From the IMG/VR virus record IMGVR_UViG_3300030095_005132, positions 30,233 through 94,232 of that record: a stretch of 64,000 nt of DNA. One strand, given 5' to 3'. The notes beneath the pieces were generated by a model. That model was not told the DNA's origin and searched no databases. It was given only the letters and a program-made list of their open reading frames with translations. Shown piece after piece: positions 1 through 64,000 of this stretch; the stretch's first letter is position 1, and each line of letters starts with the position of its first letter. The position numbers were made by a program, and so were the translations under genes. The stretch is from a virus. Taxonomy: Duplodnaviria; Caudoviricetes.

Positions 1-270
1 ATATTAAATGAGACTGCTAGAGCTGGTGAAGAGGATGAATATCCAACAATGGGTGGTGAAACTTTTGATAGTTCAAAAATGGCAAGTATGATGGGCTATG
101 GTAATGTGATGAGAAGCTCTGAAGATAAACGAAAAGTGGGAGCTATACAGACAGCACAGGCAGTTGGCGCTGATACATCAAATCCAGCAGTTCAAGATGT
201 AATGAGCAACCTTACTAAAGATTATAGTGGTGTAATGAAAGCTTTGAAGAAGAAGGATGGTAAAGTATAA
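1..270 (+). CDS. 5'-truncated hypothetical phage protein
   Basis: Frame of ORF 49..270 is open from base 1 (ILNETARAGEEDEYPT-MGG...); the stop overlaps the next ATG. Confidence 0.75.
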   Translation: MLNETARAGEEDEYPTMGGETFDSSKMASMMGYGNVMRSSEDKRKVGAIQTAQAVGADTSNPAVQDVMSNLTKDYSGVMKALKKKDGKV

Positions 271-680
271 TGAGTGTAATAGGAAATGACTTAAATGAAG
301 ATGTGTATATTGGAGTGGGATTACCGTTGGGACACAACCTACAAGGATTTTTTGAAAGGACAAAGACATCTTTAGAACAATCAAAACATAATATCAAAAA
401 TCTTTTATTGACAAGAAAAGGAGAAAGATTGGGGAATCCTACCTTTGGTTCTGATTTATTTGCTGTCTTATTTGAACAAGAAGGAGATGATATAGAAACT
501 AAGGTAGAAGAGGCTGTTCGTTCTGCTATGAGTGAATTTTTACCATTTGTAAACATAATTAGTATACAGACTGTATTCTCACCGACAAATAGAAACGCTG
601 TTAATGTTTCTATGCAATTTTCTTTAAACATAGATTCTTCTTCAACAGAAAATTTATCTATAGATTTAAATAATTATTAA
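270..680 (+). CDS. baseplate wedge subunit, T4 gp25/gpW-like
   Basis: IKNLLLTRKGER-x2-PTFGSDL signature of the GPW/gp25 family; 136 aa; directly precedes a gp6-like gene. Confidence 0.88.
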   Translation: MSVIGNDLNEDVYIGVGLPLGHNLQGFFERTKTSLEQSKHNIKNLLLTRKGERLGNPTFGSDLFAVLFEQEGDDIETKVEEAVRSAMSEFLPFVNIISIQTVFSPTNRNAVNVSMQFSLNIDSSSTENLSIDLNNY

Positions 681-691
681 GGAGAGGGGTA

Positions 692-2665
692 ATGCCATAT
701 TCAAAACCTAAAAAATCAGTAAAGGAAGTTAGATATCTAAATAAAGATTTTACATCTTTTAAAGATAACCTTATTGAGTTTACTAAAATCTACTTTCCTA
801 ATGAATATAATGATTTTAATGAATCCTCTCCTGGTATGATGTTTATTGAAATGGCATCTTATGTGGGTGATGTTTTATCCTACTATATAGACAACCAATT
901 TAAAGAAAGTTTGTTAGCTTTTGCTGAAGAAAAAAAGACAATTTATAATATGGCGCAGTCTTTAGGATACAAACCGACATTAGCTACAGCGGCTTCTGTT
1001 GGGCTTGATATATTCCAAACTGTTCCAGCAACAACAAGCGGGGTAGGTGGTGATTTTACGACAAAGCCAGATTTGACATATGCTCTAAATATAAAATCTG
1101 GAATGGAAATTTTATCAGATTCTAACGTTACATTTGTAACTACAGAAGATTGTAATTTTAAATTTTCAAGCTCATATGATCCAATGCAAGTTTCCATTTA
1201 TGAAAGTTCAGGAGATACTCCTGTAACTTATTTACTTCAGAAATCTGTAAAGGCTTCTAGTGGAAATATTACCACAGAATACATTCAATTTAGCGATGCT
1301 GAAAAGTACAAAAGGATTGCTTTGGCAAATTCTAATATAACAGAAATAATTTCTTGTACGGATAGTGATGGTAATAGTTGGTATGAAGTTCCATTTTTAG
1401 CTCAAGATACTGTATTTACAGATATGGAAAATTTAGAAACCAATGATGATGAATTATATACTTACTCTGACCAAGCTCCATATTTATTGAAGCTCTTAAA
1501 AACATCAAGAAGATTTACGACATTTATTAGAGAGGATGGTAGAACGGAAATGAGGTTTGGTGCTGGTACATCAGATAGTCCTGATGAGGAGATTATTCCA
1601 AATCCTGATGAAGTTGGTTCATCTTTACCAGGCTCTCCTAGTTATTTAGATACCGCTTTTGATCCGTCAAACTTTTTAAAAACAAAAGCATATGGACAGG
1701 CTCCATCTAATACTCAATTAACTATTAGGTATAGATACGGTGGTGGTGTTAATCATAATGTAAGAGCTAACAGTATAAGACAGGTTCAATCTTCAAATAC
1801 TAACCTAGATGATTCTGGTTTATCATCAGCATTAGTATCACAAACTAGAAATTCTGTTGGGATAAATAATCCATTACCTGCTGCCGGTGGTAGGGGTGCC
1901 GAAAGTGTAATTGAAGTTAAGAACAATGCTTTAGCCTACTTTCAGGCTCAGGCAAGAGCTGTAACTAAACAAGACTATATTACGAGAGTTTATGCCTTAC
2001 CTGCAAAATATGGTAATATATCAAAGGCTTATATTGTACAAGACACTCAACTAGATAGCAGCTCAGGAGCAAACTCCGATAATAGGGTGATAAATCCATT
2101 GGCTCTTAATTTATATGTATTAGGATTTGATGCTGGTAAAAGATTAGCAGTAGTCAATAAAGCAGTTAAAGAAAATATACAAACATATTTAACACAATTC
2201 AGAATGGTTACTGATGCTGTAAATATAAAAGATGCTTTTATAATTAATATAGGCGTACAATTTAGCTTACTAACTAAATCAGGTTATAACAAACAAGAAG
2301 TTGTTTTAAGAGCAATACAAAAAGTAAAAGACTTTTTTAATATAGATAAATGGCAAATTGGTCAGCCAATTGTACTATCTGATTTAGCTTATCAGATATC
2401 GTTAACTGATGGAGTATCTGCTGTAGTTCCTCCTGAGGATAACAACCCAAATGGTTTACCTGTATTGATAGGTAATAAGTTTCAAGAATCAGAAGGTTAT
2501 TCGGGAAATGTTTATGACATTGTTTCGGCGACTAAGGATGGTATAGTTTACCCATCATTAGACCCAAGTTGTTTTGAATTAAAATTTCCAAATGCTGATA
2601 TAGAAGGTCGTGTGGTTGGCGACTCAGCTGGAAGTCCAGGCAATTCTAACGGAGGATCTTACTAA
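692..2665 (+). CDS. baseplate wedge subunit, T4 gp6/baseplate J-like
   Basis: N-terminal DF-x-SF..YNDFNESSPGMMFIEMASYVGDVLSYY..AQSLGY and RAVTKQDY motifs typical of gp6-like wedges; SD AAGGAG upstream. Confidence 0.88.
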   Translation: MPYSKPKKSVKEVRYLNKDFTSFKDNLIEFTKIYFPNEYNDFNESSPGMMFIEMASYVGDVLSYYIDNQFKESLLAFAEEKKTIYNMAQSLGYKPTLATAASVGLDIFQTVPATTSGVGGDFTTKPDLTYALNIKSGMEILSDSNVTFVTTEDCNFKFSSSYDPMQVSIYESSGDTPVTYLLQKSVKASSGNITTEYIQFSDAEKYKRIALANSNITEIISCTDSDGNSWYEVPFLAQDTVFTDMENLETNDDELYTYSDQAPYLLKLLKTSRRFTTFIREDGRTEMRFGAGTSDSPDEEIIPNPDEVGSSLPGSPSYLDTAFDPSNFLKTKAYGQAPSNTQLTIRYRYGGGVNHNVRANSIRQVQSSNTNLDDSGLSSALVSQTRNSVGINNPLPAAGGRGAESVIEVKNNALAYFQAQARAVTKQDYITRVYALPAKYGNISKAYIVQDTQLDSSSGANSDNRVINPLALNLYVLGFDAGKRLAVVNKAVKENIQTYLTQFRMVTDAVNIKDAFIINIGVQFSLLTKSGYNKQEVVLRAIQKVKDFFNIDKWQIGQPIVLSDLAYQISLTDGVSAVVPPEDNNPNGLPVLIGNKFQESEGYSGNVYDIVSATKDGIVYPSLDPSCFELKFPNADIEGRVVGDSAGSPGNSNGGSY

Positions 2666-3792
2666 TGAATTATTTTATTTTTCCTGATATAGACACAACT
2701 ATATATCAAGCAACTGGTAGTTCAAATACCGGTCTTGATGAGATATTAGAAGTAACAAAAACTATGAGTACTTCTGGTGGTAATGTAAAAGTATCTCGTA
2801 TTTTAATTAAATTTGACTTAACTGAAATTTCAGGTTCTATTGTAGATGGAACTATTACAAGTCCAAAATTTTATTTGAATATGTATGATGCTAATTCTCA
2901 AAATTTAACCACATCTCAAGAATTATACGCATATCCAATAAGTTCTAGCTGGGTTGAGGGTGAAGGAACTTATTCAGATAGTCCTATAACCACAGAAGGT
3001 GCTAGTTGGAAATTTAGGGATGGGGCAACAAATGAAAGTTATTGGAGTGGTTCAGCTACTGAGCCAGAAGGTGGTGCTTGGTTTAGTGATGTCTATGCTA
3101 GTCAGTCATTTGAATATGAAACAAGTGATATGAGAATGGATGTTACTCCTATTGTAAATAAGTGGTTAGATGAAACATATGTAAATGATGGATTTATAAT
3201 TAAGAGGAGTGGAAGCTTTAACAACGAAGATGTTAACACAGATGAGGGTAGTTCGGAGAGATTAGGTGAATTTAGATTTTTTTCAAGAAACACCCATACA
3301 GTTTATCCACCAAAGCTAGAAGTAGAGTGGTTTGATTCTAAATGGAGTCCTGGTTCTTTAGAAGAACTATCCTCTACAGAATTAGAAGATTTATCTTTTT
3401 ATATGAAAAGTCTAAGGCCTGAATACAAAGAGAAATCAAAAGTCAAATTTAGAATTGTTGGTAGAGCTAAATATCCTACAAAATCTTATTCAAATACTGC
3501 CTCTGAATACCTAACTGTAAAAACTTTACCAAGTGGTAGTGTAGAAAATATAGGTGGTGATGGAACTTACTATTCGGTAAGGGATACTCAAACAGAGGAT
3601 GTTATTATACCATATGGTACAGGTTCTTTAGTTAGTTGTGATTCAACAGGAAATTATTTTAACCTTTGGATGAACGGACTTCAATCGGAGAGATATTACA
3701 AATTTGAATTTAAGGTGATAAGTGGAAGTAATACAGTTGATGAAACTGTAGAATATTATGATGATGATTTTGTATTTAAAGTTGTGAGATAA
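2665..3792 (+). CDS. virion structural protein with DNRLRE-like beta-sandwich N-terminal domain
   Basis: DTTIY..RILIKFDL..YLNMY..GFII..FFSR..PKLEVEW pattern; translationally coupled in the baseplate operon. Confidence 0.55.
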   Translation: MNYFIFPDIDTTIYQATGSSNTGLDEILEVTKTMSTSGGNVKVSRILIKFDLTEISGSIVDGTITSPKFYLNMYDANSQNLTTSQELYAYPISSSWVEGEGTYSDSPITTEGASWKFRDGATNESYWSGSATEPEGGAWFSDVYASQSFEYETSDMRMDVTPIVNKWLDETYVNDGFIIKRSGSFNNEDVNTDEGSSERLGEFRFFSRNTHTVYPPKLEVEWFDSKWSPGSLEELSSTELEDLSFYMKSLRPEYKEKSKVKFRIVGRAKYPTKSYSNTASEYLTVKTLPSGSVENIGGDGTYYSVRDTQTEDVIIPYGTGSLVSCDSTGNYFNLWMNGLQSERYYKFEFKVISGSNTVDETVEYYDDDFVFKVVR

Positions 3793-3795
3793 AAA

Positions 3796-4110
3796 ATGCC
3801 ATACACACAAGAGGAATTAAAAAACCTATCATTTTATCAAAATTTAATTGATGAGGATGAACAACAATACCTACAGAGAAGAGATTTGCTTAGGCTGCAA
3901 TCCACTATTTCAGGATCAGCTGCTGCAGACAATCTCTTATCTAGAGATAAGGATGGAGCTGTTTTAATTTTTGAAAATCCATATAGCGATAGCTTAGTTG
4001 AGGATGATTCTTCAAAACTTATTCATAATACTACAGTAAAATTATTGAAAACAACAGCGACTGATACTATTATAGATGAGGTATTAGATAGGGATTTTGG
4101 GGAGTTATAG
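3796..4110 (+). CDS. hypothetical protein (baseplate operon)
   Basis: 104-aa ORF tightly packed between neighbours. Confidence 0.7.
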   Translation: MPYTQEELKNLSFYQNLIDEDEQQYLQRRDLLRLQSTISGSAAADNLLSRDKDGAVLIFENPYSDSLVEDDSSKLIHNTTVKLLKTTATDTIIDEVLDRDFGEL

Positions 4111-7100
4111 TGGCTAGTAAATTAACAGAAAAACAAAAACAATTACTTGATGCTAACATTAGTACTAGAGTAGGTCAAAAGCCTTATGAGGATGGTTTGT
4201 GGGGTGAGCAAGGAAATAAAGACTTTGTTCATTTACAATTATTTGACGAAAGTAATAATCTTATAGAATTTAAAAGTGTTCCATCTTCAGAATTTGTTAT
4301 AAACACAGATAATAATAACATTGAATTTTATCCTGGTAGACATATTAGAGAATTGGGATATCAGAGTGGCGTCTTTAATATAAAATATAACTTTTTAAGA
4401 AAATTAGCAGGTGATGAGATGCCTGTGTTGTTACATACAATACAAAAAAATGATACAAAAGTTGGTGATGTTTATACCAATATGAATGCAATATATGTAA
4501 CAGAGGACTCTTTAGTTTATGCTGCTACAGAAGAAGATTATAAAAATAATCCCACCACTACTGAGCAATTGTCTATAGAAGATTTAACATATCAAATTGA
4601 TACTATATCACCAAGCAGAACTGAAGTAAGATTAAAATCTAAAAAAATAAATGGATCGTATCAAGATGATTTTATCGATTTACAAACTGCTATAATACTA
4701 AAAGAAGTTCAGAATAAGATTAGTTTTATAGGTGGAACGCTGTATGATTCTACACAATTAATTTTAACTTTAGAATCTTCTGGATTTTTATTTACGAAAA
4801 AAATGGTTGGTGGAACAATCACAATACCTAATGTTTTTCAAGTAAATCAAATTGATGTTCCTGTAAAGACAAATATAAATATAGTTCAAAATCCTGCAGG
4901 AGATTTAATTGAAACCGATAATCTTGGTAATACATTAAATATTGCAACTCAAAATGAATGGGATGAAAGTTTACACGATAACGCTATTAGAGCAACACAT
5001 TGGAGTGATGGGTTTGTTAATCACACAGGCACATTTGCTGGAACAGCACATATAGGTTATCACGCATATTGGGTTGCAGAAGAAGGTAAAGGTGGGGGAA
5101 GCTGTATAAAATTTACAGATCAAAATGAACTTTTTATAGATTTACCTGAATGGCCTAATGAACAGAGATACAGGCCTCTACTGATAACGCAGGAGATAAC
5201 AAACTTGTTAGGCCAGGGTGTTACTCATAATGATATAGCTAATATAAATTTTGATATAAGAAGTACAGTTGCTAACAAGGGTGTTGAGATATCTTTAAGA
5301 TATGCAGACGAAGTTTTGGTTGAAGAACAACCTCAGAATCCTCCCCCTGGATTTTTTGATCCCAGCAACCCACAACCAACTGAAACACAACCAACCTCTC
5401 CACCAGCTGGTTATGAGCCTGCCGATTCTGCAGCAGCTAATGCTATAGAACAACAACCACCGATGAGCGAATTTGGTATAAGAGAGTTATATGGTGATTC
5501 TGTTCCCGTACCTCTTGATATTGCAGAGGGTGATGACACTACAGTTTGGGGTGGAGCAGGAGCTTGGGTTGTAACTATATTTCAACCAGAAAGACCAAGT
5601 CAAAAATATACTTGGGGTGTTAATACAGATGTTGTAGGTAATATGATGCATGGTGAATTGAGTAATGAAGAAGAATGGGTTTGGAATGCTTATTCTGAGG
5701 TGTGGACTGTTAATCCCAATCTTGCAAATTCTTTGATTGCTCCCGATGGTACAAGTGGTAAACCTAATGCAGTTAATTATCATCCTGCTCAAATACAAGG
5801 TCAGGGTAGAGCTTATTATGAAAGAACTACCAATCGTGGTCAAAACTTAGGATGGCAAACGATGACAGTGATTGGTGATGCAAAAGTATTGTTATTCAAA
5901 GATGATTTAATTTGGGAACAAAGGCACGATCGAGGTGACTTAGATAAATTTTATTTTTACGAATTTGACCAATATTTTCCGGCAGTGCGTAATACTGTTT
6001 TAAATGCTGGAACGGATGAAGAAAAAACCTTATATGATGATATCTTTCAGAATGGTTTTATTCAAACTGTTACAAGGGTTGGTAAGGGTAGAAATGATGG
6101 TACATATCATAATATGTTTTTAATATTTTATAATAACGGCGATACAAATGCTAGCGGCCAGATGGATGAATCGTCAAATAGATTTTTTTACATCACAACC
6201 TATGCTGGAACTTTGGATAATAGTGGAACAAATCAAGTACACAGCTATCCTAATCACGAGGGAGTAAGTACACCTTTACATTTTTTAAAAGATTTCGATG
6301 GTGGTGTGAATCAAAATGTTATTTCCAATGAAGGTAAGATGGAGTGGTGGTTTAAAGAAGATGATGGTTACACTAGGTATTACATAGCCACCGGTACAGA
6401 ATATTACGCTACCAACGAAGGAGATGATGCTGGAACAGATGGTGGTCTTTATGATAATAGCATTGACAGTTACTATCCGGCACCATTAGGAGATGGTTTC
6501 GGTGATACATTGGCTAATGGTGTCGATTGTGCGGTTGGTCCGGTTGGGGGTTTTGGTAGATATAGATATATCATTGGAGATCGTCAATATAGAGCAAAGG
6601 GTTCTGCAGCTGATGGTACGGATCGCGATAAATCTTTAAATGATGTTTTTTTCAGATGTGGTGAGGTAATAAATCAAAATGGGGATTCTGTAACATTTGG
6701 TGTTAGGAATCCATCCGCAACGAACTACGGTGTATTTGGTGATTTTGCTGATGCCGGTGAGCTTACTGAAGCTGATGTAACACCGGTTTATGACAATGGT
6801 TTAGGTGAATATGATTTTCCTGATAATCCTCTTCAGATAGGAGTTCTTAGCGAAGGAGAAAATTGGGTATGGGATGGAAGCCAATGGAATGACAATTCTC
6901 TTAACCCACCAAGATACAATTATAAATCTCCACCATCAACAAAACAGATACTTGCTCCAGAAATAGCTGGTGAGTGGATAAATGTGAGTGCTCAAATACC
7001 TATACCAAGTGATTGGTTGCTTGGACAAAAATGGTATTTACAAATTTATGGTAGTGGTAAGAGCCAAAGTGGGGCTATGGAACAAGGTATAGTATGGGTA

Positions 7101-10100
7101 GATAATGTATATGTAGATTTTACCCTTAGAGAACAATCACAGACTATACCTGTATATAAATCCTATTCTGCACAAATACAAAACGTGTCGTCTGATGGAT
7201 CTATAATCACTGTAAATAAAACCATAAGGGACGTGGCTGTAGAAATAGGAGCAAACGATGATGATGAGGATGGTAATCCCGATATATATAATCAACCAGA
7301 GGTTGGTGATTTTGATGATTTTAGATTATCTTATACGAATTTAAATCCAAGAGATTTAAGAACTTATTTAAAATTTGAAAATAATTTGTTTTTAACTACA
7401 AATTTTAAATCAGATAGAGTTTCTGTAACATCTTTTCCTTATTCCATAGTCTATAAGTTATACGAACCTCTGCCAGATAATTATGAAAAATTTGATGAAT
7501 GTATTGTAGTAAAAGAGATGGCAGACCCATTAGAAGAAAAAATTAAAATAATAGATTTTGTTAATGCGGAAGAACCTAAATTGGTTCTTAAAACTCCTGA
7601 TTTAAATAATGTAGAAAGTCCGGTTCAAAGAAGGCAGACCAAGTTTCAAACTGAGTCTGAAATTTTAACTTCTGATGCAGCTGTTTCTACCGCATTGAGA
7701 AGTGAATTTTTAAGTCAAAGTTTAGATAGTGTAAATATAAATACAGACTACTCTAGATTTGAAAATTTTGTAAACTTTGGTTCAGCTGAAGTTAGGATTA
7801 GAAATTTTAAAAGAAAATTAGAAGATATAGAACAATACAAAATCAATAGTGCTTCTTATGCTGGCGTAAGCGGTTCTTCGGGAGATATGAGCACTTATCA
7901 TTATAAAATAATTGATACTGAGAATAAATTTGATAGATTTGAAAATTATATGTATTTTAAAAGCTCTTCTTATGTAAGCAGCTCGATTGGAATATTTCAC
8001 GACAACGCATGGCCTAAAGCTAGTGGTGATGGAACATTAAACAGTCCTTATGTTTTAGCACATACAACATCATCACAAGCTGATACTTGGTTTGTAAATG
8101 CTGTAAATTCTGCATCTTTATATGATGATGACAACTCATCTAAGCTGAGTACTATACTTCCAGAACATATTAAGGTTGATACAAAAAATGATACATACCT
8201 AAAATTTATAGATATGATAGGTCAACATTTTGATGGTATATGGGAATATATAAATGCTGTAACCGATGTTTCAGATAGAAGGGAAAGTTTAGATGAGGGT
8301 ATTTCAAAAGACTTATTATATTCTGTTGCTAAATCTTTAGGTTGGAATTTAAATGACGGAAAAGATTTAATTAGCTTATCTAAGTTTGCATTGGGTAAAG
8401 AAGTTACCGGCTCCTCTTTTTCTAACTACTCCACAACTTCAGAAAGAGATGTGTCGAGAGAAATTTGGAGTCGTATAATAAATAACATGCCATTTTTCTT
8501 AAAGAATAAGGGTACTGTTAGAGCTTTGAAAGGGTTAATAAATGTTTATGGAATACCATCTACAATTTTAAGAGTTAAGGAATATGGTGGACCTGATTTA
8601 TCAGATGATGCTTCTCCTCAGTTTGAAATAACAAGAAAATTTACAAAAGCTTTAGATTTTAAAGGTGCTCAATATGTAAAGGTTGGGTGGACTGATGATT
8701 TAGAATCACAGAGAAAGCCTGATACTGTAGAATTTAGGTTTAGAGCTGCTACCGGTTCAAATCAAATCCTTGTAGAGAAGCAGGATATTAATAATCAAGA
8801 TTGGTTCATAAGGTTAAAAGATAATGGTTCATCCGATAACTATGGTCAGGTTTCATTTATGTTATCAGGCTCTGCTGTTGGACAGGATATCGGTCAGTTT
8901 AAAGAAATAACATCAACATCTTTACCTATATATGATGGTGATTTTTATTCTGTTATGGTTGCTAGAACATCTGGAAGTAGCAATACTGCAGTATCACAAT
9001 CGTACCAATTAAATGTTGGCAAGTATGATGCTAGTAGAAGTAAAATACACTTATATAGTACATCGACTATGGATGTAACACAAGCAGCTTCTTCATCTTT
9101 TAGTAACGCGTGGACGGGTAGTGGTGATATTTACATCGGTGGTTCTGGTAGTATAGATGATGTTGGTGTACAATTTAGTGGTTCTATAATGGAATACAGG
9201 CATTGGACAGAAACATTAAATACATCATCATTTAAGAATCACATAGCTAATCCAAAAGCTTATGATGGAAATACTGTGTCATCATCTTATAGCAACTTAG
9301 TATTAAGATACTCCTTTAATGATGATAAGGATTTAACTTCTGATGTAGAGGGTATACGAGATGTTAGTTCAAACCAAACACAAACCGTATCAGGATCTCA
9401 CAGTGGATTTACAGGAAACTTTTTTAGAAGCGTGGTTGATGAACAGAAAACCCACATACCAAGCATAGGTGCTTTAAGAAGAACTACGAATAAAATTAGA
9501 TTAGAAGATAATAAAATAAAGCAAGGATTTAATTTAAATTCAGAACACAGAGCTACTGTAAGTGCTTATGATACTGCACCAAGTGACTCTAATAAGGTTG
9601 GTATATGGTTTGCGCCAACGGATGTTATCAATACCGACATTATTAACTCAGTTGGTAATTTAAATTTTGATAATTATTTGGGTGATCCAAGAGATAAACA
9701 AGAGCTAAGTTATAGGGGTTTAGAGAATATAGCTGATAATTATTGGAAAAAGTATAACTCACCAAATAATTTTTGGGATTACATTAGAATGATTAAATAT
9801 TACGACCAATCATTGTATCCTCAAATAAGGAAATTAATACCAGCTAGATCAAAACCTGATATTGGGTTGTTAATTGAGCCAAATATATTTGAGAGACCAA
9901 AAGTTATTGTTGGAAAAGAACCAACCGCCGAAGATAGATTTTTTAGTTCTTCTATAAATATACCAAATGAGGTTATTATTGTAACTGGTTCTTATAATGC
10001 TGGATTTAGTATTAGTGATTATGATTCTTATACTGGAAGAATTGATATATTTAGTTATGATTCTGGCTCATCAGTCATATCATCAAGTGGTGAGTATACT

Positions 10101-10793
10101 ACCTATACAGGATCTAATTCTGAAATTAAGGATAGAAATACAGAACTTTCCATATGGCAAAGGTTAGGTGAGGGTAATTATAAAACCGCATCTATCACAC
10201 AAGGGGATGTAAAGTATAATGAAGTTTTTCAACCAATAATAACAGGATCTAGAATATATGGTGTAAATCAAAAACTTATCCCACTATACTCATCATCATT
10301 GAGCGCTTCATTACAAATTGCATATTCATCTTCTTTCTATAATGTGGATACGGATAATTATAATCATTTGACTCAAGGATTGATTAATTCCTTTTATGCT
10401 GGCGTTAAGAATACTAAAAAAACTACTCCGGATAGCCAGCCGCCGATAGAAGTAATCATATCCGCTCCAACTAAATTGGTAACTACAAAGGATGGGGAGT
10501 CTACATTAAAAACTGGAGATGGGGTAATATCAGAGTTCAAAGAGGCAGTTAGTAAAGAAGAAAAAGAAAATTTAAAAGTAGAAAAACAAACAGGTATAAA
10601 GAAGAAGAAAAGAAGAGGTTTGAGAAGTTTGAAGGTTAAACCGGAAACAGATCAAATGAGAAAGAAAATGAGAAAAGAGGAACAATTTAAGAAGGAATCG
10701 GATTTGGGTGTTATGAAAGAAAGTAGGGCCGGAAAAGAATCGGATGATAAAGATAGTGACGATTCTAAATCTAAAATAGATCCTGACAAATAA
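4110..10793 (+). CDS. large baseplate/tail structural protein (2227 aa) with LamG-like domain and a large central insertion
   Basis: GTG start coupled to upstream TAG with GGAG SD; KNKGTVRALKGLINVYGIP wedge-like motif; TVEFRF...FSGSIMEYRHW LamG-like segment; Pro-rich linker near 5330-5460. Confidence 0.7.
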   Translation: MASKLTEKQKQLLDANISTRVGQKPYEDGLWGEQGNKDFVHLQLFDESNNLIEFKSVPSSEFVINTDNNNIEFYPGRHIRELGYQSGVFNIKYNFLRKLAGDEMPVLLHTIQKNDTKVGDVYTNMNAIYVTEDSLVYAATEEDYKNNPTTTEQLSIEDLTYQIDTISPSRTEVRLKSKKINGSYQDDFIDLQTAIILKEVQNKISFIGGTLYDSTQLILTLESSGFLFTKKMVGGTITIPNVFQVNQIDVPVKTNINIVQNPAGDLIETDNLGNTLNIATQNEWDESLHDNAIRATHWSDGFVNHTGTFAGTAHIGYHAYWVAEEGKGGGSCIKFTDQNELFIDLPEWPNEQRYRPLLITQEITNLLGQGVTHNDIANINFDIRSTVANKGVEISLRYADEVLVEEQPQNPPPGFFDPSNPQPTETQPTSPPAGYEPADSAAANAIEQQPPMSEFGIRELYGDSVPVPLDIAEGDDTTVWGGAGAWVVTIFQPERPSQKYTWGVNTDVVGNMMHGELSNEEEWVWNAYSEVWTVNPNLANSLIAPDGTSGKPNAVNYHPAQIQGQGRAYYERTTNRGQNLGWQTMTVIGDAKVLLFKDDLIWEQRHDRGDLDKFYFYEFDQYFPAVRNTVLNAGTDEEKTLYDDIFQNGFIQTVTRVGKGRNDGTYHNMFLIFYNNGDTNASGQMDESSNRFFYITTYAGTLDNSGTNQVHSYPNHEGVSTPLHFLKDFDGGVNQNVISNEGKMEWWFKEDDGYTRYYIATGTEYYATNEGDDAGTDGGLYDNSIDSYYPAPLGDGFGDTLANGVDCAVGPVGGFGRYRYIIGDRQYRAKGSAADGTDRDKSLNDVFFRCGEVINQNGDSVTFGVRNPSATNYGVFGDFADAGELTEADVTPVYDNGLGEYDFPDNPLQIGVLSEGENWVWDGSQWNDNSLNPPRYNYKSPPSTKQILAPEIAGEWINVSAQIPIPSDWLLGQKWYLQIYGSGKSQSGAMEQGIVWVDNVYVDFTLREQSQTIPVYKSYSAQIQNVSSDGSIITVNKTIRDVAVEIGANDDDEDGNPDIYNQPEVGDFDDFRLSYTNLNPRDLRTYLKFENNLFLTTNFKSDRVSVTSFPYSIVYKLYEPLPDNYEKFDECIVVKEMADPLEEKIKIIDFVNAEEPKLVLKTPDLNNVESPVQRRQTKFQTESEILTSDAAVSTALRSEFLSQSLDSVNINTDYSRFENFVNFGSAEVRIRNFKRKLEDIEQYKINSASYAGVSGSSGDMSTYHYKIIDTENKFDRFENYMYFKSSSYVSSSIGIFHDNAWPKASGDGTLNSPYVLAHTTSSQADTWFVNAVNSASLYDDDNSSKLSTILPEHIKVDTKNDTYLKFIDMIGQHFDGIWEYINAVTDVSDRRESLDEGISKDLLYSVAKSLGWNLNDGKDLISLSKFALGKEVTGSSFSNYSTTSERDVSREIWSRIINNMPFFLKNKGTVRALKGLINVYGIPSTILRVKEYGGPDLSDDASPQFEITRKFTKALDFKGAQYVKVGWTDDLESQRKPDTVEFRFRAATGSNQILVEKQDINNQDWFIRLKDNGSSDNYGQVSFMLSGSAVGQDIGQFKEITSTSLPIYDGDFYSVMVARTSGSSNTAVSQSYQLNVGKYDASRSKIHLYSTSTMDVTQAASSSFSNAWTGSGDIYIGGSGSIDDVGVQFSGSIMEYRHWTETLNTSSFKNHIANPKAYDGNTVSSSYSNLVLRYSFNDDKDLTSDVEGIRDVSSNQTQTVSGSHSGFTGNFFRSVVDEQKTHIPSIGALRRTTNKIRLEDNKIKQGFNLNSEHRATVSAYDTAPSDSNKVGIWFAPTDVINTDIINSVGNLNFDNYLGDPRDKQELSYRGLENIADNYWKKYNSPNNFWDYIRMIKYYDQSLYPQIRKLIPARSKPDIGLLIEPNIFERPKVIVGKEPTAEDRFFSSSINIPNEVIIVTGSYNAGFSISDYDSYTGRIDIFSYDSGSSVISSSGEYTTYTGSNSEIKDRNTELSIWQRLGEGNYKTASITQGDVKYNEVFQPIITGSRIYGVNQKLIPLYSSSLSASLQIAYSSSFYNVDTDNYNHLTQGLINSFYAGVKNTKKTTPDSQPPIEVIISAPTKLVTTKDGESTLKTGDGVISEFKEAVSKEEKENLKVEKQTGIKKKKRRGLRSLKVKPETDQMRKKMRKEEQFKKESDLGVMKESRAGKESDDKDSDDSKSKIDPDK

Positions 10794-10826
10794 GGTAAAT
10801 AAAATTAACAAAAATTTGAAATAGTG

Positions 10827-10835
10827 ATATTTATA
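10827..10835 (+). promoter_or_regulatory. candidate late promoter ATATTTATA
   Basis: Motif recurs in nearly all intergenic gaps upstream of structural genes. Confidence 0.6.
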
Positions 10836-10886
10836 TATAACTCATATTATAAATCATATATCAAAAAAAATTATTAGGAGCTAATT

Positions 10887-11558
10887 ATGGGATTTCTAAA
10901 CAACACTACTGTTACTGTAGATGCTATACTAACTAAAAAGGGTCGTGAATTGTTAGCACAAGGTACAGAAGCATTTAATATTACAAAATTTGCTTTATCG
11001 GATGATGAAGTTGATTACAATTTATGGGATGTAACACACCCAAATGGAAGTGATTACTATGGATCGGTAATTGAAAATATGCCACTTTTAGAGGCAATAC
11101 CAGATGAAAATCACGTCATGAGATATAAGCTTGTTACCCTTCCAAAAAATAGTATTAGAATGCCTGTGGTTTCTGTAAGTCCAGGATCGGTTACTTTCGG
11201 TGTAAGTGGTGGTTTAAATCAAGTATCACCGACAATCGAACCTTTAACTGCTAATGTTGCTGACGCTTCTTATACATTTATATTACACGATCAGTCTGTT
11301 TGTAGTATGACGGTACAAAATGCAGGTGGTGGATCGGTTGGTGCTACTACTCCATTCTTCTTAGGAGATGATGATGCACCAAATAGTAAAACTCTTGTTG
11401 CAGCTAGTGTAAAGGTTGGAGTTCTTCCACTACAGAATGCATCAGCTACTCAACTAACTGTCATAGGTAATGATACCGGCGCTACAAATTCCATAACCAT
11501 AACAAATAATGTAACACTTGCATCAATTGCTACGGTTGGTGGTGCTGGCGCTTTTTAA
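10887..11558 (+). CDS. baseplate-associated structural protein
   Basis: DAILTKKGRELLA..FNITKFALSDDEVDY N-terminus resembling tail-collar/baseplate N-domains; AGGAG SD. Confidence 0.6.
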   Translation: MGFLNNTTVTVDAILTKKGRELLAQGTEAFNITKFALSDDEVDYNLWDVTHPNGSDYYGSVIENMPLLEAIPDENHVMRYKLVTLPKNSIRMPVVSVSPGSVTFGVSGGLNQVSPTIEPLTANVADASYTFILHDQSVCSMTVQNAGGGSVGATTPFFLGDDDAPNSKTLVAASVKVGVLPLQNASATQLTVIGNDTGATNSITITNNVTLASIATVGGAGAF

Positions 11559-11577
11559 TAAATTAAAGGAGTAAAAG

Positions 11578-12633
11578 ATGGCAATCTATAAAGATTTTAA
11601 CATACAACCTGAAAACAGCTTGGTTTCAGGAGATGTAGTCACTAATGTAAAAGATACAGTTTCTTCAGGAATGTGGGCTGATGGGGATGGTAGTATGACT
11701 ACTTTCTTTACTTCATCTACTCAAAGTTCAAGCAATCATCAATATTATTTAGATGTTTACGCATCTAATCCACAAACTGATGCAACTGCTAAATCCCAAT
11801 TTTCAGTCGCTTTTGGTCACTTTGAGGGAAGTGGTTCTGTTGGTACTAAAGGTGTTGATGGAAATAGAGCATCTGCTGCTATATATAGGCAATTATCCAA
11901 TACTTTATTAGGACCAAATGAAGAGAAATTCTCATTTGCAGATTCTGGCGGAGATCACACAACTCCTTCTTATATCTATGCGATATCAATTGCTAGACAA
12001 CAACTTCGTGAGAAGATGGATCCAGGTAATTGGGAATTGCATTTAAGTGGTAGTGGAACATCAACGTTAAAATTAATTGACGATAGTGGTGCTACAACAA
12101 ATCCAACTGTAAATCAAGGTGGTAGGGTATTTAACATTGTTAGTGGTTCTATATCTGGTGGTACAGCAACAACAAAAACACCAGCTACTTCACAAGATGG
12201 TGGGGGATTTGGATTGTTTTATCCTGATATGGGATTAATGGTATTTAATGGACCTGTTTTAGCTGCACAAACATCTGCGTCATTATCAGCGTCTGTTGCT
12301 TCAAATACAGAGGGTGGAAACGTTGGTAAATTTTATGAAAAAATAGAAGGTGCTGGATATTTTGCTGCTAGAAGAGAAGAGGTGATAAGCTCTCAACATT
12401 ATTTCTGTAGAGTACCTAATAAAGAGTTTAATTTTAGTTCCAATCCTACTTTTACATCAGGTTCAAACGGAGACTTTACTGTTCCAACTTTCTTTAAAAA
12501 TCCAAAGTCTTTTATAACACAAGTGGGATTGTATAATGATAACAATGAACTCTTGGCTGTTGCTAAACTGAGTAAACCATTATTGAAAACTTATTCAAGG
12601 GAAGCTATAATCAAAGTTAAATTAGACTTTTAA
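11578..12633 (+). CDS. structural protein with C-terminal tail-collar fibre-like (DUF3751-type) motif
   Basis: C-terminal ITQVGLYNDNNELLAVAKLSKP; AAGGAG SD. Confidence 0.6.
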   Translation: MAIYKDFNIQPENSLVSGDVVTNVKDTVSSGMWADGDGSMTTFFTSSTQSSSNHQYYLDVYASNPQTDATAKSQFSVAFGHFEGSGSVGTKGVDGNRASAAIYRQLSNTLLGPNEEKFSFADSGGDHTTPSYIYAISIARQQLREKMDPGNWELHLSGSGTSTLKLIDDSGATTNPTVNQGGRVFNIVSGSISGGTATTKTPATSQDGGGFGLFYPDMGLMVFNGPVLAAQTSASLSASVASNTEGGNVGKFYEKIEGAGYFAARREEVISSQHYFCRVPNKEFNFSSNPTFTSGSNGDFTVPTFFKNPKSFITQVGLYNDNNELLAVAKLSKPLLKTYSREAIIKVKLDF

Positions 12634-12651
12634 GCTTGGGAGATATAGGTC

Positions 12652-13626
12652 ATGTTTAAAAGGCTAGACCCAAGAGACATTAATGTAACGCCATTCAAGG
12701 CTTATAAACAGTTTAATGTTACTAATGTAGATAGTGGTAGTGGTGTATATGGTTTTAGAGCTGTAAGTGCGAGTATATACAATTTTGATACCGATAATGC
12801 TCAAAAAACAACCTTTGAATCTGCTAGTTTTTATTACATTCCAACCTGGTTTATGTTAAATCATATGTACTATCGTGATACTGAAAATAATTTCAATAAT
12901 TTCGGACAAAATAATGGTAAACAATATAGATTATTACAACCATCTGCTTCTGTAATATCAGTTCCTAAAGATTTATATGGAGAAAGAATAAAACCAAAGT
13001 CTATTGTACTGAAAGATGATAGCTCATCTTCAACAGTTACAATTGTAGATGATGGTAATGGTAACCTTTTTGATAATAGTTTATCATCTAGTTTTGCTGA
13101 TTTTGCTGCTAGTGGATTTAATGATGAAAATATAATTCAGTCTACTGCTAGCTTTGCTGGTAATGTATTTTACGAACAAGGAGTTTTAGTATTTACAAAT
13201 ACTGGATCTAAGTTTGTAGATGTTGGAACTGGACTGGGTACTGATGGGTATGATTTAGAATATAAAGCGCAAGTTACATTAAGAGAACATTCATATACTT
13301 GTATAGTAGGTGAAGGTGAGTTGAATAGTACTAATAATATATCAGTAACTACTGATAGGAGTGGTAGCATAAGTGTCTCAGGCTCACATAGTTGGAAACT
13401 TTTTCCACCTGGCCATGCAGCTGCTAAGTCAGGCTCATATAAACATTATTACGGGCAATCTCCTACATTTAATAATTTCGTGACACATTCTGAGTTTCAG
13501 CCATATATAACAAAAGTAGGATTGTATAATGACTTTAATGAATTAATAGCTATTGGTCAATTATCACATCCTATAAAAAATGATGAGGAGTTAGCTTTGG
13601 GTATTCAAGTGAGGTTTGATGTATAA
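12652..13626 (+). CDS. structural protein, paralogue of 11578..12633
   Basis: C-terminal ITKVGLYNDFNELIAIGQLSHP, and a central G-x-x-FY-x2-G segment shared with the upstream gene. Confidence 0.6.
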   Translation: MFKRLDPRDINVTPFKAYKQFNVTNVDSGSGVYGFRAVSASIYNFDTDNAQKTTFESASFYYIPTWFMLNHMYYRDTENNFNNFGQNNGKQYRLLQPSASVISVPKDLYGERIKPKSIVLKDDSSSSTVTIVDDGNGNLFDNSLSSSFADFAASGFNDENIIQSTASFAGNVFYEQGVLVFTNTGSKFVDVGTGLGTDGYDLEYKAQVTLREHSYTCIVGEGELNSTNNISVTTDRSGSISVSGSHSWKLFPPGHAAAKSGSYKHYYGQSPTFNNFVTHSEFQPYITKVGLYNDFNELIAIGQLSHPIKNDEELALGIQVRFDV

Positions 13627-14153
13627 TGGGTAAGTTTAAAAAAATGATGGAAGTAACTTCTGTAAAAGAAAGTACAACTTCAACTAGTTCTCCAGGTCCA
13701 AAAGGATATGCCGCTTTTCTAAAAGACTCTGATGAATTTAAAAAGAAAAACAAGAGTATGGCTTCTTTTTATAAAAAAGCTATGGGTTATTTACTTGTAG
13801 AAAGAATAGACTATTTAGACACCGCAAAACAGATGGTTAAAAAATATGGTTTAAAATCTAAAGTAAAAATAGGTTCTGGTAAAAACTTTGGTGAGTATGT
13901 GCCTGAAACTGATACTTTAACATTAAGACCATCTTACAAATCAACCAAAGACTTTCTGATGACAGTTCTGCACGAAATAGGACATGCACTTGATTCTAAA
14001 AGACTAGGTAAAATAAAGTTTATGAAAAAATACACACAGGCTGGCACAATGGCTGCTTATGATGGATTAGATCCTCACGATGATAATAAGTGGGAAGAGA
14101 AAGCTGAAAGATTTGCTAAAAAAGAAATAAAAAAATATTTGTATAATAAATAA
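13626..14153 (+). CDS. zincin-like metallopeptidase (HExxH)
   Basis: TVLHEIGHALD plus a downstream WEEKAERFA third-ligand helix, as in ImmA/IrrE-type small zincins. Confidence 0.7.
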   Translation: MGKFKKMMEVTSVKESTTSTSSPGPKGYAAFLKDSDEFKKKNKSMASFYKKAMGYLLVERIDYLDTAKQMVKKYGLKSKVKIGSGKNFGEYVPETDTLTLRPSYKSTKDFLMTVLHEIGHALDSKRLGKIKFMKKYTQAGTMAAYDGLDPHDDNKWEEKAERFAKKEIKKYLYNK

Positions 14154-14264
14154 TTTCTGTATATATATTATTATGTTAACATACAATTTGGTTATTGAAA
14201 AATTCTTGATAGGTTTTTTAATAAGAAATCTTTGCCCTGAAGTACCAAATATTAATTTAACTAA

Positions 14265-14310
14265 TAACAAGTAACAAGTATAACAAGTACAAGTATAACA
14301 AGTACAAAGT
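14265..14310 (+). repeat. short tandem repeat of ACAAGTA (5 copies plus a variant)
   Basis: taacaagtaacaagtataacaagtacaagtataacaagtacaaagt read directly. Confidence 0.85.
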
Positions 14311-14318
14311 AATTAATT

Positions 14319-14675
14319 ATGAAATCAAGAAGTGCTAAAAATAAAGGTAAAAGACTTCAAAACAATATAAGAGATCTTTTATTAGAAACATTTAATCAAT
14401 TAGAGCCCGATGATGTTCGTTCAGCTATTATGGGTGAACAAGGAGAAGATATTAAATTATCTCCAGCAGCTCGTAGACTCATACCTTATTCATTTGAGTG
14501 TAAGAATCAAGAAGCATTGAATATATGGTCATCACTACAACAAGCAGAAGAAAATAGTGGTGATTACGATCCTGTTTTGATATTTAAAAGAAACAGAAGT
14601 AAAACATATGCAGTTATTAACATAGAAAAATTTATAGAACTAATAAATGAATCAAATAGTAAATCTACTAAATAG
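14319..14675 (+). CDS. PD-(D/E)xK nuclease, Holliday-junction-resolvase-like (T5 D14-like)
   Basis: SAKNKGKRLQ..GEDIKL..SFECKNQE..PVLIFKRNR pattern. Confidence 0.75.
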   Translation: MKSRSAKNKGKRLQNNIRDLLLETFNQLEPDDVRSAIMGEQGEDIKLSPAARRLIPYSFECKNQEALNIWSSLQQAEENSGDYDPVLIFKRNRSKTYAVINIEKFIELINESNSKSTK

Positions 14676-15588
14676 AGTAATAGGAAATAGAGGGAGACAA
14701 TTAAAGAAAGCCAATGAGTACATGTATTGGTCTCCGTTTACCTCACACCATAAACCTAAATTACAAATAAATACACAAACTCAGAAATGGCATTGTTGGG
14801 TTTCAAATCAAGGTGGTCATAAACTTTATCAGCTATTTAAAAAATTAAAAGCTAGTAAAGAGCAATTTGATGAACTTACAGAGCTTGTGGGTGGATTCCA
14901 ATCACTATCATCAAATCGTGAGAAAGTCAAGAGAAATATTGTAAGATTACCAAAAGAATTTAAGCCGCTTTGGAAAAATGGTTCTAGTATAATTGGTAGA
15001 CACTCAAAAGCATATCTCAATAACAGAAATGTTTCTAGTGGGGATATTCTTCGATATGGGATAGGTTATTGTGAAGATGGTATATATGCTAACCGTACCA
15101 TTGTACCTTCCTATAACAGCGAAGGAGAGCTTAATTATTTTGTCGGTAGAGACATATACAATGGTGGTATGAAATATAAAAATCCACCTGTATCTAAGGA
15201 TGTTATTGGATTTGATTTATTTATCAATTGGGATGAGCCGATTGTATTATGTGAGGGTGTTTTTGATGCGATGGCTATAAAAAGAAATGCTGTTCCTTTA
15301 TTTGGTAAAACTATACCGAAATCTCTTATGAAAAAAATATACGAAAAAAAGGTTAAGAAGATATATATATTATTAGATAGGGATGCTGTTAAAGATGCTA
15401 TAAAAATAACAGATGATTTAACTAAAAATGGCATAGATGTTTATTTCGTAAGACTGTCGAAAGAAGATCCTTCAGATATGGGATTTAAAAGAGTTATTAA
15501 TCTCATAAAAGAAACTAAACAAACTTCTTTCTCTGATTTAATGAGGATGAAATTAAATGGTAAAAAAAGAAAATATTTGGAAATTTAA
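14647..15588 (+). CDS. DNA primase (DnaG-type, Toprim)
   Basis: IVLCEGVFDA and LLDRDA Toprim motifs, KYKNP, EDPSD; N-terminal degenerate Zn-binding region. Confidence 0.88.
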   Translation: MNQIVNLLNRVIGNRGRQLKKANEYMYWSPFTSHHKPKLQINTQTQKWHCWVSNQGGHKLYQLFKKLKASKEQFDELTELVGGFQSLSSNREKVKRNIVRLPKEFKPLWKNGSSIIGRHSKAYLNNRNVSSGDILRYGIGYCEDGIYANRTIVPSYNSEGELNYFVGRDIYNGGMKYKNPPVSKDVIGFDLFINWDEPIVLCEGVFDAMAIKRNAVPLFGKTIPKSLMKKIYEKKVKKIYILLDRDAVKDAIKITDDLTKNGIDVYFVRLSKEDPSDMGFKRVINLIKETKQTSFSDLMRMKLNGKKRKYLEI

Positions 15589-15778
15589 TGATGAAGAATG
15601 GAAGGTTCATTTTGATGATTCTGAGCTGCTCAAACTAGCAAAGAAAAAATTTAATTTGGGAAATTCTATGACTATTTATTATGAAAGTGGAAGTCTCTCC
15701 GAAGAAACTTCTTGGGATATTATAGTACCAAATAATAAAATCGATGAAGTTAAAAAATTCATAAAGGATAATTCTTGA
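15557..15778 (+). CDS. hypothetical protein
   Basis: 73-aa ORF bridging primase and SbcCD with overlaps at both ends. Confidence 0.6.
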   Translation: MVKKENIWKFNDEEWKVHFDDSELLKLAKKKFNLGNSMTIYYESGSLSEETSWDIIVPNNKIDEVKKFIKDNS

Positions 15779-18700
15779 TTAAAGAAAATGTTGTTAAAGT
15801 ACCTTTTCGTAAGTTAAAATATATTCACCACATATCTGATATACAAATCAGAAATTTAAAGCGACACACAGAATACGAAGAAGTGTTCAATCGTACATAC
15901 GAACAGGTAAAAAAACATAAAGATAATGCCGTAGTCTATATCGGTGGTGATATAGCACACTCTAAAACCGAAATGTCACCTGAGTTAGTCGACCAGCTCT
16001 CACGATTATTTAAGAATCTGGCAGACATCTGCCCTACGATTCTAATCGCAGGCAATCACGATTGTAATTTAAATAATCTTTCGAGAATGGATGTTCTTTC
16101 CCCAATTGTAAATAATCTACAACATAAAGATTTACATTACCTAAAACATAGTGGTGTGTATAAATGTGCTGATGTAAAGTTTGTTGTATGGGATGTATGG
16201 GAAAAGGAAGATGATTATATTGAAGCTAAGGATTTTGAGGGTGATACAAAGATAGTTCTCTTTCACGGAACAGTAGATAAGTCTGAAACAGATTTAGGAT
16301 TCTTTCTTCCATCGGATGTTAAGATTGCTAAATTTGATGGTTATGATATGGGATTGCTTGGAGACATTCACAAAAGACAGCATCTCAATAAAAAAGAGAC
16401 TATTTCTTACTGTGGTTCATTGGTACAACAGAACCACGGAGAAGGATTAAGTCATGGTTATCTACTATGGGATGTTCCGAAGAGAAAGTCTGAGTATATA
16501 GAGATACCGAATGACTACGGCTATTATACAATTAATATAGATGATGGTAAGGTGCCTGACTGTCCAGATATACCAAAAATGGCTAGGTTAAGAGTTAGGG
16601 TATCCAACACAACACCATCAAAATTAAAAAAAGCTATGAGCCTTATTCATAGTAAGTATGGTATAAAAGAAGTAACAGTTACAAAAACAGATTCTATAAA
16701 CTCCATTGAAAAAGTTAGAGGGCAGCACATATCGGTTGGTAATGTAAGGGATGCTGACTATCAATATAATCTAATAGAGGAATATCTAAAAACAAATCAC
16801 TTTGTAGACAAGCAAACTTTAATTGATATAAAAAAAATAAATGAAGAATTAAATGGAAGTTTACCAGAAGATAATGTAAATAGAGGAGTAAACTGGCAAG
16901 TTAAAAAGTTAGAATTTGATAATATGTTCTCATATGGAGAAGATAATGTTGTGGACTTTACTAAATTAAGTGGGATAGTTGGTATGTTTGCACCGAATGC
17001 TAGTGGAAAATCTTCTTTATTAGACGCACTTTCATTTTGTTTATTTGACAGATCTTCAAGAGCCTATAAAGCAGTAAATGTTCTAAATAATAAAAAAGAC
17101 TATTTTAGTTGTAAAGCTACCTTAGAGGTAGAGGGTATAGAGTATTTTATAGAAAGAAATGCTAAAAAACAAAAGAATGGTCATGTTAAGGTAAATGTAG
17201 ATTTTTATTCATTCTCTGATGATGGAGATAAAATATCTTTTAATGGTGACCAAAGAAGAACTACAGATGTAAATATTCGTAAGTTGATTGGAACTTATGA
17301 TGATTTTGTAATGACATCCCTTTCTTTACAGACTAACTCAACTGTATTTATTGATAAGACACAAAAAGAAAGAAAAGACTTGCTCGCACAATTTATGGGA
17401 ATTGGTGTATTTGACCAACTTTATACATTGGCTAGTGATGAAATACACGATGTATCTTCTCTACTAAAATCATTCAGTAATAATAACTACGATACGGAAT
17501 TAGCTAAAATAAAAGATTCTTTGGTTGGTATGAAGAAAGATTCTAAAAAGCTAACTTCAAATAAAAAAGAATTGGTTATTGATAAAAAACGTGAAGATAG
17601 AAAAATTATCAGTTTAACTAAGCAGCTTAGAAAAGTAGATGAAACTGCTGAAAGTTTAGATGTATTAGAAGAGAAAAAATTATCTTTAAATAGTGAACTA
17701 AAATCAACAGATGAAAAATTTGGTAAATTAAAAACATTATCTGAGCAATATAAAGTTGAAGAAACAGAATTAACAGAAAAAATTAAAATTTATAAAGAAA
17801 ATGAGGTGGATAAAAAGTTTGCTCAATTTGAACAATATAGTTTAGAAAAATCAAATCATCAAATTGAAATAGATAAATTAAAAATAGAAGTTCAGCACAA
17901 ATTAGACAAGATTGAAAAGCTTGGTAATTTAGAACATGACCCTGATTGTGATTATTGTATGAGTAATCCATTCACATTGGATGCTATAGAAACTAGAGAA
18001 AAACTAAATGAGGATAAAAATTTAGCAGACACTTTTCTAAGGAAATCATCTGATTTAGATAGTATAATAAATGGGTTATCTCACATTACCGCTCACAAAA
18101 AACAAATGGATTCTTGTATAAATGATTTTAATTTACTTACTTCTAATATCAGTAAGGTAGATAGTGAAAGAAAATTAACTACAGAAAAGAAAAAAAATCT
18201 AATAAGTCAATTAGCTATCATTGAGGATAAGATTAATATCTATCACGAACAAGAAAAGGATATTATTTATAATAAAGGTTTAGTGAATGATATAGAAAAT
18301 GCACAAAACAATTCTGATAATTTAGAAATCGAAATAGAAGAATTGGATAAAAAGCTTGGTTCTGTAAATGGTGAAATAAAGGTATTAGAAACTAATAGAA
18401 AAAACATTTTAACAAATATTAAAAAGGTAGAAGAGTTAGAAGGAAAGTATGCTGCTTATCAGTATTATATGGATGCAATCAAACGTGATGGTATTCCTTA
18501 TGAACTAATATCCAAAGCTCTTCCAACCATTGAGGGTGCTGTAAATGATATACTTTCTCAAATTGTAGACTTCTCTATGATATTGGAAATGGATGGTAAG
18601 AATGTAAATTGTTATATCGTTTATGATAATGACAATGTTTGGCCTCTTGAATTAAGTAGTGGTATGGAAAGATTTATATCTTCATTAGCTATGAGGGTTG

Positions 18701-18930
18701 GATTGATAAATGTATCCAATCTACCAGCAGCTAATTTTCTTGCAATAGATGAGGGGTGGGGTACTATGGACTCCGACAATTTAAACTCCGTATACAACCT
18801 ATTTCAGTACTTAAAAACGCAGTTTCAATTTACAATGATTGTTTCTCATATAGACTCTATGAGAGATGCTGTGGATACCTTATTAGAGATAAAAAAAGAA
18901 GATAATTTTAGTAACGTTTCTTTTGACTAA
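15775..18930 (+). CDS. fused SbcD/Mre11 (gp47-like) nuclease and SbcC/Rad50 (gp46-like) ATPase
   Basis: Metallophosphoesterase motifs HISDIQ, GGDIAH, AGNHD, FHG, GDIH; Walker A APNASGKS; coiled coil with CDYC zinc hook; LSSGMERF signature; AIDEG Walker B; VSH switch; TTG start. Confidence 0.92.
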   Translation: MIKENVVKVPFRKLKYIHHISDIQIRNLKRHTEYEEVFNRTYEQVKKHKDNAVVYIGGDIAHSKTEMSPELVDQLSRLFKNLADICPTILIAGNHDCNLNNLSRMDVLSPIVNNLQHKDLHYLKHSGVYKCADVKFVVWDVWEKEDDYIEAKDFEGDTKIVLFHGTVDKSETDLGFFLPSDVKIAKFDGYDMGLLGDIHKRQHLNKKETISYCGSLVQQNHGEGLSHGYLLWDVPKRKSEYIEIPNDYGYYTINIDDGKVPDCPDIPKMARLRVRVSNTTPSKLKKAMSLIHSKYGIKEVTVTKTDSINSIEKVRGQHISVGNVRDADYQYNLIEEYLKTNHFVDKQTLIDIKKINEELNGSLPEDNVNRGVNWQVKKLEFDNMFSYGEDNVVDFTKLSGIVGMFAPNASGKSSLLDALSFCLFDRSSRAYKAVNVLNNKKDYFSCKATLEVEGIEYFIERNAKKQKNGHVKVNVDFYSFSDDGDKISFNGDQRRTTDVNIRKLIGTYDDFVMTSLSLQTNSTVFIDKTQKERKDLLAQFMGIGVFDQLYTLASDEIHDVSSLLKSFSNNNYDTELAKIKDSLVGMKKDSKKLTSNKKELVIDKKREDRKIISLTKQLRKVDETAESLDVLEEKKLSLNSELKSTDEKFGKLKTLSEQYKVEETELTEKIKIYKENEVDKKFAQFEQYSLEKSNHQIEIDKLKIEVQHKLDKIEKLGNLEHDPDCDYCMSNPFTLDAIETREKLNEDKNLADTFLRKSSDLDSIINGLSHITAHKKQMDSCINDFNLLTSNISKVDSERKLTTEKKKNLISQLAIIEDKINIYHEQEKDIIYNKGLVNDIENAQNNSDNLEIEIEELDKKLGSVNGEIKVLETNRKNILTNIKKVEELEGKYAAYQYYMDAIKRDGIPYELISKALPTIEGAVNDILSQIVDFSMILEMDGKNVNCYIVYDNDNVWPLELSSGMERFISSLAMRVGLINVSNLPAANFLAIDEGWGTMDSDNLNSVYNLFQYLKTQFQFTMIVSHIDSMRDAVDTLLEIKKEDNFSNVSFD

Positions 18931-19081
18931 CAAGTAAATTCTTAGGTTTGCTCTCTCCCCTTTTAAGACTTAGTATATGCTGATTAAGTACTGCGCTCAT
19001 TGTGGTACTTTCTTCCCTAACATACACTCTAAACCAGTCTACTAATCCCTCTTCTATAGTAAATGAATATTTCTTTTTCAT
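18908..19081 (-). CDS. small ribbon-helix-helix-like DNA-binding protein
   Basis: MKKKYSFTIEEGLVDWFRVYVREESTTMSAVLNQHI fits the RHH strand-helix-helix pattern; GGAG 9 nt upstream of ATG 19081; the only convincing minus-strand gene. Confidence 0.65.
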   Translation of the reverse strand: MKKKYSFTIEEGLVDWFRVYVREESTTMSAVLNQHILSLKRGESKPKNLLVSQKKRY

Positions 19082-19110
19082 ACCGATAATCTCCATATAT
19101 TATACATATA

Positions 19111-19118
19111 ATAAATAT
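19111..19118 (-). promoter_or_regulatory. candidate promoter ATATTTAT facing the RHH gene
   Basis: ATAAATAT on the + strand, about 30 nt upstream of the minus-strand start. Confidence 0.45.
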
Positions 19119-19135
19119 TAAAATTTTTAATAATG

Positions 19136-19143
19136 ATATTTAT
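19136..19143 (+). promoter_or_regulatory. candidate late promoter ATATTTAT
   Basis: Same recurrent motif, 30 nt upstream of ATG 19173. Confidence 0.55.
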
Positions 19144-19172
19144 TAATGATATCAAACAATAGGAAATTCTTA

Positions 19173-22100
19173 ATGGCAACCGTAAAAAGATTTAATAAAT
19201 TACTTGGGCTTGAGAATATAGATGTATTAATTGATGAAAGAGACACTTCTAGACACATCATAATTACAGATATGCCTCAGAGTTTACCTCAAGGTAAAAG
19301 TTCATTTCTAATAGAAGTCTCGCCTTATATGAAAGAGGGTGTTGAACTTCAAGTAGATTTTATGGATTCAGAAGGTAATAGCATATACCTTGAACCAGTT
19401 CAAAATTATCTAGAGGGTTCTTCAAGAACTATGTCGGTTGAGATTTATGATACTACAGCTGCTGGTGTAGCCACTATGATATTGGTTGGTGAATTAGATA
19501 GGATACCAACAACTCCAGGAAATTTTAGTGAAACTGAAGAAGTTCCTGTAGATTTTCAAGGTGTGTATAATGTAAGACTCACTCGTGAAGTTATTATAAA
19601 TACAGCAGAATTAAATACTCAACCTATAAAATTTTATTCATCACCAAGACTTATAGCAAATGAGCAAAGATTTGGAACGATGGAGAGAGAGGTTGTAGAA
19701 GGTGAAGTAGCTTCAGCTGCTTTTACTGTCATTGGTAGACCAGTAACCCAACAATCTTATGAGGTATTTACTACAGAAGAAAATGAATCTAATGCACAAG
19801 GTTCTGGTGTTACTGAAACTAATGATAATAAATCTATAAAGCCACCTGATGGTGATGTAAAAGGCGATAAAGCAGAAAAAGAAAAATTAAAACAACACAC
19901 TAAAAAAAGAAGTGTCCGCACAGATAGTAGATTTAAAAGGTCTAGAAGAATTAGGAGAAGAAGGTCTCCTGTGGAATACCCCTATTCATTTTCTATATCT
20001 GATGAAGAGCATGAATTTACTACAAATGAAATTGGAGGAGAAATAAGATTTTCTGATATAGACACCACTATATATAACAGCGAAGATTTAACAAACAATG
20101 GTTTAGAAACACCCACATTTAATGTGGTGAGTGACACACTTGATGAAAATTTCCCAACACATTATACAGCCTCTATTGCTGATTTAAATAACAGCCTTAC
20201 TGCTTATACAAATACACCATTTACAAAACAAGACAGAGAGGGAAATTATAGAATATTAGAATTAAAAGCTACTGGTCAAACTTTTTATGAAAAACAACCA
20301 TCTGCTTCCTTTAGTTTAACAAATATAGTTTCTTATGCTGATATAACTTTAAGTCATTTAAGAACATTTTCAGGAGAATTATTTAAAGCAAAAGTTTATG
20401 TTAGAAGTGAGGGTTCTTTTGATGATTATAAATTATTGGCTGAAGTTCCTATAGAATCCCCTGAACTTATGATAAACTCAAATTCTGTTGGTATAGGTGA
20501 GCGAACAGGTTATTTTATTTCTGAAGAAGATAAAAATACATATTGGGATTTGTTTGGTAGTACTAACGGATTGACAGCAGCTTCATCAACATCAACAGCT
20601 TCTTTTGATAACAACACATTATTAGACTCAATTATGGTTTCAGGAAGTACATCTACATTTTCAGACCAAATAAGATTTCAATTAAAAGAAGATTATAAAT
20701 TTGTATTAACAAAGGATATAGATTACACATTGTCTTTCAACACCGTTGGTCAAAAGGATACTGATGGTAGAGCTTTAATGTTAGTATACATTTCAGGTTC
20801 TTGTATGAATCAAGCTAATAGTTTGTACAATGACGAATTTACTGAAATTAATATTGAAGAATCTTCAGCTTATGGTAAAAGAATGGGTGTATTGGAAGTG
20901 GAAACCAGTGATGATGATAGAAAAGATTTTAATTTAGTTAGTCACAATTTTAATACAGATTCAACTGGTGAGGCAACAATTCAATTCAGAGTAATATCAG
21001 GACAATGGAACTTATCTGATATATCTGTAATTCCAGCAACAGACACCGGATTCTCTCCGTCCTTTGTTAAGTTTCAACAACAATTACCACCTGAATTAAC
21101 ACATAAGAGACCTGAAACATTAGAATTTCTAACAGAATTTTATGATATGAATAATAATTTGGCTGATGAAATAGCAGTAACAACTGGCTCTATATTCACA
21201 GGTGCTAATATGGTTATTACTGGCGATGATAATACAATGAGTGGTGACTTATTTATCGGTGGTGATACTACCGGTAGTGGAATGCACTTTGGTGGTGTAG
21301 ACTCTAACTTGCCAGAAACAGGTACTGATGGTGCTACCGGTTCTGGCTTTATGAGGTCGGTTGGTTATTTAGGATTTGCTTCAGCTTCAGATGCATCATT
21401 GGATGGTAAACCTGGCTTTATGATTTATAGTGGTTCTGTTTTACCTGATAGTGGTGAAAATTATGCTGGTGTTGGCTTGGAATTGGTTGGTGCTAGTGGT
21501 TCTCTAAAATTTAGAACAAATCCAAGTTTATTTGATGTTCAAGCAGATGCATTTTTTGTAGGTAAAACTACAACCCAATTCATAAGTGGTTCAGGAGAAA
21601 AGATAGAAATAAGTTCATCAAACTTTCATTTAGATGACGCAGGTAATGTGGATATGACGGGTACTATTACTGCTAATGCTGGAGAAGTCGGAGGCTTTAC
21701 AATAAAGGATAGTAGTCTTAGAGCTGGTACAGGAAACTCATCAGTTACAATGAGTGGCGCAGACCAATTAATGAAATTTGGTAGTGGTTCTACATTTACT
21801 GCTAGTGAAATAGATGGAATACTTTTTGGTAAAGATACGGATGGTAAGTATAAATTTGGTGTTGGTAAGGGCGGCTCTTATGTATTTTTTGATGGTGATG
21901 CTGTACAAATAGCCTCAGAAGATATCAATGTAACTGCTTCAGTTTTCTCTATTGATGTGGATGAATTTAAGTTAAGTGCTACAAATTTATTTGTAAGTTC
22001 TAGTGAAGGTGGTTTTGTATCTCTTGGAAACCCAAGACCATCTGGTATAGGTGGTACTAATAATGGTATATTTATGCAGGGTAGAAATCCAGACGATACC

Positions 22101-25100
22101 AAACCTAAGTTCTTAGCAGGTAATGCAGCTGGCGGTCATATATCATTCGATGGTGATAATGTTTTTATGTCATCTTCTGCTTTCTTCTTAGGCTCACCAT
22201 CTCAATTTGTAAGTGGTTCTTTGGGTAATGTAGAAATAAGCTCATCAAATTTTCATTTGGATAATGCTGGTAATGTAATAATGAGTGGTAAGATTACTGC
22301 TAATGAAGGTGCGATTGGTGGTTTTAATATAACAGATGATGCATTATCTTCTACAAACTTTTTTATAAGTGGTAGTCCAACTGCTGGTGGAGATGATACT
22401 CCCGAACATATGTTTATTAGTGCTTCTAATTTTAATGTTAAGGCTAGTGGTGATGTTACTGCATCTGCTCTTTCATTAACTGGAGGTGATGTAGGTGGTT
22501 TATCTGTAGAAAGTGGAGTTATATCAGTAGGCTCTATTCTAAAATTAAAAGATAGTGGTCAAATAACTGGTTCAAAAGTATTATTTAGTGGTGGTACAAT
22601 TGGCGGCTTTACTGTAAATGGTGGAGCAGGTCAGAGTAGTTTAATTGGTAAAACGAGTGATCCAGCTGAAAGATTTAGACTGGATTTGCTGAGTGGAGAA
22701 TTGCAAGTAGAAGGAAATGATGGTTTTGGAATAACTTTAGGCGGCGATGCTTCTAGTGGTTATGAAGCAACAACTGACACTAGTATACCAATAGTTTTAG
22801 CTACTACAGAAGATGCTAGTAGGACTGTTGTTAGATTTGGTGATTCGGGTCAGTTCTTTAAATTTGATTCTGGCGCAACGCCAAAATTAACTATTAGCTC
22901 AAGTGATTACTTTCTTGGCACATCTACTACTTTTATAAGTGGTTCTAACGGAAATATTAAAGTTAGTGGAAGTAATTTAGAATTAGAAACACCAAAGTTT
23001 TTCTTAGGTAGAAAGGGTAATCAATTTGTAAGTGGTTCTAATGGTAATGTAGAGATAAGTTCATCGGATTTTCATTTAACTGCGCAAGGAGATGTAACTG
23101 CTTCTGCTATATTGTTAGGCGACAAGGATGGTAGTAATTTTTTACAATTTGCTGGTGATACTTTAACTGTAAGAGGAGATTTAGCAGTTGATTCATTATT
23201 CTTACCATCAACTATAGATGGTGCAACATCAACAGCCGTAAACGCTTCTTCATCTTTAGATTCAAATGGTTTTGCTAAATTCGTATCAGCCTCCATCGGT
23301 GGATTTATAGTAAATTCATCACAAATAAATTCCGTAAATAATAATATAGTCTTACAATCCAATGGTGCGGCTACGATAAGTGGTAGCTCTGTAAATTTAC
23401 AAGCTCCTATATTTTATTTAGGAAACCAAACAAATTTCATAAGCGGCAGTAATGGAAATATAGAAATATTCAATAGTGGTGCAACCACAATAAGTGGTAG
23501 TTCTGTAAATGTTCAAACTCCAAAGTTTTATTTAGGGGAAACTGATAATTTTATAAGTGGTAGTAATGGGAATATAGAAATATTTAATACAGGAACTACA
23601 ACTATTAGTGGAAGTGCGGTAAATATTCAAACACCTAAATTTTATTTAGGAGAAACTGGTCAATTTATAAGTGGTAGTAATGGAAATATTGAGATAAGTT
23701 CTTCTAATTTTCATTTAGATAGTGCTGGTAACGTTGTTATGTCAGGTAAAGTAACCGCTGATACAGGAGAAATAGGTGGATTTACAATAGGAGATGATTT
23801 AGATTCTACAGCCGGTACATTAAAATTAAAAGGAGCTAGTGGACAAATAACAGCATCAGCTGCTCAGATAACCGGTAAGATAACCGCTCAAACAGGAACT
23901 ATTGGTGGGTTCAACATCGGAACAGATTTAGATTCATCTGCTGGTACATTAAAATTAAAAGGAGCAACAGGACAGATTACTGCTTCAGCTGCTCAAATTA
24001 CAGGTAAGATTACAGCTACAAGTGGGCAAATTGCTGACTTTACAATTGACGGAACAAAACTAAAACAAGGAACAGCATTTCATTTAGATGGGGCTTCCAG
24101 TGCTGAATACTTTATATCATCTTCCGACTTTCAAGTTACCCCAGCTGGACAACTTACAGGTTCAAGCGCTTTATTTGACGGAACAATAGATGTAACCGGT
24201 ACAGGAACAATAGCTGGTTGGACTATAGCTTCGGGAAGATTTAATGATTCCGGAGATAATCTTAGACTCGATGGTGATGAAAGTCAGATATCAGTAAAAA
24301 ATCATACTTTTGGTCAAGCTGGTATTCAGTTACAATATAATAGTGGAACTACAAGAATGTATGTTGGTGATGGTGCCAATAAACATTTAAAATTTGATGG
24401 TTCTGATGTTGATATAAAATCTGCTAAATTTGAATTGGATGCTACTAATTTAGAATTATCATCAACACACGCTTCAATGAGTTTGGGTGAAGGTAAGATT
24501 AGATTAGTTGGTGCTTCCACATCAACAATCACAGTTGGTGCTGCTAACGCAATAAAACTATCGGATGATGGTAGTGACAGATTTTTAGTTGTAGGAAGTA
24601 AAACTTCGTTTACACATTTTGACCAATCTACTGCTGGTTTAATATTAGGAACTGATAATGGAACTACAAAGTTTGAGTTAGCAGCCGATGCAAATAATTA
24701 CATATCGTTTGATGGTTCTGCTTTTGATATTAAAACTGAAGTTTTTACTTTAGATACCACAAATTTAGATATAAATTCATCCACAAAAAGAATTGAGGTT
24801 TCAGATGGTAGTAATGTAAGGGTTAGAATAGGTGAGGTTGATTCTACTTCAGCTAATCATTTTGGTATAACAATATATGATGGAACCGGTACAGCAGCTT
24901 CAGATGAGATAGTTCATCTTAGTGATGCTAAAAATCAAATAGCTAGTTGGTCTTTAAGTCCTAATCAGATTTCAAGTAATAATTTAATATTAGATTCAGA
25001 TGGAACTATACAAACAGCAGATTTTGCTAGTAATGTAAAGGGTTGGAGAATAACATCAGCAAATAATGGTGAGGCAGAATTTGAAAATGTAAGAATTAGA

Positions 25101-28100
25101 GGAACTTTATCCACTGCTGTATTTGAAAAAGAAACAGTAAATGCTGTAGGTGGACAATTGTATGTTGCTAATTCTACTGCAATAACAGGCTCTGATACTT
25201 TAGCTGCTACTGCAACTACGATGAGTGTGGTTAATGTAACCGGATTTGCAGAAAACGAAGTTTTATCTGCAAAGAAGGTAACTTCCACCGGATTTGGTAC
25301 GGAATATATGTTAGTTCAGAGTTCTTCAAGGGATAACCCATCAAGCGAATCAGACTTTGCTGGAAAGCTTTTTTTAATTAGAGGATACAGAAGTGGTAGT
25401 AATGGAATATCTGGATCTTTAGGTGATATAGCAAATGCTTCACAATCATATGAGCCAGGTCAAGTTATAGTATCAACCGGAAAAGTAGGAACCGGTTACA
25501 TAAGATTAAATGCAAATCCAAATGATTCGACAACTCCGTATATGGATATTGTTGAAAGAACTGGTAGTGGAGTCTATGATGTAGATTTGAAGGCTCGTTT
25601 GGGTGATTTGAGTGGATTAAGTAGTGGGTTACTTTATGGGGAATCAAATCCTGGCTTTGGATTATTTACAGAAAATGTATTTTTAAGCGGAGCTATAACT
25701 GCTACTACGGGTTCTATAACCGGAATACTTCATGTTAGAACAGATTTATTAAATCAAGTAACAATAGGAACAAATGTTAAAAATTCTCTTGATGGTATTC
25801 ACATAAATGATAATAACTTTTGGTATACCAATGGTCATTTTAGAACAGGATTCGATAGTGATAATTTTATACACCAATCGGGTTCTGCTCTTACCTTAAA
25901 ATCAGAAACGTTTACGTTAAAAGGTGGAACTACTTTAATATTAGATAGTACTACACCTAAATTAGTAATGGGAAGCAGTGCTGCTTCAATAACAGATACG
26001 GATAATACCGGTATCTATATGGATGGTAGTGGTAAGTTTAGGGTTGGTGAAGATCAGGGAAGTGGTGATAACTTTATTTACTTCAATGGAACTACCATAC
26101 AGATGAAATCAACTGTATTTGATTTGGTTGCCGGTTCTACCCTCGTTATTAATAGTTCTACACCTAAGATTGCATTGGGTGCTAGTGCTACTGGACAAAG
26201 TTTGACTAGTGGAACTGGTATCTTTATGAATGGAAGTGGACATTTTAAGGCTGGTAAAGCAGGTCACGGTAGAATTGAATGGGATGGGACTGATGTATAT
26301 GTAAGTTCATCTGCATTCTTCTTAGGAAGTGATTCACAATTTTTAAGTGGTTCAAATGGTAACTTAGAAATAAGTTCTTCTAAATTTCATTTACAGCCAG
26401 ATGGTGACACCATTATGCAGGGTAAAATTACTGCTACAAGCGGTGAAATAGCTGGTTTGAGCATAGAATCAGACAAAATTTATGTTGGTACTGGTAATCA
26501 TAACAACAGTGATACATCATTCTATGTAGAGAATGACGGAAAATTTAGTTTAAAAGATAAGTTATCTTGGGATGGGAGTGATTTATCAATTGAGGGTTCG
26601 ATAACAATTACAGGAGGAAGTGGTTTTGCTTCACCAGCTGCTGTTAGTGGTAGTGTAAGCGATTTAAGTGGTTCGGTAGCTACTGATGTTGGTGGATTAG
26701 CGGTAGCTTCTTCATCAATGGCATCAACTGCAAGATTGACAAGCACTGGTATGGAAATACTGAATAGTGATGATAATGTAATAGCAGCGTATAGTGCTGA
26801 CGCGGTTATTGGTAGAACTGATGCAGGACAAAGTAATGTATTAATTGATTCGGACGGGAGTATTGATATTAGAAGGGGAACTGAAGTATCTGCATCCTTT
26901 GGTACAACAACTACAATAGGTCCAACTTCCGGTAATCATGTTGAAATTACTTCAACTTCTTTGGCAATAAAAACATCCTCAAATGTAACTGCTCTATCAG
27001 CATCAGCGGCTGGTTTGGATATGGCTGGAACTATAAAGGCGAGTGGTGGAACAATTGGTGGGTTTGATATAGGAACTGATTTAGAATCACAATCCGGAAC
27101 TTTAAATTTAAAAGGTAGTACCGGACAGATTACAGGTTCAGCTGTATTATTTGATGGTGGTAAAATAGGTGGATTTACAATTGATGCTGATGAGATTAAA
27201 AGTGGAACTAATATAGGTTTAGATTCTACTAATAAAAAATTAACAATAAACGATACCACATTTGGAAATGAAGGAATACAATTAGAATATAATGGTGGTA
27301 CGCCAAGACTTTATGTTGGTGATGGTTCAAATGAATTTTTTAAATACGATGGAACTAATATAGACATTAGAACACAAAAGTTAAATGCTAGTGGTAGTAG
27401 TATAATACTAAAATCATCTGATTTTTATCTTGGTGATAGCTCAAACTTTGTAAGTGGGAGCGGTGGTAATCTCAGTATATTTAGTACCGGAGATACCACA
27501 TTGAGTGGTAGTTCTATTACTTTGTCTACTCCGAAATTTTTTATGGGAGAAGTATCTCAATTTATAAGTGGTAGTAATGGAAACATTGAAATAAGCTCTT
27601 CCAACTTTCATTTACAACCTGATGGTAATGTAATAATGAGTGGTACGGTTACTGCTGGTGCTGGTGAGATAGGTGGATTCACACTATCCGATACAGAAAT
27701 AAGTGCTAGTGGATTAGTATTAAAGGCTAGTGGACAAATGACTGCTTCTGCAGTATCGATGTCTGGAATGATAAATGCTAGTTCAGGACAGATTGGTAAC
27801 TTTGCTATAGACAGTAATAATTTAGTGGGTGGAGGGACCTTTCAATTAAATCCAACTAACAATAGTGGTGAGGTTAGAATGGGTAGTAGTTTTGGACCAA
27901 ACTCAGCTGATAGTACGACTACCGGTATTTACCTAAGTGGTACTGGTGAGTTTGGTTTCATTCAAGACACAAATAATAGGGTTTTTTCGGATGGAAATGG
28001 TCTTGATATACGTTCAACCGAATTTGTTTTGAATGCAGGAACATTAGAATTAGAAAATAAAACAACAACAACAGGAAAACTTCGTTTGGGTGGAACATTA

Positions 28101-29327
28101 CCAACAGCATACGATAGTGGGGTTGGTTTTTATGCTGATGGTACTGGTAAATTTCTTGTTGGTAACTCAACTGGTTCAAGGATTCAATATGATGGTAATA
28201 ATACACTTATATTGAGTTCATCTAAATTTGTTATTGGTGATATAGGTAGTAACTTTGTTAGTGGTAGTGATGGTAATTTAGAGATAAGTTCATCTAAATT
28301 TCATTTAGACAGTAAGAATGAAATTTTTAGCGTAGGACAACCATCTGGTAGTAGAATACAATTTGATGGAACTGAGTTAATTATGAGTTCATCTAAATTT
28401 TTATTGGGTGGTGGGGAACAATTTGTAAGTGGTTCAAATGGTAACATAGAAATCAGCTCATCAAATTTTCACTTACAGCCAGACGGTGATGTTGTTATGT
28501 CAGGTACTGTTACTGCAAATGCTGGTGCTATAGGTGGGTTTACAATAAATTCTGGCGCTATAGAATCATCTAACATCAAAATTTCTTCTACGCACGCTTC
28601 AATGTCACTAGGAGGAAACGTAAAGATAGTTGGAGGAACAGACAGTTTTATTGCTGGTGGATCTTCACATTTAGATGATCCTTTTGGTGCTGCTTTTGAC
28701 AATGATAATACTGGCTTTGTTCTTGGTATAGATGATGATGTTGTAAAATTTGAAATATCTGATGATTCTGGTGATAATAAAATAGTTTTTGATTCATCGG
28801 CTAGTGATGTATTAGTATTAAAGGCTGAAAGTTTTTCATTTGGTTCAACAAACTTTAAGCTTACAGACTCGTCACTTAAATTAGGTACAATAGATAATGT
28901 GACAGATACAGCATCTACTGAAACAGGATTCTTTGTAGACAGCAGTGGTAATGTATTAATAAAAACAGGCACTAGTTCCGAGACGGGCTATATGCAATTT
29001 AACAGTAATAATTTAAAAATAAAGACAAGTAATTTTGAAGTAGATGGTGGAGATGTAACAATAACAGGTGCTGTTACAGCAACCAGTGGTAATATTGCAA
29101 CGTTTTCTATAACATCGGGTAGTATTGATTCAAATTCTAATAATGCAAAGCGTGGAATAAAAGTAGAGCCAGGCGCATCAATTAGAGGTTACGGAAATGA
29201 GGTACATAAAACAACTACAGTGGCAGGAAAATTTAGTTTTTCTGTGGGCTCAGTATCGCCATCAGCAACAGCTAACGTTCCGTTTAATAGCAACTACTCA
29301 GCACCGCCTGGTTTGAGTGGTGATTAA
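19173..29327 (+). CDS. giant repetitive tail fibre/spike-like protein (about 3384 aa)
   Basis: Gly/Ser-rich beta-strand repeats (F[IV]SGSNGNxEISSSxFHL about 12 copies; GxIGGFxI); ATG 19173 with AGGA SD preferred over 19146. Confidence 0.75.
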   Translation: MATVKRFNKLLGLENIDVLIDERDTSRHIIITDMPQSLPQGKSSFLIEVSPYMKEGVELQVDFMDSEGNSIYLEPVQNYLEGSSRTMSVEIYDTTAAGVATMILVGELDRIPTTPGNFSETEEVPVDFQGVYNVRLTREVIINTAELNTQPIKFYSSPRLIANEQRFGTMEREVVEGEVASAAFTVIGRPVTQQSYEVFTTEENESNAQGSGVTETNDNKSIKPPDGDVKGDKAEKEKLKQHTKKRSVRTDSRFKRSRRIRRRRSPVEYPYSFSISDEEHEFTTNEIGGEIRFSDIDTTIYNSEDLTNNGLETPTFNVVSDTLDENFPTHYTASIADLNNSLTAYTNTPFTKQDREGNYRILELKATGQTFYEKQPSASFSLTNIVSYADITLSHLRTFSGELFKAKVYVRSEGSFDDYKLLAEVPIESPELMINSNSVGIGERTGYFISEEDKNTYWDLFGSTNGLTAASSTSTASFDNNTLLDSIMVSGSTSTFSDQIRFQLKEDYKFVLTKDIDYTLSFNTVGQKDTDGRALMLVYISGSCMNQANSLYNDEFTEINIEESSAYGKRMGVLEVETSDDDRKDFNLVSHNFNTDSTGEATIQFRVISGQWNLSDISVIPATDTGFSPSFVKFQQQLPPELTHKRPETLEFLTEFYDMNNNLADEIAVTTGSIFTGANMVITGDDNTMSGDLFIGGDTTGSGMHFGGVDSNLPETGTDGATGSGFMRSVGYLGFASASDASLDGKPGFMIYSGSVLPDSGENYAGVGLELVGASGSLKFRTNPSLFDVQADAFFVGKTTTQFISGSGEKIEISSSNFHLDDAGNVDMTGTITANAGEVGGFTIKDSSLRAGTGNSSVTMSGADQLMKFGSGSTFTASEIDGILFGKDTDGKYKFGVGKGGSYVFFDGDAVQIASEDINVTASVFSIDVDEFKLSATNLFVSSSEGGFVSLGNPRPSGIGGTNNGIFMQGRNPDDTKPKFLAGNAAGGHISFDGDNVFMSSSAFFLGSPSQFVSGSLGNVEISSSNFHLDNAGNVIMSGKITANEGAIGGFNITDDALSSTNFFISGSPTAGGDDTPEHMFISASNFNVKASGDVTASALSLTGGDVGGLSVESGVISVGSILKLKDSGQITGSKVLFSGGTIGGFTVNGGAGQSSLIGKTSDPAERFRLDLLSGELQVEGNDGFGITLGGDASSGYEATTDTSIPIVLATTEDASRTVVRFGDSGQFFKFDSGATPKLTISSSDYFLGTSTTFISGSNGNIKVSGSNLELETPKFFLGRKGNQFVSGSNGNVEISSSDFHLTAQGDVTASAILLGDKDGSNFLQFAGDTLTVRGDLAVDSLFLPSTIDGATSTAVNASSSLDSNGFAKFVSASIGGFIVNSSQINSVNNNIVLQSNGAATISGSSVNLQAPIFYLGNQTNFISGSNGNIEIFNSGATTISGSSVNVQTPKFYLGETDNFISGSNGNIEIFNTGTTTISGSAVNIQTPKFYLGETGQFISGSNGNIEISSSNFHLDSAGNVVMSGKVTADTGEIGGFTIGDDLDSTAGTLKLKGASGQITASAAQITGKITAQTGTIGGFNIGTDLDSSAGTLKLKGATGQITASAAQITGKITATSGQIADFTIDGTKLKQGTAFHLDGASSAEYFISSSDFQVTPAGQLTGSSALFDGTIDVTGTGTIAGWTIASGRFNDSGDNLRLDGDESQISVKNHTFGQAGIQLQYNSGTTRMYVGDGANKHLKFDGSDVDIKSAKFELDATNLELSSTHASMSLGEGKIRLVGASTSTITVGAANAIKLSDDGSDRFLVVGSKTSFTHFDQSTAGLILGTDNGTTKFELAADANNYISFDGSAFDIKTEVFTLDTTNLDINSSTKRIEVSDGSNVRVRIGEVDSTSANHFGITIYDGTGTAASDEIVHLSDAKNQIASWSLSPNQISSNNLILDSDGTIQTADFASNVKGWRITSANNGEAEFENVRIRGTLSTAVFEKETVNAVGGQLYVANSTAITGSDTLAATATTMSVVNVTGFAENEVLSAKKVTSTGFGTEYMLVQSSSRDNPSSESDFAGKLFLIRGYRSGSNGISGSLGDIANASQSYEPGQVIVSTGKVGTGYIRLNANPNDSTTPYMDIVERTGSGVYDVDLKARLGDLSGLSSGLLYGESNPGFGLFTENVFLSGAITATTGSITGILHVRTDLLNQVTIGTNVKNSLDGIHINDNNFWYTNGHFRTGFDSDNFIHQSGSALTLKSETFTLKGGTTLILDSTTPKLVMGSSAASITDTDNTGIYMDGSGKFRVGEDQGSGDNFIYFNGTTIQMKSTVFDLVAGSTLVINSSTPKIALGASATGQSLTSGTGIFMNGSGHFKAGKAGHGRIEWDGTDVYVSSSAFFLGSDSQFLSGSNGNLEISSSKFHLQPDGDTIMQGKITATSGEIAGLSIESDKIYVGTGNHNNSDTSFYVENDGKFSLKDKLSWDGSDLSIEGSITITGGSGFASPAAVSGSVSDLSGSVATDVGGLAVASSSMASTARLTSTGMEILNSDDNVIAAYSADAVIGRTDAGQSNVLIDSDGSIDIRRGTEVSASFGTTTTIGPTSGNHVEITSTSLAIKTSSNVTALSASAAGLDMAGTIKASGGTIGGFDIGTDLESQSGTLNLKGSTGQITGSAVLFDGGKIGGFTIDADEIKSGTNIGLDSTNKKLTINDTTFGNEGIQLEYNGGTPRLYVGDGSNEFFKYDGTNIDIRTQKLNASGSSIILKSSDFYLGDSSNFVSGSGGNLSIFSTGDTTLSGSSITLSTPKFFMGEVSQFISGSNGNIEISSSNFHLQPDGNVIMSGTVTAGAGEIGGFTLSDTEISASGLVLKASGQMTASAVSMSGMINASSGQIGNFAIDSNNLVGGGTFQLNPTNNSGEVRMGSSFGPNSADSTTTGIYLSGTGEFGFIQDTNNRVFSDGNGLDIRSTEFVLNAGTLELENKTTTTGKLRLGGTLPTAYDSGVGFYADGTGKFLVGNSTGSRIQYDGNNTLILSSSKFVIGDIGSNFVSGSDGNLEISSSKFHLDSKNEIFSVGQPSGSRIQFDGTELIMSSSKFLLGGGEQFVSGSNGNIEISSSNFHLQPDGDVVMSGTVTANAGAIGGFTINSGAIESSNIKISSTHASMSLGGNVKIVGGTDSFIAGGSSHLDDPFGAAFDNDNTGFVLGIDDDVVKFEISDDSGDNKIVFDSSASDVLVLKAESFSFGSTNFKLTDSSLKLGTIDNVTDTASTETGFFVDSSGNVLIKTGTSSETGYMQFNSNNLKIKTSNFEVDGGDVTITGAVTATSGNIATFSITSGSIDSNSNNAKRGIKVEPGASIRGYGNEVHKTTTVAGKFSFSVGSVSPSATANVPFNSNYSAPPGLSGD

Positions 29328-29343
29328 TAATAAGGAGTAAATA

Positions 29344-30510
29344 ATGGCAGATTATCCATTTAGAGTAAATATGATGCCCAAAAATGGAGAAGGCACAGTA
29401 GCTTTTTTCACATCATCTTTAGCAGATGATAACGAGGGTGATCAAGTACTAACTGCGGCTGATATGGTAGAAAAAATTAATTTAATGCCCAGCGCGTCAT
29501 ATGAGGATGGGACACTAACTCCATCATCCGTAGAAGCGGCACATAATTTTGGGGGTGCTAGAAATATACACTTATCGTGTTCGGTTTCATCTCCACTAAC
29601 AGGTAGTATAATATTTCAAGATAAAGAGACTGCTACAAATGGTGGATTAGATTTTTACACATTTTGGGGAACAAAGGTTTGTTCTGTTTTAGGTTTACCT
29701 GAGGGAATACCAATATACACAGAAAACTTTAAACTATCAGATGACTCTAATAATCCTGACAATTATCTGTCGGGTGATGTTATTGCGAATGGTGTATCGA
29801 TAAAAGATACCTTTAAATTATCTCCACAAGCTAGATTGAAAAGTAATTTAATATGGGATAAAGAAAATGGAGAAGGTTTAGCACAATGGGTTAGTGGTAG
29901 TATAACCCAAGCAAGTATTGGCTATGATGACCAAAACGATAGGTATAAGCTAAATATAGCTACAGCATCAATCTCTAGATTAGAGGTCGATTCGGGTGTA
30001 AATGGTACATCAGATGTTTTTTTTCGTGGAATAACAGGTACCGCCAATAAGGAATATTGGATTCCACAGATGTTTATGTCTGGTTTTAATTATGGTTCAG
30101 GTGGAGGAACTCAGGTGGTGGTGCCGTTCACATCGGTTCAAGAACAAACCTCTACAACAAATACTATGGAATATAGTAACATTATAATGCCCTTTGATGC
30201 TATGGTGAAGAGTGTATCTGTACGCGCTTCGAGTGCAGGTAGCGCCGCCTTTATTAATATGTTTAAATTAACAGATGGTACGGAAGGGGTAACTCTTGGA
30301 GGCGGTGGTCCTACTGAAGGTGATGCTATGGCTTCTGTTAACATAACTGCTGATGATACTGTATATTCTGCAGGTTTTTCTTCAGTTACAACTGATGGTC
30401 TATATGTTTCTAAGGGAGAAGCAGTATTGTTTACTTTTGATCCAGCTTCCGACACAAACGATACTAGAATAACAGTTTTATTTATGGTAAACCCATCCTC
30501 ACTTGGATAG
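29344..30510 (+). CDS. structural protein (fibre-associated), hypothetical
   Basis: AAGGAG SD; Ser/Gly-rich beta composition; follows the giant fibre gene. Confidence 0.6.
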   Translation: MADYPFRVNMMPKNGEGTVAFFTSSLADDNEGDQVLTAADMVEKINLMPSASYEDGTLTPSSVEAAHNFGGARNIHLSCSVSSPLTGSIIFQDKETATNGGLDFYTFWGTKVCSVLGLPEGIPIYTENFKLSDDSNNPDNYLSGDVIANGVSIKDTFKLSPQARLKSNLIWDKENGEGLAQWVSGSITQASIGYDDQNDRYKLNIATASISRLEVDSGVNGTSDVFFRGITGTANKEYWIPQMFMSGFNYGSGGGTQVVVPFTSVQEQTSTTNTMEYSNIIMPFDAMVKSVSVRASSAGSAAFINMFKLTDGTEGVTLGGGGPTEGDAMASVNITADDTVYSAGFSSVTTDGLYVSKGEAVLFTFDPASDTNDTRITVLFMVNPSSLG

Positions 30511-30530
30511 ACTGATAATTAACAAATCTT

Positions 30531-30539
30531 ATATTTATA
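30531..30539 (+). promoter_or_regulatory. candidate late promoter ATATTTATA
   Basis: Recurrent intergenic motif. Confidence 0.6.
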
Positions 30540-30562
30540 TATGAATAATAACATAGGAAATT

Positions 30563-33500
30563 ATGGATAAACTAACAGAATTTTTAACAAAACCCTTTCT
30601 AAATGAGGGAGCTAGAGATCCAGGTATATTTAAAGCTATCTTTTTAGCTGGTGGGCCAGGAAGTGGTAAATCCTTTGTTGCACAAAAGCTATTTGGCATA
30701 CCAGAAAAGATAAATGTATCCAAGACCGGTTTAAAGATGGTAAATTCCGACAATGAATTAGAGGTATTACTCAAAAAGTATTTCGGTACAACCGACATTG
30801 ATTTAATGCCTGATGAGCTATTTGCTGATTTAACAGGTGTGGATAAGTCAGGTAAGCCTGTAGATTATGATACAAGTGGCTTAAGAGATTTTGCTAAATC
30901 ACTAACCAAACAAAGGTTAAAACTTTATACGGATGGTAAGTTGGGTGTTATCATAGATGGTACTGGTCACAAATATGCTAAGATAAAAGATAAAAGAAAA
31001 AAATTAATGGATATGGGTTACGATACCTATATGGTATTTGTAAATACAAGCTTAGATGTTGCTTTAGATAGAAATGAAAAAAGAGCTAGGGTGGTGCCAG
31101 AAAAGATTGTTCGTAAGAGTTGGCAGGATGTTCAAAATAATATGGGTGCCTTTCAAGGTTTATTCGGTGGTTCAAATTTTCAGATTATATCAAATAACGA
31201 ACACCTATCCGAAAAACAAATACACAAAAGATTTAAGATGTTGGTTAGCAAAGGAATAGATAAATTTTTAAAAAAACCAATTAAAAATAAAATTGCTAAG
31301 GCTTGGTTGAGAAGAGAAAAGAAACATCAAAAGGTATTTAAAGATCCAGGCCAATCTCGTTTCTTTGAGAGTATAAATGTTCCTGTTGATATAGGTGATA
31401 CAGTTCTTATGGGTAGATTTAAAAACAAAAAGGTAGTTGTTAAGTCTATTGATTATAATGAAAAGGGTGACTTACTTATCAATGGTAGGACTGCTCTTAA
31501 ATTTAGGGTTATGAAAAAAGATGAAGCAGCTAGAGTTCCTCGTAAGAAAGGACAACATCGTGGTTCAAAGTCTCATTCAGATTTATACACAGATGAGAAT
31601 CCAAAAGGAACAATAAAAGGGTTAAAGTTTGCTACAGTAAAGGATGCTAAGGCATCGGTGAGTAAGATAAAAGGAAGTGGTAAAAAACACGCACATAAGA
31701 TACAAGCCGCTGTAGCTATGGAACAGAGAGCTAGGGAAATGGGTAAAAGTTCAGAGGCTGCTGTCTATAGAGCTTACATCAATAAGATGAAAAAGAAAAC
31801 CAAAGCTAAGAACGAAGAGTTTGGTGCGCCAGCAGGAACATTACCATCACCAAGTCGTAAGATGGTAAAGAAGATGAAGAAGAAAGGCAATACCTCAGTT
31901 CCTTATGGTAGTGGTTATAAGAAAGTAAATGAACAAAAAGAAATCAAAAAAACAATTGGTGTATTCGGTGGTAGATTTCAACCATTTCATAGTGGACATC
32001 TAGCAACATATAAATGGTTAACTTCTCAAGTTGATGAGGCCTATATAACTACATCTAATATTAAACAACCACCACGACACCCTATGAACTTTAAAGAAAA
32101 AGTTAGACATATGGTTAAGATGGGTATTCCGGCAAATCGTATTATTATGGAAAAATCTCCTTATGTAGCAAAAAATTTATTAAAGAAGTTTAACAAAGAT
32201 ACAACGGCTGTTGTTTATGCTTTCGGTCAAAAAGATGCTGGTAGATTAAAAGCTGGTAAGGGTAAATATTTCCAAGACTATAAAAAAAGTAAAGGTGATA
32301 TCAAAGGATATGAGGAGAACGGATATTTTATAACAGCGCCCCAATTTGGTTCGGTTAGTGGTACACAGATGAGAAAACTTTTAGGTGACCCGAAACTTGA
32401 TGATAGTGAAAGAGTAAAAGCATTTAAAAAAGTCTTTGGATATTACGATAAAGGTGTGTATAGTATGATGACAAATAAATTTAAAAAATTATTTGAAACA
32501 TATACTCTATCTAAAGAGTTAATAGAAAATTTTCTGTTAGAATCATCAGCCACTCCAGCTGGTAATTTGGATGACGGTCCTTCTACATACTATTCGGATT
32601 ATAAAGTATATAAAAAAACTTCAAAAGAATGGTTAGATTCTATTTATAAAAATGCTGGTTGGGAAATTGTAAATTATATTTTAGATGACAGAGCACAGAA
32701 TGGAATAGAAAAAAATTATCATTCAGTTCCACTAACTTATTTAGACCACGGTCAAGCAAATGGTTCTACCAGGGCAGTTTCCAAATACAAAACTTGGATA
32801 GAAAATGTTGTAAAACCACTTGGTTGGAAAGTTGTAAATTGGATGGGTACTGATGCTGCTATTGATAATATTATAGGTTCATTATTTGCGGCTGGTGCAG
32901 ATGGGGATTCATATGATGTTACATCCTTATATGAAAAAATAAATTTAGATAGGGAAGTTGATTTATTATTAGAAGGTGGCGCTTATGGTCATTTAAACCA
33001 CCCATTTGATAATAAAAATCTTACATTTTCAGATTTTAAAACACTAATTATTAATACATTACAAGGTAAACTTGATAATGAAGGAACGGTTACAGAAAAA
33101 ACAGATGGACAGAATATAATGGTAAGTTGGAAGAATGGTAAACTTTTAGCTGCTCGTAACAAAGGACATATTAAAAATCACGGTGCTAATGCTTTGAATA
33201 TAGATGGTGTAAAAAGTATGTTTGCCGGTAGAGGTGATATAGAAAAAGCTTTTGTTTATGCTATGAGAGATTTACAGAATGCTGTTGGTAAACTTAGTGA
33301 TGCACAAAAAACAAAAATATTTGATGAAGGAAAGAAATTTATGTCTTTAGAGGTTATTTATCCTAAGACAGCCAATGTAATACCTTATGATAAAGCACTA
33401 TTACAATTTCACGGAACAATAGAGTATGATTCTGCTGGCTCTCCAATAGGAGAGGATAGGGGAAGTGCTAGAATGTTAGCTGGTATGATAAAACAGATAA

Positions 33501-34204
33501 ATCAAGATGTTCAAAAAGCATTTAAAATTGAAAAACCATTTGTAACTAAATTACCAAAGGTAAAAGATTTTAGTAAAAAGCAAAGTTACTTTTTAGGAAA
33601 ACTAAAAAAATTACAGAGTGAATATAATTTAAAAGGAAATAATACACTATCTGAATATCATCAAGCTTATTGGATGGAGTATATTTATAATGGCGCAAAA
33701 CAAACAGATTATAAACATCCTGATAATAGGGTGTTAATGAAGCTAACAAAAAGATGGGCTTTCTTTGATAAGTCTTATAAGATACCACAGATTAAAAAAG
33801 ATTTAAAGGACTATCCAAAGTTTTTAAGTTGGGTATTAAGTACAGATAAAATGGATCACGCTAGACTACAAAAACAACATATCAGAGATTGGGAAGTTCT
33901 TTTCTTTGAGTTAGGAGCTGAGATACTCTCTAATCTTAGTGATTTTATAGCTGCTAATCCATCTAAAGCTGCTCAACAAATTCGTAAGGATTTAAAAACA
34001 GCAATTAACAAAGTTAAAAAATCTAAAGATCCAAAAGTGTTAAATACTTTAAAAACTCAATTGGATAGATTGAATGCTATCGGTGGATTGAAATCAGTAG
34101 TTCCATCAGAAGGAATTACTTTTGTTTATAAAGGTAAGTTATATAAATATACTGGAGCATTTGCACCAGCAAATCAAATCTTAGGTATGTTAAAATTCGT
34201 ATAG
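30563..34204 (+). CDS. multidomain protein: P-loop kinase + small modules + HxGH nucleotidyltransferase + RNA-ligase-like domain
   Basis: AIFLAGGPGSGKS with IIDGTG (zeta-toxin/PNK-like kinase); GGRFQPFHSGH...VSGT (cytidylyltransferase-like); TEKTDGQN, SLEVI, SEGITF, LYKYTG (ligase motifs I, III, IV, V). Confidence 0.8.
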   Translation: MDKLTEFLTKPFLNEGARDPGIFKAIFLAGGPGSGKSFVAQKLFGIPEKINVSKTGLKMVNSDNELEVLLKKYFGTTDIDLMPDELFADLTGVDKSGKPVDYDTSGLRDFAKSLTKQRLKLYTDGKLGVIIDGTGHKYAKIKDKRKKLMDMGYDTYMVFVNTSLDVALDRNEKRARVVPEKIVRKSWQDVQNNMGAFQGLFGGSNFQIISNNEHLSEKQIHKRFKMLVSKGIDKFLKKPIKNKIAKAWLRREKKHQKVFKDPGQSRFFESINVPVDIGDTVLMGRFKNKKVVVKSIDYNEKGDLLINGRTALKFRVMKKDEAARVPRKKGQHRGSKSHSDLYTDENPKGTIKGLKFATVKDAKASVSKIKGSGKKHAHKIQAAVAMEQRAREMGKSSEAAVYRAYINKMKKKTKAKNEEFGAPAGTLPSPSRKMVKKMKKKGNTSVPYGSGYKKVNEQKEIKKTIGVFGGRFQPFHSGHLATYKWLTSQVDEAYITTSNIKQPPRHPMNFKEKVRHMVKMGIPANRIIMEKSPYVAKNLLKKFNKDTTAVVYAFGQKDAGRLKAGKGKYFQDYKKSKGDIKGYEENGYFITAPQFGSVSGTQMRKLLGDPKLDDSERVKAFKKVFGYYDKGVYSMMTNKFKKLFETYTLSKELIENFLLESSATPAGNLDDGPSTYYSDYKVYKKTSKEWLDSIYKNAGWEIVNYILDDRAQNGIEKNYHSVPLTYLDHGQANGSTRAVSKYKTWIENVVKPLGWKVVNWMGTDAAIDNIIGSLFAAGADGDSYDVTSLYEKINLDREVDLLLEGGAYGHLNHPFDNKNLTFSDFKTLIINTLQGKLDNEGTVTEKTDGQNIMVSWKNGKLLAARNKGHIKNHGANALNIDGVKSMFAGRGDIEKAFVYAMRDLQNAVGKLSDAQKTKIFDEGKKFMSLEVIYPKTANVIPYDKALLQFHGTIEYDSAGSPIGEDRGSARMLAGMIKQINQDVQKAFKIEKPFVTKLPKVKDFSKKQSYFLGKLKKLQSEYNLKGNNTLSEYHQAYWMEYIYNGAKQTDYKHPDNRVLMKLTKRWAFFDKSYKIPQIKKDLKDYPKFLSWVLSTDKMDHARLQKQHIRDWEVLFFELGAEILSNLSDFIAANPSKAAQQIRKDLKTAINKVKKSKDPKVLNTLKTQLDRLNAIGGLKSVVPSEGITFVYKGKLYKYTGAFAPANQILGMLKFV

Positions 34205-34213
34205 GAGTAGGTT

Positions 34214-34741
34214 ATGGGATATAGTAAAGAATCAGAAAGACAAAATAAAGCTTTAGGTGATATATTAGCCGGAAGAAAAACTGAAAAGAGAGTGATGGTA
34301 GGTTACAAAGGTAAGGAAAAAGAAAAAGGAGACATCATTCCAGATATAACACAATTGATGCAAGATGTTAGAATGCCATGGTTTTGTCCAAAATGTGAAG
34401 TTGTAATGAAACAACGTTTGGATGATAAGATGTGGAGATTATTTGGTCATTGCTTTGATTGTCAAGTAAAAATAGAAAATAAACTTCGTATTCAAGGAAA
34501 GTATGAGGAGTGGGCGGAAAATAAAATTAAACAGAATAAAATATCTTTTATTAAAGACCAAATACAGGCTATTTCTGAATGGAGAGATTCAAAAGCTCCT
34601 GAGTGGTATAACAATGTCGGAGTTAATACTCCTGAGTTAGAAAAAGAAAAATGGGATGTTGATATGAATAAGGTAAAAAAAGAAGCTACCGAAGCCTTAG
34701 AAAAATATGAAGAAGTTTTAGAACAATTGGAGAGCGAATAA
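34214..34741 (+). CDS. conserved hypothetical Zn-ribbon protein
   Basis: CPKC...HCFDC; AGGAG SD. Confidence 0.7.
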   Translation: MGYSKESERQNKALGDILAGRKTEKRVMVGYKGKEKEKGDIIPDITQLMQDVRMPWFCPKCEVVMKQRLDDKMWRLFGHCFDCQVKIENKLRIQGKYEEWAENKIKQNKISFIKDQIQAISEWRDSKAPEWYNNVGVNTPELEKEKWDVDMNKVKKEATEALEKYEEVLEQLESE

Positions 34742-35049
34742 TGAAGATATGGAAAATAATACTTGGATTTTTTGGAGTTGTTGGTGCACTCTTTGCTGCT
34801 AAGTCTGTTAAAAGTAAAGAGGTTGAAGAACTTAAAGAGGTTATAAAAGAAAACAAAAAAGAAGAGAAAAAAGTTGAAAAAGAAATAAAGGTATTAGAGG
34901 AGAATAAAAAATCTTCTAAAAAAGAGATAGGAAATCTCAAACGTAAATTAACAAATTCAAAAAAGAAAACTCAAAAGATGCAGGATGCTTATGATAATGA
35001 TGAGGTCGAATCGGCTGAAGATTTTTTGAAGAAATTCGCTAAAAAATAG
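34741..35049 (+). CDS. membrane-anchored coiled-coil protein
   Basis: N-terminal hydrophobic helix IWKIILGFFGVVGALFAA followed by a Lys/Glu coiled coil. Confidence 0.65.
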   Translation: MKIWKIILGFFGVVGALFAAKSVKSKEVEELKEVIKENKKEEKKVEKEIKVLEENKKSSKKEIGNLKRKLTNSKKKTQKMQDAYDNDEVESAEDFLKKFAKK

Positions 35050-35060
35050 GGAGAAATAAA

Positions 35061-35366
35061 ATGGCAAACATGCATGACGCACCATCAGAGTATGATGATT
35101 TTCAAAATAAAGGTATACCTGGAGAATATTATGGTACAGTGATTATTTCAGGATCAGCCGCATCGAATCCGGTAACAAATTTTACAGGTTCAAATTATGG
35201 AGCAGCTGCAATTATAGTTAAAACAGGTTCGGCTGATATTCAGACAGTTAATGGTGGGGTGATAGCAGCTACAGATTTGACTGCTGGCGAACTTTATCCA
35301 ATTTCAATATCTAAAATATCAGGTGGCGCTAGTGCTTACATATATGTTCTTAAAAAGAATGGTTAG
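35061..35366 (+). CDS. small beta-rich protein, probably virion-associated
   Basis: GGGAG SD; 101 aa; SGS/TGS motifs like the structural proteins. Confidence 0.6.
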   Translation: MANMHDAPSEYDDFQNKGIPGEYYGTVIISGSAASNPVTNFTGSNYGAAAIIVKTGSADIQTVNGGVIAATDLTAGELYPISISKISGGASAYIYVLKKNG

Positions 35367-35367
35367 T

Positions 35368-35766
35368 ATGAAGGTATTAAAATATTTTCTGATATTCTTT
35401 TTTGCTTTATCTATGGCAGATGGACAAAGTATAAAGAAAGATGGTAAGGTAGTAAAAACTTTTACATACGATGAAGCATTAGATATGTTGAAAGCTCGTG
35501 ACGCACAATGGGAAGGTAAAATAGAAAAAGCTGATTCATTAATTGCATCACAAAAAGTGGTGATTAGTGATTGTGAGAACTTAGTGGTAAAATTAGAAGA
35601 ATCTGCTAATGTTGATTCATTATTAATTATTGCCAAAGATTCACAGATTAAATTACTTAAAGCTCGTGACGAAGCTAATGAGAAGATGGTAAAGTTGATT
35701 GAACCAAAGTGGTATGAAAACCAATATCTTTGGTTGGGTATAGGATTTATTTTAGGAAAGATATAA
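35368..35766 (+). CDS. signal-peptide + coiled-coil + C-terminal TM protein
   Basis: MKVLKYFLIFFFALSMA signal-like N-terminus and C-terminal YLWLGIGFILGKI; ATG 35368 follows the upstream stop. Confidence 0.6.
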   Translation: MKVLKYFLIFFFALSMADGQSIKKDGKVVKTFTYDEALDMLKARDAQWEGKIEKADSLIASQKVVISDCENLVVKLEESANVDSLLIIAKDSQIKLLKARDEANEKMVKLIEPKWYENQYLWLGIGFILGKI

Positions 35767-37343
35767 TGAAACCAGGACAACTAAAAGAGGTAATAAAAAC
35801 CGAATATAAGAAGTGCGCTAAAGACCCTATATACTTTTTAAAAAAGTATTGTGTTGTCCAGCACCCAATAAAGGGTAAAGTTCCATTCCATCTTTGGTCT
35901 TACCAAGAACAATCACTAAAAACCTTTGAAGAACATAGGTTTAATATTATTCTTAAAGCTAGACAGTTAGGTTTATCTACGTTATCAGCCGGATACTCCC
36001 TTTGGATGATGACATTTCACCAAGACAAAAATATCTTGGTGATTGCAACTAAACAAGATACTGCTAAGAACTTGGTTACTAAGGTTAGGGTTATGCATGC
36101 TAACTTACCAAGCTGGCTAAAACAAAAGTGTACAGAAGATAACAAGCTGTCGTTGAGATACAACAATGGCTCACAAATTAAAGCAGTCTCAAGCGGAGAA
36201 GATTCTGGTCGTTCTGAGGCTCTTTCATTATTAATATTGGATGAGGCTGCTTTCATTGATAAGATTGAACCGATATGGGCTGCTGCTTCACAGACACTTT
36301 CTACTGGTGGACAATGTATTGCTCTTTCTACGCCAAATGGTATAGGTAATTGGTTTCATAAGACTTGGGTTGGTGCAGAAGATGGAACAAACGATTGGAA
36401 CTTTATTAGATTACATTGGAACTTACATCCTGAAAGAAATGATGAGTGGAGAGCTGAGCAAGACAGACTATTGGGTCCTTCGTTAGCTGCTCAAGAATGT
36501 GATTGTGACTTCTTAACCTCAGGACAAACTGTTATTGATGGTGTGATATTAGAAGAGTATAAACAAACACACGTTACAGAACCATTGGAGAAGAGAGGAA
36601 TAGATAGTTGCCTTTGGATATGGCAACCAGCAAACTATACTAGAGATTATGTGCTGAGTGCTGATGTTAGTAGAGGAGATGGTTCAGATTTTTCTGCATT
36701 TCACGTTATGGATATAGAAACTATGGAACAGGTAGCAGAGTATAGGGGTAAGATATCAACAAAAGATTTTGGAAACTTATGCGTAAATACAGCAACAGAA
36801 TATAATAATGCTTTGCTGGTGGTTGAGAATAACAATATAGGTTGGGCTACACTTCAACAATGTATTGATAGAGGATATGAGAACCTTTTTTACACGAGTA
36901 AAGATTTGAAGTATGTGGATACAGAACATCAAATTAATAATCGATATAGAACACAAGATCGTAATATGGTAGCTGGATTTAGTATGACAATGAAAACAAG
37001 ACCTTTGGTAATTGCTAAATTAGAAGAATACTTTAGAGAAAAATCAGTAATTGTTCGTTCAAATAGATTAATTGATGAACTTTTTGTATTTATATATAAC
37101 AACAATAAAGCTGAAGCGATGCAGGGATATAACGATGATTTGGTGATGAGCTTTGCTCTTACCCTTTGGGTAAGAGATACTGCATTGAGATTAAAAAATG
37201 AAGGAATAGAGCTAACTAAAAGAACTTTAGGTGGTGTAGCATCACAGATGTTACCACAGAAACCAACCAATCAAAATAATTCTTGGGAAATGGAAGTAGG
37301 ACCCAATGGAGAAAAAGAAAATTTAGATTGGTTAATTAACTAA
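35766..37343 (+). CDS. terminase large subunit (T4 gp17-like)
   Basis: LKARQLGLST Walker A, LLILDEAAF Walker B, STPNG, ADVSRG and DDLVM nuclease acidic residues; ATG 35766 coupled to the upstream stop. Confidence 0.95.
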   Translation: MKPGQLKEVIKTEYKKCAKDPIYFLKKYCVVQHPIKGKVPFHLWSYQEQSLKTFEEHRFNIILKARQLGLSTLSAGYSLWMMTFHQDKNILVIATKQDTAKNLVTKVRVMHANLPSWLKQKCTEDNKLSLRYNNGSQIKAVSSGEDSGRSEALSLLILDEAAFIDKIEPIWAAASQTLSTGGQCIALSTPNGIGNWFHKTWVGAEDGTNDWNFIRLHWNLHPERNDEWRAEQDRLLGPSLAAQECDCDFLTSGQTVIDGVILEEYKQTHVTEPLEKRGIDSCLWIWQPANYTRDYVLSADVSRGDGSDFSAFHVMDIETMEQVAEYRGKISTKDFGNLCVNTATEYNNALLVVENNNIGWATLQQCIDRGYENLFYTSKDLKYVDTEHQINNRYRTQDRNMVAGFSMTMKTRPLVIAKLEEYFREKSVIVRSNRLIDELFVFIYNNNKAEAMQGYNDDLVMSFALTLWVRDTALRLKNEGIELTKRTLGGVASQMLPQKPTNQNNSWEMEVGPNGEKENLDWLIN

Positions 37344-37353
37344 GAGGTAAATT

Positions 37354-39159
37354 ATGGCAGAACAAGATTTATTTTCAAGACTAAAACGATTGTTTTCAAC
37401 AAATACAATTGTTAGAAATATAGGTGGTAGAAAGCTAAAGGTAGTAGACACGGGACAATTACAATCGAATATTCAAACTAATCTGGTAGACAGGTATACT
37501 AAATTATACTCTACTTCACAGAATATGGGATATAACGACCAATTATATCAACAACAATTGAGGTTAGGTCTATTCAAAGATTATGAATCAATGGATTCCG
37601 ATTCAATAATTTCCTCAGCCTTAGATATTTACTCTGATGAATCAACAATGAAAAATGAGTATGGTAAGGTATTAGATATTAAAACAGACAATGACCAAAT
37701 ATATGATATACTGCATAATCTTTTTTATGATGTGATTAATATTGAATTTAACCTATGGCCTTGGATTCGTAATATGACTAAATATGGTGACTTCTTTTTA
37801 CAATTAGAAGTTGCTGATAAGTATGGTGTTGTAAATGTAACTCCTATGTCTGCTTATGATGTGGCTAGATTAGAGGGTCATGATGAGGACAATCCTCAAA
37901 ATGTACAATTTATGTTAACTCCACAAGCAGATAGCAATAGACACACAGGAAAAACCAAAGAAACACAGACATTTGAAAATTATGAGGTAGCTCACTTTAG
38001 ATTATTATCAGATTCTAATTATGTTCCTTATGGTAAATCTATGTTAGAAGGTGGTAGGAAAGTTTGGAAACAAGTTACTTTGATGGAAGATGCTATGTTG
38101 ATTCATAGGATTATGAGAGCACCTGAAAAAAGGGTATTTAAGTTGGATATTGGAAACATACCACCAGCAGAAGTAGATAACTATATGCAGCAGGTAATTA
38201 ATAAGATGAAGAAGGCTCCTGTTATTGACGAAAAGACAGGTGACTATAACCTTAGATATAACATACAGAACTTAACAGAGGACTTCTTCTTACCAGTTCG
38301 TGGTGGGGATAGTGGAACATCTATTGATAGTCTTAGTGGTTTAAGCTATGATGCTGTTGATGACATAGAATATTTAAAGAATAGATTACTTGCATCCCTA
38401 AGAGTGCCAAAGGCTTTCTTAGGATATGAGGAAGGATTGGGTTCTAAAGCTACATTGGCTGCTGAGGATGTTAGGTTTGCTAGAACAATTGAGAGAATAC
38501 AGAGAATTGTTGTTAGTGAATTGACAAAGATTGCTGTGGTTCATCTATATTCACAAGGATTTAGAGACCAAGAGCTTGTAAACTTTGATTTAGGTTTGAC
38601 GAATCCATCTACAATATACGAACAAGAAAAGATTGAGTTGTGGAATAACAAAACATCTTTAGCATCTTCTATGATGCAGGACGGTTTGGTATCTTCTGAA
38701 TGGATTTATAAAAATATATTTGGATTTACGGATGAACAAATTAAAGAAACCGATGAGCAGATAACTTTTGATTATAAAACTAAATTTAGAAGGCAACAAA
38801 TTGAAACAGAAGGTAACGATCCAGCTAAAAGTGGACAATCTCAAGGTACACCATCAGATATGGCTATGGGTAGAACAGGTCATGAGTTAGATGACGAGGG
38901 CGGTTCTGAAAAAGGTGGACAGCCAGGTGCAGGTCGACCTAAAGAAGCTAATAAATATGGTAAAGATGGTAGTGCGAGAGGAAGAGATCCATTGGGTGCT
39001 CACGATAAAAAGAAAGCTTATGGTGGTGTAGCTACAAAACATTACGAAAATTTGTTTAAACACTTAGGTTCTGATGCAAAAAAATTACTTTCAGAGGCTA
39101 ATGATTTAGAGGATGAATATAAAACAGAAGTTTCTTCTCTTAATACTAAGAAAAACTAA
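37354..39159 (+). CDS. portal protein (T4 gp20-like)
   Basis: MEDAMLIHRIMRAPEKRVFKLDIGNIPP and EDFFLPVRGG signatures of gp20-type portals. Confidence 0.95.
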   Translation: MAEQDLFSRLKRLFSTNTIVRNIGGRKLKVVDTGQLQSNIQTNLVDRYTKLYSTSQNMGYNDQLYQQQLRLGLFKDYESMDSDSIISSALDIYSDESTMKNEYGKVLDIKTDNDQIYDILHNLFYDVINIEFNLWPWIRNMTKYGDFFLQLEVADKYGVVNVTPMSAYDVARLEGHDEDNPQNVQFMLTPQADSNRHTGKTKETQTFENYEVAHFRLLSDSNYVPYGKSMLEGGRKVWKQVTLMEDAMLIHRIMRAPEKRVFKLDIGNIPPAEVDNYMQQVINKMKKAPVIDEKTGDYNLRYNIQNLTEDFFLPVRGGDSGTSIDSLSGLSYDAVDDIEYLKNRLLASLRVPKAFLGYEEGLGSKATLAAEDVRFARTIERIQRIVVSELTKIAVVHLYSQGFRDQELVNFDLGLTNPSTIYEQEKIELWNNKTSLASSMMQDGLVSSEWIYKNIFGFTDEQIKETDEQITFDYKTKFRRQQIETEGNDPAKSGQSQGTPSDMAMGRTGHELDDEGGSEKGGQPGAGRPKEANKYGKDGSARGRDPLGAHDKKKAYGGVATKHYENLFKHLGSDAKKLLSEANDLEDEYKTEVSSLNTKKN

Positions 39160-39167
39160 GTAATCAT

Positions 39168-39176
39168 ATATTTATA
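39168..39176 (+). promoter_or_regulatory. candidate late promoter ATATTTATA
   Basis: Recurrent intergenic motif. Confidence 0.6.
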
Positions 39177-39209
39177 TATGAAGAATTATAAAAACGATTG
39201 GAGTTTAAT

Positions 39210-40064
39210 ATGAGTTCAAAAACAAAACACTCAAAAATCCGTAATACGGGTATATTATTTGAGTTACTAACTAGACAGATTACGGTTGATGTGTTAAATA
39301 ATGATAAAAATGGTTCAGCTGCAAAATTATTAAAGAACTTTTTTAACAAAAACACAGAATTGGGTAAAGAATATGAACTGTATAGGGTATTGACTGTAGA
39401 AAATTATAAATCAGAAACAAAAGCAAATCATTTAGTCAATGCTGTCATAAATGCTCGTACTAAACTAAACGAAAGTTCTTTAAAAAGAGAAAAATATAAT
39501 CTAATTAAAGAGGTTCGTACCAATTATGATATAAATAATTTTTTTATGGCTAGAATACCGAATTATAAAGTGAATGCTTCAATATATAAACTATTTTCTA
39601 TAAAGGAATCTACAAATCCTAAGATAGAAACAGAAAGTCGATTTACAATCGTAGAAAACATAACAAGAAAAAAGATTTCTGATAAAAAGAAAGAAAATGT
39701 TATGGTAGAGGGTTACAAAAAGCAAGAAAAAGACTTGAGATTACTTGCATATGGTATATTAGTCGAAAAATTTAATAAAAAGTATAGTTCTCTTAGCAAA
39801 AATCAAAGAAACTTACTAAAAGAGTACATAAATAACATTTCTAACACCAATTCTCTTAAAGAGTTCATCGAAGCTGAGACAATTAAGGTAAAAAAACAAC
39901 TCCAATCGTATTTACCTCAAGTTACAGACAAAGTTACGAAGATTAAGCTAAAAGAAGCTGTAAATCAAGCAGAAACTCTTATGAAAGGAAGAATAGTAGA
40001 GGATAAACAGGTAGTTACCCTAATGAGATATTATCAATTAGTTAAGGAGCTAAAGAATGTCTAA
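39210..40064 (+). CDS. helical head-assembly/prohead-core-like protein
   Basis: KHSKIRNTGILFELL N-terminus; lies between portal and protease; ATG 39210 with GGAG SD. Confidence 0.6.
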   Translation: MSSKTKHSKIRNTGILFELLTRQITVDVLNNDKNGSAAKLLKNFFNKNTELGKEYELYRVLTVENYKSETKANHLVNAVINARTKLNESSLKREKYNLIKEVRTNYDINNFFMARIPNYKVNASIYKLFSIKESTNPKIETESRFTIVENITRKKISDKKKENVMVEGYKKQEKDLRLLAYGILVEKFNKKYSSLSKNQRNLLKEYINNISNTNSLKEFIEAETIKVKKQLQSYLPQVTDKVTKIKLKEAVNQAETLMKGRIVEDKQVVTLMRYYQLVKELKNV

Positions 40065-40485
40065 ATTGGATAAACTCAAAGAAATTATCAGAGAGTTAAT
40101 CAAAAAAGAGCTTGATGAGGCTAGCACCTCAGCTGCTACGCCTGGATACCAGACACCTTATGCATTTAGTGGTGGTAGAAAAAAGGACAAGAAGAAAAAG
40201 AAGAATATAGCTACCAATTCTACTGGATATAGTAAGGTAAATGAGGGAAAGTATCACGATTACAGAAATGATGATACTTTATCACCAAAACAAAAGATTG
40301 GTCGTTCAATGAGAGAGATTAGAGATAGTCTTAATGAATTGAACAAGTTAGTAAAGATGAATGTTCGTCTTAAAAATGAATTGAAAGTTGATTCTAGGTC
40401 ATATTGGAAAAATACACATAAGGCTTTAAACAAAATAAGTGAAAGGTTAGTAAAACTTGCAAATAAAGTAGGACAATTACAATAA
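40057..40485 (+). CDS. hypothetical head-associated protein
   Basis: N-terminal LKEIIRELIKKELDE leader followed by a PGYQTPYAF motif. Confidence 0.65.
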   Translation: MSKLDKLKEIIRELIKKELDEASTSAATPGYQTPYAFSGGRKKDKKKKKNIATNSTGYSKVNEGKYHDYRNDDTLSPKQKIGRSMREIRDSLNELNKLVKMNVRLKNELKVDSRSYWKNTHKALNKISERLVKLANKVGQLQ

Positions 40486-40496
40486 CTGGAACTAAT

Positions 40497-40682
40497 ATGC
40501 CGTTTGAAGATAAGAAGAAGTCCTATATGGACACGCTTTTTAGTATTTCGACTTTGCTGAAAAGATGGCAGATTGAAATACAAAAAAAAGATGTAGATAA
40601 GAATTATATGATAAGGAGACTTGGCCAATGGATAGAACAATTGGAAAGTCTTAGAACCGAAATTATGATGGAGAAAGATTAA
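40497..40682 (+). CDS. hypothetical protein
   Basis: 61-aa helical ORF coupled to the next gene. Confidence 0.6.
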   Translation: MPFEDKKKSYMDTLFSISTLLKRWQIEIQKKDVDKNYMIRRLGQWIEQLESLRTEIMMEKD

Positions 40683-41311
40683 TGATTTCACTATTAGAAA
40701 TTGCACAAAATATGAATGAAGTTGATGACGACAAAATCATCAAGTATAGGGATGAGGAAGGTGAGTCTCAAGAAATGCCAGCCGGTTCTGCAAAAAAACT
40801 CCCTAAAGATCATCCGGCAAAGATAGCTTATGATACGATGGGTAAATATGATGATTATCAGGACAAAAAAGATGATAATGAAAAGGATGATGTTGGTAAA
40901 CTAAGTGATACTGATTTTGATAGAGATGGAAGTGAAGATGATAATGATAAAAGTGATGATGTAGAAATATCCGATGCTAACTCCGGTCCTATTGATAGAG
41001 ATGATATTATGGATATGTTGAAGAACGATTCTGAGATAATGGATAAGATAGGTACAGGTGATGACGATGATTTATATTGGGATGGTTTAGATTTAGTAAG
41101 TTCAAAAATGGATGACCAAACAGTTGCATCTATAGATGGTGATTCTAATATGACTCTTGGTGATTTGAAAAAACAAATAATGAATTTTGAGAATGAAGAA
41201 GATATGGATGAAACCATCACAATCAATGGAAAAAAATATAAAGCAATAAAGGAATCAAAGAAACATTCTCTAAAAGAAAATTACGATAGAATATTTAGGA
41301 GTTTAAAATGA
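40682..41311 (+). CDS. acidic hypothetical head-associated protein
   Basis: MISLLE..MNE leader; Asp-rich; overlaps the protease start. Confidence 0.65.
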   Translation: MISLLEIAQNMNEVDDDKIIKYRDEEGESQEMPAGSAKKLPKDHPAKIAYDTMGKYDDYQDKKDDNEKDDVGKLSDTDFDRDGSEDDNDKSDDVEISDANSGPIDRDDIMDMLKNDSEIMDKIGTGDDDDLYWDGLDLVSSKMDDQTVASIDGDSNMTLGDLKKQIMNFENEEDMDETITINGKKYKAIKESKKHSLKENYDRIFRSLK

Positions 41312-41907
41312 AACAATTAATAGTAGATTACTTACCATTTGAAATACAGGCCGACCAAATCAATGAGGCTATGAAAGAGAACAACGGAAAGTTAGTTGTT
41401 AAGGGTGTATTGCAAAGAGCAGACACTAAAAACCAAAATGGTAGGGTGTATCCAAAAGAAATTTTAGTAAGAGAAGCGAAGAAGTATTCTTCTAATTTCG
41501 TAAAACAAAAAAGAGCTATGGGCGAACTCGACCATCCTGAATCATCTGTTGTTAATTTACAGAATGTATCTCATAATGTAACAGATATGAATTTTAATGG
41601 AGATGATTTAGTTGGTACAGTAGAAGTCCTAACTACACCAAGCGGAAACATTCTAAGAGAATTATTTAAGAATGGTATTAAGTTGGGTATATCTTCTCGT
41701 GGTATGGGTTCGGTTGAATCTGTAAATGAGAGTGGAGCTCAAGAAGTGCAGGATGATTTTGAACTAATCGCTTTTGACTTTGTATCTAATCCATCTACAC
41801 ATGGTGCTTTTCTACATCCAATGAATGAGAGTGTAGAAAATATTGCTGTGCGTGATACTAAGTATGGTAAAGTCGAAGCAGTAATAAATGATATACTGAG
41901 AGGGTAA
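41308..41907 (+). CDS. prohead core protease (T4 gp21-like)
   Basis: NQNGRVY, GELDHP, GISSRG, DFVSNPS motifs. Confidence 0.95.
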   Translation: MKQLIVDYLPFEIQADQINEAMKENNGKLVVKGVLQRADTKNQNGRVYPKEILVREAKKYSSNFVKQKRAMGELDHPESSVVNLQNVSHNVTDMNFNGDDLVGTVEVLTTPSGNILRELFKNGIKLGISSRGMGSVESVNESGAQEVQDDFELIAFDFVSNPSTHGAFLHPMNESVENIAVRDTKYGKVEAVINDILRG

Positions 41908-43167
41908 ATGCCATCTAAGTCCAAACAACAACAAAAGTTTATGGGTATTGTTAGGGCGATACAGAAGGGCGAAGCGCCCGCTGGAAAGTTTTCAAAAGCA
42001 GCTCAAAAGGCTGCTAAGTCTATGAAGAAGGGTAGTGTAAGAAAGTATGCTAAAACAAAGCATGATGACTTACCTAAAAAGGTAAAGGAAGAAAGAGACT
42101 ATAAGGATGAGTATAAGAAATTTCAATCTTCTACAAAGTCTAAGAAATACAGAGCAGAATTAAATAAGTATAATCGTAAGAAGGGTACTTATGGAAATGG
42201 TGATGGCAAAGACGCTTCACATAAAGGGGGAAAGATTGTGGGATTTGAATCAGAGTCTAAGAATAGAGGAAGAGCTGAGAAGAGTCGTTTGAAGAAGGAA
42301 GGATCCGTAAATGAAGCTCCTATGGAATTGAATAAAATCAAAGATGCTATCAAAATGTTTCAAAAGAAAATTGAGAAACAAGGTAGAGTTACCAATGCTA
42401 GAGATGAAGAACATCTGAAAAATTTAATTAAACTTTATATACAGATGGGTGGAAGGGGTGTTAAAGAATCTAAACTCAACGAAAACCCAGCTGCTATGTC
42501 AGCCGTACAAGCCATGACAAAACTTAAAATGAACAACCCCAAAACAGGTAAAAAAGTATCTGCTGCCAGCGCTTTAAAAAATAAAGATAATCCAAATCAT
42601 AAGAAAGCTAAAAGCATCTTTCAAAGATTAAAGGATAAGTTTTCTAAGAAGAAAAAAGAAGAACCTAAAAAACAATCAAAGGCAGATGCTGACTTTTATA
42701 AAAGACAATATGAATCCGTAAATGAAGGCCAAAAAAGAGAAGCCAGTAATATACTAAGAAAATTTGATATGGCTTATATAAAATTCTCAAGAGAGATTAG
42801 AGATGTTATTAAAATGATGGATAGGTCAACCGGTAGTAAAGTGGACGGAAAGATTATAGAAAAGGCATATGGAAAAGGTCTTATTCCACTTAATAAACTA
42901 ATGATAGAATGGGATAGAGGACAACAATCAAATCCTGGTATAGATGAAGCTAAAGATCCTGATATAATTTCTAAAATTAGGGATGTTTTAAAGAATGGTA
43001 TTACAAATATTAAAGATCCTGTATCAGGTAAAAATATGAAAGTTGATTCTTTTTCTGCATCTGCTATAACTCAGGTATATGATAAGATTAATAGAGCTAA
43101 TAAGAAAAAATTTGTAAAGCTATCATTACCTAAAATGGCTAAATTAGCTATGAAATTCGTAAAATGA
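41908..43167 (+). CDS. basic multi-module protein (DUF3008-like, HNH-like and other modules)
   Basis: MPSKSKQQQKFMG N-module; RDYKDEY..GDGKDASH..SKNRGR HNH-like module; modules separated by E(G)SVNE/ESKLNE/IDE linkers. Confidence 0.65.
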   Translation: MPSKSKQQQKFMGIVRAIQKGEAPAGKFSKAAQKAAKSMKKGSVRKYAKTKHDDLPKKVKEERDYKDEYKKFQSSTKSKKYRAELNKYNRKKGTYGNGDGKDASHKGGKIVGFESESKNRGRAEKSRLKKEGSVNEAPMELNKIKDAIKMFQKKIEKQGRVTNARDEEHLKNLIKLYIQMGGRGVKESKLNENPAAMSAVQAMTKLKMNNPKTGKKVSAASALKNKDNPNHKKAKSIFQRLKDKFSKKKKEEPKKQSKADADFYKRQYESVNEGQKREASNILRKFDMAYIKFSREIRDVIKMMDRSTGSKVDGKIIEKAYGKGLIPLNKLMIEWDRGQQSNPGIDEAKDPDIISKIRDVLKNGITNIKDPVSGKNMKVDSFSASAITQVYDKINRANKKKFVKLSLPKMAKLAMKFVK

Positions 43168-43427
43168 TAAAGCTTAAAGACATTTTAACCGAAGCTGACG
43201 ACCACGAAGGTAAGATGGCTAAATCACAATTAGAACGTTCTATGAAATATTCTAAGATGATTTACAAAATGATTGATAATGTCGGTAAGGGTGGTGAAGT
43301 AGAAATGCCGGCTTGGGTTCAGTCTAAACTAACTAAGTCTATGGACTATTTACAGAGTGTGTACAATTACTTAGACGGTAAAGATGGTTTAGAAGATAAA
43401 TTTCAAAAAGAAAATTCAAAAAAGTAA
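43164..43427 (+). CDS. hypothetical head-associated protein
   Basis: MIKLKDILTE leader followed by a DHEGKMAKSQL..PAWVQSKLT..DYL domain. Confidence 0.7.
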   Translation: MIKLKDILTEADDHEGKMAKSQLERSMKYSKMIYKMIDNVGKGGEVEMPAWVQSKLTKSMDYLQSVYNYLDGKDGLEDKFQKENSKK

Positions 43428-43435
43428 TATTTATA
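43427..43435 (+). promoter_or_regulatory. candidate late promoter ATATTTATA
   Basis: Recurrent motif, immediately upstream of the AAGGAG SD of 43452. Confidence 0.55.
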
Positions 43436-43451
43436 TCTAAGGAGATAAATT

Positions 43452-44087
43452 ATGGCTAACATTAAATTAAAAGATTTACTAAACGAAGTGACATTAGCTG
43501 GTGGTATTGTTTCTGAAAGTCCTTGGGCTAAGAATGAGGAAGAAAAACCATCCGTAAATGTAAAAGAATTGGTAGAATCCATTCGTAACTTTAACTCTAT
43601 AGGTGAATCCATCTATGGTAAGGGCAGCCTGAAAGAAATAGCTGAAAGTCTTTCATCAATTGCTGAAGGTGCTGCTCAACATACTTTATCTGAAGCAGGT
43701 GATATGTTCGATAAGATTACGGTTAGTCGTAATATGAAAGAACTTACAAATCTATCCAAACAATTTGGTAAAGTATCCAGCGAAGCTAACTCTTTACAAG
43801 AAAGAATGAGTGGTTTATATGAAGATATGGGTAATATTTTAGGTAGATACTATGAAATTGGTGAAAAACATATACCAGGTCATGATGACGATGATAGAGA
43901 TGTGAGAGATGATATGGATGAAGCCGATACTATGATGTTCAGAGAAGAGGATAATTATAAGGCATTCTTTAAAAAAGCTATGAAAAAATTTAATGTATCT
44001 GATATTGAAGATATGAGTGATGATGATAAAAAAGATTTCTTCAATTATGTAGATAGAAACTATAAGGCGAAAAACGAAAAAGACTAA
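43452..44087 (+). CDS. hypothetical head-associated/prohead-core-like protein
   Basis: MANIKLKDLLNE leader; helical core; C-terminal YKAFFKKAMKKF..KKDFFNYVD module. Confidence 0.65.
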   Translation: MANIKLKDLLNEVTLAGGIVSESPWAKNEEEKPSVNVKELVESIRNFNSIGESIYGKGSLKEIAESLSSIAEGAAQHTLSEAGDMFDKITVSRNMKELTNLSKQFGKVSSEANSLQERMSGLYEDMGNILGRYYEIGEKHIPGHDDDDRDVRDDMDEADTMMFREEDNYKAFFKKAMKKFNVSDIEDMSDDDKKDFFNYVDRNYKAKNEKD

Positions 44088-44096
44088 GAGGTATTT

Positions 44097-44324
44097 ATGT
44101 CAATAAAAGTTGTAGTAAAAAATAATAATGTTGAAAAAGCTATCAGCATATTTAAGAGAAAAGTAAAAGACTCAAATATGATGTATGAGCTGAGAGAAAG
44201 AGAGTTTTACAAAAAACCATCTTCTATAAAAAAAGAGATGAAAAATAAAGCAAGAGCTCGTAACCATTGGAAAAATATAAAACTAATGGAAGAAGATTCG
44301 CGAAAAAGAGGAAGAAAATTTTAA
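44097..44324 (+). CDS. rpsU: phage-encoded ribosomal protein bS21
   Basis: V-x-V-x-N-x2-EKAISIFKRKV..ELREREFYKKPS..K..KAR matches the S21 pattern; 75 aa, basic; GAGG SD. Confidence 0.88.
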   Translation: MSIKVVVKNNNVEKAISIFKRKVKDSNMMYELREREFYKKPSSIKKEMKNKARARNHWKNIKLMEEDSRKRGRKF

Positions 44325-44330
44325 TTTGTT

Positions 44331-44339
44331 ATATTTATA
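44331..44339 (+). promoter_or_regulatory. candidate late promoter ATATTTATA for the scaffold-capsid operon
   Basis: Recurrent intergenic motif. Confidence 0.6.
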
Positions 44340-44355
44340 TATATAAAAACTAAAC

Positions 44356-44440
44356 ACACCGTTCCTATCATATACGGTGTAACCGAAATATAATAATTCT
44401 ATTATAGTTCCCAATAACTATACTAAATCCTAAATAGGAG
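44356..44440 (+). ncRNA. candidate structured 5' leader (cis-regulatory RNA) of the scaffold gene
   Basis: Hairpins ACACCGT/ACGGTGT, TATAATA/TATTATA, TATAGTT/AACTATA; loop TCCTAT is complementary to ATAGGA of the SD. Confidence 0.45.
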
Positions 44441-44444
44441 AATA

Positions 44445-45491
44445 ATAGCAATTGCTGACGCAAAAGCTGTTCGTGAGACTGCTTTAGAAAACGCAAAGAT
44501 GGCTTTAGAAGAGGCTTTTACTCCAAGATTACAGAACATGCTATCCCAGAAGATTCAGACAGAAATGGAAGATGAAGATGAGAAAGATGTTGATGAAATC
44601 TCATACAAAGAAGATGATGAAGATCCTTCCGATGAAGATTCACAAGAAGAAATGGCGATGGCGATGAAAGATGCTGACGAAGATCCTTCTGACGAAGATT
44701 CTGAAGATGTTGATGAATCTAAAATCATAGAAATTGATGGTGTGAAGTACGCACCTGTCGTTTCTGAGGAAGAAGAGGAAGATGAGGACATGGATGAGAT
44801 GAAAGATGAAGATGATGAAGATATGGAAGAAGATCTTGATTTGGAATCTGTAATTAAAGAGTTAGAGTCTGAGCTTGATGAAATTGAAGATAAAGATGAT
44901 GAAAAAGAAGAAATGGACGAAAATGATGTTTCCTCTGATATTGGCAAATCTGACAATAAAGTCAATAAAAAAGCCAATGATACATCTGCAGTCGGAAGTG
45001 ACGGAAAAGCGAAGTTAAAAGAAACTGCTAAAAAAGATGGCGATGAGGTTGATGAAGATATTGATCTTGACGAAGTACTTAAAGCACTTTCTGAAGAAGA
45101 AGAGGAAGATGAAGAAAAGAATGAAGTCGCAGAACTAAAATCTGATCTTGAAGAACATCGTTCCGTAATCGAAACACTTCGTGGAAAGCTTAATGAAGTT
45201 AACTTGCTAAATGCTAAACTGTTGTTCACAAACAAACTATTCAGAAAGCATGGTTTGAATAACGAACAGAAGATGAAAGTCGTTGAGCAATTCGACAGAG
45301 CTAGTAACTTACGTGAAGTCAAGTTAGTGTATTCTACACTTGGTGAATCATTTGGTGCTAGAAAAAATGAAATTAATGAATCTAAGGGAAGCGCTTCCAA
45401 ACCAGTAGCGTCTACTAAACCTGAAAAAGAAGTAATAACTGAAAGTTCAGATTTAAGAGACAGGTTTAAGAAGTTAGCTAACCTTATTTAA
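44445..45491 (+). CDS. prohead scaffold protein (acidic, gp22-like position); start codon uncertain
   Basis: Very Asp/Glu-rich centre, C-terminal coiled coil LNEVNLLNAKLLF and RFKKLANLI end, directly upstream of the capsid gene; first ATG is 44499 but the frame is open from 44427 and the SD is at 44436-44440. Confidence 0.8.
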   Translation: MAIADAKAVRETALENAKMALEEAFTPRLQNMLSQKIQTEMEDEDEKDVDEISYKEDDEDPSDEDSQEEMAMAMKDADEDPSDEDSEDVDESKIIEIDGVKYAPVVSEEEEEDEDMDEMKDEDDEDMEEDLDLESVIKELESELDEIEDKDDEKEEMDENDVSSDIGKSDNKVNKKANDTSAVGSDGKAKLKETAKKDGDEVDEDIDLDEVLKALSEEEEEDEEKNEVAELKSDLEEHRSVIETLRGKLNEVNLLNAKLLFTNKLFRKHGLNNEQKMKVVEQFDRASNLREVKLVYSTLGESFGARKNEINESKGSASKPVASTKPEKEVITESSDLRDRFKKLANLI

Positions 45492-45506
45492 TTGGGAGAC
45501 AAAATA

Positions 45507-47144
45507 ATGTCAAACTTTGATAATATAACAGACGTGATGGGTGGTCATAACCCTCATCAAGAGCTTCTGAAGCAGACTCGTAAGTTAGTCGGCAAATGGG
45601 AGCCAACCGGATTGTTAGATGATATCAATGATTCCACTAAGAAACAGGGAATGGCTGTTCTTTTAGAAAACCAGGCAACGCAGCTTATTAAAGAAGCTTC
45701 AGCGACAGGCACTGGTGGAGATAAAGAAGAGTGGTCAGGTGTTGCTTTACCATTGGTTCGTAGAATCTTTGGTGAATTAGCTGCACAAGAGTTTGTTAGT
45801 GTTCAGCCGATGAATCTACCTTCTGGTCTTATTTTCTTTTTGGATTTCAAATATGGCTCCACAGGCCAAGCTCAGCACACAGCTGATACTGATGTATTTG
45901 GTAATACTTCAGGCTCAGGCGATGCTAGTGGTGGTTTGTATGGTGCTGGTAAATTTGGATATTCAATTAACGATAAATCTGTATCTGATTTAGCTACAAT
46001 AGCGGCAAGTAACGCATCAACTGGTTCTGCTACATGGAAAGATGTAGAGTTTGAACCAGATTTAAGTGCTTCTGTTGCTGATGGAACACTTAAAAAGCTA
46101 CAGGTTGGTGCTGGTTTATTTACCCGTGCTGATTTTAATGGTGTTCGTGCATTTGAACTTACCGGTTCTGCAGTTTCTGCTGTTTATCCAGCATACACCG
46201 TAGTTGATGATGTAAACAATGTAACTACTGCTAGTTTCTTTTTCAAAGACGATGGAACTGGTGCACATGGACAACTTTTTGGTATTAAATACCATGAAGC
46301 TCCAATTGCTACAGCTCGTGGTGACTTTGAAGCTACTACAACTCAGATTGATGCAAATCCTGAAACTGATATTGATATACCAGAAGTTGATATTGCATTA
46401 AAGAGTGAAGCTATCGTTGCTAAGACTCGTAAGTTGAAAGCTGTTTGGACTCCAGAGCTTGCTCAGGATTTAAACGCTTATCACAGTGTTGATGCTGAAG
46501 CTGAATTAACTGCTATGCTTAGTGAATATATCGCTATGGAAATCGATTTAGAAATCCTTGATATGTTGAAAGCTAATGCTTCTGCTAAGACAGCATACTG
46601 GTCAGCTAAAGTTGGATATGAATACGATGGTTCCGGAACAGGCGCATCTGCTTTTACACAAATAAGTGGTGCTTCTAATGCTTATACGAAATCTCAATGG
46701 TTTCAAACATTAGGTATTAAGATACAATCTGTTTCTAATGCTATTCATCAGAAAACACTACGTGGTGGTGCTAATTTTGCTGTTGTTTCTCCTGAAACTG
46801 CAACAATCTTAGAATCTGTAAGCGGATATGTTGCTAATACTGGTGACGCTTCCGGCAAACAGTACGCTATGGGTGTTGAAGCTGTTGGTTCAATAAATAA
46901 CAGATATACTGTTTATAAGAATCCTTACATGTTGGATAATTCTATACTTATTGGTTTCCGTGGAAGTAACTTCCTAGAAACTGGTGCTGTATATGCTCCA
47001 TATGTACCGATGATTATGACTCCGTTAGTATACGATCCTAAGAACTTTACTCCACGTAAAGGTGTTATGACTCGTTACGCTAAAAAGATGGTTCGTCCTG
47101 AATTTTACGGAAAAGTTATCGTTGCTGATATCGACCAAGTTTAA
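45507..47144 (+). CDS. major capsid protein (T4 gp23-like)
   Basis: LLENQ, VQPMNLPSGLIF, AKTRKLKAVWTPELAQDLNAYH, YAPYVP, PRKGVMTRY motifs; ATG 45507 with GGGAG SD. Confidence 0.96.
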   Translation: MSNFDNITDVMGGHNPHQELLKQTRKLVGKWEPTGLLDDINDSTKKQGMAVLLENQATQLIKEASATGTGGDKEEWSGVALPLVRRIFGELAAQEFVSVQPMNLPSGLIFFLDFKYGSTGQAQHTADTDVFGNTSGSGDASGGLYGAGKFGYSINDKSVSDLATIAASNASTGSATWKDVEFEPDLSASVADGTLKKLQVGAGLFTRADFNGVRAFELTGSAVSAVYPAYTVVDDVNNVTTASFFFKDDGTGAHGQLFGIKYHEAPIATARGDFEATTTQIDANPETDIDIPEVDIALKSEAIVAKTRKLKAVWTPELAQDLNAYHSVDAEAELTAMLSEYIAMEIDLEILDMLKANASAKTAYWSAKVGYEYDGSGTGASAFTQISGASNAYTKSQWFQTLGIKIQSVSNAIHQKTLRGGANFAVVSPETATILESVSGYVANTGDASGKQYAMGVEAVGSINNRYTVYKNPYMLDNSILIGFRGSNFLETGAVYAPYVPMIMTPLVYDPKNFTPRKGVMTRYAKKMVRPEFYGKVIVADIDQV

Positions 47145-47166
47145 TTGTATAACAATTAATCTACTT

Positions 47167-47196
47167 AAAAAGGGAAGAGAAATCTTCCCTTTTTTT
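47167..47196 (+). terminator. intrinsic terminator after the capsid gene (potentially bidirectional)
   Basis: AAAAAGGGAAGA-GAAA-TCTTCCCTTTTTTT: perfect stem, GNRA loop, U tract. Confidence 0.9.
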
Positions 47197-47205
47197 GTGC
47201 CTTGT

Positions 47206-47213
47206 ATATTTAT
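47206..47213 (+). promoter_or_regulatory. candidate late promoter ATATTTAT
   Basis: Directly after the terminator, upstream of the neck gene. Confidence 0.6.
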
Positions 47214-47246
47214 TATTGAATTAATACACCTTTTTAGGAGAATAAA

Positions 47247-48413
47247 ATGGAAGCGATTTGGGCAGGTAGTAGTTCCTTTTCATCAGGAAATACACCATAT
47301 GGATTTTATGATAGTGATTCAGAGTTTTCTGGTTCAGGAAACCACTCTGTAGATAAGTTTGCTGATTGGTCTGCTAAAAGATTAGGATATCCAATAGTTG
47401 AAATAGAATTACAAGATGTACAATTTTATGCTTGTTATGAAGAAGCTATAACAGAATATAGTGCGCAAGTTAATCAATTTAATATCAGAGATAATATGTT
47501 GGCTTTACAAGGTCAAGAAACAGGTTCTGGTGAAACAAAAACAGATTTAACACATAGAAAACTAACGCCTACGATTGGTAGAAATATACAACTAGCAGAA
47601 CAATATGGTTCAGAGGCTGGTGTTGGTGGTACAGTAGATTTTAAAAGTGGTTCTATTGATATAGTTAGCGGCTCACAAGTATATGATTTAGATTCTTTGT
47701 GGGCTCAAGTATCAGAAAGTGGTGATGCGATTGAAATTAGAAAAGTATTCTATGAAGCTTCTCCTGCTATAACTAGATATTTCGATCCTTATGCTGGTAC
47801 GGGTGATGGTTCTTATAATATGTTAGATTCGTTTGGTTGGGGAAATTATTCTCCAGGTGTTTCATTTATGATGATGCCTATGTATGCTGATATGTTAAAG
47901 ATACAAGCTATAGAATTTAACGACCAAATCAGAAAATCAGCATTTTCATTTGAACTGAGAAATAATAAAATAAGAATTTTTCCAAATCCTACTGAAAATT
48001 ACAAACTTCATTTTGATTATATAGTAAAGAAAGATAGAAACAATACATTACAAGGAACATCAGATGGTGTAATAACAGATTTTTCAAATGCTCCTTTCAA
48101 TAATATGACATTTGCTAATATCAATGAAGTTGGAAAACAATGGATAAAAAAGTATGGGCTAGCTCTTTGTAAAGAATTATTGGGAACAATAAGAAGTAAA
48201 TACGCTTCGTTACCTATACCTGGCGCAGAAACAACATTAGATGGTGATACTTTAAGAACAGAAGCATCTACCGAAAAGGAAGTATTAGTAACTCAACTTA
48301 GAGAGATGTTAGAACAGATGAGTAGAAAAGCTCTTTTAGAAGCAGATAAAGATGAAGCTGAATTTCTAAATGAGAAATTAAATAAAGTTCCAATTCCAAT
48401 ATTTATAGGATAA
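47247..48413 (+). CDS. neck/head-tail adaptor protein (T4 gp13-like)
   Basis: KRLGYPIVEIEL, WIKKYGLALCKELLG-x-IRSKY, PIPG..LDG motifs; follows the capsid gene. Confidence 0.8.
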   Translation: MEAIWAGSSSFSSGNTPYGFYDSDSEFSGSGNHSVDKFADWSAKRLGYPIVEIELQDVQFYACYEEAITEYSAQVNQFNIRDNMLALQGQETGSGETKTDLTHRKLTPTIGRNIQLAEQYGSEAGVGGTVDFKSGSIDIVSGSQVYDLDSLWAQVSESGDAIEIRKVFYEASPAITRYFDPYAGTGDGSYNMLDSFGWGNYSPGVSFMMMPMYADMLKIQAIEFNDQIRKSAFSFELRNNKIRIFPNPTENYKLHFDYIVKKDRNNTLQGTSDGVITDFSNAPFNNMTFANINEVGKQWIKKYGLALCKELLGTIRSKYASLPIPGAETTLDGDTLRTEASTEKEVLVTQLREMLEQMSRKALLEADKDEAEFLNEKLNKVPIPIFIG

Positions 48414-48417
48414 TAAT

Positions 48418-48906
48418 ATGGCTGGTAGATTTTTACCCCAAAGAGATGTTAACTTAGTAACCCGTGTTACTAAGGAACTTGTCGGGGATAAACAAAATAA
48501 TAAAGATGGTATAATTAACCAAGAGTGTGTTATATACAAACCATCACTCCAAGAGTCTGTAACCAATATGTATGGTGAAGCAGCTGGTGGTAAAAAAGTA
48601 TATAAGAATGGGGTTCAAATGAATGCATTAATAGATGCTGAGGATTTTGACTTTAATACAGATGAATTTGGACCTGATGCTGGACAAACTGCAACATTCT
48701 CATTCTTACGACAATCTTTTATAGATGCTTCAATGGTATTAGAGATAGGCGATTTGATAGATTGGAATTATGGATACTTTGAAGTTGGTACTATAAATGA
48801 AAATCAGTTAATAGGTGGACAATTTGACCAAAACTATTCGGTTATAGCAAACACTTTCTTAGTTAGAAAGAGTTCTATACAGATAGAAAGAATCAGGAGT
48901 AATTAA
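48418..48906 (+). CDS. head closure/neck protein (gp14-like position)
   Basis: NMYGEA and LEIGDLIDW motifs; synteny after the gp13-like gene. Confidence 0.6.
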   Translation: MAGRFLPQRDVNLVTRVTKELVGDKQNNKDGIINQECVIYKPSLQESVTNMYGEAAGGKKVYKNGVQMNALIDAEDFDFNTDEFGPDAGQTATFSFLRQSFIDASMVLEIGDLIDWNYGYFEVGTINENQLIGGQFDQNYSVIANTFLVRKSSIQIERIRSN

Positions 48907-50462
48907 TGGCTCGTAAAAAACCAATACCTCGTTCTGCGAGAAAAGAAATTAATCGTGGAACATTGAGGTCTAGAGGATCGGATGAAACAAAGAACCTATC
49001 AGTTGGGTTAATGGATATTGATGGCGCTATTATGTTTTACTTTAATAATGTCATAAAGCCTGTCGTACAAGAAAATGATGAAAGTGTAAAAGTTCCTATT
49101 ATGTATTCTAATCCTGAAAGATGGAATACGATACAGAAGAATGGTTATCTGATAGATAATAAAAAGCAGCTTATAACACCTCTGATAGTCTTTAAAAGAA
49201 CTTCTATAGAAAAAGATAGTGATTTGGGTGTGGATAAATTAGATCCAAAAGACCCAAAACTATTTTACACTTTTCAAAAAAAATATTCTAAAGAAAATAG
49301 ATACGATAATTTTGCTGTACAACAAGGTTTAAATAAAACTAAAGAATTATATACAGTGGCTGTTCCTGATTATGTCACATTACAGTATGAATTTATTATT
49401 TGGACATCATATACAGAACAAATGAATAAGATAATTGAAAAAATTATTTTTAGTGAAGGTTCTTATTGGGGAGAGGATGGTAAGTTTAAATTCAGAACAT
49501 CTATAGATAATTATACAGATGCGAGCGAATTTTCTGTAAATTCTGAAAGAATTATAAAAACAAATTTTACAGTAACACTAAAGGGTTATTTAATACCTGA
49601 AGAATTTAATAATGTAGTTACAACACAAAAACATTTAACTCCAAAAAGAATATTAGTCGGTGATGATGTTAGTGTAAATCTAACGGACTTGGTTGGGGAT
49701 AAAGGTACAAGCGATGTCAAAATTTCAGTTAGTAATGTTGCAGCTGGTGGAGGTGGTTCATTAGAAAATCCTTTTAATATTGTAAGTGGACTTGGTGTTA
49801 CGGTAGATGGTGCTGGTCAGTTCGATGGTAGCGCTCAACAAACATTTACTTTTAATATAGGTCAGGATGTAGGAACCGACCAAACAGTTCAATTTGCTAA
49901 TATTAGTTCTTCAAATGCTCTTCATATAGGTCCTACTTCATTTGAAATATCTCAAAGGGATGATGGTAAGGCACAAGTAAATACAGACTGGGTTGTTTTG
50001 GGAGATATAATAGCACAAAATTTCATAGTATCTTCATCCACAACTCACATGACAACTTCTTTTAGCGAAGGTAATACAGCATTTGGTGATACTATTGACG
50101 ATACTCATATATTTTCAGGTTCAGTAAATATTACAGGTTCATTAACATTGAATGGTAGTGTAATCGCAGCTGCTAGTGACTCTGATTTGTATTTAAGAAA
50201 ACAATTTGTAAAGAAGGCTTCTTCTATAACTGTTCCGTCTACTGCTAGCTTTACAGCGGTAACTGCCTCATCACCTCCTGGTATTTTAAATACAACTGAA
50301 AACGATTTTGTATTTTTTATAAATGGTCAATATATGGAACACGATGCTTTAACCATACAACAAGCAGGTTCTAATCTTTTGTTAATAGTTGACACAGATA
50401 GTATAGGTTATGATTTAGAGGCTGATGATGAGATTATTGCTTCTGGTAAGTTCGATTCTTAA
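48906..50462 (+). CDS. tail terminator/completion protein (gp15-like) with C-terminal fibre-like extension
   Basis: KVPIMYSNPERW, PDYVTLQYEFIIWT..EQMNKIIE, FTVTLKGY in the N-half; Ser/Gly-rich C-half. Confidence 0.65.
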   Translation: MARKKPIPRSARKEINRGTLRSRGSDETKNLSVGLMDIDGAIMFYFNNVIKPVVQENDESVKVPIMYSNPERWNTIQKNGYLIDNKKQLITPLIVFKRTSIEKDSDLGVDKLDPKDPKLFYTFQKKYSKENRYDNFAVQQGLNKTKELYTVAVPDYVTLQYEFIIWTSYTEQMNKIIEKIIFSEGSYWGEDGKFKFRTSIDNYTDASEFSVNSERIIKTNFTVTLKGYLIPEEFNNVVTTQKHLTPKRILVGDDVSVNLTDLVGDKGTSDVKISVSNVAAGGGGSLENPFNIVSGLGVTVDGAGQFDGSAQQTFTFNIGQDVGTDQTVQFANISSSNALHIGPTSFEISQRDDGKAQVNTDWVVLGDIIAQNFIVSSSTTHMTTSFSEGNTAFGDTIDDTHIFSGSVNITGSLTLNGSVIAAASDSDLYLRKQFVKKASSITVPSTASFTAVTASSPPGILNTTENDFVFFINGQYMEHDALTIQQAGSNLLLIVDTDSIGYDLEADDEIIASGKFDS

Positions 50463-50502
50463 AAATAAATCCCAACTTCCACCTTTCTTTTACTATTTCT
50501 TG

Positions 50503-50511
50503 ATATTTATA
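50503..50511 (+). promoter_or_regulatory. candidate late promoter ATATTTATA
   Basis: Recurrent intergenic motif. Confidence 0.5.
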
Positions 50512-50514
50512 AGT

Positions 50515-50790
50515 ATGAGAAAACGTCATTGGAAAGATAGAAAAAATAGAAAATGTCCTGATTGTAGTAAAGTAATTTACTATTCCAGAAAAGATTCCTT
50601 TGATAGAGCAGTTGGTAATAATACAGTATGTAAATCTTGTGCACAGACGGATAGAAAATTAGCTTTGGCTACGATTGAAAAGATGAAACAACCTAAGACT
50701 GTAGAACATAAAAAGAAAATTTCCAAATCTATGAAGGTGAGATGGGAAACTTTGAAGAGAGAGAAGAAGCATGGCTTTATTAGACAGTAA
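50515..50790 (+). CDS. Zn-finger + NUMOD3-like small DNA-binding protein
   Basis: CPDC..CKSC followed by PKTVEHKKKISKS; likely start is ATG 50515. Confidence 0.6.
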   Translation: MRKRHWKDRKNRKCPDCSKVIYYSRKDSFDRAVGNNTVCKSCAQTDRKLALATIEKMKQPKTVEHKKKISKSMKVRWETLKREKKHGFIRQ

Positions 50791-51238
50791 ACAATTAAAT
50801 CCTAGACTCACAGGTTCATTTACCCTATCGGGTAGCTTAACCACGGATTCAGTTTCAACCGGCTCATTTGGTAGACTGGATGTATCGGGCAATTCAAGTA
50901 TTCTTGGTGACTTGACATTGGGCGGAAATATACAAATAGGAGATTCTTCTGGCGACTCTATAACCATAACTGCTGATTTAACTTCTAATCTAACTCCAAA
51001 TACAGATAGTACATTTGATTTAGGAACAACTTCTAAAAATTGGAGATTTGGTTACATAGAACAAATAGTCGGCGAAACAGTAACCACTACAGGTAATGTA
51101 AGTGGTTCTGTTACATCTACAGGCTCATTTGGAACATTAGAAACCGCTGGTGATATTAATGCTAGTGGAAGAATTTTTGAAAGTGGTACATCGGTAATAG
51201 ACCACGCAACAGCTATGGCTATAGTCTTTGGAGGATAA
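50771..51238 (+). CDS. short fibre-like structural protein
   Basis: Two STGSFG repeats; LTPNTDSTFDLG..W motif; ends ATAMAIVFGG. Confidence 0.65.
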   Translation: MALLDSKQLNPRLTGSFTLSGSLTTDSVSTGSFGRLDVSGNSSILGDLTLGGNIQIGDSSGDSITITADLTSNLTPNTDSTFDLGTTSKNWRFGYIEQIVGETVTTTGNVSGSVTSTGSFGTLETAGDINASGRIFESGTSVIDHATAMAIVFGG

Positions 51239-51240
51239 TA

Positions 51241-51567
51241 ATGGCTAATACATTTAAAAGTGCAGCTAGTGGTTCGACAACAACAATTCAAACATTGTAT
51301 ACTTGTCCAGCTGCCACTTCGGGAGTAGTACACGCAATTTATTTAAGTAATGTTGATGGTACAAATGATGCTACTATTGATGTATCTATTAGTGGTAGTG
51401 CTAATTTTGATGATAGAAGATACATATTAAAAACAGTGGATGTACCAGCAGACTCGACAGTAGTACTTGAGAAACCAATCAATTTGGGTGCTGGAGATAA
51501 ACTAGAAACCAAAGCTTCTGCTGATGGTGATATAGATGTCTTTGCAAGTATTTTAGAGATAACCTAA
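51241..51567 (+). CDS. small structural protein
   Basis: MANTFK..LYTCP..LSNVDG..VPADST..LGAGDKL beta-sandwich pattern; GGAGG SD. Confidence 0.65.
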   Translation: MANTFKSAASGSTTTIQTLYTCPAATSGVVHAIYLSNVDGTNDATIDVSISGSANFDDRRYILKTVDVPADSTVVLEKPINLGAGDKLETKASADGDIDVFASILEIT

Positions 51568-51568
51568 A

Positions 51569-52876
51569 ATGTCTAATTTAAAATATATTGGTAAGAATAT
51601 TTTAAATCATACCCTTGAGTCAAAAAGAGGTAATATAAGTGGTTCTGCTACTTCAACCGGTTCATTTGGACTAGTAGAAATAAGTGGAACAGACATAAAT
51701 CCATCCGGAGTTTCTCGTGACCAAGTTTTAAAATTTAATGGAACTAACTTTGTTCCTGCAGCTTTTGATGATACTTTTGTATTTACCATAGCAGATTTTG
51801 ATATGAACGACTCAACATCACCACAACTAATTGGTTCAGGTTCTTGGAAAGCAGCTGATGAACTTCAATTTACTGCGTCATATAATAATGGTCCGCCTGA
51901 TGGTTTTGAGGGAAGTTCTGCAGGAGCTCCAAAAATTCAAGGTTATGTAAACAGTTCGATAAGTAGTTCATATGATATGTTTCCATTAAGCTCTAGTTTT
52001 ACAATGGGAACAAATCCTATGGATATAACTTTTCCATTAACTACCGGTCATGATATAAGATTTAGATTGTTCGCTTCAGCTGGAAGCGATACTGATAATG
52101 AGTACACAGATCAAAGGATATATTTTAGAAATCAATTTGTTTATGGTGATATAAGCAAGAACAATGGATTCAATCAGGCAGATATAAGAACATTAGCAGC
52201 TGCCAATACAGTTACTACTAATGATACAACAAGAACACTATCGGTATCGGTTGGTGGTTCTAATTATTTAGCATTTGCACATAGAACTGGTGATACTAAT
52301 GTAGCACAAGTAAGGGCTGGTAGTGGAACTAATATATTAACAGTTGCTATGGATAGAACTGATGTTACTGCATTAACACCATTAAAAGAAACAGTAAGTT
52401 ATTTAAATACTGCTGGGTTTACAGAAAACTTTTTTGTGTATGCTAGTGCTATAGCTAATGTAGATGCACACTCAACAACATTTACCACAGTAACATCTAC
52501 ACAAAAGAAAAATTATATTATTTGGGGATTCGATGCACAAGCAGATAGTTATGATGAAAGTTTCTTAGAAACTTCAGGTGATTGGGATTCCTACAATGCG
52601 AACTCTTCGCTCGATGACGGAACAATTACAGGACAAACACTAAGTGTTGGTTCATTTACATCTAAATATGTTATAATAGCTTTTCCAGATAGATACGGAG
52701 ATAATGATTCAGAATTTGTATTTAAGGATAATGGTACAGGTTTACCATTTGATGTAACAAAACAAAGTGATGTAACAGTAACAAACGCGGTTGGATTTCA
52801 AGAAACATATCATGTTTGGAGATCGACTAATTTACTAACAATGTCAAACTTAACAGTTTTGATATCTACGGTATAG
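51569..52876 (+). CDS. structural/fibre-associated protein
   Basis: N-terminal ISGSATSTGSFG and QVLKFNGTNFVP fibre-like motifs; two internally similar C-terminal domains (N-x-x-GF-x-E-x-[FY]). Confidence 0.6.
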   Translation: MSNLKYIGKNILNHTLESKRGNISGSATSTGSFGLVEISGTDINPSGVSRDQVLKFNGTNFVPAAFDDTFVFTIADFDMNDSTSPQLIGSGSWKAADELQFTASYNNGPPDGFEGSSAGAPKIQGYVNSSISSSYDMFPLSSSFTMGTNPMDITFPLTTGHDIRFRLFASAGSDTDNEYTDQRIYFRNQFVYGDISKNNGFNQADIRTLAAANTVTTNDTTRTLSVSVGGSNYLAFAHRTGDTNVAQVRAGSGTNILTVAMDRTDVTALTPLKETVSYLNTAGFTENFFVYASAIANVDAHSTTFTTVTSTQKKNYIIWGFDAQADSYDESFLETSGDWDSYNANSSLDDGTITGQTLSVGSFTSKYVIIAFPDRYGDNDSEFVFKDNGTGLPFDVTKQSDVTVTNAVGFQETYHVWRSTNLLTMSNLTVLISTV

Positions 52877-52885
52877 GAAAATAAA

Positions 52886-55800
52886 ATGGCAGTAAAAGTA
52901 ACAGGACAATTTGAACCCGCTGGTGACTTTTCGATAGTAGATGGCTCAGATGTATCAGGAAATATTACTGGTAGTAATGTAAGTGCGAGTGGTACTGGTA
53001 CATTTAATACTATAGAAGCTAGTAATGTAGGAACTACTTTGGGAACTATGATTAGTGGTTCTACACCATTTAATGCTTCCGATGTAAGTGGTTCTTGGAG
53101 AGGAGAATTTTCCTCAAGTAATATGACAGTTGTTGGTGGTGGTATAAGTGGCTCTGCTGAATCAACAGGTTCTTTTGGTAGGATTGAATCCTCAACCGTA
53201 AATATTGGTTCGGCTGATATAACCGGTAACCTAACAGTAGCTGGTAACTATACAGTAAATGGAACAACCACATTCATATCAAGTTCTCAGTTAGATATCG
53301 GTGATAACATAATTCAAGTAAATTCTGTAAATCCCCTTAGATATGGTGGTATTCATGTAAAGGATGTAACTGCTGAAGAAACTGGTTCTTTAGTATGGGA
53401 TAGCACGAATGATTATTGGTTAGCTGGTCAATCAGGTTCGGAATATAGAATACCATTACAAGATTCAACATCCGATTTAACGGACAATAAAACTATAATC
53501 GCTGGTTCTAGCGGTAGATTAGAATCAGGTGATATTACGGATACTGGTGATAGCATCAGTATGACTTTGCCAGTAACCGCTTCTTCTAATTTAGAAGTTG
53601 CTGGAAACATAAGTGGTTCAGCAACCTCAACTGGTTCGTTTGGACATATTACAACTCCTGCTGGAATAAATGCTGTAGGACCTTTTACATTTCAGACAAC
53701 AGCAGCTGCCAACGATACAATATTTAGAACTGCGGGAACTTCTGGTTACCCACTTACATTAAGAAATAGTAATAATTCAGCAAGAATGTATTTTCAAACC
53801 AATGCTGGTGTTACTAATATTATAATGGATGGTAACAGTAAAAGTAATTTACTGAAATTATCAGCTGATGGTCTTACTGAAACAAGAGGTCAAGTTGGAA
53901 GTGCTCATGCTGATGGTAATTTAGAATTATATAGTAACAATGGTCTTAATAATTTAATTCTAAGTGCTTCAATGACTACAATAAGTGGTTCTGGAGATAC
54001 AACATTAGATGTTAAAGGTAATATTCTTAGTGAAGGAAACATAAGTGGTTCGGTTGCTTCAACTGGTTCGTTTGGTGTATTAGAATTGGTTTCAACCGAT
54101 GGGATGGCTAAATTTGATTTCACAAAAGGTACTAATAATTTTTCAATTGGATACGGAGGCACAGGACAGACTCTCACAACTGGAGCTGTTGGTAATGTAT
54201 TTCTTGGATATGGAGTCGGCAGTCAAGTAACGACAGGAGACCAGAATGTAGGACTTGGATATCAAGTTATTACTGGTGGAAATGCAACAGGAAATACTGC
54301 TGTTGGATATAGAGCGTTAAAAGCCATGAATTCAGGAATCGGAAATGTTGCGATTGGAAGACTAGCAGGAGATGCAGTACAAACAGGTAATTATAACATC
54401 GCAATAGGTCAAGGTACAGGTTTTACTGGCACAGGTGCAACAAACCAAATTGGAATCGGATATGATGTAACTGTACCAGGAGATAATCAAACTGTAATTG
54501 GTGCATCACCTCAAACTCATGTAATATTTGGTGGAAGTAACACATTGATAAGTGGTTCGGCTGCTTCAACTGGTTCGTTTGGTGATGGTAGATTTGCCTC
54601 TAAGGTAGGTATCGGTTTAGGTATTGCTACTGCATTATCAACTCCTCATAGTTATCTTGATGTCAGAGGTAATAATGTTACTCCGAGTAATGGTAATGGT
54701 AGTTATCACACAATGCAACTTATTGACACAACAGCGATGGCTGAAGGAGTTGGTGGTGGTATTGGATTTGGTGGAAAGTTTGTTGGAAACACAGATACTC
54801 TTTTTGGTGAAATCAGAGGACTCAAAGAAAATGGAACTTCAAATAATTATGCTGGAGCTCTAACATTTCAAACACGTGCTCATGGAGCTAATCTGATTGA
54901 ACAAGTTCGTATTGATAGTTCAGGTAATTTGGAGGCAGTTAGAGGAAACATAAGTGGCTCATCAACCTCAACCGGTTCGTTTGGAAGGGTTGAATCAAAT
55001 ACATTTGATGTTACAACTTTAACAAGCACAACAGTTACATCAACAAATCTTAATGTAACAGGTGAAATAACCGGATCTTCATTGGATATTAGTGGAAATA
55101 TGACTGGTAGTGCTAATTTAGAAGTAGCTGGAAACATAAGTGGTTCAGCAACCTCAACCGGTTCGTTTGGTGCTGTTTATGTGGATAATGCGATTGGATT
55201 GGGTATAACTAATCCAGGCTCTTATGTGGCAGATAATACACCCTTAGTTCTTGGAACTGGTGCTAATAACTCAACAGGCACTGGAGTAGCGATGATATCC
55301 GCTACAAATGGATATGGTAATCTGTATTTTGGAGACGGAACTGGAGTTAATACATACAGAGGTGCAATTCAATATTTTCATACTAGTGATAGTATGAAAA
55401 TATGGACAAGTGGAAATTTTAACTCTCCATCTCTTCTTTTAGATAATTCAAAAAATATAGAAATAGGTGGAAACATAAGTGGTTCATCAACCTCAACCGG
55501 TTCGTTTGGACATTTAGAACTTGCAAATAGAGATACGGATGCTAGTTTTGAATTTGGAAGAGCTCATATAGGATTTGTAGGATATTCCGATATGGCTGGA
55601 TTCAGTCATGTTGATAATGATTCTACCTCAAATTTCGCTTTAGCTCAAAGTGCCGCTGGTAAAACAATTGTACAAGCTAAAAGTGGTCAACCTATTGCCT
55701 TTAAAATAGGTGGTTCTGATAAGGTTCAAATAAATTCAAGCGGTGATCTAGGTATAGGTATAGAAACAGCATTACATAAACTTCATGTTGTCGGAGATGG

Positions 55801-58800
55801 ATTTTTTACTGGTAATGTAAGTGGTTCAGCAACCTCAACAGGTTCGTTTGGTTATTTAGAGATTGCAGATAGTGGTGGTTCACCAACAATTCATTTAAAT
55901 GAACCTGCCGGTGGTGGTGGAGATAGTGCAGTCAGAATGACAGAGGATGGTGGATTCAGAGGTGGTTTTATAAAGTATGACGGTGGCAATAATCTTCTAA
56001 AAATTGGTACACATGCAAACAACAACAGAACAGTTAGTGATGATATTACGGCAATAGAAATTACACGAAATGATGGGTATCCATATTTTAAAACAGCATA
56101 TGCATACCTCAATCAATACTTAGCTCACGAAGGAGATGACGATACCTACCTAAGATACCAAACAAATCAAATAGACTTATCTGCAGGTGGTAATATATTT
56201 GAAATAAATACTACATCTTTGAGTGGTTCATCAACCTCAACAGGTTCGTTTGCTAAAATCACAGCAGCTGATAGGATTGAGGTAAACGGGTCTGGTACAG
56301 GACAAGTTTATATTGGGACTACTTCTGGTCAAGTTGCATTACATGCTGCAAATGATAGTATCATTCAGGCAAATCATTTTCAATCTACACAAAATAGTAA
56401 CTCAGCAGTATTTTTATATGATGATAATGGTGTAGCTACGAGAATTCATGGTCAGAATCATGTAAGATTTACATTTGGATCTGCAGCATCTGGTTATGAC
56501 GACAGAACATTTTTTAAAGTAGCTAGTAGAAATTCCAATACTTATGCAGATACTTTATTGTCAGGAAGTTTACATATAACAGGATCTGGTGGAGACTTAG
56601 GAAGTGTAGTTTTAACAGGAAACGTAAGTGGCTCATCAACTTCAACCGGTTCATTCGGAACACTTCGTATTGATGGTGGTGTTATTGATTTTGATAATGC
56701 TAATAATACATTTATAGGAAAAAATTCTAAAAGTAGTGTAATAGATGGTGCAGATAGTAATACAGTTGTGGGAACAAATGCCGGCTCCGCTTTAACCAGC
56801 GGTGATGATAACACCCTAATCGGCTACAATGCGGGTAATGATTTAACCTCGGGTCATCAGAATACCTTGATAGGCTATACTGCAGGTGATAACATAACAA
56901 CTCAGCAGGGTAATGTCCTTATAGGAAAAAATACTGGTGGTACTGGTCAACAACTTAGTATATTAATAGGAAATGATACTGGTAGATTAATAGCTTCGGG
57001 AAATGGGACTGTTGGTATTGGACATAATACGCTATATTCTTTAAGCACTGGACAATTTAATACTGTAGTTGGGTATGACTCTATGCGTTTTGAAGTTGAT
57101 GGAGATCGTTCAACTGCTTTTGGGTATCAAACATTAAGGAGTCAAACAGGAACAGACGGAACTGTTGGGACAACTGCTCTTGGATATAAAGCTGGATATA
57201 ATGCAACAAGTGGTATACACAACATATTTGTAGGAGCTGACACGAACCCATCATCCGGTTCTAGTAATAATGAAATTGTAATTGGTTATGGTGTAACAGG
57301 ACTAGGAGACAATCAAACTGTTATTGGTAATTCATCACAAACCCATGTTGTATTCGGTGGAGATGCTCTAATAAGTGGTTCAGCATCCTCAACTGGTTCG
57401 TTTGGTGATGGTAGATTTGTCGGTAAGTTAGGTATCGGTGAAGAAACTGCACCTGATGAATTATTACACCTAAAACAAACAGGTAATGATTTTACAACAA
57501 TACAATTAGAAAGTACAAATGGTGGTACTGGTGCTGGTTCTCAGATTGATATGAATTTCAATGGTGCTCACTTTTACTTTATTAATCATGGTACTGGTAG
57601 AACTGCAACAAGATACGGAACAACTGTAGCCGGATTTGGAGAAATATTAGCACAAGATTCTAACTATGGTTTATTAATTGGAACTGGAACTAAGAACAAA
57701 CCGATAATTTTTGGTACTAATAATGCTGAAGTTATGAGAATTGAAGATGGAAAAGTAAGTGGTTCATCAACCTCAACTGGTTCGTTTGGACATTTAGAAC
57801 TTGCAAATAGAGACACAGATGCTAGTTTTGAATTTGGAAGAGCTCATATAGGTTTCATAGGATTTTCGGACATGGCTGGATTCAGTCATGTTGACCACAA
57901 TGGTACAGGTACTTTTGCATTAGCTCAATCAAGTGCTGGTAAAACAATTGTTCAAGCCGCTAGTGGTCAACCAATTGCTTTTAAAATAGGCGGTACTGAT
58001 AAAGTTCAAATAAATTCAAGTGGTGATTTGGGTATAGGTATAGAAACTGCATTACATAAACTTCATGTTGTTGGAGATGGTTTTTTTACTGGTAATGTAA
58101 GTGGTTCATCAACCTCAACCGGTTCTTTTGGTAGATTAGCAGTAGGAACTGCTACAATACAAATACCTTCAAATGGATTCATAACAATGGGTTCGTTGGA
58201 AGGTATGGTTATGAACACCCGATTTGGAAATAATGCAGGACAAAACTTACAAGCTGGTGGGACACAGAATGTAATCGTAGGAGAAGATGCCGGAGCTGCC
58301 CTAACAACGGGTGATACTAATGTGGCTGTAGGTTCAGAAGCACTAAAGGCTGCTACTGGAGATAGTAATAATGTTGCTATTGGTAGGAGGGCGCTTCATG
58401 ATTTAAATGCTACAAATGCGAGAAATGTTGCTGTGGGAACAGGAGCCGGCGATGGTATAACATCAGGAACTGAAAATGTTCTTTTAGGACATAGCACTAA
58501 TGCATCTGCTGTTGGTGGAGATAATCAGATAGCAATAGGTTCAGGTGTAACTGGAACAGGAGACAATCAAACTGTTATTGGTAATTCATCACAAACCCAT
58601 GTTGTATTCGGTGGAGATGCCCTAATAAGTGGTTCAGCAAAATCAACCGGCTCATTCGGTAGATTAGATGTAAGTTCATTTTCTTCTGCTACTGCTACGA
58701 TAATTAGTGGCTCAACCAACCCAACAAGCGTAAGTGGCTCTTGGAGAGGAGAACTTTCTTCGAGTACTATGGCTGTTGTGGGTGGTGGTGTAAGTGGCTC

Positions 58801-60367
58801 ATCAATATCAACTGGCTCATTTGGTTCGGTAATGCAAAATGGAAAACACTTTCCACAAACCAATGCACCTGGTGAAAATATTGCTTTTGGAACAGATGCT
58901 GGTAGTGCTTTTGTTGGTGGAAATGTCAATAAAATAAATGTTGCGATTGGTCTAAGTGCGGGTAGTGCTATGGCTGATTATGGTGGAAATGTTTTTATAG
59001 GTAAAAATGCGGCTAAATTAAGAACTCGTGGTGATGATAATGTTGCTATAGGAACAAGTGCCGGTGGAACAGATGGTGATGATTTCGGTGATAAGAATGT
59101 TTTTATCGGATTGAGTACCGGACTTGCTATAAACAGCACAAATTCAGATGCGAATGTTTTTATTGGTAGCCTTGCAGGAACTGCTGGTCAACAGAGTATA
59201 GCCAATGTTCTTATTGGTTCTGATGCAGGAAAGACACTTACTAATAGTAGCCGTAATGTTGCAATCGGTGCTTTTGCTGGAACAGGATTTGGTGTAACAA
59301 ACACCACAACTGAAAATAGTATCTATATAGGACAATATGCTAGAACTTCTGTTACAAATGCTAATAATGAAATAGTAATAGGTTCAGAAGCAGTTGGTCA
59401 TGGAACGGATACAATAACCTTTGGTGATAATCAAATAACAGATGTTTACTTTGCTTCAGGTTCTTCTACAGGCGCTACATTTCATGGTGTAAAAGATTTT
59501 AGTGGAAACATAAGCGGCTCATCAACCTCAACCGGTTCTTTTGGTAGGGTAGAAGCAACAACTGTATCTGCTAGTCATTATGTTGGTCAAATAGGTTCTC
59601 GTTATGTACACTCTCAAACCTCAGATTCTACAACTTGGGCAATTACCCATAATATAGGACATAAGTATCCTGTTGTTACTGTTTATGATACAGACGACCA
59701 AATAATGTTACCTGAAACAGGTACTGCTACCGATTCTGATACATTTACTTTAACTTTTAATGAGGCTATACAAGGAACAGCGATTTTATCTGTTGGTGGA
59801 GTTGGTACAAATGCTGGTAATAATTACATACACACCCAATCAGAAACATCTACAAATTGGAGAGTTACACATAGTTTAAGCCAACAATATCCTAACATTA
59901 CGGTATTTGATGAAAATGATGAGGTTATAATACCAGAGTCGATTACTGCTACAAGCGATAATAATGCAGACATAGTTTTTTCATCCGACCAAATCGGTTA
60001 TGCTAACTTTTCCATAGGTAGTGGTATACCGAATATCAGCAGTGAAAATTCAGGTAAGTTTTTAAAGGTAAGGCATGATGGAGAGGGTGTTGAGTGGGTG
60101 CCAACCACAGCTAATGTGTCAGGTTCAATGTCGGTATCAGGAAGTATATTACCCGATGCTGATAATCATCATGATTTGGGTTCAGCTGAAAAAAGATGGG
60201 CTAATTTATTTACCGGTGATATAGAACTATCCAACGAAGGCTCGGAAGGTAATGAGGTTGATGGAACAACAGGTTCTTGGACGATACAGGAAGGTGAGGA
60301 TGACCTATATTTATTAAACAGAAAGAATGGAAAAAAATATAAATTTAAATTACAGGAGATAGAGTAA
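52886..60367 (+). CDS. giant modular fibre/adhesin protein (2493 aa)
   Basis: 16 SGSxxSTGSF junctions, YadA-head-like N[TV]A[VI]G repeats, duplicated H-x-Q..W-x-[IV]TH domains, C-terminal GDIELSNEG..WTIQEGEDDLYL..GKKYKF cap. Confidence 0.8.
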   Translation: MAVKVTGQFEPAGDFSIVDGSDVSGNITGSNVSASGTGTFNTIEASNVGTTLGTMISGSTPFNASDVSGSWRGEFSSSNMTVVGGGISGSAESTGSFGRIESSTVNIGSADITGNLTVAGNYTVNGTTTFISSSQLDIGDNIIQVNSVNPLRYGGIHVKDVTAEETGSLVWDSTNDYWLAGQSGSEYRIPLQDSTSDLTDNKTIIAGSSGRLESGDITDTGDSISMTLPVTASSNLEVAGNISGSATSTGSFGHITTPAGINAVGPFTFQTTAAANDTIFRTAGTSGYPLTLRNSNNSARMYFQTNAGVTNIIMDGNSKSNLLKLSADGLTETRGQVGSAHADGNLELYSNNGLNNLILSASMTTISGSGDTTLDVKGNILSEGNISGSVASTGSFGVLELVSTDGMAKFDFTKGTNNFSIGYGGTGQTLTTGAVGNVFLGYGVGSQVTTGDQNVGLGYQVITGGNATGNTAVGYRALKAMNSGIGNVAIGRLAGDAVQTGNYNIAIGQGTGFTGTGATNQIGIGYDVTVPGDNQTVIGASPQTHVIFGGSNTLISGSAASTGSFGDGRFASKVGIGLGIATALSTPHSYLDVRGNNVTPSNGNGSYHTMQLIDTTAMAEGVGGGIGFGGKFVGNTDTLFGEIRGLKENGTSNNYAGALTFQTRAHGANLIEQVRIDSSGNLEAVRGNISGSSTSTGSFGRVESNTFDVTTLTSTTVTSTNLNVTGEITGSSLDISGNMTGSANLEVAGNISGSATSTGSFGAVYVDNAIGLGITNPGSYVADNTPLVLGTGANNSTGTGVAMISATNGYGNLYFGDGTGVNTYRGAIQYFHTSDSMKIWTSGNFNSPSLLLDNSKNIEIGGNISGSSTSTGSFGHLELANRDTDASFEFGRAHIGFVGYSDMAGFSHVDNDSTSNFALAQSAAGKTIVQAKSGQPIAFKIGGSDKVQINSSGDLGIGIETALHKLHVVGDGFFTGNVSGSATSTGSFGYLEIADSGGSPTIHLNEPAGGGGDSAVRMTEDGGFRGGFIKYDGGNNLLKIGTHANNNRTVSDDITAIEITRNDGYPYFKTAYAYLNQYLAHEGDDDTYLRYQTNQIDLSAGGNIFEINTTSLSGSSTSTGSFAKITAADRIEVNGSGTGQVYIGTTSGQVALHAANDSIIQANHFQSTQNSNSAVFLYDDNGVATRIHGQNHVRFTFGSAASGYDDRTFFKVASRNSNTYADTLLSGSLHITGSGGDLGSVVLTGNVSGSSTSTGSFGTLRIDGGVIDFDNANNTFIGKNSKSSVIDGADSNTVVGTNAGSALTSGDDNTLIGYNAGNDLTSGHQNTLIGYTAGDNITTQQGNVLIGKNTGGTGQQLSILIGNDTGRLIASGNGTVGIGHNTLYSLSTGQFNTVVGYDSMRFEVDGDRSTAFGYQTLRSQTGTDGTVGTTALGYKAGYNATSGIHNIFVGADTNPSSGSSNNEIVIGYGVTGLGDNQTVIGNSSQTHVVFGGDALISGSASSTGSFGDGRFVGKLGIGEETAPDELLHLKQTGNDFTTIQLESTNGGTGAGSQIDMNFNGAHFYFINHGTGRTATRYGTTVAGFGEILAQDSNYGLLIGTGTKNKPIIFGTNNAEVMRIEDGKVSGSSTSTGSFGHLELANRDTDASFEFGRAHIGFIGFSDMAGFSHVDHNGTGTFALAQSSAGKTIVQAASGQPIAFKIGGTDKVQINSSGDLGIGIETALHKLHVVGDGFFTGNVSGSSTSTGSFGRLAVGTATIQIPSNGFITMGSLEGMVMNTRFGNNAGQNLQAGGTQNVIVGEDAGAALTTGDTNVAVGSEALKAATGDSNNVAIGRRALHDLNATNARNVAVGTGAGDGITSGTENVLLGHSTNASAVGGDNQIAIGSGVTGTGDNQTVIGNSSQTHVVFGGDALISGSAKSTGSFGRLDVSSFSSATATIISGSTNPTSVSGSWRGELSSSTMAVVGGGVSGSSISTGSFGSVMQNGKHFPQTNAPGENIAFGTDAGSAFVGGNVNKINVAIGLSAGSAMADYGGNVFIGKNAAKLRTRGDDNVAIGTSAGGTDGDDFGDKNVFIGLSTGLAINSTNSDANVFIGSLAGTAGQQSIANVLIGSDAGKTLTNSSRNVAIGAFAGTGFGVTNTTTENSIYIGQYARTSVTNANNEIVIGSEAVGHGTDTITFGDNQITDVYFASGSSTGATFHGVKDFSGNISGSSTSTGSFGRVEATTVSASHYVGQIGSRYVHSQTSDSTTWAITHNIGHKYPVVTVYDTDDQIMLPETGTATDSDTFTLTFNEAIQGTAILSVGGVGTNAGNNYIHTQSETSTNWRVTHSLSQQYPNITVFDENDEVIIPESITATSDNNADIVFSSDQIGYANFSIGSGIPNISSENSGKFLKVRHDGEGVEWVPTTANVSGSMSVSGSILPDADNHHDLGSAEKRWANLFTGDIELSNEGSEGNEVDGTTGSWTIQEGEDDLYLLNRKNGKKYKFKLQEIE

Positions 60368-63300
60368 ATGGCTATACATACCGGCGATATTTTCGCAGAA
60401 CAATATACAGTATCATCCTCTGTAACTAATATAGTTATAGCATCAACTTCAGGTTCTATGGCATTTGGTGATAGTTCTGATGACACACATCAGTTTACTG
60501 GTTCGTTAATGGTATCTGCTTCTGGTCAGATAGGTATTGGCACAACAAATCCTGACGGAGAACTTCATGTTCATGCAGCAAGTGCGGGTTCTGTAACTGC
60601 ACCAGGTGAAGGAAATAATTTAATAATTGAAGATTCGGCTACTCCAGGAATGTCATTTCTTTTTCCAAACAATAGTAAAGGAAGTATTTACTTTGGAACT
60701 CCAAGTGACAATGACCAAATGTCAATTATTGGTGATACAAATAACAACCGCTTTGATTTCGCTGCTCGAAATGCCTCCGATGTTATTAGATTTAGACCTG
60801 CAGGTGGGGTTTTAAATTTAACATTAAAAGGTGCAGCTGGTTCTGAAATGGCTCAATTTGAAGGTGATGTAAGTGGCTCATCAACCTCAACTGGTTCGTT
60901 TGGTAGAGTTAATGTAAATGGTAGTGGCACAAGAATGGTTTTTGATACAAAAACAACAGATGGAACTATTGATTTTCTGGCTATTGATGATGGTTCAACC
61001 ATTTCTAAAATGGAATTATTTTCAGCTGATGTTGGTGGAAGTGGTGGAAGTGGTATCAACATGATGACTGATGGTAACTTTGCTGTATCTAAACTTAATA
61101 ACACTCCCTTTTTCAAAATTACAGAAAATAGTGGTATTGTAGAATTTCCTGCTGCTAATCAAAAAATAAGTGGCTCATCAACCTCAACTGGTTCGTTTGG
61201 TGCTGGTTATATTGATAATAAATTGGGCATTGGACAAACAAGTCCAGAAGCTAAATTGCATATTACACAAACATCTTCTGATTATGCTTTGCACATAGAA
61301 CATAGCAGTAATACAACAAATCACTATAACGGAATTTTTATATCTGGTTATGATGAAAATAATACATCTTATCCTTTGTTTATCAAGGGAAATTCTATAG
61401 ACTTAGATGAAAGCACTGGTAATGTAAAATTTGTAGTTCGTGCAGATGGCAAAGTCGGCATCGGCACCACAGTTCCTTCACAAAAATTAGAAATAAGTGC
61501 TGGAAATATAATGATTTCTGGTAGTGGTGGAGCTGGTGTTATCTTTAAAGGAACTGGTGATGGTTCAAATAAAAATGCCCTATACTTTAAAAATGCCTCA
61601 AATACTGAAAAGTTTAGAATAATACATGATCCAAGTGCTAATGGAACTGATGATTTACAATTTAAAGCAAATGCAAATAGTGTAACTGTAATGACAATGT
61701 TACAGAATGGAAATGTCGGCATCGGCACCACAAGTCCTGGAGAAGCTTTAGAAATAAATAAAAGTGGAGCAAACCTAAAGGTGGTATCTGATAATAATGT
61801 TTATCTATCTCTTGATACAACACAAACAAATGGTGACGAATGGCATATATTTAATGCCAATAGTGGTGCGACATCTACATTACAATTTAAAAATGTAGAC
61901 CAATCAAAAGTTGTGATGTTGATGGATGAAACAGGTAAAGTCGGCATCGGCACCACAAGTCCTTCTACTGCTTTAGAGGTAGTTACTAATGATGGTATCA
62001 ATGTAATAACCGATGGGAGTAGTGATACACCAGCAAGATTAAACTTATGGTCAAAAGATACTTCAATAGCAGCTGGTGATACAATAGCAGCTATATATGC
62101 TTTAGGAACTGATAGTACTTCCACTGCAAACACAGGTTCAAAAATAGAATTTAATGCCGATGCAGTTTGGGATGCTGGTAGTGCTAATTATCAAGCAACA
62201 AGAATTGATTTCTTTGCTCAAAACAATAGTGGAACAAATACTTTAACTGCTCCAGTATTACAAGTAGCTCATAATAAAATAAGTGGTTCATCAACCTCAA
62301 CTGGTTCGTTTGCAAAATTAATACTAGCAGAAAACTTACATATAGCAGATGGTAAATTTGTTAATGTTGGAAATGATAATGATTTTACCATTCAACACAG
62401 TTCTCATACATTTCTTACAAATAATACTGGTAACCTATATTATAGACAAAAAGCCTCAGGTGCAAGTCATCTTTTCCAACAGACAAGTGGTAACACAACT
62501 GTTGTTGAAATTTCAGATGGTGGTGGTTTCTTTGTACAAGGTGGTTCATCACCATTAATACAAACCACTGGTAATATAGTATCTACAGGTGCAAATAAAG
62601 TCATAAGTGGCTCATCAACCTCAACCGGTTCGTTTGGTGCTTTACATACTGCTGGGCGAGTTGGCATAGGAACAACGACTCAAAATTCTAACTTAACAAT
62701 TCAAACAACTGCTGGTTCAGTAGATACATCAGCTGCTACTGGTACATTACAATTTGGTTCTGTAAGCTCTACTCTAACTCCTTCTATTACTGGAAGGCAA
62801 ACTGCTGGTACTCACGGTCTCTTTTTAATGGCTATGGGATTAGATGGAACTACAACCGGTGATATGATTTTTAATACAAGGGAAAATAATAACTCTACCT
62901 TTGCATCAACTGATCATGCGGGATTTAAGTTTCAACATTTTTCTACTGATTTAGTTACTATTTTAAGAAACGGAAAGGTCGGCATCGGCACCACAGGTCC
63001 TGACCACAATCTTCACGTAAGTAGTTCTGGTACTGTTGATATAGTTGCAGAATCTCAAAATTTCGGAATAAAATTATCAGCTGACAATACCAACAGTAGA
63101 TCTATAATAATACTAGATAGAGATAGTACAGATGGTGTTGGTGCTGGTAGTGATTATGCTTATATTAGATACGACTCCGCTGGTTTAGATATAGGTACTG
63201 GTGAAAATTTACCAATAGTATTTGAGCCAAACGGTGCTGAAAGAGTAAGAATTACTACGGCTGGTATAATTTTAAATAGTTCGTCAGCTCATGTAAGTGG

Positions 63301-64000
63301 TTCTCAATACTCAACTGGTTCGTTTGGTGTAGGTCATATTGCACATAAAATTGGAGTCGGTACACAATCACCACAACTTCAATCTGGTATAAACGGAAGT
63401 GGTATTGATATTTACAATGCAAATTTTCCACATTTATTTTTTCACAATTCTACAACAGGCACCTCAAATTCAGACGGAACAAGAATTTTATTAGAAGGCA
63501 ATACATTATTTTTTCAAAGTTTTGAAGCAGCTGGTGGATTTAGGTTTTTAAATAATGACAGTAACACCGTTATGACAATAACGGGTTCAAATGTCGGCAT
63601 TGGAACAGAAAGTCCTAGTGTTGCTCTCCATGTTAAAGGCGATGGTCATAGAGTTCAAGTTTCAAGTGCAGACTATGATTTAGTGAAAATAGGAGCTTAT
63701 GGTGATTCTGGTGGAGACTTAGATAATGGATTTTTAAATATATTAAATGATGGTTCTGAAAAAATCAGACTCTTAGCAGATGGAACTTCATATTTAAATG
63801 GTGGCAATGTCGGCATCGGAGTTACAAGTCCAGTTGGAAAACTTGATATTGCTGGTACACAAACATTACACTTAACACATACAACTACTGATGATACAAA
63901 TAAAAATCCTGTAATTACATCATATCAATACGATTCTGGTACGGAGACAGAAGGTTTTATGATGATGCAAGCATTTAGTAATTCGTCTACAAATAGAATT
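60368..64000 (+). CDS. 3'-truncated modular fibre protein (at least 1211 codons; absent from the ORF track)
   Basis: ATG 60368 directly after the upstream TAA; repeats at 60872 to 63296 and the last codons lie in the same frame; GNVGIGTTSP and SGSSTSTGSFG repeats. Confidence 0.85.
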   Translation, partial: MAIHTGDIFAEQYTVSSSVTNIVIASTSGSMAFGDSSDDTHQFTGSLMVSASGQIGIGTTNPDGELHVHAASAGSVTAPGEGNNLIIEDSATPGMSFLFPNNSKGSIYFGTPSDNDQMSIIGDTNNNRFDFAARNASDVIRFRPAGGVLNLTLKGAAGSEMAQFEGDVSGSSTSTGSFGRVNVNGSGTRMVFDTKTTDGTIDFLAIDDGSTISKMELFSADVGGSGGSGINMMTDGNFAVSKLNNTPFFKITENSGIVEFPAANQKISGSSTSTGSFGAGYIDNKLGIGQTSPEAKLHITQTSSDYALHIEHSSNTTNHYNGIFISGYDENNTSYPLFIKGNSIDLDESTGNVKFVVRADGKVGIGTTVPSQKLEISAGNIMISGSGGAGVIFKGTGDGSNKNALYFKNASNTEKFRIIHDPSANGTDDLQFKANANSVTVMTMLQNGNVGIGTTSPGEALEINKSGANLKVVSDNNVYLSLDTTQTNGDEWHIFNANSGATSTLQFKNVDQSKVVMLMDETGKVGIGTTSPSTALEVVTNDGINVITDGSSDTPARLNLWSKDTSIAAGDTIAAIYALGTDSTSTANTGSKIEFNADAVWDAGSANYQATRIDFFAQNNSGTNTLTAPVLQVAHNKISGSSTSTGSFAKLILAENLHIADGKFVNVGNDNDFTIQHSSHTFLTNNTGNLYYRQKASGASHLFQQTSGNTTVVEISDGGGFFVQGGSSPLIQTTGNIVSTGANKVISGSSTSTGSFGALHTAGRVGIGTTTQNSNLTIQTTAGSVDTSAATGTLQFGSVSSTLTPSITGRQTAGTHGLFLMAMGLDGTTTGDMIFNTRENNNSTFASTDHAGFKFQHFSTDLVTILRNGKVGIGTTGPDHNLHVSSSGTVDIVAESQNFGIKLSADNTNSRSIIILDRDSTDGVGAGSDYAYIRYDSAGLDIGTGENLPIVFEPNGAERVRITTAGIILNSSSAHVSGSQYSTGSFGVGHIAHKIGVGTQSPQLQSGINGSGIDIYNANFPHLFFHNSTTGTSNSDGTRILLEGNTLFFQSFEAAGGFRFLNNDSNTVMTITGSNVGIGTESPSVALHVKGDGHRVQVSSADYDLVKIGAYGDSGGDLDNGFLNILNDGSEKIRLLADGTSYLNGGNVGIGVTSPVGKLDIAGTQTLHLTHTTTDDTNKNPVITSYQYDSGTETEGFMMMQAFSNSSTNRI
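61454..63820 (+). repeat. dispersed 18-bp GC-rich repeat GTCGGCATCGGCACCACA (VGIGTT)
   Basis: Exact copies at 61454, 61715, 61940, 62978; partial copies at 63593 and 63809. Confidence 0.9.

Follow-up and report, generated by a model that had tools for sequence, protein, structure and literature searches.

Tail-fibre genes of an uncultured marine T4-like phage are cassette arrays whose codon-conserved linker appears to be an in-frame crossover point

Why should a phage join largely unrelated fibre modules with one 33-nt repeat that is conserved down to its codons? This question is raised by four genes in the window, the 64,000-nt stretch of viral DNA analysed here, which we attribute to an uncultured marine T4-like myovirus. 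Directly upstream of them are genes for a major head protein (phrog_138) and for a tail sheath stabiliser like T4 gp15 (PF16724), and PHROG matches of the fibre genes include tail fibre, tail spike and virion structural proteins. The first gene matches phrog_36881 (unknown function), and the third matches a tail spike (phrog_4636) and a virion structural protein (phrog_6002). The fourth is cut by the contig end, and its ATG directly adjoins the stop codon of the third; it has tail fibre matches (phrog_18345, phrog_9942) and weak matches in the PDB to MAT fibres of Bdellovibrio.

A six-frame scan of the window found S-G-S-x-x-S-T-G-S-F-[GA] in 23 strict copies. They are spread over four ORFs of 155, 435, 2493 and at least 1211 aa, and every one reads in frame on the + strand (Table 1). 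With one degenerate copy they account for the roughly 24 junctions counted by the first-pass annotation, whose description of all copies as direct repeats also held: inverted copies were searched for in the window and none was found. The longer linker consensus is G-N-[IV]-S-G-S-x-T-S-T-G-S-F-G. Pieces between motifs measured 45-412 aa. They had been called mostly unrelated, which is roughly right except for some kinship: m7 and m12 share 90% of their amino acids, m3, m10, m13 and m15 form a loose family, and so do m4, m11 and several modules of gene 4. Altogether, 561 modules clustered into 386 families, indicating a very large cassette pool. The four genes encode tail-fibre proteins made of chained, separately folding modules, here called cassettes.

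Table 1 Features of the fibre-gene region. Positions are those of the window; m0 to m16 are the modules of fibre gene 3, L numbers denote related loci, and the codon given with a motif copy is that of Ser codon 9.
Feature	Position	Strand	Remarks
Fibre gene 1, 155 aa	50771..51238	+	ORF list: N-terminal module g155_m0, one strict motif, short C-terminal module
108-aa gene	51241..51567	+	phrog_1276; no motif; different frame; between fibre genes 1 and 2
Fibre gene 2, 435 aa	51569..52876	+	ORF: 23-aa N-terminal adapter, motif, 401-aa C-terminal module
Fibre gene 3, 2493 aa	52886..60367	+	17-module array (m0-m16), 16 motif copies as joints
Fibre gene 4, at least 1211 aa	60368..64000	+	6 modules, 5 motif copies
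Degenerate copy DSVSTGSFG	50846..50872	+	Sequence read and loose scan
SGSVTSTGSFG, TCA	51101..51133	+	Crossover zone of L051/L146 gene fusion
SGSATSTGSFG, TCA	51638..51670	+	End point for many homology blocks
SGSAESTGSFG, TCT	53147..53179	+	Second partner in L051 fusion
SGSATSTGSFG, TCG	53612..53644	+	Colinearity with L051, L143, L145, L147 ends here
SGSVASTGSFG, TCG	54044..54076	+	m3 block common to L031 starts here
SGSAASTGSFG, TCG	54551..54583	+	m4 left joint; L142 identity starts past codon 5
SGSSTSTGSFG, TCG	54953..54985	+	m4 right joint
SGSATSTGSFG, TCG	55139..55171	+	Trimer-model interface, chain residues 73-83
SGSSTSTGSFG, TCG	55478..55510	+	m7 left joint; trimer-model interface, chain residues 186-196
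SGSATSTGSFG, TCG	55820..55852	+	m7 right joint
SGSSTSTGSFA, TCG	56222..56254	+	Six-frame scan
SGSSTSTGSFG, TCA, TTC variant	56627..56659	+	m10 left joint
SGSASSTGSFG, TCG	57374..57406	+	m10 right joint
SGSSTSTGSFG, TCG	57758..57790	+	m12 left joint
SGSSTSTGSFG, TCT	58100..58132	+	m12 right joint
SGSAKSTGSFG, TCA	58628..58660	+	Six-frame scan
SGSSISTGSFG, TCA	58793..58825	+	m15 left joint
SGSSTSTGSFG, TCT	59513..59545	+	m15 right joint and left joint of C-terminal module m16
SGSSTSTGSFG, TCG	60872..60904	+	Six-frame scan
SGSSTSTGSFG, TCG	61169..61201	+	33-mer identical to the 60872 copy
SGSSTSTGSFA, TCG	62282..62314	+	Six-frame scan
SGSSTSTGSFG, TCG	62606..62638	+	L132 block 62603-62989 starts here
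SGSQYSTGSFG, TCG	63296..63328	+	Six-frame scan
Cassette m7, 114 aa incl. motif	55478..55819	+	Paralogue of m12
Cassette m12, 114 aa	57758..58099	+	Duplicate of m7 in different context
Joint G-K-V-G-I-G-T-T (GTCGGCATCGGCACCACA)	61448..61474	+	Left edge of L033 (96%)/L014 (89%) block
Joint G-N-V-G-I-G-T-T, same 18-nt core	61709..61735	+	Right edge of L033/L014 block
Joint G-K-V-G-I-G-T-T, same 18-nt core	61934..61960	+	L033 block 61932-62271 starts here
Joint G-K-V-G-I-G-T-T, same 18-nt core	62972..62998	+	L132 block ends at 62989

Conservation of the motif extended to synonymous sites. The sequence GGTTCGTTT matched 15 times in the window, always within motif copies, against 0.19 matches expected, and none of 100 shuffles reached 15; this agrees with the 15 copies reported earlier. 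For TCAACCTCAAC, 10 matches stood against 0.03 expected. Ser codon 9 (0-based 8) was TCG in 15/23 copies, whereas the TCG share of Ser codons was 4.4% over 32 non-fibre ORFs and 6.7% over the non-motif parts of the fibre genes, so this codon is indeed uncommon elsewhere (4-7%), as had been noted. Thr codon 5 (0-based 4) was ACC in 13 of 16 Thr copies (background about 11%), and Ser codon 6 (0-based 5) was TCA in 22/23 (about 25%). Codon-pair context was rejected as the cause of TCG, which filled only 12% of GGT-TCN-TTx contexts outside the motif (n=563). We repeated the count in 80 relatives that had been retrieved by their neighbouring gp15-like protein, with codons disregarded; their 93 unique motif copies had TCG in 39 (background 3.7%) and ACC at 31 of 64 Thr positions (8.3%). 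Third-position GC peaked only at 0-based motif codons -2, 1, 4, 6 and 8, with flanks near 0.1. Codon identity therefore does not match background usage in the window or in the relatives, and the earlier claim that protein-level selection by itself would not fix these codons was right.

The copies are nevertheless imperfect. Pairs were identical at a mean of 27.3/33 nt, and their longest stretch of uninterrupted identity had a median of 12 nt and rarely exceeded 30. Synonymous differences numbered 2.36 per 8 sites within a genome and 2.79 between genomes, compared with 4.0 expected from codon usage. This difference (29-35%) lies in the same range as that of orthologous cassettes with 69-91% aa identity (19-43%). 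The cassettes that the motifs join are unrelated, despite this ortholog-like similarity of the motifs. In the window ACC and TCG tended to occur together (p=0.018), but relatives showed no such linkage (p=0.32), indicating that a simple picture of one founder haplotype copied around is incomplete.

The fibre genes were then compared with some 200 related loci, viral and metagenomic, all of them from metagenome assemblies. Single modules with 80-96% nucleotide identity were found inside fibre genes that were otherwise unalignable. End points of blastn HSPs fell within 15 nt of a motif in 28/73 cases for viral loci (11% expected, p=1.5e-9) and 70/119 for metagenome loci (11% expected, p=5e-36), a statistic that alone overstates the case, since HSPs tend to extend through any conserved patch. 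The neighbours of shared cassettes are stronger evidence. The m15 block (58791-59545) recurred in 11 loci, and its neighbours matched those in the window in 0/10 testable cases upstream and 0/10 downstream; for shared array cassettes, neighbours were never conserved. L142 carries m4 at 96% identity, while its conserved neighbour region reached only 78%; the identity began within the left motif and ended within the right one, and the flanks were unalignable.

Rearrangements of several kinds were observed. Module order was permuted in L031 and L135. The N-terminal module of fibre gene 1 was found again, joined to other cassettes, in L051/L144, L146 and L138; in L051 and, independently, in L146 it was fused to m1 through a single motif, so that the fusion of the 155-aa gene with the 2493-aa gene has its crossover within one motif. 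The adapter of gene 2 led into the same module in 7/12 loci, and in the remaining 5/12 five different module families took its place. In the m7/m12 duplication, DNA similarity starts at the motif and ends just past the next one, and in run X5 a near-identical contig of 941 nt connects 57754 to 58097, with exactly m12 missing between flanks of 394 and 546 nt. The m10 homologue in L135 is preceded by a 33-mer identical to the 56627 copy, and the upstream flanks differ. The 108-aa gene is conserved in relatives, with blastn blocks over 51206-51567 in many loci. The relatives are thus not colinear, nor are their breakpoints unrelated to the repeat. Block ends within motifs, unconserved neighbours and the fusion at a motif support the first-pass proposal of a joint for in-frame exchange, and these sequence comparisons indicate that modules have been exchanged there inside single genes, from gene to gene and from one genome to another.

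Relatives that carry these modules rearranged, with breaks in the linker, make the linker an apparent point of in-frame crossover, and its place in the protein was examined by modelling residues 680-990 of the 2493-aa protein as a trimer. The model scored 0.86 (best of 3 controls, 0.00), with a partner pLDDT of 91 and contacts agreeing at ≥95% between runs; the mark had been reached by 21/30 proteins solved as one-chain pairs and by 0/23 solved as single chains in a calibration with two copies, not three. Two central motif copies lay in the predicted interface, suggesting that the linker peptide sits at the three-fold interface of the fibre trimer.

We consider it probable (roughly 0.72) that these fibres are diversified by general recombination, homologous or through microhomology, at a linker under structural constraint, with crossover through the DNA identity of the joints. 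Because the peptide is almost invariant, linkers of 33-45 nt are the only patches common to unrelated cassettes. Such patches would be available inside a single genome as well as between co-infecting members of this large phage family, and the ordinary homologous or short-homology recombination of the phage could cross over in them. As each crossover would be in frame and at a module boundary, recombinants would have a good chance of folding. In this way cassettes could be duplicated, deleted or permuted, single ones replaced horizontally and genes fused, which would diversify receptor-binding fibres. Sub-saturated synonymous sites suggest that joints undergo repeated copying or conversion and may therefore be younger than the cassettes they join. 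Several observations count against this reading: the exact runs are short for efficient homologous exchange, homogenisation within genomes is slight, and the rare codons ACC and TCG persist despite AT mutation pressure. The two largest relatives encode a RecA-family (RecA/UvsX-type) recombinase, in favour of this reading, but none was found in this 51%-complete record. Moreover, selection for foldable proteins could alone put surviving break points at linkers.

This last point leads to an account in which recombination is random or illegitimate, recombinants joined at linkers survive, and the codons are conserved by a separate cause in translation, for example the need for accuracy, or for a pause, where a critical peptide of the trimer interface is made. 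A near-invariant peptide in a modelled interface and the short exact homology between copies suit it, as does the over-representation of the commonest codon at most motif positions (GGT 83-89% vs 57%, TTT 94% vs 75%), which accuracy selection would give. Several enriched rare codons are C-ending (ACC and GGC; GTC and ATC in the second motif described below), and such codons are Watson-Crick matches to their tRNAs; independent site-wise selection also predicts that ACC and TCG are unlinked among relatives. However, codon choice follows position, not codon quality: within the motif, Gly is mostly GGT at one site (89% of copies) but GGC in 35% of window copies at another, Phe uses TTT rather than TTC, and Ser codon 1 (0-based 0) uses AGT rather than AGC. 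TCG, the strongest anomaly, is not C-ending, a lone rare codon does not make a pause cluster, and ribosomes pausing at the linker would probably still have the preceding 30-40 residues in their tunnel. Crossovers inside the 33 nt, beyond mere nearness, and the movement of entire 33-mers along with cassettes also speak against this account, which we regard as unlikely. Mis-assembly, with metagenome assemblers jumping between co-occurring phages at the repeat, is an even slimmer prospect and deserves little weight. Every locus is a metagenome contig, the contig of the window stops within the last fibre gene, and Logan contigs (k=31) are interrupted at the motif, whose k-mers are many times deeper than unique sequence. 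Yet most copy pairs share fewer than 31 identical bases, less than the long k-mers usual in such assemblies. Separate records agree in arrangements that the window does not have (L051 and L146 in the g155-m1 fusion, L134 and L135 in m10-x-m15, L135 and L141 in m15-x-m7-like), shared cassettes differ by 4-20% from the window, as different lineages and not mis-joined reads would, and unique pieces of the window region are evenly deep (13-23) in run X1.

The first-pass annotation had proposed an integron- or shufflon-like system, that is, a dedicated site-specific one, which these results do not support. Conservation of the motif nucleotides beyond codon usage throughout the phage family, with rare codons kept against AT pressure, would suit a recognition site for a phage recombinase, or for a homing-type nuclease that directs breaks or exchange to the joints. 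A small conserved zinc-ribbon ORF (50515-50790) also lies immediately upstream of the array; its match to a homing-endonuclease PHROG is weak and non-significant (E=0.014), and it has neither a nuclease domain nor a named family match. The window had been said to lack a site-specific recombinase or reverse transcriptase, and this extends to the whole 94-kb record: Phage_integrase, Resolvase and RVT_1 had no match there or in four large relatives, so that five records are without a tyrosine recombinase, serine recombinase or reverse transcriptase, although one could be missed in records 49-79% complete. With all copies direct, a substrate for inversion is absent; no hairpin potential was detected at the motif (z-scores +0.58, -0.97, +1.25 and +1.34), and copies vary at 6/33 nt on average. 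The 80-96% identity of shared cassettes points to exchange on an evolutionary time scale, rare on that of generations, rather than programmed switching. In addition, a second, unrelated peptide, GxVGIGTT, acts alike, with conserved rare codons of its own and shared blocks bounded by it, which fits a general rule for any conserved patch and not one special site. A dedicated system is therefore very improbable.

Recombination at a constrained linker follows the same principle as the T-even His-box/GRM exchange and PeSL shuffling, here within an intragenic array. These results indicate that the linker is an apparent in-frame crossover point with which this phage family may reshuffle its host-recognition parts.

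The motif SGSxxSTGSF[GA] (33 nt) was present in 23 strict copies across four ORFs, with one degenerate copy at 50846, in agreement with the roughly 24 junctions in four genes counted by the first-pass annotation. No further copies were found on the opposite strand or elsewhere in the 94-kb record. The modules between copies measured 45-412 aa, and the linker could be extended to the consensus G-N-[IV]-S-G-S-[SA]-T-S-T-G-S-F-G-[RHK]-[LVI]-E. At the DNA level, GGTTCGTTT occurred 15 times against 0.19 expected and TCAACCTCAAC 10 times against 0.03 expected. Pairs of copies were identical at a mean of 27.3 of 33 nt, and their longest exact run had a median length of 12 nt. All copies were direct repeats, as originally described, both in the window and within each related locus; the sole inverted match (60253-60268, 16 nt, 88% complementary to the first half of the motif) is probably due to chance. 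Four copies folded with their flanks as single-stranded DNA gave no hairpin potential (z = +0.58, -0.97, +1.25 and +1.34). On the minus strand, ORFs of 85-120 aa each carry PNEPVEVDEP; they are most likely the motif read backwards in a stop-free frame, a by-product of the repeat rather than genes.

The window is the final 64 kb of a 94,232-bp linear virus record with a completeness rating of 51%, and every one of its long ORFs lies on the + strand. Upstream of the fibre array are genes for a major head protein (phrog_138) and a T4 gp15-like tail sheath stabiliser (PF16724). The nearest cultured phages by head protein were Flavobacterium phage vB_FspM_immuto (51%), Microcystis phage Mel-JY01 (50%) and Rhodothermus phage RM378 (38%). 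Megablast of 50700-64000 revealed no near-identical DNA in 50,697 deposited phage records, and tblastn against 50,697 phage records matched the fibre region to cultured phages in short protein pieces only. The motif-bearing genes matched fibre and spike families in PHROG, while at E<=0.01 the fibre proteins had no Pfam family and the 2493-aa protein no solved-structure match. No tRNA genes were found in the window. The structural region upstream also holds four very large ORFs, from all of which the linker motif is absent.

Features of the window discussed in the text
Feature	Coordinates	Strand	Remarks
Fibre gene, 155 aa	50771-51238	+	motif-bearing ORF
Fibre gene, 435 aa	51569-52876	+	motif-bearing ORF
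Fibre gene, 2493 aa	52886-60367	+	motif-bearing ORF
Fibre gene, at least 1211 aa	60368 to contig end	+	motif-bearing ORF
Small ORF with CxxC...CxxC zinc-ribbon	50425-50790, probable start 50515		between gp15-like gene and first fibre gene; kept in the closest relative, L051
Second-type joint G-x-V-G-I-G-T-T	61448-61474, 61709-61735, 61934-61960, 62972-62998		looser copies at 60524, 62654, 63803
Very large upstream ORFs	19146-29327 (3393 aa), 4419-10793 (2124 aa), 30563-34204 (1213 aa), 15973-18930 (985 aa)		structural region
Antisense ORFs (examples)	54880-55137, 56542-56814, 58567-58929, 60853-61116	-	each with PNEPVEVDEP

The four motif-bearing genes (starts at 50771, 51569, 52886 and 60368) share one absolute reading frame, from which the motif-free 108-aa gene between them differs, and the stop of the 2493-aa gene abuts the ATG of the next (60367/60368). 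In-frame rearrangements of an array that was once continuous may have left this arrangement behind, or it may have come about by chance (about 1 in 27). The record stops within the last fibre gene (window 64000), and further cassettes and fibre genes probably lie beyond. The C-terminal ~100 residues of the 2493-aa protein (about residues 2374-2493, window 60000-60367) showed 45-63% identity both to proteins annotated as 'virion structural proteins' in Synechococcus myophages (S-CAM4, ACG-2014 and others) and to a Prochlorococcus podovirus protein, which indicates a tip module common to very different marine phage groups.

The claim that conservation reaches synonymous sites was upheld. Serine at motif codon 9 was encoded by TCG in 15 of 23 window copies against a background of 4.4-6.7%, and threonine at codon 5 by ACC in 13 of the 16 copies with threonine there (background about 11%). 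We then retrieved 80 relatives by way of the adjacent gp15-like protein (46-84% identity), a sampling independent of motif codons. In the 93 unique motif copies of these relatives, TCG occurred in 39 cases (background 3.7%) and ACC in 31 of 64 threonine copies (background 8.3%). The codon pattern characterises the phage family as a whole. Measured against codon usage, any two copies differed at 2.4-2.8 of 8 synonymous sites, where usage predicts 4.0. This closeness equals that of orthologous cassettes with 69-91% amino-acid identity, although the motif connects unrelated cassettes, and it suggests that the joints are of more recent origin, or under tighter constraint, than the cassettes on either side. 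The exact 23-nt core was found in 42 IMG/VR stretches and, among 185,579 species genomes, in one contig (L131) of a MAG labelled Candidatus Pelagibacter. The L131 locus at 4209-7042 has 6 motif copies, with TCG in 6/6. This is probably a phage contig binned into a Candidatus Pelagibacter sp. MAG, and it could be a hint of the host.

Several sources of the rare codons were weighed. Third-position GC peaked at 0-based motif codon positions -2, 1, 4, 6 and 8 only, the flanks stayed near 0.1, and neighbouring motif codons were fixed on the common TCA, GGT and TTT. A pattern this position-specific argues against codon quality, against broad GC-biased conversion and against a foreign GC-rich origin, since the rise is confined to those five codons. 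The relatives' motif, moreover, has a third-position GC of 0.14, about background. Codon-pair context accounts poorly for TCG, which reached 12% in that context versus 42-65% in the motif. Two results speak against a simple founder haplotype: ACC and TCG, linked in the window (p = 0.018), were not linked among relatives (p = 0.32), and within-genome homogenisation of the copies was slight. When array copies were set against copies in conserved genes, TCG frequency followed distance from the gp15-like gene only as a weak trend (25%, 33%, 57%, 38%).

We compared module order with that of the relatives and found that it was not colinear and that break points fell within the motif. In viral loci, 28/73 HSP end points lay <=15 nt from a motif against 11% expected, and in metagenome loci 70/119 lay at motifs (p = 5e-36), with 59/88 inside the long array. 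In the closest relative, L051 (84% identity in the gp15-like protein), the N-terminal module of the 155-aa gene (91% amino-acid identity) is joined through a single motif to m1 (86%) of the 2493-aa gene, whose modules are numbered m0-m16. The partners of this fusion sit 2 kb apart in different genes of the window, and the switch point maps inside the 33 nt. In another related locus, L031, m15 precedes m3, with neighbours that differ from the window's. Module m15 (58791-59545) was found in 11 loci at 81-93% identity, and by a family-based count its neighbours belonged to the window's neighbour families in 0/10 testable cases upstream and 0/10 downstream. Module m10 was 90% identical in loci L134 and L135. 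Module m4 reached 96% identity in L142, although this phage matches the window at only 78% across the conserved neighbouring region; in a three-way alignment, the identity to L142 starts past codon 5 of the left motif and stops within the right motif, and both flanks are unalignable. The L051 fusion, the changed order in L031 and the m4 swap in L142 bear out the suggestion of in-frame module shuffling within and between genes and genomes.

The whole 33-mer accompanies the downstream cassette for m10 (window and L135) but not for m15 (compared with locus L133). Adjacency was kept in small genes only: between adapter and body of the 435-aa gene in 7/12 loci, and between the two modules of the 155-aa gene in 1/5 loci. 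An earlier count had given 14 unrelated, 1 weak and 0 homologous among 15 testable neighbours; it left out modules <30 aa, so that conserved cases were missed, and entered one contig (L052 and L044) twice. Single-linkage clustering of the 561 modules in the sampled loci yielded 386 families, of which 304 were singletons. The description of the window's modules as mostly unrelated is roughly right but incomplete: m7 and m12, for example, are 90% identical cassettes in different contexts. We infer that crossovers would be placed by DNA identity, not by the viability of the protein.

Changes within the lineage were also observed. The DNA similarity of m7 and m12 begins at the motif and ends just past the next motif. 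In sequencing run X5, whose study differs from that of the probable source runs, a Logan contig (k=31) of 941 nt aligns with 57379-57754 and next with 58097-58642. It thereby omits 342 nt, precisely m12, and the join is flanked by 394 and 546 nt. Because the window's two m12 joints have only 23 identical bases in common, the join that skips m12 is not one that would arise in a k=31 graph of this genotype. Logan contigs end at the motif, and this bridging contig was the only one kept; nearly all other contig joints had sides of only 21-42 nt, produced by the motif matching its own copies at two positions, and were rejected. Such short joints, loose ends and depth peaks show only that motif k-mers are common to many genomes, and uncovered parts of the stretch in runs X5-X7 are no evidence of absence. 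Arrangements other than the window's recurred in separate records, namely the fusion (L051 and L146), m10-x-m15 (L134 and L135) and m15 followed through one module by an m7-like cassette (L135 and L141), which argues against assembly chimeras.

A second joint, G-x-V-G-I-G-T-T, was identified in the fourth fibre gene, where GTCGGCATCGGCACCACA is common to four copies. In relatives (26 copies), it carried GTC in 18/26 (background 6.9%), ATC in 16/26 (16%) and GGC in 18/26 (5.5%). Blocks common to the window and three relatives (L033, at 96%; L014; L132) start or stop at its cores. Two unrelated conserved patches acting as joints fit general homology-dependent exchange better than one dedicated site. 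Such exchange at conserved patches would move the cassettes, and a RecA-family (UvsX-like) recombinase was encoded in 2/5 records, the two largest relatives.

Dedicated systems were weighed against this general exchange. Integrons capture cassettes at short repeated sites, and shufflons (Rci) and invertible tail-fibre segments (Gin, Cin, Min) exchange alternative C-terminal adhesin segments at such sites; the former require hairpin-forming attC and a site-specific recombinase, and shufflon and Gin require inverted sites together with a site-specific recombinase. The earlier statement that the window has no site-specific recombinase or reverse transcriptase could be extended to the 94-kb record and four large relatives: Phage_integrase (PF00589) was found in 0/5 of these records against 14/14 control genomes, Resolvase (PF00239) in 0/5 and RVT_1 (PF00078) in 0/5, in records that are 49-79% complete, so that absence is no proof. 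An integron would need the IntI tyrosine recombinase, absent with PF00589, and attC-like hairpins, which the four folded copies did not form. For a shufflon or Gin-type segment, both recombinase families were missing from the five records and inverted copies from the window and the related loci. The integron- or shufflon-like reading offered by the first-pass annotation is therefore not supported. A diversity-generating retroelement would call for RVT_1 together with a template/variable repeat pair, and the variation consists of whole-module replacement, not adenine-specific substitution.

We also considered whether the linker has a structural role. A three-copy model of residues 680-990 of the 2493-aa protein scored 0.86 versus 0.00 for the best of 3 controls and passed the mark, which is reached by 21/30 proteins solved as one-chain pairs and 0/23 solved as single chains; the mark was calibrated on two copies, and resemblance to trimeric fibres of solved structure may add to the score. 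Partner pLDDT was 91, and contacts agreed to >=95% between runs. The AlphaFold2 monomer of the same residues was unusable (mean pLDDT 41.6). The two central motif copies fall in the modelled trimer interface, which gives a structural reason for the invariance of the peptide.

In-frame swaps of variable cassettes by general recombination or gene conversion, at conserved junctions encoded by conserved DNA, occur in CdiA (VENN) and Rhs (PxxxxDPxGL) polymorphic toxins with orphan cassettes, in Neisseria pilE/pilS and in Borrelia vlsE, whose cassettes have 17-bp direct repeats at their flanks. These bacterial systems draw on silent or orphan donors within one genome. In contrast, silent motif copies are absent from this 94-kb record, and expressed fibre genes, from this phage and from others, appear to act as the donors.

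Phage systems are closer. In T-even phages, chimeric adhesins arise by exchange in or near conserved motifs, the His boxes of gp37 and the GRMs of gp38 (Tetart 1996, 1998, cited in Trojet et al. 2011, PMC3157838), and the account in that paper has general phage recombination acting, with no role for a dedicated recombinase. As here, short conserved peptide motifs part hypervariable segments of a host-recognition protein, and homology breaks within or beside the motifs (here 28/73 and 70/119 end points, and 0/20 testable m15 neighbours like the window's). The likeness is one of working and not of sequence family, since SGSxxSTGSFG is neither a His box (GxHxH) nor the gp38 glycine-rich motif. 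Compared with the T-even descriptions, the motif here sets apart about 23 entire modules spread over four genes, shaft included, rather than flanking a few tip loops, the module order is permuted, one linker serves 386 module families in the loci sampled, and rare codons are conserved in the joint, all of this known from sequences rather than crosses. In the PeSL system of T4-type phages, conserved linkers flank variable cassettes that homologous recombination deletes, inserts or replaces; its authors liken the arrangement to integrons, demonstrated mini-circles and state that T4 recombination needs <50 bp of homology (Arbiol et al. 2010, PMC2839356). The pattern of linkers and mosaic joints here fits exchange of this kind, which may act in these phages, and a RecA-type recombinase is present in two of the five records. 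The PeSLs described there lie between genes, combine an early promoter with a stem-loop over about 100 bp and move whole ORFs, whereas the linker here is coding, about 33-45 nt, without a stem-loop, and protein modules move in frame inside genes. The last fibre gene also gave weak matches to Bdellovibrio MAT fibres, Bd2133 (8ond, E=4e-4) and 8ojn (E=5e-4), through its G-x-V-G-I-G-T repeat region. MAT fibres (Caulton et al. 2024, PMC10769870) are intertwined trimers of mosaic construction whose tips are diversified; they are bacterial surface fibres and not virion parts, the similarity is marginal, and the relevant passages of that paper do not describe a universal linker or DNA-level joint.

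A more far-reaching possibility is that selection has made the linker DNA a recombination signal in its own right, comparable to integron attC or PeSL linkers but intragenic and in frame. The rare codons (TCG and ACC in the main motif; GTC, ATC and GGC in the second) would then be held against AT mutation pressure, either to keep joints recombinogenic family-wide, through evolvability selection or biased conversion, or for recognition by a phage factor, and the fibre locus would be a dedicated cassette-exchange device. We consider this unlikely, with a probability of roughly one in eight. A candidate for the recognition factor is the small zinc-ribbon protein encoded directly upstream of the array (50515-50790), which belongs to no significant family and had weak matches only, to phrog_314 'homing endonuclease' (E=0.014) and to virus-only unnamed Atlas clusters. 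If the linker were such a signal, the fibre locus would be no passive by-product of a conserved peptide.

A search of the literature did not return the motif string 'STGSFG', nor anything relevant on synonymous sites and gene conversion in tail fibres. Relative to the T-even and PeSL systems, what appears to be new is the motif, the coding in-frame linker, the division of whole fibres into about 23 cassettes, the permuted order and the conserved rare codons. Recombination at conserved fibre motifs is already established in T-even phages, so the advance lies in the scale, the regularity and the unexplained codon conservation, not in the mechanism. The linker rule enables receptor-binding modules to be catalogued from metagenomes and exchange events to be dated and counted, and the linker could provide a natural standard for assembling chimeric fibres in frame in laboratory phage-host pairs. 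Fibres largely set the host range of marine phages, and their diversification in uncultured phages is mostly inferred. Here, one 11-residue linker splits the fibres of a large, abundant marine myovirus family into several hundred interchangeable cassettes and offers a way to ask directly if selection for recombination acts on the DNA identity of a protein linker.
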